Source of the DNA: Nanobdella aerobiophila
GTDB lineage: Archaea; Nanobdellota; Nanobdellia; Nanobdellales; Nanobdellaceae
Assembly (NCBI RefSeq): GCF_023169545.1
Contig: NZ_AP019769.1
Span: 300,001-332,000, forward strand
DNA length: 32,000 nt
Reading direction: 5' to 3'
Part shown: piece by piece, positions 1 through 32,000 of the stretch
Layout: each line of letters opens with the position of its first letter
How positions within the stretch are numbered: the stretch's first letter is position 1
Translations under genes and position numbers: made by a program
Notes under the pieces: generated by a model
Told to the model about the DNA's origin: nothing
Databases searched by the model: none
What the model saw: only the letters and a program-made list of their open reading frames with translations

Positions 1-925
1 TTGATATTCCAACAATTGCTGGAACATTATATTCTCTCGCATGAATCGCTACATGTGATAATAAACTTCCTAATTCTATTATTATCCCACCAAATTTATT
101 AATTAAATATATATCATCATATGCTAACTCATCTGTTACTAATATTTTATCTTTTCCAATATTATTATAGTCAAATGTTACTCTCCCAATTATCTTTCCA
201 TAAGAAACTCCAATACCATATGTACTTGCTTTACTTATATTTATTTTTCTTGTTAATGGCCTTATTTGTAATAAATAGAAATCTCCTTTATATAATACAA
301 ATTCTGCATCATATGGATGATATATTTTTCTCAATATTTTATCAATTTCTCTTATTTTATTTATTTCATAATCAAATAATATTTTCCAATTTCTATCATT
401 ATAATATATATAACTGTCTGGATAAATTATGTAAAGATCTCTTATTTTTGCTCTACCAGATGTTATACCTGTAGGATCATTTACTGTTACTTCTATTATA
501 ATTTTATCATTGAATCCAAAAATTACTCCAAATTTTCCTTTTGTAAATTGTTCCTGTATTAATATATTCATCTTTACATCTCTTATTCCGAATTTTTCAG
601 CATTTTTTGAAGAATTTAATATTCTTTCTATTGCATTTTTCATATCTTCTCTATTATATATATTTAATATAGATTCGAATACACCTGCTAAAGATAAGTC
701 TTTCAAATCCTCTAAATTTGCAGAACTTCTAAATATTAATGGTCTACGATAATCTTTTAATTTATTTTCTAATTCGTTCAATATATCTTCAATATTATAT
801 TTTTTAATTGAATCATAAGGTAGGACAATGGATTTTGGAACATTTATTCCCATTTTTTTTGCTTTATATAAATTTGCAGCTTTATTTCCTACAGTATTTG
901 AATCCTCAGATAATTCTATTATCAT
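1..925 (-). CDS. PEP-utilising enzyme family protein (pyruvate,water dikinase / PEP synthase-like); 3' end runs off the window
   Basis: Absent from the ORF track because it has no stop inside the window. Reverse translation from the ATG (complement of 923-925) gives MIIELSEDSNTVGNKAANLYKAKKMGINVP...FRSSANLEDL...LLQIRPLT, an ATP-grasp PPDK_N-like region. This is followed by GGIIIELGSLLSHVAIHAREYNVPAIVG, the mobile phospho-His domain motif. Track ORFs 121-474 and 510-752 are low-complexity antisense shadows. Confidence 0.75.
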   Translation of the reverse strand, partial: MIIELSEDSNTVGNKAANLYKAKKMGINVPKSIVLPYDSIKKYNIEDILNELENKLKDYRRPLIFRSSANLEDLKDLSLAGVFESILNIYNREDMKNAIERILNSSKNAEKFGIRDVKMNILIQEQFTKGKFGVIFGFNDKIIIEVTVNDPTGITSGRAKIRDLYIIYPDSYIYYNDRNWKILFDYEINKIREIDKILRKIYHPYDAEFVLYKGDFYLLQIRPLTRKINISKASTYGIGVSYGKIIGRVTFDYNNIGKDKILVTDELAYDDIYLINKFGGIIIELGSLLSHVAIHAREYNVPAIVGIS

Positions 926-991
926 ATCTAAACTATTAATTATTCTATATTTTTAAATATATGATAAATTTCAATGTAAAATTTAGATCAA

Positions 992-1530
992 TTATTTAAA
1001 TCCCTCTAAATATAAATCAATTATTTTCTTAAATTTTAATGCACTTTTATCCCAAGAGAAATTTTTATAATATTCAATTGCATTTTTACTCATTTTAATA
1101 AATAATTCATTATTTGTCAATAATTCAATAATTTTATTTGGCTTAATTCTTTTATATTATTATTTTCAACTAAAAAATTGATAATTATTTTTTATAGAAT
1201 CTCTTAATCCTCTTACATTATAAACCAACAGAAACACAACCATTATGTATTTCCCTCAATAATACTTATTTCCCATCCTTCAACAACAGATGTCATAATA
1301 ACAATTTTTGGTTTATATTTAAATAATTTAAATATTGAAAATAAAGATATTAAAGTTGGTAAATAATCTTATTCCAACTCTTAGTATTTTAATATTTTCC
1401 AAATCTTCAAAATTATTTAAGTTTTTATTCTTTGATGTAAAAAATAATATTTTATTATATTAAAAATATATGTTTCTGCACCATCAGATCTTCTATGTTT
1501 TTTATCTCTCCAATTATATATAAATATCAT
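992..1530 (-). pseudogene. GT4 (group 1) glycosyltransferase remnant with multiple stops and an internal deletion
   Basis: The reverse strand starts MIFIYNWRDKKHRRSDGAETYIFNIIKY, the typical GT4 N-terminus (WRD..hP.aGGAE), then hits a stop. The 3' end reads ELLTNNELFIKMSKNAIEYYKNFSWDKSALKFKKIIDLYLEGFK*, a typical GT4 C-terminus. Only about 540 bp remain of the roughly 1 kb expected. Its ATG overlaps the GT2 stop as ATGA (1527-1530). Confidence 0.6.
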
Positions 1531-2327
1531 TTTACTTTTGAATATATTTTTCCTTCAGCAGGTTTTAATTTATTTAACATAAATCTAAATGGAGAATAAT
1601 AAATTCTTATTTTAGTTAAAGAAAAGAACATTGCAGAAATATTTTTTAATAATTTTTTAATAAATATAGATTCTTCATCATATTTCCAATATACATATAT
1701 TTTATTAATTGAAGATCTATGATAAAATGCATCTACAAACATATTACTATCATATGCAAAGCCTGTTATAATTGAATTATTTACAAAATAATATGCAGTT
1801 CTATAATTAAATCCTTTATACCCACTTTGTATATCATCGATCAATAATGTTTCTGGTAATAAAATCCAATTTAATAAAACGTATATCTTTGATAATATTT
1901 TTCTATACAATGGATAATTTTTAATTAATCTTTTTGTATAAACAAAATCGTATTTATTTAATTTTTCTCTTATTTTTTTAATTCCTAAATAATCTATCGA
2001 AGCATCAGCATCAGATAAAATAAAATATTTGTATTTATTTTTTAATCCCCATTTTATCCCCTCAATTATTGCTCCACCTTTTCCCAATTTATTTTCAAAT
2101 TTTAATAAATGTATATTTTTATATTTTTTTGAATATTCTAGAACAATTTTATCTGTATTATCATTTCCATCAAATACTACCAATATATGAAAACCTGTTT
2201 TTATATATTTATCCAAACACTTTGATATTCTCTTTTCCTCATTATATGCGGGAATAATTATTAAAGTACTAGAATCGTCAAAATCCATTATATTATTTAT
2301 AAGTTTTATTTTATAAATGGTAACCAA
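1527..2327 (-). CDS. GT2 family glycosyltransferase (dolichyl-phosphate hexose synthase-like)
   Basis: 266-aa ORF with IIIPAYNEEKRISKCLD, VVFDGNDNTDKIV and SDADASIDY (DxD). This is the classic GT-A/GT2 motif series. Confidence 0.85.
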   Translation of the reverse strand: MVTIYKIKLINNIMDFDDSSTLIIIPAYNEEKRISKCLDKYIKTGFHILVVFDGNDNTDKIVLEYSKKYKNIHLLKFENKLGKGGAIIEGIKWGLKNKYKYFILSDADASIDYLGIKKIREKLNKYDFVYTKRLIKNYPLYRKILSKIYVLLNWILLPETLLIDDIQSGYKGFNYRTAYYFVNNSIITGFAYDSNMFVDAFYHRSSINKIYVYWKYDEESIFIKKLLKNISAMFFSLTKIRIYYSPFRFMLNKLKPAEGKIYSKVK

Positions 2328-3585
2328 ATATACCTTCTAAACCATAATATAATAAGTCTAGGTAATTCACTAGATTAATATTATCTATTTTAGTACTTTC
2401 TCCTAAATAAATTACATAGTCATTTTTTATATTATATTTATTTAGAAAATATTTCAAATTTTTAATATCATTATCCTTTATATTATTTTTATATTTTATT
2501 TCAATAGGTATTATGTTATTTTCTTTCAGTAAAATACAATCAATTTCTTTATTATTTTTTCTCCAATAATATTGACAATCTAAATAATTTATTATTTTTG
2601 TTTCAAATGATATACTTTCATCAACATTAAATAAGGATAAAGATAAACTAACATCATATGGATAAACTTTCCTTAACTTTCTACTTGATGATAAAGTTGA
2701 TGGTCTAAAATTTTTCAATATTTTAATTAATTTTGAAAATTCTAATATTTTTATATATTTTTCTAATGTTTTCTTACTCATATTTAAATCTCCCGATAAA
2801 TTATCCAAATTTAATATCATACCAGGTTTTGATAAAAATAAATATAATAATTTTTCCAAATTATTTATATCAATATTTCCAAATATGTCTAAAATATCTC
2901 CTTTAATAATTTTTGAAATTATTATTTCTTTTATATATTGTCTGGAATCTTCTATATTAAAATTAACAATTTCTGGAAATGGTTTATATAAATAATTATT
3001 GAATTCTAATTCTAAATTTCTTTTTTCTAAATTATAATTTTCCAATATTTTATTATTTTTTAATTCATAATATTCTTTTATATTTAATACTGGTAATTCA
3101 AAAATAAAATATCTACCTGCTAAATTTTCTATTGCATTCTTTTCTATTAATAAACTTGAAGAACCTGATAAAAATATTTTTATATTTGTAAAATTATCAT
3201 AAATAAATTTAATCTTTGAACTCCAATCTTTTAATTTTTGTATTTCATCAAGAAAAATATATATTTTTTCTTTCCTCCAATCAATATTTGTAATCTTTGT
3301 ATATATATCTAATAATTCATATAGTTCAATATCCTTATATTCATCAAATGAAAGATATAAAATTCTTTTTGGATCAATATTTTTATTCAATAAATAATCT
3401 ATTATTTGAAATATTGATGTTGTCTTTCCAACTCTCCTTAATCCAGTTATAATTATTATTTGTCTATAATCTATGTATTTTATTATATTATTAAATATCT
3501 ATCTTTTATATTCCTTCTTTTTATCAGGTCTTACATACTTATATAACCACCATTCATTTATATCTATTAATTTTTTATCTATCAT
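2311..3585 (-). pseudogene. COG1373-type AAA ATPase with DUF4143 and a C-terminal nuclease-like motif, interrupted by an in-frame TAG
   Basis: Track ORF 2311-3390 lacks the P-loop. The same frame continues upstream: MIDKKLIDINEWWLYKYVRPDKKKEYKR*IFNNIIKYIDYRQIIIITGLRRVGKTTSIFQIIDYLL. The Walker A motif GLRRVGKTT therefore lies upstream of the track start. The TAG is at 3499-3501 (codon 29). The total 1275 nt is in frame. The C-terminus has EIDCILL...IEIKYK. Confidence 0.8.
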
Positions 3586-3599
3586 ATTAGTATATTATA

Positions 3600-3628
3600 G
3601 GAAACGAATATATTAACTATTCGTTTCC
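3600..3628. promoter_or_regulatory. Perfect 11-bp-arm palindrome (GGAAACGAATA-N7-TATTCGTTTCC) bracketing a TATA-like spacer upstream of the ATPase pseudogene
   Basis: Read directly from the sequence. It lies at -15 to -43 relative to the ATG at 3585 (minus strand). The spacer TATTAAC/GTTAATA sits at about -26 to -32. A third half-site GGAAAC occurs at 3633-3638. Confidence 0.5.
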
Positions 3629-3685
3629 TTGAGGAAACTAATATATTTCTATAAAATTTATAAAATGAAAAAATTATAGTTTTCC

Positions 3686-3934
3686 ATGTAAGAAATAATA
3701 ACATTAGATTCCGAAGATAGATTATATATACCAAAAAATATAAGGGAAAAGTTAAAAACAAAAAAATTCATACTAAAGGTTGAAGATAATAAGATAATAT
3801 TAATCCCTTATAATAATGATGAAATGGAAAAATTATATGGAATATTAAAAGATATTGAAATAAAAAGTGAAGATATAGATAAAAAAATAGAAGAAAAAAC
3901 AAAAGAAATATTAAAGAATGATGGTTTATATTGA
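3686..3934 (+). pseudogene. vapB: AbrB/SpoVT-type VapB antitoxin with TAA at codon 2
   Basis: ATG TAA GAA ATA ATA ACA TTA GAT... reads M*EIITLDSEDRLYIPKNIREKLKTKKFILKVEDNKIILIPY...KEILKNDGLY*. This is a looped-hinge AbrB-like motif (RLYIPKNIRE). There is no alternative ATG, GTG or TTG after the stop. The 3' end overlaps the vapC start. Confidence 0.65.
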
Positions 3935-4269
3935 TGTAAATATATTGTTTTATTTTTTTTACTGTAGATGAAAAATTTGGAAATAGTACAAAAGAATTAA
4001 TAAAATAATATACTGATAATTTATATACTTTCGTATTAACAGTTTGGCTATTATATCTTTTAACAAAAGATAAAAATATTTTTGATTATTTAAAAAAATT
4101 AAAAATAAATATATTACCATTAAATGAAGAGATATCGAAAATTGCAAAAGATATAAAAGAATTAGATTTTGAAGATGCAATACATTATGCTACGATGAAA
4201 TATTATAATATAGATAAAATAATATCAAATGATAAAGATTTTGATAAATTATGTAAAAGAATATTTTAA
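3921..4269 (+). pseudogene. vapC: PIN-domain VapC toxin with a frameshift in a T8 run and an in-frame TAA
   Basis: MVYIDVNILFYFF then shifts frame at the T8 run (3953-3960). It continues TVDEKFGNSTKELIK*YTDNLY...EDAIHYATMKYYNIDKIISNDKDFDKLCKRIF*. The TAA is at 4006-4008. The 349-nt length equals 3n+1. The acidic PIN residues are present (D5, EDA, SNDKD). Confidence 0.7.
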
Positions 4270-4321
4270 TTTCCTTAATTTTAATATTTTATTATCTTAA
4301 TACATAAATAAAATTTTTTAT

Positions 4322-4986
4322 TTAGTTTTTAATAATTTCTAAGATTTTCTCTTTATTAGCTTTAGTAATAATTATATCAAATTTTTCTCTAAATCTTTCT
4401 CTAATAGAATATAATGCATCATCCTCTGTTATAAAAATTACTCTATCTCCATAAATTTCCTTATATTTTAAAGCTATAAGTAAATGCATAGCATCTTCTA
4501 GATGTATTCCATAATATAAAAAATCATTTAATCGCTTAAAATCAAGATTTTCTATTGAAATATCCTCTAATATTTCGATATTCAAAGGTTCTATTATATT
4601 TTTTCTAATAATATTATATATTTCAAATATGTTCTTATTTAATATATCTTTTATTTCATCTTCATTTGATCCTAATTTTCCGTAATATGATCCAATATAT
4701 TTAAATTTTTTCCTAATTGTATTAAATGATACTTTCTTATTTATTATTAAAATTTCTGCTATGTTATCCATTAATATTTTGTTTACAACTTCATAATAAG
4801 TTATCTTAGATATTATATATCTTACTTTTATATTTTTATTTTTTTGTATATTTTTTCTTATTTCTTTAAAAAATCGTATTTTTCCTTTATTTCTATTATC
4901 ACTATTTATAATATCCTCATAAATATTTAATATTTCATTAGTATCTAAATAAAAAGTTATTATATTATGTATTCTTTATTTTCCAT
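4322..4986 (-). pseudogene. Long PIN-domain protein; the N-terminal catalytic segment is out of frame with the only available start
   Basis: Track ORF 4322-4771 extends stop-free upstream as ...ITFYLDTNEILNIYED...ISKITYYEVVNKIL, which holds the first PIN Asp and Glu. That extension contains no ATG, GTG or TTG. An ATG at 4984-4986 (MENKEYII*) is in a different frame and overlaps the upstream small gene's stop. Total length is 3n+2. The downstream motifs LEDAMHLLIA and FITEDDAL are present. Confidence 0.55.
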
Positions 4987-5127
4987 TTCTTTTGTTTCCT
5001 TTACGTTTTTTTGGATTTAAGGAAATTACATATGGATATTCTTTTAAAAAACATCTATTAATTTTCTAGCATATTCACCGAATTCCGTAGGATCTATTAA
5101 TACTTTCTCCTTTTTTCCTTTTTTCAT
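4976..5127 (-). pseudogene. Small basic antitoxin-like gene upstream of the PIN gene, frameshifted in a homopolymer
   Basis: MKKGKKEKVLIDPTEFGEYARKLIDVF* is followed in the next frame by LKEYPYVISLNPKKRKGNKRNGK*. The shift falls at the T6 run (plus-strand A6, 5046-5051). Its stop overlaps the PIN ATG. The family is not identified. Confidence 0.35.
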
Positions 5128-5469
5128 ATATAATATGTTAAAGTCATTTTTTATAAATTTTGCAAATTTTATAAATTCTGCATATTACCTATAGCCATTC
5201 TTTACCAACTTTATTATATCATTTATATCTGATACTTCAATATTTTCTGGATAATATTCTAAGTTATTTTTATCAGATGAAATTAATATTTTTCTACAAT
5301 TAAATTTATTAAATTTATTTTCTATTTTTTTATCTTAGATTTATCAATATAATCTTTCTATTTTTCTTCTCCCTATATTAATATCCACAAAAAGATTTTT
5401 ACTTTATCTTGAGTGTTACTTAAAAATTTCTCTATAATAAGGAAATTTTATAGAAATTTTAGTACATTC

Positions 5470-5499
5470 ATGACAAAGATTTAATAAAAAGTTTGTCAT
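5470..5499. promoter_or_regulatory. Palindrome ATGACAAA-N14-TTTGTCAT bracketing the TATA-like box of the 5511 ATPase gene
   Basis: Perfect 8-bp arms. The spacer GATTTAATAAAAAG lies at -33 to -20 relative to the ATG at 5511. Confidence 0.45.
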
Positions 5500-5510
5500 A
5501 TATATACATA

Positions 5511-6824
5511 ATGAATGAGAATAAGATATTGGAATTATTATCATCATGGAACTTTTGGGGATCTGGTATAAATATAGGTATAGAAAGGAATATATCAAAT
5601 AAAATAGTAGAATATATTGAAGGTATAAATAAGATTATTGTACTATATGGAATAAGAAGATCTGGAAAATCATATATATTAAGGCAAATAGCAAAAAAAT
5701 TAAGTGATAAGTATGGAAAAAATAATATATTATATGTAAACTTTGAAGAATCTGGATTTGTTGAAAAATTAAATTTAGAATTTTTAAATAAAATTTATTA
5801 TATTTATAAGGATTATGTAAAACCTAATATAAAACCAGTAATAATTTTGGATGAAGTACAAGAAATAGAAGGATGGGAGAGATTTGTAAGATCTTTGAAT
5901 GAAAAAAATGAAGCAATAATTATATTATCTGGAAGTAGCGCAAAATTGTTATCTAAGGAAATATCTACAATATTATCTGGAAGGACTATTAATTTTGAAA
6001 TATTTTCATTAAGCTTTCAAGAATTTTTAGTATTTAAAAACTTTAATAACTTATTAAATCTAAATAAGTTGAAAGAATTATTAAGAGAATATATAAATTT
6101 TGGAGGATTCCCCGAAGTTGTATTGGAAAATAATAAAGAAAAGAGGAGTGAAATTCTAATCAATTATTATAATACTATTGTTATAAAGGATGTTGCTTTA
6201 AGATATAAATTAAAAAATATTGAAAACTTAAATTTTCTTTCAAAATTTATTATTTCCAATGTTGGTAATTATATAACTTATAATTCTTTGGAGAAAAAAT
6301 ATGGTATACCAGTAAAAACTGCTCAAAGGTATTTAGAATATTTAAATGATGTTAGACTTTATTTATATTTAAATAATTTTTCATTTAAATTAAAAGAAAT
6401 AAATAAATCTCCTAAAAAAATATATACAATTGATACAGGTTTTTATACATCATTAGGATATAAAGTATTACCAGATAATATTGGAAAACTAATGGAGAAT
6501 ATTGTTGCAATTGAATTATTTAGAAGAAAAAGTTATTATAATAAAAATCTAGAGATATATTATTTCAAAGATTATCAACAACATGAAATAGACTTTTTAA
6601 TTAAAGAAGGAAATAATATAAAACAATTAATACAAGTATCATATATTAATAATTATGATGAAATAGATAAAAGAGAAATAAGATCATTATTAAAAGGATA
6701 TAATTTATTTAAGGAATACAATCCTGAATTATTAATAATTACTTGGGATTATGAAGATACAAAAGTTATAGATAATGTAAATATTAAGTTTGTACCTTTA
6801 TATAAATGGTTATTGAGTGTATAA
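5511..6824 (+). CDS. COG1373-type AAA ATPase with DUF4143 and a C-terminal PD-(D/E)xK-like motif
   Basis: Walker A GIRRSGKSYIL, Walker B VIILDEVQ, and a C-terminal HEIDFLIKEG...QVSY. I take the ATG at 5511 (MNENKILELL) as the start rather than the track's TTG at 5493. Confidence 0.85.
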   Translation: MNENKILELLSSWNFWGSGINIGIERNISNKIVEYIEGINKIIVLYGIRRSGKSYILRQIAKKLSDKYGKNNILYVNFEESGFVEKLNLEFLNKIYYIYKDYVKPNIKPVIILDEVQEIEGWERFVRSLNEKNEAIIILSGSSAKLLSKEISTILSGRTINFEIFSLSFQEFLVFKNFNNLLNLNKLKELLREYINFGGFPEVVLENNKEKRSEILINYYNTIVIKDVALRYKLKNIENLNFLSKFIISNVGNYITYNSLEKKYGIPVKTAQRYLEYLNDVRLYLYLNNFSFKLKEINKSPKKIYTIDTGFYTSLGYKVLPDNIGKLMENIVAIELFRRKSYYNKNLEIYYFKDYQQHEIDFLIKEGNNIKQLIQVSYINNYDEIDKREIRSLLKGYNLFKEYNPELLIITWDYEDTKVIDNVNIKFVPLYKWLLSV

Positions 6825-6983
6825 GTATATACGTTATCGATTAAATCAAATATTGAATAAATGTTGATAATAATTCAATGATGTCTTTATATTTAACTCT
6901 TTTATATTTCTATTTTTCAAACAATTTAGTAGTATTATTCCATAACTGATTTAAATGGAATTTTTTAAAATAGAGCCTACCCA

Positions 6984-7047
6984 TTTATAAATCTTGAGAA
7001 CTTCAAGTTCTCATAATTTATAAATACTTGAGAAAAATATTTTCTCA
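6984..7047 (+). promoter_or_regulatory. Duplicated module of TATA box plus TGAGAA palindrome upstream of the 7047 ATPase gene
   Basis: TTTATAAATCTTGAGAA (6984-7000) and TTTATAAATACTTGAGAA (7017-7034) are direct repeats. Each runs into a palindrome. The first is TGAGAACTT-C-AAGTTCTCA (6995-7013). The second is TGAGAAAA-ATA-TTTTCTCA (7029-7047), which ends on the A of the ATG. Confidence 0.5.
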
Positions 7048-8222
7048 TGGATATTAAAATTTTAAGGGATATTAACCCATGGTGGGATAATGATAATTGG
7101 AAAGATCATGATTATCATTTAAATATACTAAAAAGATCAAGATATATTTATATACCAAAATGGATAGATAATATTTCTTTAGAACCATTTAGTTTAAATT
7201 TTGTTATAGGACCAAGGCAAATTGGTAAAACAACAGGTTTAAAATTATTAATAAAAAAATTAATAGAAAATAATAAAATAAATAATGAAAAAATAGTATA
7301 TATTGATTGTGAAATATTTCCAAATTTTAAGTATTTAGAAAAATATTTGTTATATTTTTTAGAAAAGGATAAAGAAAGAATATTTATTTTAGATGAAGTT
7401 TCTTCTTTAAATTATTGGTGGAAACCAATTAAATTGTTAATTGATTCTGGAAAATTAAATGATAGTATTGTAATTACTACTGGCTCAAGTTCATTAAAAG
7501 TAAAAAAAGATATAGAATTATTTCCAGGAAGAATTGGTAAAGGAAAGATCATAGAAGTATTACCATTAAATTTTAAGGAATATATAAAATTACATGGAAT
7601 AAAAGATTATAAAAAAGATTATGACAAAATAAATGAATTATTTAATAAATATTTAGATACTGGAGGATTCTTAAGTATATTAAATAATTTGCCTTCTATA
7701 GAAATATTAAAGGGATTTATAAATGAATTTATAAGATTTAATAAAAGCGAGGAAATAATAAGAGAAATATTTTCATCCTTAATACCAAAATTACCTTCTT
7801 CTTTAAGCTATAGAACCATTGCAAAAGATACATCAGGTTATTCATATAAAATAGTGCAAAATTATATAGAATTCTTAAAAGATCTATATATAATAGATAT
7901 TGCACCTTTAGTAGAAGGAAAGAAGATATTATATAGAAAAGAAAGAAAAATATTTTTTAGGGATCCTTTATTATTAAGATTATTCTCTGAATGGAGTAAT
8001 GTAAAATATTTAGAAAGTGCATTATATGAAAATATTGTACAAGAGCATTTATATAGAAAGTATGGGGAGATTTATTATTATAAAAATTCTTATGAAGTAG
8101 ATTGTATATCTAATAATTTAAAAGTTGAAGTAAAGGAAGGTAAAAGTCATAGAAATTATCCAAAAGATGTTATCATTTTGGATAAAGAAAATATACCAGT
8201 ATTTTTAATAAATTTATTTTAA
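7047..8222 (+). CDS. COG1373-type AAA ATPase with DUF4143
   Basis: Walker A GPRQIGKTTGL, Walker B IFILDEVS, and a C-terminal SYEVDCIS...KVEVKEGK. Confidence 0.85.
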   Translation: MDIKILRDINPWWDNDNWKDHDYHLNILKRSRYIYIPKWIDNISLEPFSLNFVIGPRQIGKTTGLKLLIKKLIENNKINNEKIVYIDCEIFPNFKYLEKYLLYFLEKDKERIFILDEVSSLNYWWKPIKLLIDSGKLNDSIVITTGSSSLKVKKDIELFPGRIGKGKIIEVLPLNFKEYIKLHGIKDYKKDYDKINELFNKYLDTGGFLSILNNLPSIEILKGFINEFIRFNKSEEIIREIFSSLIPKLPSSLSYRTIAKDTSGYSYKIVQNYIEFLKDLYIIDIAPLVEGKKILYRKERKIFFRDPLLLRLFSEWSNVKYLESALYENIVQEHLYRKYGEIYYYKNSYEVDCISNNLKVEVKEGKSHRNYPKDVIILDKENIPVFLINLF

Positions 8223-8284
8223 TTCTTAATAGTAATCTATAGCTATAAAGTATTATATCAATTTTCAATTTATTTTTTAATTAA

Positions 8285-8495
8285 AAAATTGTAGTTATTA
8301 TCGAAGGTACAAGTATATTTAATTTTCATGTAAAATTATATCCTTTAATTGCTTGCGATAGTAAAAAATTATTAATTGATAATCCAAAAATATATATTGA
8401 TAAATATTAAGGATATTTAACAACAATAATGGGTTTTGAGAAAGATATTAAAGAATTATAAGAAATTTCTGAAAAATAAAAAATAATAATAAATA
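8285..8495 (+). pseudogene. Degenerate copy of the 3' third of the HIT gene at 28980-29441
   Basis: Aligns by eye to 29221-29441, including two perfect runs of about 30 nt (attttcatgtaaaattatatcctttaattg and aaaaattattaattgataatccaaaaatat). It translates as VVIIEGTSIFNFHVKLYPLIACDSKKLLIDNPKIYIDKY*GYLTTIMGFEKDIKEL*. The TAA at 8408-8410 replaces a GAA codon. There is no 5' part and no start. Confidence 0.75.
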
Positions 8496-8567
8496 AATTT
8501 TATAAATAAAAAGAAAAATTAAAGATATATAATAAAATTTTAATTTTTGATTAATATTATATACGGT

Positions 8568-9587
8568 ATGAAGAGCTTGGAAGGTGGCGGAGCAGTTGGT
8601 ATAATACTAAAAGAAGATAAGATTCTTCTAGATCTGAGAAAAAGAAGCAATGGAGCAAACTTATGGGAGATAGCTGGTGGTGGTATAGAGAAAGATGAAA
8701 CTCCTGAAGAAGCAGTAATTAGGGAATTAAAAGAAGAATTAGATATAAATGTAAATAAAATTAGATATTTAGGTGCAAAGAATCATGCAGTCCATTGGGG
8801 TAATTTAGAAATAGAACATTATTTCCTGATTGAAGAATACAATGGTAACCCAATCCCTAAATCAAAGGATGAATTAATAGAAGTTAGGTGGTTTAGAATT
8901 AATGATTTACCATTTATAATAAATCTCGGTTGGAGGGTATTTGATGCAATGTTTTTTCTTTCTAAAATTAATAGAAATTACAAAAGAATTTATAATATCT
9001 TATCTAATAATGACCCCAGGCCATTAATAAGTTACCCTTACTTTTCTTATTCTGGCACCATCTATAATCTTTCAGATATTAATATAGAAGATCATATTAA
9101 AGGAACAATAGAAGGCTGTAAAGGTCCAGTTTTATGTATATATCCTAGATATGATAAAATTATTTCTAACTTATTAGATAAATTTGGAACTATCGATGTA
9201 TTAGAACTTAATCCAGATTATATATTTTTTCTTAAAAATAGATATGGGAATAAAATTGAGTTTATAGATGGTCTAGCAGAGAAATTTAAATCCAATAAGA
9301 AATATGGTCTAATTTTAGCTATTAATATTTTAGAATATATAAAAGACATATATTCATTTCTAAGTAATGTTAGAAGTTCAATTGAAAAAGAAGGATATTT
9401 TATCCTAACGATTAATAGTTTTAATTTAAATTTTAGAAAACTATTCAATAATAAAAAAATAGAGATAGATTTTCTAATAATGGCTCTAGAGAATTTAGGT
9501 TTTAAAAATAAGATAATTCCTATAAAATTGGGGAAGAAGCACTATATTTATCTAGTAATAGCAAGATTAGAAGATAATATGACTTAA
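8568..9587 (+). CDS. NUDIX hydrolase fused to a class-I methyltransferase-like C-terminal domain
   Basis: NUDIX box GGGIEKDETPEEAVIRELKEELDI at nt 8676-8744. The C-terminal half (IDVLELNPDY...YGLILAINILEYIKDIYSFLSNVRSSIEKEGYFILTI) resembles the Rossmann methyltransferase fold, but the glycine-rich motif I is degenerate. I take the ATG at 8568 as the start. Confidence 0.75.
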   Translation: MKSLEGGGAVGIILKEDKILLDLRKRSNGANLWEIAGGGIEKDETPEEAVIRELKEELDINVNKIRYLGAKNHAVHWGNLEIEHYFLIEEYNGNPIPKSKDELIEVRWFRINDLPFIINLGWRVFDAMFFLSKINRNYKRIYNILSNNDPRPLISYPYFSYSGTIYNLSDINIEDHIKGTIEGCKGPVLCIYPRYDKIISNLLDKFGTIDVLELNPDYIFFLKNRYGNKIEFIDGLAEKFKSNKKYGLILAINILEYIKDIYSFLSNVRSSIEKEGYFILTINSFNLNFRKLFNNKKIEIDFLIMALENLGFKNKIIPIKLGKKHYIYLVIARLEDNMT

Positions 9588-9712
9588 AAATTCTATTTTA
9601 AAGTAGATAATCAATTTAAAAAGATTTAACTTATAGATATCTTAATAATTATATGTTTATCAAAACTTATCAATTTTTTATATATTGTTAAAATTATGGA
9701 AAATTTATTTAT

Positions 9713-10138
9713 TTGATTAATTTTTATTTTTCTATTTATTATATCATAGCTACAAGGATTGTAACAATATCTAGTAAAATAAATTTTAATAATTCAACAA
9801 ATAATTTAAATATAAATAATGGTATTTATTTACCTGCTTTTTGTAAAGATATAAATCAATTTTCAGAAATATGTTTGGTAGAATATATAAGGGGAGTTGA
9901 TATTATAGTAATTAGACTACAAACAGGATCTAAATATTTAAATTTAACTTTAGAATCTCTTTTATATGAACCTGTTAGATCCACAGCTATAGGGCTTCTT
10001 ATTGCCGATACTAATTTAGAAAAAAGAGAAAGGATATATACTACATCCTTGAAATTTATAAAATTAGAATATCCAATTATATATGAGTTTTATAAATTAA
10101 ATAATAATAAAAAATCTAGTTCTATAATATCAAATTAA
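9713..10138 (+). CDS. Hypothetical protein (ORFan by motif inspection)
   Basis: 141-aa ORF with a TTG start and a hydrophobic N-terminus. It is in the same frame as the next ORF, separated by a single TAA. Confidence 0.4.
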   Translation: MINFYFSIYYIIATRIVTISSKINFNNSTNNLNINNGIYLPAFCKDINQFSEICLVEYIRGVDIIVIRLQTGSKYLNLTLESLLYEPVRSTAIGLLIADTNLEKRERIYTTSLKFIKLEYPIIYEFYKLNNNKKSSSIISN

Positions 10139-10162
10139 CTATTTGGAATATTATTAGCATCT

Positions 10163-10567
10163 ATGGTATATGATGTTTCTTTCATAGCTTTTGGGCATTT
10201 AGTTGATGATCATGTTGGATCTGGAATTGCTTATATTATATCAAAAAATAATTTATCAAAAGAAAAATATATAAAATATATAATAAATACTGGTAATTTT
10301 AATATTTCAAGAGACGAGTATTCAAATATTAAGTCTTTAGTAAAAGGTTATGGGGATATTGTAAATATATTAGTTAATTCTATGTATAATACTACATTAA
10401 AAGGATTAATAGATATAATTTACGATATAGAAGAAAAAACTAAGAAAAGATATATAGACAAACCTATAAAAAAAGTATTATACGAGTCAACAAGTTTAGC
10501 TCCAATTTTATTATTATATTCTATGTTATTAAATGATGAAAATAATAATAAATATCCAAATAATTAA
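10163..10567 (+). CDS. Hypothetical protein, possibly the distal part of the 9713 gene
   Basis: 134-aa ORF in the same frame as 9713-10138. The read-through peptide ISN*LFGILLASMVYDVSFIAFGHLV would form a hydrophobic helix. Confidence 0.4.
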   Translation: MVYDVSFIAFGHLVDDHVGSGIAYIISKNNLSKEKYIKYIINTGNFNISRDEYSNIKSLVKGYGDIVNILVNSMYNTTLKGLIDIIYDIEEKTKKRYIDKPIKKVLYESTSLAPILLLYSMLLNDENNNKYPNN

Positions 10568-10570
10568 TAA

Positions 10571-10638
10571 GCCTTGGAGGAGATTTGAACCCTGGTAAAG
10601 ATGGTCTACAGCCTCCTGGATTACCTGGGTACTATAGC
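10571..10638 (-). tRNA. tRNA-like GC-rich element (anticodon-arm and T-loop geometry, GUA anticodon position), probably a degenerate or partial tRNA
   Basis: The minus strand reads GCTATAGTACCCAGGTAATCCAGGAGGCTGTAGACCATCTTTACCAGGGTTCAAATCTCCTCCAAGGC. The segment GGAGG-CTGTAGA-CCATC-TTTAC-CAGGG-TTCAAAT-CTCCT-CCAAGGC has exact tRNA spacing (5/7/5, variable loop 5, 5/7/5, 7). However, there are mismatches in all stems, the D-arm is too short, and the 5' acceptor pairs poorly. It is much more GC-rich than its surroundings. Confidence 0.35.
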
Positions 10639-10680
10639 ATATAATATTTTACTATCTTAACTTTTATATTAGATCCATAT

Positions 10681-12993
10681 TTATCTTTTAAACCAATAGA
10701 ATATTAATATACCGGCAACAAATATTATAAAGAATATGAAATAGTATGTATTGTTATTTATTTCTATATCTTGATTAAATTGAATAGTTATATTTTGAGA
10801 GCCATTAACAAAAACACTTTCTCCATCTTCATAATAAATTGTATTTGTAAACAATCTTAGATATTTATATTCTGTAGGATCTATCTTAAATGAATCTCCA
10901 TAATTTAAATAAAATGATGTATTTCCTACTGTAGTTGTTGTTCCATTAGAAAATGTAATATTTATAAGAAAGGGTGTATTTATATTTATTAAATCTTGTA
11001 TACTACAATAATTTGATAGATTTAGATTTTCTGGATTGTTTATATTTATATCTATATTGTTATTTTGGCAATAATATCTTTCATTATTTGATATCTGATT
11101 AATGTTATTAAAATAAATATTTATTGTAGATCCATTGTTAAACCATAGAGATGCGTTTTCATCATAATAATTATTATTTATATAATATGAGAAAGGTGAA
11201 TAAATATTTATTAAATATTGGAAATTACAATAATCTAGTAGATATATACTAGTTGGAGAATCTATATAAAATTGTAAAGTATTATTTTGACAGTAGTATC
11301 TTTCATTATTAGATATTTGATTTATATTATTTAGGTAAATGTTTAAAATAGTACCATTGTTTTCCCATATAGATATATTCCTACTATAGTAATTTCCATC
11401 TAAGTAAAATTGAAATGGAGAATAAATATTAACTAAATCCTGTAAAATATAGTTAGGTATTATATAATAATTTTGATTCATAGTAAATGACAAATAATTA
11501 CTATTATAATTTTGACCATTTGCATTTATACCATCTAAGAACATTCTATAATAAGGGGATATATAATAACTATTTGGGAAATCTAAATTAACAGTTTGTC
11601 CGTAGGGGTAATAATTCACATATGAACTACCATTATTTGGATAATATATAAATAATTCATAATAATTTCCCGGAGTTAATTGTCCTATATCTTGGCTACC
11701 GGTACTTAATTCTACAGATCCATAATTTAATGAATTTACATTTACATTAGAAACTGATTCTGCGGTAGATATACCATAATTAAAAAAATTTTCTACTGGA
11801 GATAAATATTCTTGTCCATTATAATCATATAGAAAGTATAAAGACAAATAAGCGTTTATATTATTTATATATGTACAATAACTATTATATGGACCACTAA
11901 CAACCAATTCAGCATCTGTTGAGGCCCCTTCGGGTGTTTGATATGGCTCTACAACAATACTATAATTTATAGAAGGTACATATATGGTTACATTATCATA
12001 CCAAATTATATTTTGTCCATCAAAACTATAACCAAATTGTATTTCTGGATAAGAATTGTTTTGGGTAATGTTTATGATTAAAAATGCATTTAATGGGTAC
12101 GATAAATTATAACCATATGTACTATAAACATAATAAGATCCATTATTTAAATTACTAAAATATACTGCACCAGAACCATAGATACTATTATTATTTAATA
12201 AACTTGGAGAAGAGGTTCCATTCCATACATTATCTTCAAAATAATAATATCCTCCTGTATTGTTTATTTGTAGTACATTTTGCAACCAATAATATTGAAG
12301 ACCATTATATGTATTATCTACTAACATAACATTGAGTTGTATAGATTCTGAATCATCATTACTAGCATACGGTCCGATATCACATTCTTGATCTACAGAA
12401 CCTGAAATATTATTTATATATATTTGACCAATAAATTCGTTAGTTGTATATGTATAACCTTCAAGATTATTAGAATTAATACCTAAATCTGCAATTCCAA
12501 TTGGTCTATAAGGATTTATGGGATTTTGTGTAAGAGAATATAAAAATTGAACAAAAGAATTACTATATCCATTATTATCTATTACAATATAATAATTTCC
12601 TTGATTGAGATATAATTGAGTATCTAGATTATTTGTATCATAATAGTATATATAACTAAAATTATAACCATACTCAAAATCATAATAATTGGAATCTGTC
12701 ATTACATAAAATTGTATTGGATTATTTGAAATTAGATTTAGATCCAAATATTCTGGAGAATTAATTGATATATTATAATATTCATAGTAATTCGATAATA
12801 ATTCAAAAATATTGTTATAAGAACTACCATATGGATTTTCCAAAGAAAAAATTGTTGTATTTTGTGGTAAATTGTATTGTTGGAAATAATTACTCGGAGC
12901 ATTTTGTATATTATATCCAAATAATTGTTGAGGAAATATTTTATATAAAAAAATTAGCATTATTATCACACTAACCGTTCTTAAATATTTCAT
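10681..12993 (-). CDS. Secreted, C-terminally anchored, heavily sequon-rich glycoprotein with a thermopsin-like (peptidase A5) N-terminal domain and tandem 74-aa repeats
   Basis: Signal-like N-terminus MKYLRTVSVIIMLIFLY and C-terminal TM YYFIFFIIFVAGILIFYWFKR, with dozens of NxS/T sequons. The segments PIGIADLGI, YYWLQNVLQ...FEDNVWNGT, DAELVVSGP and YGISTAESVSNV match my recollection of the Sulfolobus thermopsin motifs (YWLQDV, DNVWN, DAELV, ADTAEA). Confidence 0.65.
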   Translation of the reverse strand: MKYLRTVSVIIMLIFLYKIFPQQLFGYNIQNAPSNYFQQYNLPQNTTIFSLENPYGSSYNNIFELLSNYYEYYNISINSPEYLDLNLISNNPIQFYVMTDSNYYDFEYGYNFSYIYYYDTNNLDTQLYLNQGNYYIVIDNNGYSNSFVQFLYSLTQNPINPYRPIGIADLGINSNNLEGYTYTTNEFIGQIYINNISGSVDQECDIGPYASNDDSESIQLNVMLVDNTYNGLQYYWLQNVLQINNTGGYYYFEDNVWNGTSSPSLLNNNSIYGSGAVYFSNLNNGSYYVYSTYGYNLSYPLNAFLIINITQNNSYPEIQFGYSFDGQNIIWYDNVTIYVPSINYSIVVEPYQTPEGASTDAELVVSGPYNSYCTYINNINAYLSLYFLYDYNGQEYLSPVENFFNYGISTAESVSNVNVNSLNYGSVELSTGSQDIGQLTPGNYYELFIYYPNNGSSYVNYYPYGQTVNLDFPNSYYISPYYRMFLDGINANGQNYNSNYLSFTMNQNYYIIPNYILQDLVNIYSPFQFYLDGNYYSRNISIWENNGTILNIYLNNINQISNNERYYCQNNTLQFYIDSPTSIYLLDYCNFQYLINIYSPFSYYINNNYYDENASLWFNNGSTINIYFNNINQISNNERYYCQNNNIDININNPENLNLSNYCSIQDLININTPFLINITFSNGTTTTVGNTSFYLNYGDSFKIDPTEYKYLRLFTNTIYYEDGESVFVNGSQNITIQFNQDIEINNNTYYFIFFIIFVAGILIFYWFKR
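10993..11436 (-). repeat. Two full 222-bp (74-aa) tandem repeats inside the glycoprotein gene, followed by a third degenerate copy downstream
   Basis: LVNIYSPFQFYLDGNYY...NNINQISNNERYYCQNN (starting at 11436) matches LINIYSPFSYYINNNYY...NNINQISNNERYYCQNN (starting at 11214). A third copy, LININTPFLINITF, starts at 10992. Confidence 0.8.
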
Positions 12994-13028
12994 TAAACTT
13001 TTCTTATAAAAAATTTTATAAATATTCC

Positions 13029-13349
13029 CTATTTACTATCTCTTAAATATCTATAAACTAATTTTCCTAAATTAGTCAATCTATAATATGTATGATGCAT
13101 TCTAACCTGAAATTGTTTCTTTAATCTAGCTGTAGTTCTTTTCACAGTCTTTAGATGAACTTCTTCAACAATTTTTAAATCTAGTAATTCTAGAATTATT
13201 TTTTGTATTTTATCTATATCTATTTTTGTATATTTATTTATATTTTTTATATAGTCAACATTAGCAATTTTTAAATGTTCCATAATTTTTAAATAATCAG
13301 GATCTGTAGATAATAATTTAGCTAATAATTTTATTTCCTCGTCCTTCAT
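13029..13349 (-). CDS. Small winged-helix DNA-binding protein
   Basis: 106 aa. The pattern IMEHL...VDYIKNINKYTKIDIDKIQKIILELLDLKIVEE...HHTYYRLTNLGKLVYRYL is helix-turn-helix plus wing (YxLTxxG). It is divergent from the 13435 gene. Confidence 0.6.
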   Translation of the reverse strand: MKDEEIKLLAKLLSTDPDYLKIMEHLKIANVDYIKNINKYTKIDIDKIQKIILELLDLKIVEEVHLKTVKRTTARLKKQFQVRMHHTYYRLTNLGKLVYRYLRDSK

Positions 13350-13434
13350 TTTTTATCTATTTATGAAAATAAATTTTAATATTTTATTACTACTAAAAAG
13401 TAATGTTTTTTAATTTTTGTATAAATATCTATTA

Positions 13435-14493
13435 ATGAGTAAAGATTTTACATTAGATGATTTCTATAACCTACCATTGGAAGATCGGCTGAATATAATA
13501 TTAAAATCTATAGACAATGTACTTATGACATTGTCATTTATATTATATGATCCTAATATCAAAGATAAAATAGTTTATGAACAGATAAGGGAGAAATTAG
13601 ATAAATATTATACTGGAAAATTAGCTAGACTTAAACCCTCTACTAATAATCCATACAGAGAATATTTTAAAAGATTTGAAAATATGCATCTATTAGAAAA
13701 AGAACATAAAGAATATTATATAACTACTTTCGGAACTAATATTAAAGAATTTCTTAAATATTCTATAAAAAAATATGTAGAGCTAGATATAGATTCTAGA
13801 TCTATTTTTAAAGATAGAAAATATTTAGATGGGTTTATAAAGGCTACTGAAAAATTTTATATTTTAAAATATATAGGAGAAAATCCACAAGTAGATAGAT
13901 ATCAAATTATGAAAGAATTTAAATTAAATGAGGATTCTGTATATCAGGTAATTGAATGGTTAAAATATACTGGCCTAATAAATAAATCAAATTATAAAAT
14001 TGCAATCTTAAAAATAGATCATCAAGCAATAGAAAATATGAGTAATATACTTGAATGTAGGGATAAATTTAAAGAATATTTACATAATAAAGATCTTGCT
14101 AGATCTATAAATTTTTATTTATCTAAAAGAAAGTCTATAAAGTCATTCTTAGAAGATTTAGACAGATATGATATGATTAGATTAAAGGAATTATGGGAAA
14201 AGATGAAAGAACACAAGATTAAGATGAGTTATTATAAAGATATAAAATTATTATTAGAGGTTTCGAATATAATAAAATTAGAATGTTTTAAAGGACCTCT
14301 TTATATTAAGACGACAGAGAAATTTAAAAGATTATATGAGAACATAATAATACCAATAGATCGGTTAATAAACAATAAAGATGAATTATACAAATATTAT
14401 AATTTTAGTTTATCTGATGAAGATATAAAAAAAGCAATTAAGTTATATTATAGTAAATCTATTAGAAAGATGAAGCAAAAAAGTATATACTAA
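13435..14493 (+). CDS. Hypothetical protein with at least one internal wHTH-like segment
   Basis: FYILKYIGENPQVDRYQIMKEFKLNEDSVYQVIEWLKYTGLINK resembles a wHTH. An earlier segment, KEYYITTFGTNIKEFL, looks like a wing. I take the ATG at 13435 as the start rather than the track's TTG at 13417. No family was recognised. Confidence 0.55.
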   Translation: MSKDFTLDDFYNLPLEDRLNIILKSIDNVLMTLSFILYDPNIKDKIVYEQIREKLDKYYTGKLARLKPSTNNPYREYFKRFENMHLLEKEHKEYYITTFGTNIKEFLKYSIKKYVELDIDSRSIFKDRKYLDGFIKATEKFYILKYIGENPQVDRYQIMKEFKLNEDSVYQVIEWLKYTGLINKSNYKIAILKIDHQAIENMSNILECRDKFKEYLHNKDLARSINFYLSKRKSIKSFLEDLDRYDMIRLKELWEKMKEHKIKMSYYKDIKLLLEVSNIIKLECFKGPLYIKTTEKFKRLYENIIIPIDRLINNKDELYKYYNFSLSDEDIKKAIKLYYSKSIRKMKQKSIY

Positions 14494-14621
14494 TTATTAA
14501 TCCTTAATCTGTAATATAGAAGAAAGATTATTAAACTATTTTGTCAGGTAATATATAAAGATGAAAATCGATATTTATATATTATAATAAAAAATAATAA
14601 TATTTTTTGTTATATAGAATT

Positions 14622-15242
14622 ATGAATCCTAAAAATGATCCAGATAAAAAAAATTTTTATACATATAATATAATAGAAAAAGCTTATATAAGAAAAGCCA
14701 GGGCAATAGATCTCTTTTTATTTTATGAGTATATAGAAAAGATATTAAATGAATTTCCAAAGATAAATAATGAATATATCAATATAATTAGATCATTTTT
14801 AGAAAATATATATTATTTAATATCAAATCCAGAGGAAAATATAAAATATTTAAAGTATGTAGTGCATTTAGAGTTAGAAGCCGAGAGGTTAGAAAAAGAA
14901 GGACTCAAGAGGTTAAATTATTTTATTGATTTTTCTTCAGTAGATGATAATATTATAAAGCTATTAAATGGGGTAAGAATAGATATAAGAATACTAGAAC
15001 TATTGTTTTGGAATGCTGTTAAAAATAATATGATAAAGGATAATCCAAATTATTTAGTAATAGCGCATTTTTTAAATATGGCATCAAAGTATATATTTTA
15101 TTATATCGTAAATAATTATTATGAAAAATTAAAACCATTAGAAAGAATTAATACTGATATAAATCTGAACAAAGAAGAAGAAGATAAGTATAAAAAATAT
15201 TTAGAAGCTTATAAAGATAAGAGTTTAAAAGATTATTTATAA
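14622..15242 (+). CDS. Hypothetical all-helical protein
   Basis: ORF with normal amino-acid composition. I take the ATG at 14622 as the start. No motif was recognised. Confidence 0.5.
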   Translation: MNPKNDPDKKNFYTYNIIEKAYIRKARAIDLFLFYEYIEKILNEFPKINNEYINIIRSFLENIYYLISNPEENIKYLKYVVHLELEAERLEKEGLKRLNYFIDFSSVDDNIIKLLNGVRIDIRILELLFWNAVKNNMIKDNPNYLVIAHFLNMASKYIFYYIVNNYYEKLKPLERINTDINLNKEEEDKYKKYLEAYKDKSLKDYL

Positions 15243-15319
15243 TAGCGAATATATAAATTTATTTATAGATTATGAGGGGAGGTCAATTTTTATAAAAAAT
15301 TTTTAATACATTAAAAATT

Positions 15320-16609
15320 ATGAGATTTAGTTTAATAAATTTAGGTTGTACAATGAATAAAGCTGAAGGAGAGATTATGAAAAATATATTAATTAAGGAG
15401 GGTTATGAGTATACAGAAAATCCAGATAGTGCAGAAGTTTTATTATTAAATACATGTACAGTAAAAAGTCCTACAGAAAATCATGTTTTAAGACTAATAA
15501 ATAAATATAAAGATAAAAAATTATTATTAGCAGGTTGTTTAGTCCAACATCAACCAGAATTATTTAAAGAATATCCATTAATTGGTTTAGATCATATAGA
15601 AGAAGTAGATAAAGTGTTACAAGATTACTTAAATAATAAAATAGACCAATTATTGGATAGAAAAAATAATAAAAAAATATTAATATCAACTGATAATTAT
15701 CCTATAAGAACAATAATTTTACAAGAAGGATGTTTATGGAATTGTTTATACTGTGCAACAAAATTAGCTAGAGGAAATGCAAGATCATATCCTCCAGAAT
15801 ATATTTATAATGAATTAAGAGAGGCAAAATTAAAAGGACTAAAAATAATATATTTTACAGGTACAGATCTAGCAACATATGGTCATGATTTAAATATTGA
15901 TTTAGCAGATTTATTATTAAATATAGATATTAAGGGTAACTTTTTTATAAGAGTAGGTATGGCAAATCCAGGAATCTTAAATAAGTTCTTTGATAAATTA
16001 TTAAAAGCATATGAGAATGAAAGTATATTCAAATTTTTTCATTTACCGGTCCAATCAGGATCTGATAGAGTATTAAGGACTATGGGTAGAGGATATAATA
16101 TAAAACAATATCATGAATTAATAAATAAAATAAGAAAGAAATTCTATGAAGCTACTATATCTACGGATATAATTGTAGGATATCCTACAGAAACTGAAGA
16201 AGATTTTAATAAGACATTAGAACTTGTAGAAGATGTAAAATTTGATATAATAAATATATCTAAATTTTGGCCTAGAAATAAAACATTAGCAGGTAAATTA
16301 TATAAAACATTACCAGGTAATATAGTAAAAGATAGATCTAAAAAATTAAAAGAATTATTCAATAAAGTTGCATATGAAAGAAATAAAATATGGTTAAATT
16401 GGGAAGGTTACTGTATTATTGAATCTAAAGGTAAAAATGATACATGGATAGGTAGAAATTATGCATATAAACAGATATTAATAAAATCTAATAAAAATTT
16501 ATTAGGAAAAATAGTAAAAGTTAAGATAAATAATATAACATCAATAGATCTAAGAGGAGAATTAATAGATATAAAGGAAGAAAATTTATTAGAGAAAACA
16601 TTATACTAA
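15320..16609 (+). CDS. Archaeal MiaB-like radical-SAM tRNA methylthiotransferase (MtaB/CDKAL1-type)
   Basis: UPF0004 N-domain cysteines (GCTMN, CTVKSPTE, GCL), a radical-SAM CLWNCLYC motif, and a C-terminal TRAM-like segment GYCIIESKG...GKIVKVKI. Confidence 0.85.
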   Translation: MRFSLINLGCTMNKAEGEIMKNILIKEGYEYTENPDSAEVLLLNTCTVKSPTENHVLRLINKYKDKKLLLAGCLVQHQPELFKEYPLIGLDHIEEVDKVLQDYLNNKIDQLLDRKNNKKILISTDNYPIRTIILQEGCLWNCLYCATKLARGNARSYPPEYIYNELREAKLKGLKIIYFTGTDLATYGHDLNIDLADLLLNIDIKGNFFIRVGMANPGILNKFFDKLLKAYENESIFKFFHLPVQSGSDRVLRTMGRGYNIKQYHELINKIRKKFYEATISTDIIVGYPTETEEDFNKTLELVEDVKFDIINISKFWPRNKTLAGKLYKTLPGNIVKDRSKKLKELFNKVAYERNKIWLNWEGYCIIESKGKNDTWIGRNYAYKQILIKSNKNLLGKIVKVKINNITSIDLRGELIDIKEENLLEKTLY

Positions 16610-17145
16610 TGAAAGCTGTTTTGTTTGGTAATATAGCTTCTGGAAAAACAACTACATGTTCTAGATTAGAAGATATGATATTTAAATGTAATGAAGTAGA
16701 ATTAGATGATTTAAGTATATTAGAAAAAGAAAAGGATATATTAAAAAGAGAAAAAATATTTTATTACGAATTTGAGAAAAAAGAAAAGGATTTAAGATAT
16801 ATAAATTCTAGTACAAAATTAATAATAATACCATTTTTAGAACATTTCGGATATTATAAAGAAGCAAGAGAAATAGAAAGTAAAATAAATTATGAGGATT
16901 ATATTATTATATATTTAAAAACAGATCCAATGATTTGTTATTATTTTTATAATAAAAGAGATAGAATTGATAAAAATTTTTGGAAAAAAGAAGATTTTTA
17001 TAATTTACATAAATATATTGATAGATTTTTCGAAAGAAATAAAGATAAATTTAATAATTATATTATTATTGAGAATATAGATCTAGAATCAAGAGTAAAA
17101 ATCATAAAAACATATTTAGAAAATATATTACTTAAAAAATCATAA
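16609..17145 (+). CDS. Small P-loop NTPase/kinase-like protein
   Basis: N-terminal Walker A GNIASGKTT. The ATG overlaps the MiaB-like stop (TAATG), suggesting co-translation. Confidence 0.55.
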   Translation: MKAVLFGNIASGKTTTCSRLEDMIFKCNEVELDDLSILEKEKDILKREKIFYYEFEKKEKDLRYINSSTKLIIIPFLEHFGYYKEAREIESKINYEDYIIIYLKTDPMICYYFYNKRDRIDKNFWKKEDFYNLHKYIDRFFERNKDKFNNYIIIENIDLESRVKIIKTYLENILLKKS

Positions 17146-18780
17146 ATTTTTTATATTATTTACTATTTCTTGTGCTGTAAAAGGATCTCCAGTATGTTTT
17201 AATATTTTATCTTCAATATCTATCCCTATTTCTTGTTTTACTAATTTTGCTAATTGTCCAGTTAAGTTATGTTCTATATCTACAATTTTATTTGCTTCTT
17301 CTAGCATATATTTTATTTCTTTTGGAAATGGAGATAGATAAGAAATTTGTAGGAATTTCCATCCTTTCAAATATTTTAAAGATTCTAAAATTGGCATCTT
17401 ATTAGAACCCCAAGATATTATTATTTTATTTCCAGACCCATATATTCTATATGGTTCTAATTCATTTACTTCTTTCTCTATGATTTTCATTTTATTTAAT
17501 CTTTTTTCACTCATTGCTTGCCCAATGTCTGGCTCTTCAGTTTCTATACCAAATTCATCATGTTCGTATGATACTGCTTTAACAATAGAATCAAAACCTG
17601 GTATTGCTCTTAATTGATATCCTTCTTTTGTTATTTTATAATTTTTATATTCCTTTGGTGGGTCTAAATCTATATATCTACTTACTTCTATATTTGGGGA
17701 ATATATTTCTTTAAAATTAGTTTTAGATTCACCCATAAATAGATCAAATAATATCATAGCTGGTACATTATACTTGTATGCTAGATGAAATGCTTCTATA
17801 GTCCTTTCAAATGCTTCTGCAGCATCACCAGGTGATATTACAATTCTTGGAAATTCTCCATGTCCTATATTTAATGCTTCTAATAAATCTGATTGGTCTG
17901 TATGCGTAGCCATACCTGTAGATGGTCCATATCTTTGTCCCCATGCAATTACAATGGGTATTTCTGACATACCAGATAAACTTATAGCTTCGGACATCAA
18001 ATCAATTCCTCCACCTGATGAACCTATCATTACTTTTGCTCCTCCATATGAGGCACCAAGTCCTATATTAATTACCCCTATTTCATTATCTGGTTGATAA
18101 GTAACATAATTATATTTATCTTTCAATGATGCAAGAATAGATAATATAGTTGATGCCGGTGTCATTGGATATGCTATATATAAATCCAGTCCTGCAGCAA
18201 TTGCACCTAAGGCTATGGCTTCAGATCCAGATAAATAAAATTGTTTTTCATAATTATTTTTATCTACTTTTATAGAATTATTATTAAAATCATTATATAT
18301 ATAATCTATTATTTTTAATTCTTCAGGATCTTTGATTTTCTCTTTATAAATTTCTTCTACTATTGATTTATCAATATTTAAATATCTTAAAAAATATGTT
18401 AATATTATTGTATTTTCATATTTTCTATTTATATTATATTTTTTAATATAATAATATGTATCTACATCTATTTTTTTATTATATATTATAGATTTATTCC
18501 CGAATATACTACCAGTTTCTTTTAATTTATCTTTATGTATGTTTATAGTATTCTGATCAAAGGCAATTATATAATCAAAATCATTATTATCATATGTGTA
18601 TATTTTTTCTTTTGATATTGTTACAATATTATAATTATGTCCTCCTCTGATTAAACTCATATACCATCTATAATTAAATACATTATAACCCATTTTAATA
18701 AATATTTTTGATATTATATCTGCAGTAAATTCTATTCCCTGTCCAGCCTGTCCTCCGATTAAAATATTTATATCTGCCAT
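17140..18780 (-). CDS. 2-oxoacid:ferredoxin oxidoreductase alpha subunit (fused gamma-alpha type)
   Basis: Gamma-domain start ILIGGQAGQGI, then alpha-domain motifs AYPMTPAS and GASYGGAKVMIGSSGGGIDLMSEAISLSGMSEIPIVI. Confidence 0.85.
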   Translation of the reverse strand: MADINILIGGQAGQGIEFTADIISKIFIKMGYNVFNYRWYMSLIRGGHNYNIVTISKEKIYTYDNNDFDYIIAFDQNTINIHKDKLKETGSIFGNKSIIYNKKIDVDTYYYIKKYNINRKYENTIILTYFLRYLNIDKSIVEEIYKEKIKDPEELKIIDYIYNDFNNNSIKVDKNNYEKQFYLSGSEAIALGAIAAGLDLYIAYPMTPASTILSILASLKDKYNYVTYQPDNEIGVINIGLGASYGGAKVMIGSSGGGIDLMSEAISLSGMSEIPIVIAWGQRYGPSTGMATHTDQSDLLEALNIGHGEFPRIVISPGDAAEAFERTIEAFHLAYKYNVPAMILFDLFMGESKTNFKEIYSPNIEVSRYIDLDPPKEYKNYKITKEGYQLRAIPGFDSIVKAVSYEHDEFGIETEEPDIGQAMSEKRLNKMKIIEKEVNELEPYRIYGSGNKIIISWGSNKMPILESLKYLKGWKFLQISYLSPFPKEIKYMLEEANKIVDIEHNLTGQLAKLVKQEIGIDIEDKILKHTGDPFTAQEIVNNIKNL

Positions 18781-18893
18781 AGATAAATATGATCTACTGT
18801 TATTTAAATCTCTTTTTAACTTAAATATTGTGGTAAATTTTATTAAAAGGTATATGTATATTAAATATAAGATTTATTATATCATATTTTTAT

Positions 18894-19340
18894 ATGAAAT
18901 TGAATAAAAATATTATGTATTATATATTCTCAATAATAGGATTAATAATTTCTATATTTGATTATTATCAATATTATATAATAAATTATCAGATAATACC
19001 CCTATGTACTACTAGCAAGATATCTAGCAGTTTACAAATAAATTGTAATGCAGTACTAAGAAGTCAATATTCTAGAATATTCTCAATACCATTGGATATA
19101 TTTGCAATGATATACTTTTTATTAGATATACTTATATATAGATTTTTTAATAATAAGAGAAGAATAATATTCTTTTGGAGATTATTAGGATTTTTATTTG
19201 TTCCCTATCTAATATATACAGAGATATTTTTAATACATTCTATATGTATCTATTGTACTATAATGCAGCTAATGATAATACTCAACTTTATTTATTTATT
19301 ATATGACAGGTTTTCTATAAAACAACCAAGATCCGATTAA
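18894..19340 (+). CDS. VKOR (vitamin K epoxide reductase) family membrane protein
   Basis: Loop cysteine pair C...C followed by NAVLRSQYSRIFSIPLDIFAMIYF. A CIYC (CxxC) motif lies in a later TM helix. The protein has four hydrophobic segments. Confidence 0.8.
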   Translation: MKLNKNIMYYIFSIIGLIISIFDYYQYYIINYQIIPLCTTSKISSSLQINCNAVLRSQYSRIFSIPLDIFAMIYFLLDILIYRFFNNKRRIIFFWRLLGFLFVPYLIYTEIFLIHSICIYCTIMQLMIILNFIYLLYDRFSIKQPRSD

Positions 19341-19838
19341 GTTATTATATTTATGTTTTGGATTGTCGAATAATGAATACAGTTTTTTATATGATATGTT
19401 TCTTGGATCATTTTTAATAAAATTATTTTTTATGGATACATATGCTATACCCCCAGGTCTTAATACTCTCTTGATATCCATGACTAATTCTTCATGTAAT
19501 GTAGTACAGCATAATACATCTTTAGAAAATAAAAAATCTATGCTATTATCTTCAATAACTGATAAATCTCTAGATACAAAAGTTTTTACATTTTTTATGT
19601 TATATTTTTTTATTTTATAATTTAATATATCTACCTGTTTAGGGTCTGAATCTATTGCATATACAGTACCATCTTTTGCTAATTTAGAAAAAATTAGTGT
19701 ATAATTACCAGGACCAGACCCATGATCTAAAACATTCATATTAGATTTAACTAATTTAAATATTGATTTTGGATTGTCAATATATTTTATTATAAAATTA
19801 TCCAACAATATTGGATTTATTCTTCTATCTTCTATCAT
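19299..19838 (-). CDS. Class I SAM-dependent methyltransferase
   Basis: Motif I VLDHGSGPGNY and motif II VYAIDSD, with post-motif GGIAYVS. Its 3' end converges on and overlaps VKOR by 42 nt. Confidence 0.75.
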   Translation of the reverse strand: MIEDRRINPILLDNFIIKYIDNPKSIFKLVKSNMNVLDHGSGPGNYTLIFSKLAKDGTVYAIDSDPKQVDILNYKIKKYNIKNVKTFVSRDLSVIEDNSIDFLFSKDVLCCTTLHEELVMDIKRVLRPGGIAYVSIKNNFIKNDPRNISYKKLYSLFDNPKHKYNNLIGSWLFYRKPVI

Positions 19839-19912
19839 AGTTAATAATTTTTTATAATAATAATTAAAAATTTATCAAAAATCTTATATATATTAAAAAA
19901 TTCTATAAATCT

Positions 19913-21139
19913 ATGGTAAAAGTTTTAGTATTAGGCGCGAGATTTGGTGGATTAAGTGCAGCATATACCTTAAGAAGAATAACAGATAAAAATGTAGAAA
20001 TAAAAGTAATTAATAAAAGTAAATATACATATTTTAGACCGGCATTCCCACATTTAGCAGTTGGATACCTAGAAAAAAAAGATATTGAAATAAATTTAGA
20101 ACAAGAATTACCAAAAAAAGATATAGAATTTCAAGAGGGAGAAGTTACAAAGATTGATGCAAAGAAAAAGTTAGTATATTATACTACTAATGGTAAAGAA
20201 GTAAAAGAAGATTATGACTATCTTATAATAGCATTAGGAGCGCATTTGAGTTTTGAAGAAATTAAAGGATTTGAAGAAAACGGATTTAGTGTATGCGAAC
20301 CTGAATATGCGCTAAAATTAAGAGAAAGATTAAAGAATTGGGATGGTGGTACAATTGCTATAGGATCTGGTAAATTCCATCAGGGATCGAATCCAAAACC
20401 AGAAGCACCAGAGACTTGGACTCCACGAGCAGATTCTGCATGTGAAGGTCCTGTATTTGAGTTATCAATAATGTTAAGAGGATATTTTGCGAAGAAAGGC
20501 GTATTAGATAAGACTAAATTTATAGTATTTTCTCCAGGAGAATACTTATCAGATCTATCAAATGAAAATAGATCAACTGTAAATGGTTTATATAAGTCTT
20601 TAGGTATAGAATTAATAAATGGATTTGTGGTTAAAGAAATAGATAAAGATAAAGTTATATCTGAAGATGGAAAAGAGATAAAAGCAGATTTGACCATAAT
20701 ATTACCACCATATTCAGCAAATCCTGTGTTGAAAAATTCTACAAAAGATTTAGTAGATGATGCAGGTTTCGTAATTACTAATAAATATATGCAATCTATA
20801 AACTATCCCGAGGTCTATGCAGTAGGAGATTCTAATGCAATTACTGTTCCAAAATTAGGATACTTGGCGGTTATGAGTGCAAGAGTTGCAGCAACTCATT
20901 TAGCAAGAACTTTAGGATATAATGTAGAACAAGAAGAATATAATCCAATGGTTGTATGTGTTGCAGATAATCCATATGAAAATATGGCAATAGAGGTTAA
21001 TGATAATTCCTGGTATGGTGGAAATATTAAAAAAGCGACTCCATCAAAAATAGCGCATCTAAAGAAAGAAATGTTTACAAAGTATTATATATGGTCAAAA
21101 GGAGATATGGCCTTAGAAAAATTCTTAGCTTCATGGTAA
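19913..21139 (+). CDS. sqr: Sulfide:quinone oxidoreductase-like flavoprotein (FAD-dependent pyridine nucleotide-disulfide oxidoreductase)
   Basis: N-terminal FAD fold VLVLGARFGGLSAAYTL, then FRPAFPHLAVGY, conserved cysteines (SACEGP, VCVAD) and AVGDSNAITVPKLGYLA. Confidence 0.75.
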   Translation: MVKVLVLGARFGGLSAAYTLRRITDKNVEIKVINKSKYTYFRPAFPHLAVGYLEKKDIEINLEQELPKKDIEFQEGEVTKIDAKKKLVYYTTNGKEVKEDYDYLIIALGAHLSFEEIKGFEENGFSVCEPEYALKLRERLKNWDGGTIAIGSGKFHQGSNPKPEAPETWTPRADSACEGPVFELSIMLRGYFAKKGVLDKTKFIVFSPGEYLSDLSNENRSTVNGLYKSLGIELINGFVVKEIDKDKVISEDGKEIKADLTIILPPYSANPVLKNSTKDLVDDAGFVITNKYMQSINYPEVYAVGDSNAITVPKLGYLAVMSARVAATHLARTLGYNVEQEEYNPMVVCVADNPYENMAIEVNDNSWYGGNIKKATPSKIAHLKKEMFTKYYIWSKGDMALEKFLASW

Positions 21140-21140
21140 A

Positions 21141-21491
21141 ATGGTCGAGTTATCTGATGAAGAATTAAAATCTCTAAAAAAGTTTATAGAACTATTGAAT
21201 ATAGCAGAAAATAAATATGGATTAATATCTTTATTAGAAGGAATATTAGAAGATGAAAAAGCAGTAGGAAAATTATTATCACATATAACTTCTGATGAAG
21301 CATTGTCAATAATATCAGAGAAAGAAAATATGTTAAAAATTATAGCAAGTATTGGTGATGGATTAGAAGAACAAAATAAAGTAAAGATAAATGGATTAAT
21401 GAGTATATGGAAAGCAACACATGATAAGGATATACAAAAAGGATTATCTTTAGTATTTACTATTTTGAAAAAGCTAGGATCAAAGTTTTAA
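21141..21491 (+). CDS. Small helical protein, DUF1641-like (an SQR/NDH-II-associated family)
   Basis: It starts 1 nt after the SQR stop. Its size and helical pattern, and its position next to an SQR-type flavoprotein, fit my recollection of DUF1641. No diagnostic motif was verified. Confidence 0.4.
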   Translation: MVELSDEELKSLKKFIELLNIAENKYGLISLLEGILEDEKAVGKLLSHITSDEALSIISEKENMLKIIASIGDGLEEQNKVKINGLMSIWKATHDKDIQKGLSLVFTILKKLGSKF

Positions 21492-21567
21492 ATTTTTTAC
21501 TTGTTTTTAATATTCATTGATAGGTAATTAAAGAAAAATATTTAAAGTTAATTTTAATATATTTTTT

Positions 21568-21936
21568 ATGGAAAATAAAGAGATAATTGGTTGGATTGGT
21601 ATGTTACTAGCAACTTTTTGGGCAGGAGAACATCTACCAGTAGCGATAGCATTAACATCAAAATTAGGTCCAATAGTAGGAGCATTTGTAGGAATGTTTG
21701 CAGCACTATCGATAATATCAGCATTAATATTCCTATTAAATTGGAAAAAATATTATATGCCAAATTTAGTATTTTGGATATTGATGTTTATATTGTTATT
21801 AGCAGGATACGTAGGTTATTTAGCAGGAGGAAATATATCAGCATTATTCGCAAATCAATTAGCAGAATATGCATTAGTAATAGATATATTAAATATAATA
21901 TTGGCTTTTGCTATATGGAAAGTAGATGCAGAATAA
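21568..21936 (+). CDS. Four-TM membrane protein of unknown function
   Basis: Four clear hydrophobic helices with good codon composition. The overlapping track ORF 21591-21959 (R/S/I-rich) is the wrong frame. Confidence 0.6.
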   Translation: MENKEIIGWIGMLLATFWAGEHLPVAIALTSKLGPIVGAFVGMFAALSIISALIFLLNWKKYYMPNLVFWILMFILLLAGYVGYLAGGNISALFANQLAEYALVIDILNIILAFAIWKVDAE

Positions 21937-21939
21937 ATT

Positions 21940-22218
21940 TTAATTTTTTTCATATCTAGATATTTTTAATATTTTACTTCTAGGAAATTCTTTCTTCATT
22001 AATTTATCTAATACCTTTTCTAATTGATCAAAATTAGTTAAATATCTCTGAATAGTATAGCCATGTTCATATATCTCGAAAAAAATATTATCCTTTTTTA
22101 TGATGTCTAACCATCTATCTTCTTTATAATTTTTTATTCTAATTATTTTATTATTATCTATTTCTTTGCAATATTTTAATACAGTATATATTATATTCTT
22201 TCTTTCCAACCAGGTCAT
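21940..22218 (-). CDS. Small hypothetical protein (92 aa); a paralogous fragment lies at 26971-27078
   Basis: Intact ORF. Its 3' coding part (NFDQLEKVLDKLMKK) recurs almost identically about 5 kb away. Confidence 0.5.
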   Translation of the reverse strand: MTWLERKNIIYTVLKYCKEIDNNKIIRIKNYKEDRWLDIIKKDNIFFEIYEHGYTIQRYLTNFDQLEKVLDKLMKKEFPRSKILKISRYEKN

Positions 22219-22358
22219 AATAGATTATTATAAATTAATAATTAAAATTTAGAGGATATATTGATATATATCTAAGATGATTCATATTTTATAAATAAAA
22301 ATATTTATAAGAATATACAACAAAGATCTTATAAGTATTTTCATATAGATAGTTATTA

Positions 22359-23801
22359 ATGAAGAGTGATTCACTAAAAACAATATTAGAATTAAGTACA
22401 AAAGATTATGATATAGATAATGAGGACTTTATAAATTCTATAAAGACTTATTACGAAGAATTAAAGGATCTAATGAGAGTCGGAGAGGAAATAAAAATTT
22501 TTGGAGATATATACAATGATTATTTTAGACTAATTAAAGAATTATATAAAGATAATAAGAGTGATAAAAACAACAGTATAAATAAAATAGATAGATTATT
22601 AATGGATTTAAATTATATTTTTAATCCAGATTCGATAGTATCTCCTGTAGAGCTTGATTATGATAAAGAAATATTCTATTTAATTACAAAAACTACTAAA
22701 AAACTAAGAAAAACATATAATAATATAATCGATAATTACATATACAGTTTAAATCAAAAAATAAAGACAAAAGAAAGAGAATTAGATGAGATACTGAGTA
22801 AATATATTGATGTCCCTTCGCGGGTTGATATGATAGAAAGTATAAAAGGAACATCAAGATATATAATAAATAGTCCTCTTACAAAGTTTATAGAGATATT
22901 GTTGAACAAAAATAATAAAGATGAAGCAATTAATACCTTAAAAAGTATATATTCAAGTTTTAATAATATTAACTATTCAAATCTACATGATATAAAGATA
23001 GATAAGAATTTGGATAATATTATAAGTTCGAGTTCTTCTATATCCACCATAATGAGGTTTTTTTACTTAATTACATTGGGTATACTCGAGTTTGTGGATC
23101 AAAAATTAATAGAATATAGTAATGAGAGCTATGCTAGATTTATAAAAGAAAAATATGGTCTAGATATAACTTTAGATAAAAAATCTATAGTAGACCAAAT
23201 CAGTGAATCCTTTTTAAAAGCAATATTTATACTTCCAGAAAGTCAGGAAAATATTGATAGAAGTTCTATGTATACAAAATTAGATAAAAGATTATTGGAT
23301 CGTTATTATATGGATCTAGAAAAATTATATAATAAAATACCTGAATTAAAGAATTTACCAGAATACAGTAATATAGAAAACCTGATAAAAGATATTATAT
23401 CTTTAGAATATTTCAAAAATCTTGTAGAAGAATTTAATGATAGGACATTTTTATCTATATCTCTTGGATATATAAGTTCAATATTAGATAGAAATGAAGA
23501 AGATAAGAAGAAATATATAATGGGTAATATAATCGGACTGATATATAAGGATTTATTAACTAGTGGGTATCTTGTTGATATTAATAAATTATCATCTGAA
23601 TATTCTAAAAAAATAATGGACTCTATTAAGGATATAGATTCTATGTATTCTACAATTATCAACAAGGAAATTTTGATTAGAAGCTTAAATAATTATAGTA
23701 AAATAATAAAAAGTTTGTATGGGTACAATGTAGTAGTTAGAAATTATATTACAGATGCAGAAAGAAATATAATCAAAGAGATCATAAAAGAAGATGAATA
23801 A
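22359..23801 (+). CDS. Hypothetical 480-aa cytoplasmic, predominantly helical protein (first gene of the cassette)
   Basis: Long ORF with no TM or signal segment and no recognisable catalytic motif. Its stop overlaps the next ATG (ATGAATAA, 23794-23801). Confidence 0.6.
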   Translation: MKSDSLKTILELSTKDYDIDNEDFINSIKTYYEELKDLMRVGEEIKIFGDIYNDYFRLIKELYKDNKSDKNNSINKIDRLLMDLNYIFNPDSIVSPVELDYDKEIFYLITKTTKKLRKTYNNIIDNYIYSLNQKIKTKERELDEILSKYIDVPSRVDMIESIKGTSRYIINSPLTKFIEILLNKNNKDEAINTLKSIYSSFNNINYSNLHDIKIDKNLDNIISSSSSISTIMRFFYLITLGILEFVDQKLIEYSNESYARFIKEKYGLDITLDKKSIVDQISESFLKAIFILPESQENIDRSSMYTKLDKRLLDRYYMDLEKLYNKIPELKNLPEYSNIENLIKDIISLEYFKNLVEEFNDRTFLSISLGYISSILDRNEEDKKKYIMGNIIGLIYKDLLTSGYLVDINKLSSEYSKKIMDSIKDIDSMYSTIINKEILIRSLNNYSKIIKSLYGYNVVVRNYITDAERNIIKEIIKEDE

Positions 23802-25005
23802 GAAAAAATTAATATCACTATTTGGTGGCCTTGTTGGAGGATTAATATCTTATATAGCGTTTTCTCATCATAACTTTGAATATGGTAATAATGTCTTAAG
23901 ATCTAATAACTCTCAAATATATACACTCTACCTAAATAGCGGCAATTTTACTGAAGGTTTATTAAAACTTGATAAAATAATATCAAACACCTCAAAAGAA
24001 AATATTACAATATTTAATGAAGGATTAAATACTAATGAAACCGAAATTTTATCAATAGTTGAAAAAATTATCGAATCTAAATATAAAAATATAGATATTG
24101 TTATAAAAACTGATATCGTAAATAGTAGTACATATATATTTTGGGAAGTTCCATGGGGGCCTCATAATGGTACATATAAGAATTTAGATACTTTTTTGTC
24201 AAATAATAGTGATATAACTCAGGGGGTCGTTATTGCATTTGATTATAATTATAATTATTCTTTACAAATGCTAAAAACAATATATGAAGCAGATACTATA
24301 AATAAAAGTATATATGTAAATCTATTTGTAACTGCAGGCAATAGAGATTTAATAAGTACTTTAAATCAAGAGCAATACAATTATCTTATAGAAACATTAA
24401 AATATATAAATAATATTTCCGATGGTGGAAACAACATCGTTATTGGTTTTAGTGAAATGGATAATCTCAATATAACTTATTTAGCCTCATTATATAATAT
24501 CATTCATGAGTATTTACCTAATGCAAAGTTATTTTATTATTCTGATCTAGGACACTCTAATAGACCCATGGAACTATATCGGGAATTAAAGGATATTTAT
24601 AATATAAAACTTAATATGATCGGTTTAGAGATGTATACGACATATATGTATAAAGATGGAGTTATATATATTCCAAATAGTTCGACAGATGATCAATATA
24701 ACATATTAGAAAATTATATAGAGTTTTCGAAAGATAATAATGTCCAATTTTTTATAGGAGAACTTGGCTTCAGAGATGGAGATAAATATGGATATATAGA
24801 CTCTGGTTCAATAAGTCCAATTGGAAGCTTAAATAATTATAGAATTACAATAGATTTCTATAAAGATATAATTAAACAATTAAACAAAGATGGAATAGAT
24901 ACAGTAGGAATATGGGATTATAATGGAGCAAATGGAGATCCTTTCGGATTATGTAGAAATCAATTTCTACCATCTCTTATAAAGTTTATTATTAATTCAA
25001 GATAG
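23794..25005 (+). CDS. N-terminally anchored exoprotein with a clan GH-A (TIM-barrel glycosidase)-like motif series
   Basis: TM helix LISLFGGLVGGLISYIAF. The ordered motifs are IVIGFSEMDN (beta4 acid/base-like), IGLEMYT, FFIGELGF (beta7 nucleophile-like GEfG) and VGIWDYNG (beta8 Trp). It has many NxS/T sequons. Confidence 0.5.
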   Translation: MNKKKLISLFGGLVGGLISYIAFSHHNFEYGNNVLRSNNSQIYTLYLNSGNFTEGLLKLDKIISNTSKENITIFNEGLNTNETEILSIVEKIIESKYKNIDIVIKTDIVNSSTYIFWEVPWGPHNGTYKNLDTFLSNNSDITQGVVIAFDYNYNYSLQMLKTIYEADTINKSIYVNLFVTAGNRDLISTLNQEQYNYLIETLKYINNISDGGNNIVIGFSEMDNLNITYLASLYNIIHEYLPNAKLFYYSDLGHSNRPMELYRELKDIYNIKLNMIGLEMYTTYMYKDGVIYIPNSSTDDQYNILENYIEFSKDNNVQFFIGELGFRDGDKYGYIDSGSISPIGSLNNYRITIDFYKDIIKQLNKDGIDTVGIWDYNGANGDPFGLCRNQFLPSLIKFIINSR

Positions 25006-25040
25006 ATATTATTTAAAAATTTTTTCTATATCATTATAGA

Positions 25041-26456
25041 ATGACAGGTACACCTAAGGGTATACGTGGAAAAATCACAAAAAAAGGTATTGCTTTAGCA
25101 GCAGCAGGAATAATTGGGAGTGGTTTGCTTGGCTATTTTATTGGGTCATATTTTCATGAACCAAAAGAGGTAATCGAATATAAATCTCAAAAAATAGAAG
25201 AATTGATAGGAACAAATTCCAATATAACAGAATTAATAAAGGATTTAAGTAATGTATCAGATGGAAAAAAAATTTTGATAATAGGAGAAGGATTGAGTAA
25301 TAATCATATATCAGATCTGGAATCAATACTTGGCCTTAAAAATGTATCATATAAATTGATTAATCTGCAACCGATAATAGAAAATCATACGGTAATAGAG
25401 AACTATACAGAAATAGAGAAAATATTCACAAAGACAAGTTTAGTTTATGCAAATGAAAGTAATATTTCATTGGTACCATTATATATAGAAGGAAAATTAG
25501 CCCAAAATGCTTCTCAATCTTATTGTTTTGTAATAGATCTATCTAATGTATCTAATAAAGCTCAATATAGCTTAGAAAATATATTAAAGACTATAAAAAA
25601 TGAGTATTCAAATATGGAGGGTTATTATATAATAAAGACTGGTAGCATACAAGTACAAAATTCTAGTATAAGTACATCAAATACATCAAGTAATAGTACT
25701 ACTAGTATAAGTACATCAAATACATCAAGTAACGGTACTAATAGTAATATAGATCAATTATTATTTGGAAATAATAGTAATTATACTGTATTAAAAATAG
25801 AAAATATATCTTATAGAGATGATATTGCATACTTATCTGTAAGAGATGAAATAAACAATAAAACATATCAGTTAGCATTATCCTCTAGATATCTAACTGC
25901 AGTATTAAATATAAATGGAAAAAGTGAAAAATTTGAGCTAAATGATGATGTATTAAAATATGGAAAACTTTATATGGTGTTAGAAAAAACTCCTGCTATA
26001 AATCAGTCAGCAAATGATAATGGAGTCCTAGCTCTACCAAATGGTTTATATGCAAGTTTTATAATTACTAATGTAAAGGGCACAGAGCTATTAAAGCTAG
26101 CACCACAATTAAGCAACTATACGCCAATAATACCAACAATGTACAATACTTCTACACCTTTTGAAATATATGGTGGTATACTAGGTAATACAAACCCATA
26201 TATAATCAATTATGAAAATATAACAGCATATAATCAGGCATTAGGATTGGTAGATACTGTAGATAAGATATTAAATCTAAGTACATCTTCAAATCCAAAT
26301 CCTGGCAGTTATGCTAGTATAGGCGGTCTTTTCCCACTGACACTCACGAATAATTATACAACTTCCACAGTAGGTAATTTTACATCATATAATATAGGTA
26401 GTTATGTACCGGCAATATTACTTATCGGAGAAGAAGGTACAAGTATAATACAATAA
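25041..26456 (+). CDS. N-terminally anchored exoprotein with a Ser/Thr/Asn-rich repeat linker
   Basis: TM helix IALAAAGIIGSGLLGYFIGSYF. A post-TM module resembles that of the preceding protein. The linker contains SISTSNTSSN twice. No catalytic motif was recognised. Confidence 0.6.
   Translation: MTGTPKGIRGKITKKGIALAAAGIIGSGLLGYFIGSYFHEPKEVIEYKSQKIEELIGTNSNITELIKDLSNVSDGKKILIIGEGLSNNHISDLESILGLKNVSYKLINLQPIIENHTVIENYTEIEKIFTKTSLVYANESNISLVPLYIEGKLAQNASQSYCFVIDLSNVSNKAQYSLENILKTIKNEYSNMEGYYIIKTGSIQVQNSSISTSNTSSNSTTSISTSNTSSNGTNSNIDQLLFGNNSNYTVLKIENISYRDDIAYLSVRDEINNKTYQLALSSRYLTAVLNINGKSEKFELNDDVLKYGKLYMVLEKTPAINQSANDNGVLALPNGLYASFIITNVKGTELLKLAPQLSNYTPIIPTMYNTSTPFEIYGGILGNTNPYIINYENITAYNQALGLVDTVDKILNLSTSSNPNPGSYASIGGLFPLTLTNNYTTSTVGNFTSYNIGSYVPAILLIGEEGTSIIQ
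25665..25742 (+). repeat. Two tandem 39-bp units encoding SISTSNTSSN(S/G)T(T/N)
   Basis: agtataagtacatcaaatacatcaagtaatagtactact is followed by agtataagtacatcaaatacatcaagtaacggtactaat. Confidence 0.85.
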
Positions 26457-26685
26457 TTTTTTAATTATTTATATGTATGTTCTGATCTTTTTATATAATA
26501 ATTAAGTAATAGTTTTTCATCAATATTATATATATTAAACTATACCTATAATTTTTAGTATTATTATATTGTATATTTATATTAATTTCTCTAATAAGCC
26601 TATATAATTTATTATTATAAATCTTTTAAAAGTGCATTATAATCCTATCTCAGAATCATTATTGTGGAAGCAACCTACATGTACA

Positions 26686-26841
26686 TTATTCTTCATATAT
26701 ACCAATAGCATTCTCCGTTATTTCTAAATTACAACTTTTATGTTCTTTACACCACTTCTCACATTTTTCTGCTAGCTCTTTTTCTTTATAAACATAATGG
26801 CATTCTTCGCATCCATAGAATTCTTGAACTTCTATTACCAT
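26686..26841 (-). CDS. 51-aa Cys-rich (zinc-ribbon-like) mini-protein, below the ORF-track size cutoff
   Basis: Reverse translation gives MVIEVQEFYGCEECHYVYKEKELAEKCEKWCKEHKSCNLEITENAIGIYEE*. It contains CxxC plus three further cysteines (CEKWC, SC). A TATA-like TTTATAAAAAAAG lies about 25 nt upstream of the ATG. Confidence 0.5.
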   Translation of the reverse strand: MVIEVQEFYGCEECHYVYKEKELAEKCEKWCKEHKSCNLEITENAIGIYEE

Positions 26842-26970
26842 ATCACAATATTTTCTACTTTTTTTATAAATTTTTTGATTTATAATAATTATTTCTATGG
26901 TGCCTATTTTTACATTTATCTTTAATTCTTATATATGATATAATCCCTAATTTTTTTCTCTATTTATATA

Positions 26971-27078
26971 CTATTTAACTTTTATTATCCTTTTTTTCAT
27001 TAATTTATCTAATATCTTTTCTAATTGATCAAAATTATTTGAAATCTTTCTATATAATGTCCATAAAAATATATGCTT
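26971..27078 (-). pseudogene. 3' fragment of a paralog of the 21940-22218 gene
   Basis: Reads ...YFYGHYRKISNNFDQLEKILDKLMKKRIIKVK*, against EIYEHGYTIQRYLTNFDQLEKVLDKLMKKEFP in the intact gene. There is no in-frame ATG, and an upstream TAG closes the frame. Confidence 0.55.
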
Positions 27079-27269
27079 TTGTGAAACTGCAATGAAAAAT
27101 TATAGTATAAATAAAGAAGATCTAGTATATGTAGATGAAATTTCTAAAAGTGCACAGATTATAATAAAGTATGCAGAAGATGAGTATAAAATACCAACCT
27201 TTTAAGTCTTTATATTAATTATAGTTATTACATAATAGTAGTAACTTTATAAAATTTTTTATTATAATT

Positions 27270-28280
27270 ATGAATATGAGTGAGACAGATCTTAATGAAA
27301 TTTTAAGAGGACTCAATAAATTTAATACATCTGGTATAGATAGAATAATAGAAGAAAATAAAAAAGGAGATGGGGACTTGAGACAGTTTATATTTATATC
27401 GCGAGATTTTGCAGAAAGTGCAATATATTTTATAAGAAGAGAATTGAAAATAAAAGATAATATAAAAGAAATTAATATATATAATCCATGTCTTAGGGAA
27501 TATATTCCAAGAATATATAATAAGGGAGAAATGACGATTTCTATAACAGATCAGGAGTGTAGGGATTTACTACATAGCTGGTATTTTCTATCCAAGTATC
27601 TCAAGGGTAAAGATATTAGTATAAGCGATTTGTATGGAACAAAATTCAAACCTCCTTTACATTCAGAAATAGTTAATAGATTTTTGCAAATAGCATTGCC
27701 AAGACATTACAAAGCTACCGGAAGTAATATAACTTTACTAGATGATATTGTTTCAGGAATGCCTCTATTTAGTATGGTATTTTGGTCTGAATTTTTCCCA
27801 CATTTATATTTTTATATGGATATTGTAGGTCATTATGGATGGAACTATATCACTAACTTAAAGGAAGGATTTAAAAAAGGTGATTTTAAAAGATTAAGAG
27901 ATGAATTTGAGATTACAAACAGATTTGAGAATGACTATAATATACTTAGTGCAGCTTATTATGTAGATTCGCAGTTAAAAATATATAGTTATATTAAGGA
28001 ATTAAATGAATTAAATAAAGAATTAAAAGGAGATGATTATAAAAAATCGCCATTATATAACCTAATTAGAGCGGATGTAACTAAGATAATAGCCTCAATA
28101 TCTGCAGAATACTTTGTACTATCTGATTATAGATATAATTTAGAGTTGCTTTCAAAGAGATTATTAGCTAATGAGAATAAATCAGAAATTAAATTATCGG
28201 AACTTATTGAACTCGAAATATTAAAAAAGATTAAAGAAGACTTCTACGTACAATTAATGAAGCAATATTTACCAAAATAG
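27270..28280 (+). CDS. Hypothetical 336-aa protein (ORFan by motif inspection)
   Basis: Long ORF with balanced composition, no TM segment and no motif recognised. Confidence 0.55.
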   Translation: MNMSETDLNEILRGLNKFNTSGIDRIIEENKKGDGDLRQFIFISRDFAESAIYFIRRELKIKDNIKEINIYNPCLREYIPRIYNKGEMTISITDQECRDLLHSWYFLSKYLKGKDISISDLYGTKFKPPLHSEIVNRFLQIALPRHYKATGSNITLLDDIVSGMPLFSMVFWSEFFPHLYFYMDIVGHYGWNYITNLKEGFKKGDFKRLRDEFEITNRFENDYNILSAAYYVDSQLKIYSYIKELNELNKELKGDDYKKSPLYNLIRADVTKIIASISAEYFVLSDYRYNLELLSKRLLANENKSEIKLSELIELEILKKIKEDFYVQLMKQYLPK

Positions 28281-28396
28281 ATTGATTTATACTAAAAAAG
28301 GCTATAATAAATATTTTATTTTTTAGAATATAGAAAGTTTATATATGTCTAAATAAAATATTTAAAAAATCAAGTAGTATAGGAAGCGATAAATAT

Positions 28397-28550
28397 CAAG
28401 GATATTTAATAACAAGAATGGGATTTGAAAAAGGATATTAATGAACTAGAAGATTTTACTAAAGAAAAATTTAATACAGTAAGGGAATATTTAGATTTTC
28501 AACCAATTATTGAAAAATATAATAAATATTATTTAAGTTTAATAAAATGA
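28397..28550 (+). pseudogene. Second HIT 3'-end fragment, continuing as an open tail whose stop overlaps the HEPN start
   Basis: caaggatatttaataacaagaatgggatttgaaaaagg aligns to gaaggatatttaacaacaagggtaggtttcgaaaagag of the intact HIT gene (GYLTTRVGFEK). After a 1-nt shift it reads KKDINELEDFTKEKFNTVREYLDFQPIIEKYNKYYLSLIK*. The TGA at 28548-28550 overlaps the ATG at 28547. Confidence 0.55.
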
Positions 28551-28925
28551 AAGAATTAATCTATGAATATATAAAAGAATTAATAAAATCATTAAAACAA
28601 TGGGAAAGGTATGAAAAAATTGATAAAAATAAATTTCTTTCTGATGAAGATATTCAAAATATGGTAATGCATGGAATTCTAAGAGCAATACAGTCTATAA
28701 TTGATTTAGGTAATTCTATTATTGAAAGAAATATTTGATATATTGGAAAGACATAATATTATTGATAAGAATTTATCTGAAAGATTAAAGAAATTGACGA
28801 GTTTTAGAAATTTTTTAGTCCATTTATATTATGATATAGATTTAAATATAGTTTATAATTTATTAAAAAATGAAAGAATAGCATTAGGAGGATTTTTTAA
28901 TCATTGCAAAAGATATAATAAATAA
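28547..28925 (+). pseudogene. HEPN/DUF86 (HepT-like) gene split into two frames
   Basis: The two track ORFs (28547-28738 and 28722-28925) are in different frames. Together they give the DUF86 pattern ...AIQSIIDLGNSII / KEIFDILERHNIIDKNLSERLKKLTSFRNFLVHLYYDIDLNIV, which includes the Rx4H motif RNFLVH. The linker segment usually found between them appears to be deleted. Confidence 0.7.
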
Positions 28926-28979
28926 AATATAAGAATTTTTAATAATCTTTAAATATTTTATTTTATAATATAATGATTC

Positions 28980-29441
28980 ATGGAGGCTTGTATATTTTGT
29001 AAAATTTCTAGAAAAGAAATAGAATCTGCAATAATATGGGAAAATGATAGATGGATATTAATATTAGATAAGTTTCCTATAATAAAAGGTCAATCTTTAT
29101 TAATTCCTAAAGAACATGTTTTAACTGGTATAGAAGATTTATCAGAAAATTATTTAAGCGAATTACCTTTTATAATTAAAGAATCTATAAAGATATTAAA
29201 AAAAGGATTGAATGTAAAGAAAGTTGCAGTTGTTGTCGAAGGTACAGGAGTATTTCATTTTCATGTAAAATTATATCCTTTAATTGGTTGGAATGGTGAA
29301 AAATTATTAATTGATAATCCAAAAATATGGTTTGATAAATATGAAGGATATTTAACAACAAGGGTAGGTTTCGAAAAGAGTATTGAAGAATTAAGAAAAA
29401 TTGCTGAAGAAATTAAAAATAATAATAAAGATATTTCATGA
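28980..29441 (+). CDS. HIT (histidine triad) family nucleotide hydrolase/transferase with an H-x-H-x-K variant triad
   Basis: N-terminal zinc-type CIFC, FPIIKGQSLLIPKEH, and the triad region GVFHFHVKLYP (H93, H95, K97; nt 29256-29270). Confidence 0.85.
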   Translation: MEACIFCKISRKEIESAIIWENDRWILILDKFPIIKGQSLLIPKEHVLTGIEDLSENYLSELPFIIKESIKILKKGLNVKKVAVVVEGTGVFHFHVKLYPLIGWNGEKLLIDNPKIWFDKYEGYLTTRVGFEKSIEELRKIAEEIKNNNKDIS

Positions 29442-29590
29442 TTTTATTAATATATGTTATCTATAAGGGATTCTAAATAATTATTAATAATTATTTAAAA
29501 AATATAACATTTAAATTTAAAATCTACAATAATATAATATAAACAAATATATAGAAAAGGTTAGAATAAAAAATTATTAAATCCAATTGA

Positions 29591-29683
29591 AGATATAATC
29601 ATTTAATTGTAAAAAATAAATATATTTATTGTCTACGAAGAAGTGGAAAATCAAATATATTGGAAGCAATAAGTTTAATATAA
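29591..29683 (+). pseudogene. Walker-A remnant of a further archaeal AAA ATPase paralog
   Basis: The short frame reads ...HLIVKNKYIYCLRRSGKSNILEAISLI*. Compare VLYGIRRSGKSYILRQIAKKL in the 5511 gene. The downstream sequence has stops in all frames. Confidence 0.45.
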
Positions 29684-29992
29684 AAAATTAGAACGAAAAA
29701 TTAAATATTTTTCATATGAATGTATGAAGAGTAATAGAAATAGGAGTAAATAATTCAATAATAGATATTAAATATAAGAATAATGTAATTGATATAGAAA
29801 ATAATATATTAAAAGATTTATATACTAGAATAAAATTCTATAGGTTTAGTCTTGATTGTAATTTTTCAAATTCATATACAATAATCTTTTGCCTATATTT
29901 AAAAAAATAAAATACTACTTCTTTTTAATATTATAAAATATTATGCATTAAATACTTAAGCAATATATATAATTAGACCTCATATGTGATGA

Positions 29993-30012
29993 CGGATAAC
30001 TATCGTTATCCG
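29993..30012. other. GC-rich perfect hairpin/palindrome CGGATAAC-TATC-GTTATCCG in a long AT-rich spacer
   Basis: Read directly from the sequence. It is flanked by GTGATGA (29986-29992) and CTGA (30025-30028), with short complementary ATAT flanks. Confidence 0.6.
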
Positions 30013-30203
30013 ACATATATTATTCTGAATATTATACCATTATTAGCATTTTATAATTTTATATTTAAATAATCATGATAAAATCATTGAATATTTATAT
30101 AATTATTTGTATTTTTAATAGATATGAAAAATCATAGTATTTAACAAGAAAAAATATTTTATAGGTAAAAATTTTAATATTAATATTTAACTAAATTAAA
30201 AAA

Positions 30204-30893
30204 CTAATATTGATAATATACTAGCCTTTTTAAAGGATGGTCTGATATGCCACCCAATAGTATAGGTTTATATCCTATACCGTCTATAAGCATTTTATAA
30301 CCGAATTCATCTTTTTCTATCCTTGCTAATCTGTACTCAATATGATATGGTTGAGCTAAGGAATCTATTTTAGTTAAGGGAGTTACATTAGTTAATGCAT
30401 ATGCTCCCTTCTTCTCAATTGCCGTTTCAACTAATTCACTCCTATATTTGGATTTTTGATCATTAAGATTTGAAGTTATATATTCTAGATCACTTCTTTT
30501 TAATAATACTCCATATTTTAGTTTACCTGTATCTCTATCTGCGAATCCAATAACAAAAGCTCCCCTTTTCTCAGGATCGTGATATTCTTCTATTTTAAAA
30601 GACATCTTGCTGATATCAGTAATCTTGTAATTATCACTATTTAAAGGATCTTGTCCAAAATATATTTTTAAATCTTTGAGAGCTCCTGGAATTTCTTTAA
30701 ATCCTTGCCTTCCATAATATTCACCAATTTTTCCACCACCTACTGTCGTACAATCCTCGTATTTTTGTAAATCTTCAATAGATCTAAGACCTCCATATAG
30801 ATGTTTTTCTAATAGTCTAACACATTCCTCAGTACTGTATCCTTTTATAACTCTTCCTACTAGAATGGTATCAAGTGTTTTGTCACTGACCAT
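30204..30893 (-). CDS. Conserved-looking hypothetical protein (229 aa)
   Basis: Intact ORF that is visibly less AT-rich than its neighbours, with a globular composition. No family was recognised. Confidence 0.65.
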   Translation of the reverse strand: MVSDKTLDTILVGRVIKGYSTEECVRLLEKHLYGGLRSIEDLQKYEDCTTVGGGKIGEYYGRQGFKEIPGALKDLKIYFGQDPLNSDNYKITDISKMSFKIEEYHDPEKRGAFVIGFADRDTGKLKYGVLLKRSDLEYITSNLNDQKSKYRSELVETAIEKKGAYALTNVTPLTKIDSLAQPYHIEYRLARIEKDEFGYKMLIDGIGYKPILLGGISDHPLKRLVYYQY

Positions 30894-31133
30894 AAGGTAA
30901 TATTAATCAAAAAATTTATAAATATTTCTATAGTTTTAAATAATCCTTATATAAAAATTTTATAATCTTAGAATCTAAGTCCAAATTTTTCAATAATATA
31001 TCTATAACTTATTAACTTTTTTAATTTATTTATTTGTTTAAATATTTATCATAATATAAATAATTCATATTGAAAAAATTGGATTTAACCTAAATATCAT
31101 TATAATATATATAGAGATTTAATAATAAAAATA

Positions 31134-32000
31134 TTAGATTGTTTCTATCAGAATTTTAGAACTTTTCTTATCTATCACATCTAGATCTATCTCAAATATA
31201 TTATTATATTTATCTATTAATATTATTTTAGAATTAAGTATAATTACATTTCCTCTACCCATAGTATATACAAACATAGGTCCTTTATCAGTTAATAGAT
31301 CCCACTCTAACTGATCCCCTTTTATATTTATCTTGTTTATTTTATTAACTTTGAATATTAAACTATTATATTTTAAAGCATTCTCCAATATCCTTTTATA
31401 ATCAGGATCAAGTTTTGTATAATCTTCTAATAGAAATATTTCGTTTCCTTCTTCATCATAAAATCCAATAAATTTTGGATTTGTAATTGGAAATAACATC
31501 TTAGGCATTAGCTCAATATATTTTTTTCCATCATATGTTATATCTACCCTACTGGGTCTAGTAGATGGTTCTATAATAATATTATCATTTATTAAATTTA
31601 ATTTATTTTTATTACCTTTTATTTCTCTTGAAAAAACATTCTCTTCATTAATCTGTTCTCTAAACATTTTATAAAATTCTCCTTTTATATTTAATAATTC
31701 TTGTGGATTACCTTCCTCTACTAATTTCCCATCATCTAATACGATTACCTTATCAGCATTCATAACCTCATGCACATTATGTGTTATCATTATAACTGTT
31801 TTATTATGAGACGCATTAATCATAGCTTCATATACTTCTCTTTCACTCATTACGTCTAAATTTGATGTTGCTTCATCAAATATTAATATATCGGGATCTT
31901 TTATCATAGCTCTTGCGATACTTATTCTTTGTCTTTGTCCTCCAGATAAGAATGTACCCCTCTCTCCTAAAATAGTATCATATGCAAATGGTAACCTAAT
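31134..32000 (-). CDS. ABC transporter ATP-binding domain (exporter type) with a C-terminal DUF1854-like extension; 5' part lies outside the window
   Basis: The frame continues past the track start to the window edge as ...LPFAYDTILGERGTFLSGGQRQRISIARAMIKDPDILIFDEATSNLD, covering the ABC signature, Walker B and D-loop, then the H-loop ITHN. A further extension of about 150 aa (LFPITNPKFIGFYDEEGNEIFLLEDY...WDLLTDKGPMFVY...LIDKYNNIFEIDLDVIDKKS) matches my recollection of DUF1854. Confidence 0.8.
   Translation of the reverse strand: MRLPFAYDTILGERGTFLSGGQRQRISIARAMIKDPDILIFDEATSNLDVMSEREVYEAMINASHNKTVIMITHNVHEVMNADKVIVLDDGKLVEEGNPQELLNIKGEFYKMFREQINEENVFSREIKGNKNKLNLINDNIIIEPSTRPSRVDITYDGKKYIELMPKMLFPITNPKFIGFYDEEGNEIFLLEDYTKLDPDYKRILENALKYNSLIFKVNKINKINIKGDQLEWDLLTDKGPMFVYTMGRGNVIILNSKIILIDKYNNIFEIDLDVIDKKSSKILIETI

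Follow-up and report, generated by a model that had tools for sequence, protein, structure and literature searches.

A Probable Two-Gene Cell-Surface Module with a Predicted GH-A-Type Barrel Enzyme in Nanobdella aerobiophila MJ1

Introduction

Three consecutive genes of Nanobdella aerobiophila MJ1 (MJ1_0374, MJ1_0375 and MJ1_0376, all on the + strand) raise the question of whether their products form one dedicated envelope-, glycan- or surface-related system, as was proposed in the original prediction made from the nucleotide sequence, or whether the unit conserved among archaea is a different one. The analysis covered the window, i.e., the whole stretch of 32,000 nucleotides in which the genes lie, and all positions given below are positions of the window.

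Organization of the Locus

The presence of three same-strand open reading frames of 480, 403 and 471 aa was confirmed, with coordinates in agreement:

22359–23801, + strand: MJ1_0374, 480 aa (ORF list)
23794–25005, + strand: MJ1_0375, 403 aa, GH-A-like (beta/alpha)8 protein, either membrane-anchored or secreted (ORF list, homologues, AF2, Foldseek, profile match)
25041–26456, + strand: MJ1_0376, 471 aa, comprising in order an anchor, an MJ1-specific region, a Ser/Thr/Asn-rich linker and a conserved partner domain

The predicted start/stop coupling of the first two genes and the gap before the third were both seen in the sequence: the stop of MJ1_0374 and the start of MJ1_0375 share an 8-nt overlap, ATGAATAA, at 23794–23801, and MJ1_0375 and MJ1_0376 are separated by 35 nt. 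The flanks of the locus contained the following elements:

21568–21936, + strand: gene of a 122-aa, 4-TM membrane protein, the synteny anchor upstream of the module (59–71% identical in relatives)
21940–22218, − strand: intact 92-aa gene, holding the left repeat copy (21991–22042)
26974–27063, − strand: decayed paralogue fragment of the 92-aa gene, holding the right repeat copy (26992–27043)

Thus, the direct repeats said to bracket the genes do exist as a 52-nt pair with 92% identity. The right-flank fragment corresponds to residues 54–82 of the 92-aa protein (57% identity, E = 4e-5, tblastn), and at the nucleotide level, the match comprises 134 nt (75% identity, blastn). The repeats were also considered as the ends of a mobile element, and this was rejected, the two copies being an intact 92-aa gene and a piece of its decayed paralogue.

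Searches of Pfam and NCBIfam returned zero significant matches for all three proteins, and no family of the PADLOC defense models was found for any of them at E ≤ 0.1. The earlier view that none of the proteins was assignable is therefore borne out by Pfam and NCBIfam; it does not hold for MJ1_0375, which structure and profile matches allow to be assigned as a GH-A-like barrel.

Barrel Fold and Putative Active Site of MJ1_0375

The features recognized in MJ1_0375 were as follows:

23806–23865, + strand: N-terminal hydrophobic segment, residues 5–24, signal peptide or signal anchor (hydropathy)
23896–24111, + strand: MJ1-specific post-anchor region, residues about 35–106 (alignment gaps, low-confidence model)
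24121–25002, + strand: (beta/alpha)8 barrel domain, residues about 110–403 (AF2, Foldseek, profile)
24454–24456, + strand: codon of Glu221, predicted general acid/base, directly after strand 4 (GFSE)
24760–24762, + strand: codon of Glu323, predicted nucleophile, strand 7 (FIGELGFRDGD)

In the AF2 model, which was built from a 21-sequence alignment, residues 3–24 form a helix, residues about 35–106 adopt a beta-alpha-beta-alpha-beta arrangement (pLDDT 41–62), and residues 113–403 fold into eight strand–helix units with pLDDT mostly of 80–98. The region of residues about 35–106 is missing from all homologues and has no counterpart in any related locus. The absence of a TIM barrel from the 403-aa protein, combined with a lack of co-occurrence of the genes elsewhere, had been named beforehand as refuting the prediction; a barrel was present in the model. 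A Foldseek comparison with PDB ranked the GH53 galactanase 6gpa first (E = 6e-6); GH10 xylanases and a GH5 enzyme came next (E = 5e-5 to 1e-3). The TM-scores were moderate at 0.4–0.5, with rmsd of 6–7 Å. The barrel family profile matched the same structure 6gpa with E = 4e-5 over strands 5–7, where ‘kffiGElG’ was aligned with ‘vmiCEIG’. The GH-A-like series of motifs claimed for the middle protein (GFSEMDN, GLEMYT, IGELGF and GIWDYNG) occurs in the stated order, and the barrel model, Foldseek and the 6gpa profile agree with it. Among the 21 family members, PF07745 (Glyco_hydro_53) was absent at E ≤ 10, MJ1_0375 itself likewise gave no hit to it, and PF00150 (Cellulase) matched a single member (E = 0.027, below the curated cut-off). 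MJ1_0375 is accordingly read as a member of an unclassified GH-A-like family without a Pfam model.

Both predicted catalytic residues occupy the expected positions of the barrel. Glu221 follows the strand of residues 215–220 in the AF2 model and is Glu in 48 of the 49 homologues, and Glu323 lies inside the strand of residues 318–324, is Glu in 49/49 and aligns with the Glu of ‘CEIG’ in 6gpa. GH-A enzymes usually carry an ‘NE’ motif, in which Asn precedes the acid/base residue; in the MJ1_0375 family, by contrast, the position of this Asn is taken by Ser (Ser220) in all 49 homologues. Asn176, Arg184, Tyr249, Arg327, Asp330 and Asp382 are likewise invariant across this set. A retaining double-displacement mechanism may be envisaged, in which Glu323 would serve as the nucleophile and Glu221 as the general acid/base.

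Conservation of the Gene Pair

The following features were identified in MJ1_0376:

25086–25145, + strand: N-terminal hydrophobic segment, residues 16–35 (hydropathy)
25663–25740, + strand: two tandem 39-nt copies, 95% identical (repeat family D2), encoding the SISTSNTSSN-type sequon-rich linker
25740–26453, + strand: C-terminal partner domain, residues about 234–471, ~240 aa (BLASTP, alignment, profile)

The partner domain is homologous to Tat-signal proteins of roughly 330 aa whose genes adjoin the barrel gene in relatives (E = 5e-13, 27% identity, BLASTP), and the profile of this domain matches MJ1_0376 in the window at 1.7e-78. The domain had no PDB or Pfam match, and its single-sequence AF2 model had a pLDDT of 31.

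The MJ1_0375 barrel is 46–51% identical to proteins of Nanopusillus and Nanobsidianus and 37–41% identical to proteins of Sulfolobales, the lineage hosting several thermoacidophilic nanoarchaeal symbionts. The Sulfolobales homologues are surface-anchored and roughly 700 aa long; in them, the barrel follows a signal peptide and leads into a beta-rich region, a Ser/Thr linker and, at the C-terminus, a TM anchor. Metallosphaera, the genus to which the host of MJ1 belongs, was not represented among the barrel matches found. When a crude neighbour-joining tree was built for the barrel, the Sulfolobales clade was nested inside nanoarchaeal diversity. The barrel family is common to thermoacidophilic Nanoarchaeota (Nanobdella, Nanopusillus and Nanobsidianus) and Sulfolobales.

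When the barrel was used as the query, the partner gene adjoined it in eight of nine distinct related nanoarchaeal loci (L003, L006, L009–L013 and, weakly, L016), and with the partner as the query, 31 of the 33 metagenome loci had a barrel gene 15–22 nt downstream of it. Since relatives thus encode the partner immediately before the barrel, the conserved unit is the pair, which is inverted in MJ1. Co-occurrence outside the MJ1 genome, checked by synteny, was therefore found for MJ1_0375 and the C-terminal domain of MJ1_0376, whereas the trio did not hold up as one unit, MJ1_0374 being absent elsewhere. The barrel is lost in some strains (deleted in L034, frameshifted in L036 and L039), and the module of barrel and partner is dispensable in them. 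It should be noted that in one locus, L014, the decay of the two genes is linked: this is the sole sequence with Gly in place of Glu221, and its partner gene is reduced to a Tat-signal remnant of roughly 60 aa.

The description of MJ1_0375 and MJ1_0376 as sequon-rich exoproteins with one N-terminal TM anchor each (residues 5–24 and 16–35, respectively) was supported, with 13 sequons in MJ1_0375 versus 6.4 ± 2.2 and 25 in MJ1_0376 versus 9.8 ± 2.8 in composition-matched shuffles. The post-TM module that they were said to share, on the other hand, was not significant in a Smith–Waterman comparison of these regions (z = 2.7; 15 of 1000 shuffles reached the observed score), and the higher score obtained with the TM helices included was mostly due to the pairing of hydrophobic segments. 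Relatives of both proteins show S/T-R-R-x-F-L-K motifs (TRRDFLK/TRREFLK in the partner proteins), and PF10518 (TAT_signal) matches 7 of the 21 barrel family members. This motif is absent in the MJ1 pair: the proteins start with MNKKKLISLFGG... and ...IRGKITKKGIALAAAG..., and neither stretch contains two adjacent Arg residues. In MJ1, the inversion of the pair is accompanied by the loss of the twin-arginine signals and the gain of MJ1-specific post-anchor regions in both proteins.

Possible Role of the Pair and Alternative Explanations

The functional unit that is conserved is probably a cell-surface module of two genes, one of them for a GH-A-type enzyme, and not a three-gene system. MJ1_0375 is most likely a surface-displayed sugar-cutting enzyme; as predicted from its fold and export features, it would be an exported, N-terminally anchored member of clan GH-A (‘4/7’) cleaving an extracellular glycan. 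The partner would be a second exported protein, carrying its ~240-aa C-terminal domain atop a Ser/Thr-rich stalk, and may bind or present the substrate or position the enzyme at the surface. Of the envelope- or glycan-acting surface module originally proposed, an extracellular glycan role thus remains a reasonable reading. As for the target, surface glycans or exopolysaccharide of the Sulfolobales type, from the host or the environment, are weakly favored over the glycans of the symbiont itself. It is conceivable, although doubtful, that the pair is a host-interaction module of thermoacidophilic Nanoarchaeota whose glycosidase would trim S-layer N-glycans or exopolysaccharide of the Sulfolobales type where the cells meet, for attachment or cytoplasmic bridging, with the catalytic domain exchanged between symbiont and host lineages and with MJ1_0374 as a newly arisen Nanobdella-specific cytoplasmic accessory. 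In that case, the barrel would define a new CAZy family, with Ser-Glu as its acid/base motif.

Alternatively, the barrel enzyme might process the symbiont's own polysaccharide, like BcsZ, PslG or PgaB-type hydrolases beside a processive synthase, which we consider unlikely. Indeed, L016 (Nanopusillaceae KM4331-16), the most divergent of the nanoarchaeal loci, has the gene of a multi-TM GT2 of the processive type and, immediately downstream on that strand, the partner-like gene and the barrel gene; this GT2 matches PF13632 at 3.6e-7 and has an ‘RRWQTG’ motif. In L003, sugar-nucleotide genes (NTP_transferase, epimerase) lie 4–8 kb downstream, and heavy investment in surface glycosylation has been reported for Nanopusillus (Wurch et al. 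2016, PMC4935971). However, a processive GT2 beside the barrel is limited to the single L016 genome, being absent in the window and in all Nanopusillus/Nanobsidianus loci; BLAST revealed no homologue of the L016 GT2 in the window or in the other loci, and the window itself has a single GT2 gene, which is small, of the soluble type and located 20 kb off on the opposite strand.

The first gene bears on the explanation originally put forward, that of a single dedicated system made up of all three genes. In such a system, MJ1_0374 would assist the two surface proteins from the cytoplasm, as a chaperone, a regulator or an export factor. The shared strand, the 8-nt overlap and the 35-nt gap speak for it, and the duplicated fragment of the 92-aa gene that bounds the block is consistent with its movement or rearrangement as a unit. 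Against it, MJ1_0374 matched itself alone when 5.8 billion clusters were searched and again when 1.84 billion representative proteins were scanned in full with HMMER, had no PDB match, as was the case with Pfam, NCBIfam and PADLOC, and left no trace in more than 40 related loci that keep the barrel and partner pair. The equivalent position in relatives is occupied by an unrelated, highly conserved 213-aa HTH/coiled-coil gene, and in an hhalign comparison, MJ1_0374 did not resemble the proteins encoded upstream of the homologue in Sulfolobales (probability 1.3%). MJ1_0374 is thus a lineage-specific orphan, and a three-component system is improbable. The gene is not a chance ORF, given its 480 codons in DNA of ~20% G+C (estimated stop-free odds of roughly 0.9^480). 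The characterization of its product as helical and cytoplasmic was upheld weakly: the protein is probably helical, judging by a Gly+Pro content of 3.5% and helical hydrophobic periodicity in 78% of windows along its sequence, and a cytoplasmic location would be consistent with the finding of neither a signal peptide nor a TM segment. Its sequons showed no excess (5 versus 5.6 in composition-matched shuffles). The 8-nt overlap suggests that MJ1_0374 is co-expressed with MJ1_0375, and the two may be functionally linked in MJ1. MJ1_0374 is read as an orphan inserted upstream and translationally coupled to MJ1_0375, standing outside the conserved module.

Finally, it is very improbable that the barrel is a surface glycoprotein without catalytic activity, lectin-like or structural in nature, and that the two genes simply code for fast-evolving envelope proteins: Ser-Glu in place of the canonical Asn-Glu, the lack of a match to CAZy-type Pfam models, sequon decoration as heavy as in structural surface proteins and the report that ‘hypothetical external’ proteins evolve rapidly in Nanoarchaeota (Jarett et al. 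2018, PMC6142677) would fit such a view, but the Glu pair and six more polar or aromatic residues are conserved down to about 32% identity across two archaeal phyla, which is not expected for a purely structural protein.

Comparison with Known Systems

The best structural match of MJ1_0375, and its only significant sequence-profile match, is the GH53 family of endo-beta-1,4-galactanases of clan GH-A (Bacteroides thetaiotaomicron 6gpa/6gp5 and Bacillus licheniformis 1ur0), with which it shares the (beta/alpha)8 barrel. The profile alignment of GH53 with the barrel family includes the ‘IG.S.YP’-like strand 6 and the strand 7 Glu. Unlike GH53, to which its identity is about 10–12%, MJ1_0375 has no PF07745 match and has Ser for Asn before the acid/base Glu, and its family possesses invariant motifs of its own, GELGFRDGD and NGDPFG. 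GH10 xylanases and GH5 glycanases, which are ‘4/7’ enzymes of clan GH-A, have the same fold, and their two carboxylates likewise follow strand 4 and lie within strand 7, whereas no sequence family match links MJ1_0375 to them and the TM-scores are only about 0.4.

Exopolysaccharide synthase-plus-hydrolase operons are exemplified by BcsA/BcsZ and PslG. The L016 locus resembles these operons in its same-strand row of genes for a GT2 of the processive type, an accessory protein that is exported and a hydrolase with a TIM barrel, although no homology links these components to Bcs or Psl proteins.

In N. aerobiophila itself, the pectin-lyase-like proteins MJ1_0451, MJ1_0701 and MJ1_0776 and the thermopsin-like proteins MJ1_0076 and MJ1_0361 have been put forward as putative surface proteins that degrade host glycans (Kato et al., preprint, 10.1101/2023.10.27.564410); the text of this preprint makes no mention of MJ1_0374 to MJ1_0376. 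The reasoning for MJ1_0375 is of the same class, in that an exported, N-glycosylated protein of this organism, with a fold of a kind common in the breakdown of polysaccharides or proteins, is suggested to target the host envelope. MJ1_0375 differs from these candidates in being a TIM barrel as opposed to a beta-helix or peptidase.

Organization of the Three Genes

Database entries identical to the three encoded proteins are MJ1_0374, MJ1_0375, and MJ1_0376 of Nanobdella aerobiophila, which has a genome of 669 kb and has been cultivated as a nanoarchaeal ectosymbiont of Metallosphaera sedula (G+C content of the window, ~22%). The three ORFs were confirmed at the positions originally given:

22359–23801 (+), MJ1_0374, 480 aa
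23794–25005 (+), MJ1_0375, 403 aa
25041–26456 (+), MJ1_0376, 471 aa

The stop of MJ1_0374 and the start of MJ1_0375 overlap by 8 nt (ATGAATAA at 23794–23801), and the gap between MJ1_0375 and MJ1_0376 is 35 nt. A single N-terminal hydrophobic segment is present in MJ1_0375 (residues 5–24) and in MJ1_0376 (residues 16–35), and both proteins are rich in NxS/T sequons, with 13 versus 6.4 ± 2.2 and 25 versus 9.8 ± 2.8 in composition-matched shuffles, respectively; MJ1_0374 has neither an N-terminal hydrophobic segment nor a sequon excess. The original observation of the three genes was largely real. The module said to be shared by the two exoproteins after the TM helix was weak: outside the helix z was 2.7, and 15 of 1000 shuffles reached the alignment score. 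Nothing significant was returned when each of the three proteins was scanned against Pfam, NCBIfam, and PADLOC, and no mention of them or of the barrel family was found in the literature searched.

Only self-matches were obtained for MJ1_0374, both in a word-indexed homology search, where MJ1_0376 likewise found only itself, and when 1.84 billion representatives were scanned in full with HMMER; phmmer against PDB sequences gave noise only. The gene is missing from all related loci. Its kinship with the 526–560-aa protein encoded upstream of the Sulfolobales homologue (hhalign probability of 1.3%) and with the downstream neighboring 336-aa ORF (BLASTP E-value = 2.1) was rejected. Gly and Pro make up 3.5% of the protein, which together with its helical periodicity is compatible with a soluble, helical product. 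MJ1_0374 is a genuine orphan gene, and fast-evolving orthologues could escape detection, since the nearest sampled relatives of MJ1 are only ~50% identical even in the conserved barrel.

Structure and Conservation of the Barrel Protein

A homology search with MJ1_0375 revealed 40 relatives in two groups. The first included proteins of ~335 aa from hot-spring metagenomes (46–51% identity over the C-terminal 73% of the query), and the second included proteins of ~700 aa from Sulfolobales and one Thermocladium-labelled MAG (38–41% identity), among them S. islandicus YN1551_2011 and a Sulfurisphaera ohwakuensis protein. The motifs GFSE and GE(L/I)GFR(D/N)GD were invariant in the family alignment. 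The AF2 model built with this alignment contained eight strand–helix units in residues 113–403, with a pLDDT of mostly 80–98 in the barrel and 73 overall. The top Foldseek match in the PDB was the GH53 beta-1,4-galactanase 6gpa (E-value = 6 × 10−6), followed by GH10 xylanases and a GH5 enzyme. The same GH53 protein was matched independently by sequence using family profiles (E-value = 4 × 10−5); this alignment covers strands 5–7, with the family "ffiGElG" set against "miCEIG" of the enzyme. In the model, Glu221 lies immediately past strand 4 and Glu323 within strand 7. Among 49 homologues, Glu323 was invariant and Glu221 was kept in 48, while Asn176, Arg184, Tyr249, Arg327, Asp330, and Asp382 were also invariant. 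The GH-A hint noted at first in four short motifs of the middle protein was thus borne out by the barrel model, the structural and profile matches, and the Glu pair.

Conservation of the Barrel Gene with Its Partner

Loci with the barrel gene were found in genomes and metagenomes of Ca. Nanopusillus, Ca. Nanobsidianus stetteri, a divergent Nanopusillaceae MAG, and Stygiolobus. The nanoarchaeal loci have the following gene order:

Gene 1, 122-aa membrane protein, 59–71% identity to window positions 21568–21936
Gene 2, 213-aa HTH/coiled-coil protein, 87–97% conserved among relatives and missing from the window
Gene 3, ~330-aa protein with a twin-arginine (Tat) signal, a Thr-rich linker, and a 240-aa domain
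Gene 4, the barrel gene

The 240-aa domain of the ~330-aa protein is homologous to residues 234–471 of MJ1_0376 (identity = 27%, E-value = 5 × 10−13) and is referred to here as the partner domain. In the divergent Nanopusillaceae MAG (locus L016), a protein with a Tat signal and a Ser/Thr linker is encoded upstream of the barrel gene and matched the partner profile weakly (E-value = 4 × 10−4). The metagenome search for the partner domain, run with closer sequences, yielded 33 loci, in 31 of which the barrel gene was located 15–22 nt downstream; of the two others, one ended at a contig edge and one (L034) retained only a signal-peptide remnant of the barrel gene (51 aa, at 1092–1244). Sporadic decay of the module in natural populations was observed in loci L034, L014, L036, and L039. 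In L014 (6500–6900), the partner is cut to a Tat-signal remnant of ~60 aa and the barrel is the sole one with Glu221 replaced by Gly, and in L036 and L039, the barrel gene is frameshifted and split over three frames. The pair is therefore tightly linked across loci, yet dispensable in some strains.

The partner-domain profile had no match in the PDB or Pfam, and AF2 modelling of MJ1_0376 without an alignment gave a pLDDT of 31. The domain is also C-terminal in a 513-aa protein with a TM segment and a Gln-rich coiled coil. This paralogous form, encoded 4–6 kb from the pair (L003, 7900–9441 (+); L014, 13736–14867 (+)), begins with an N-terminal region and a TM segment, continues with a long Gln-rich coiled coil (QQYQxLEQQYQ), and ends in the 240-aa domain, which is thus carried on a long stalk.

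The original prediction treated the three genes as one system. Outside the MJ1 genome, the barrel and partner genes are indeed adjacent in related nanoarchaeal loci, but without MJ1_0374; the trio resolves instead into a conserved pair and an orphan.

Rearrangement of the Locus in MJ1

In MJ1, the pair is inverted relative to its relatives, with the barrel gene before the partner gene, and the RR motif is missing from both MJ1_0375 and MJ1_0376. The regions following the anchors (residues 25–108 of MJ1_0375 and 38–232 of MJ1_0376) had no homologue in any related locus. The N-terminus of MJ1_0376 (25041–25145 (+)) reads ...KITKKG/IALAAAGIIGSGLLGYFIG, and relatives have Tat motifs at the same position; it is similar to archaeal signal peptides of class III (type IV pilin-like), such as those on surface sugar-binding proteins of Sulfolobus.

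The direct repeat flanking the genes measures 52 nt (92% identity) and extends to 134 nt (75% identity). Its copies correspond to the 3′ part of an intact 92-aa gene (21940–22218 (−)) and to a decayed paralogue fragment of that gene (~26974–27063), and the repeats were therefore rejected as mobile-element termini. They suggest local duplication together with rearrangement, in agreement with the inverted order of the pair. In Nanopusillus relatives, an AAA_14/DUF4143 gene is located directly downstream of the barrel gene, and thus the locus has been rearranged in MJ1. Other features of the window are as follows:

2311–3390 (−), 5493–6824 (+), and 7047–8222 (+), three paralogous AAA_14/DUF4143 ATPase genes within 6 kb
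10681–12993 (−), 770-aa thermopsin-family protein (PF05317, E-value = 6 × 10−58)
18894–19340 (+), VKOR-family protein near the next two genes
19913–21491 (+), Pyr_redox_2 flavoprotein (SQR/NDH-2-like) and an adjacent DUF1641 protein
26686–26841 (−), 51-aa Cys-rich ORF (C..C, C...C and C spacing; MVIEVQEFYGCEECHYVYKEKELAEKCEKWCKEHKSCNLEITENAIGIYEE) in the interval separating MJ1_0376 from the repeat fragment
28547–28925 (+), two neighboring small ORFs (63 and 67 aa), the latter with "RNFLVH", resembling the R-x4-H motif of HEPN/DUF86

The thermopsin-family protein is probably MJ1_0361, discussed by Kato et al. as a candidate host S-layer protease (10.1101/2023.10.27.564410). The Pyr_redox_2, DUF1641, and VKOR genes represent redox functions in a symbiont genome that is very reduced, and their neighborhood is conserved upstream of the 122-aa gene. 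The 51-aa ORF looks like a zinc ribbon and had no Pfam match, and the two short ORFs may represent a frameshifted HEPN gene.

Sulfolobales Homologues and Possible Gene Exchange

In S. islandicus Y.N.15.51 and Stygiolobus, a conserved gene set lies upstream of the gene for the ~700-aa barrel protein (L017, 5695–8820, and L015, 3779–6764):

323-aa P-loop protein with weak DO-GTPase2 and PtuA-like matches
526–560-aa protein
149-aa protein with four TM segments

The identity of this set between the two genomes (~83–100%) suggests a mobile island. The Sulfolobales barrel sequences are 62–97% identical across genera, have a patchy distribution, and branch inside nanoarchaeal diversity in a crude midpoint-rooted neighbor-joining tree. 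This suggests that the barrel was transferred between symbiont and host lineages, in either direction. A tblastn search for the barrel in phage and plasmid collections gave no match, hence nothing to suggest that a virus or plasmid served as its vector. The partner domain was also sought within the beta-rich C-terminal region of the Sulfolobales proteins, where its profile had no match at E ≤ 1.

Putative Function and Significance

MJ1_0375 forms a barrel that is exported, prone to glycosylation, and equipped with a conserved Glu pair of the GH-A type, and an exported partner is conserved alongside it. The envelope or glycan role first proposed for the genes is supported. The barrel would hydrolyze or transglycosylate an extracellular glycan by a retaining mechanism. 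A host or Sulfolobales-type surface glycan or exopolysaccharide is weakly favored as the target because symbionts with very reduced genomes have kept the gene, because barrel homologues sit on Sulfolobales surfaces, and because surface glycans have been proposed to mediate host recognition (PMC4935971; preprint 10.1101/2023.10.27.564410). The symbiont's own polysaccharide is the alternative, less favored target, supported by one locus: in L016, a processive-type GT2 is encoded directly upstream of the pair (2221–3822 (+); 533 aa, multi-TM, PF13632, with the "RRWQTG" motif typical of processive beta-glycan synthases), but such a GT2 was found in neither the window nor the other loci.

Very few candidate effector enzymes are known with which DPANN/nanoarchaeal ectosymbionts would recognize a host's glycosylated S-layer and breach it. 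The main interest of the locus, which is moderate, is that the cultivated model pair N. aerobiophila and M. sedula gains, in place of a "hypothetical protein", a concrete, testable candidate for host-surface interaction, namely an exported GH-A-like enzyme with two predicted catalytic residues (Glu221 and Glu323), a conserved partner, and homologues on the Sulfolobales surface. The resolution of a three-gene "system" into a pair and an orphan also calls for caution when gene order is used to define systems in reduced genomes that evolve fast and are sparsely sampled.

Comparison with Clan GH-A

A Glu after strand 4 and a Glu in strand 7 form the "4/7" arrangement that defines clan GH-A, and MJ1_0375 is alike in this respect. 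However, the acid/base Glu of GH-A enzymes is normally preceded by Asn, whereas in the MJ1_0375 family this residue is an invariant Ser, and none of the glycoside hydrolase models of Pfam matches the barrel family. For these two reasons, the barrel is regarded as working like a GH-A enzyme rather than as a GH53 member. It represents a new family, as yet unclassified, inside a known enzyme clan and, if its activity is confirmed, would define a new glycoside hydrolase family there.
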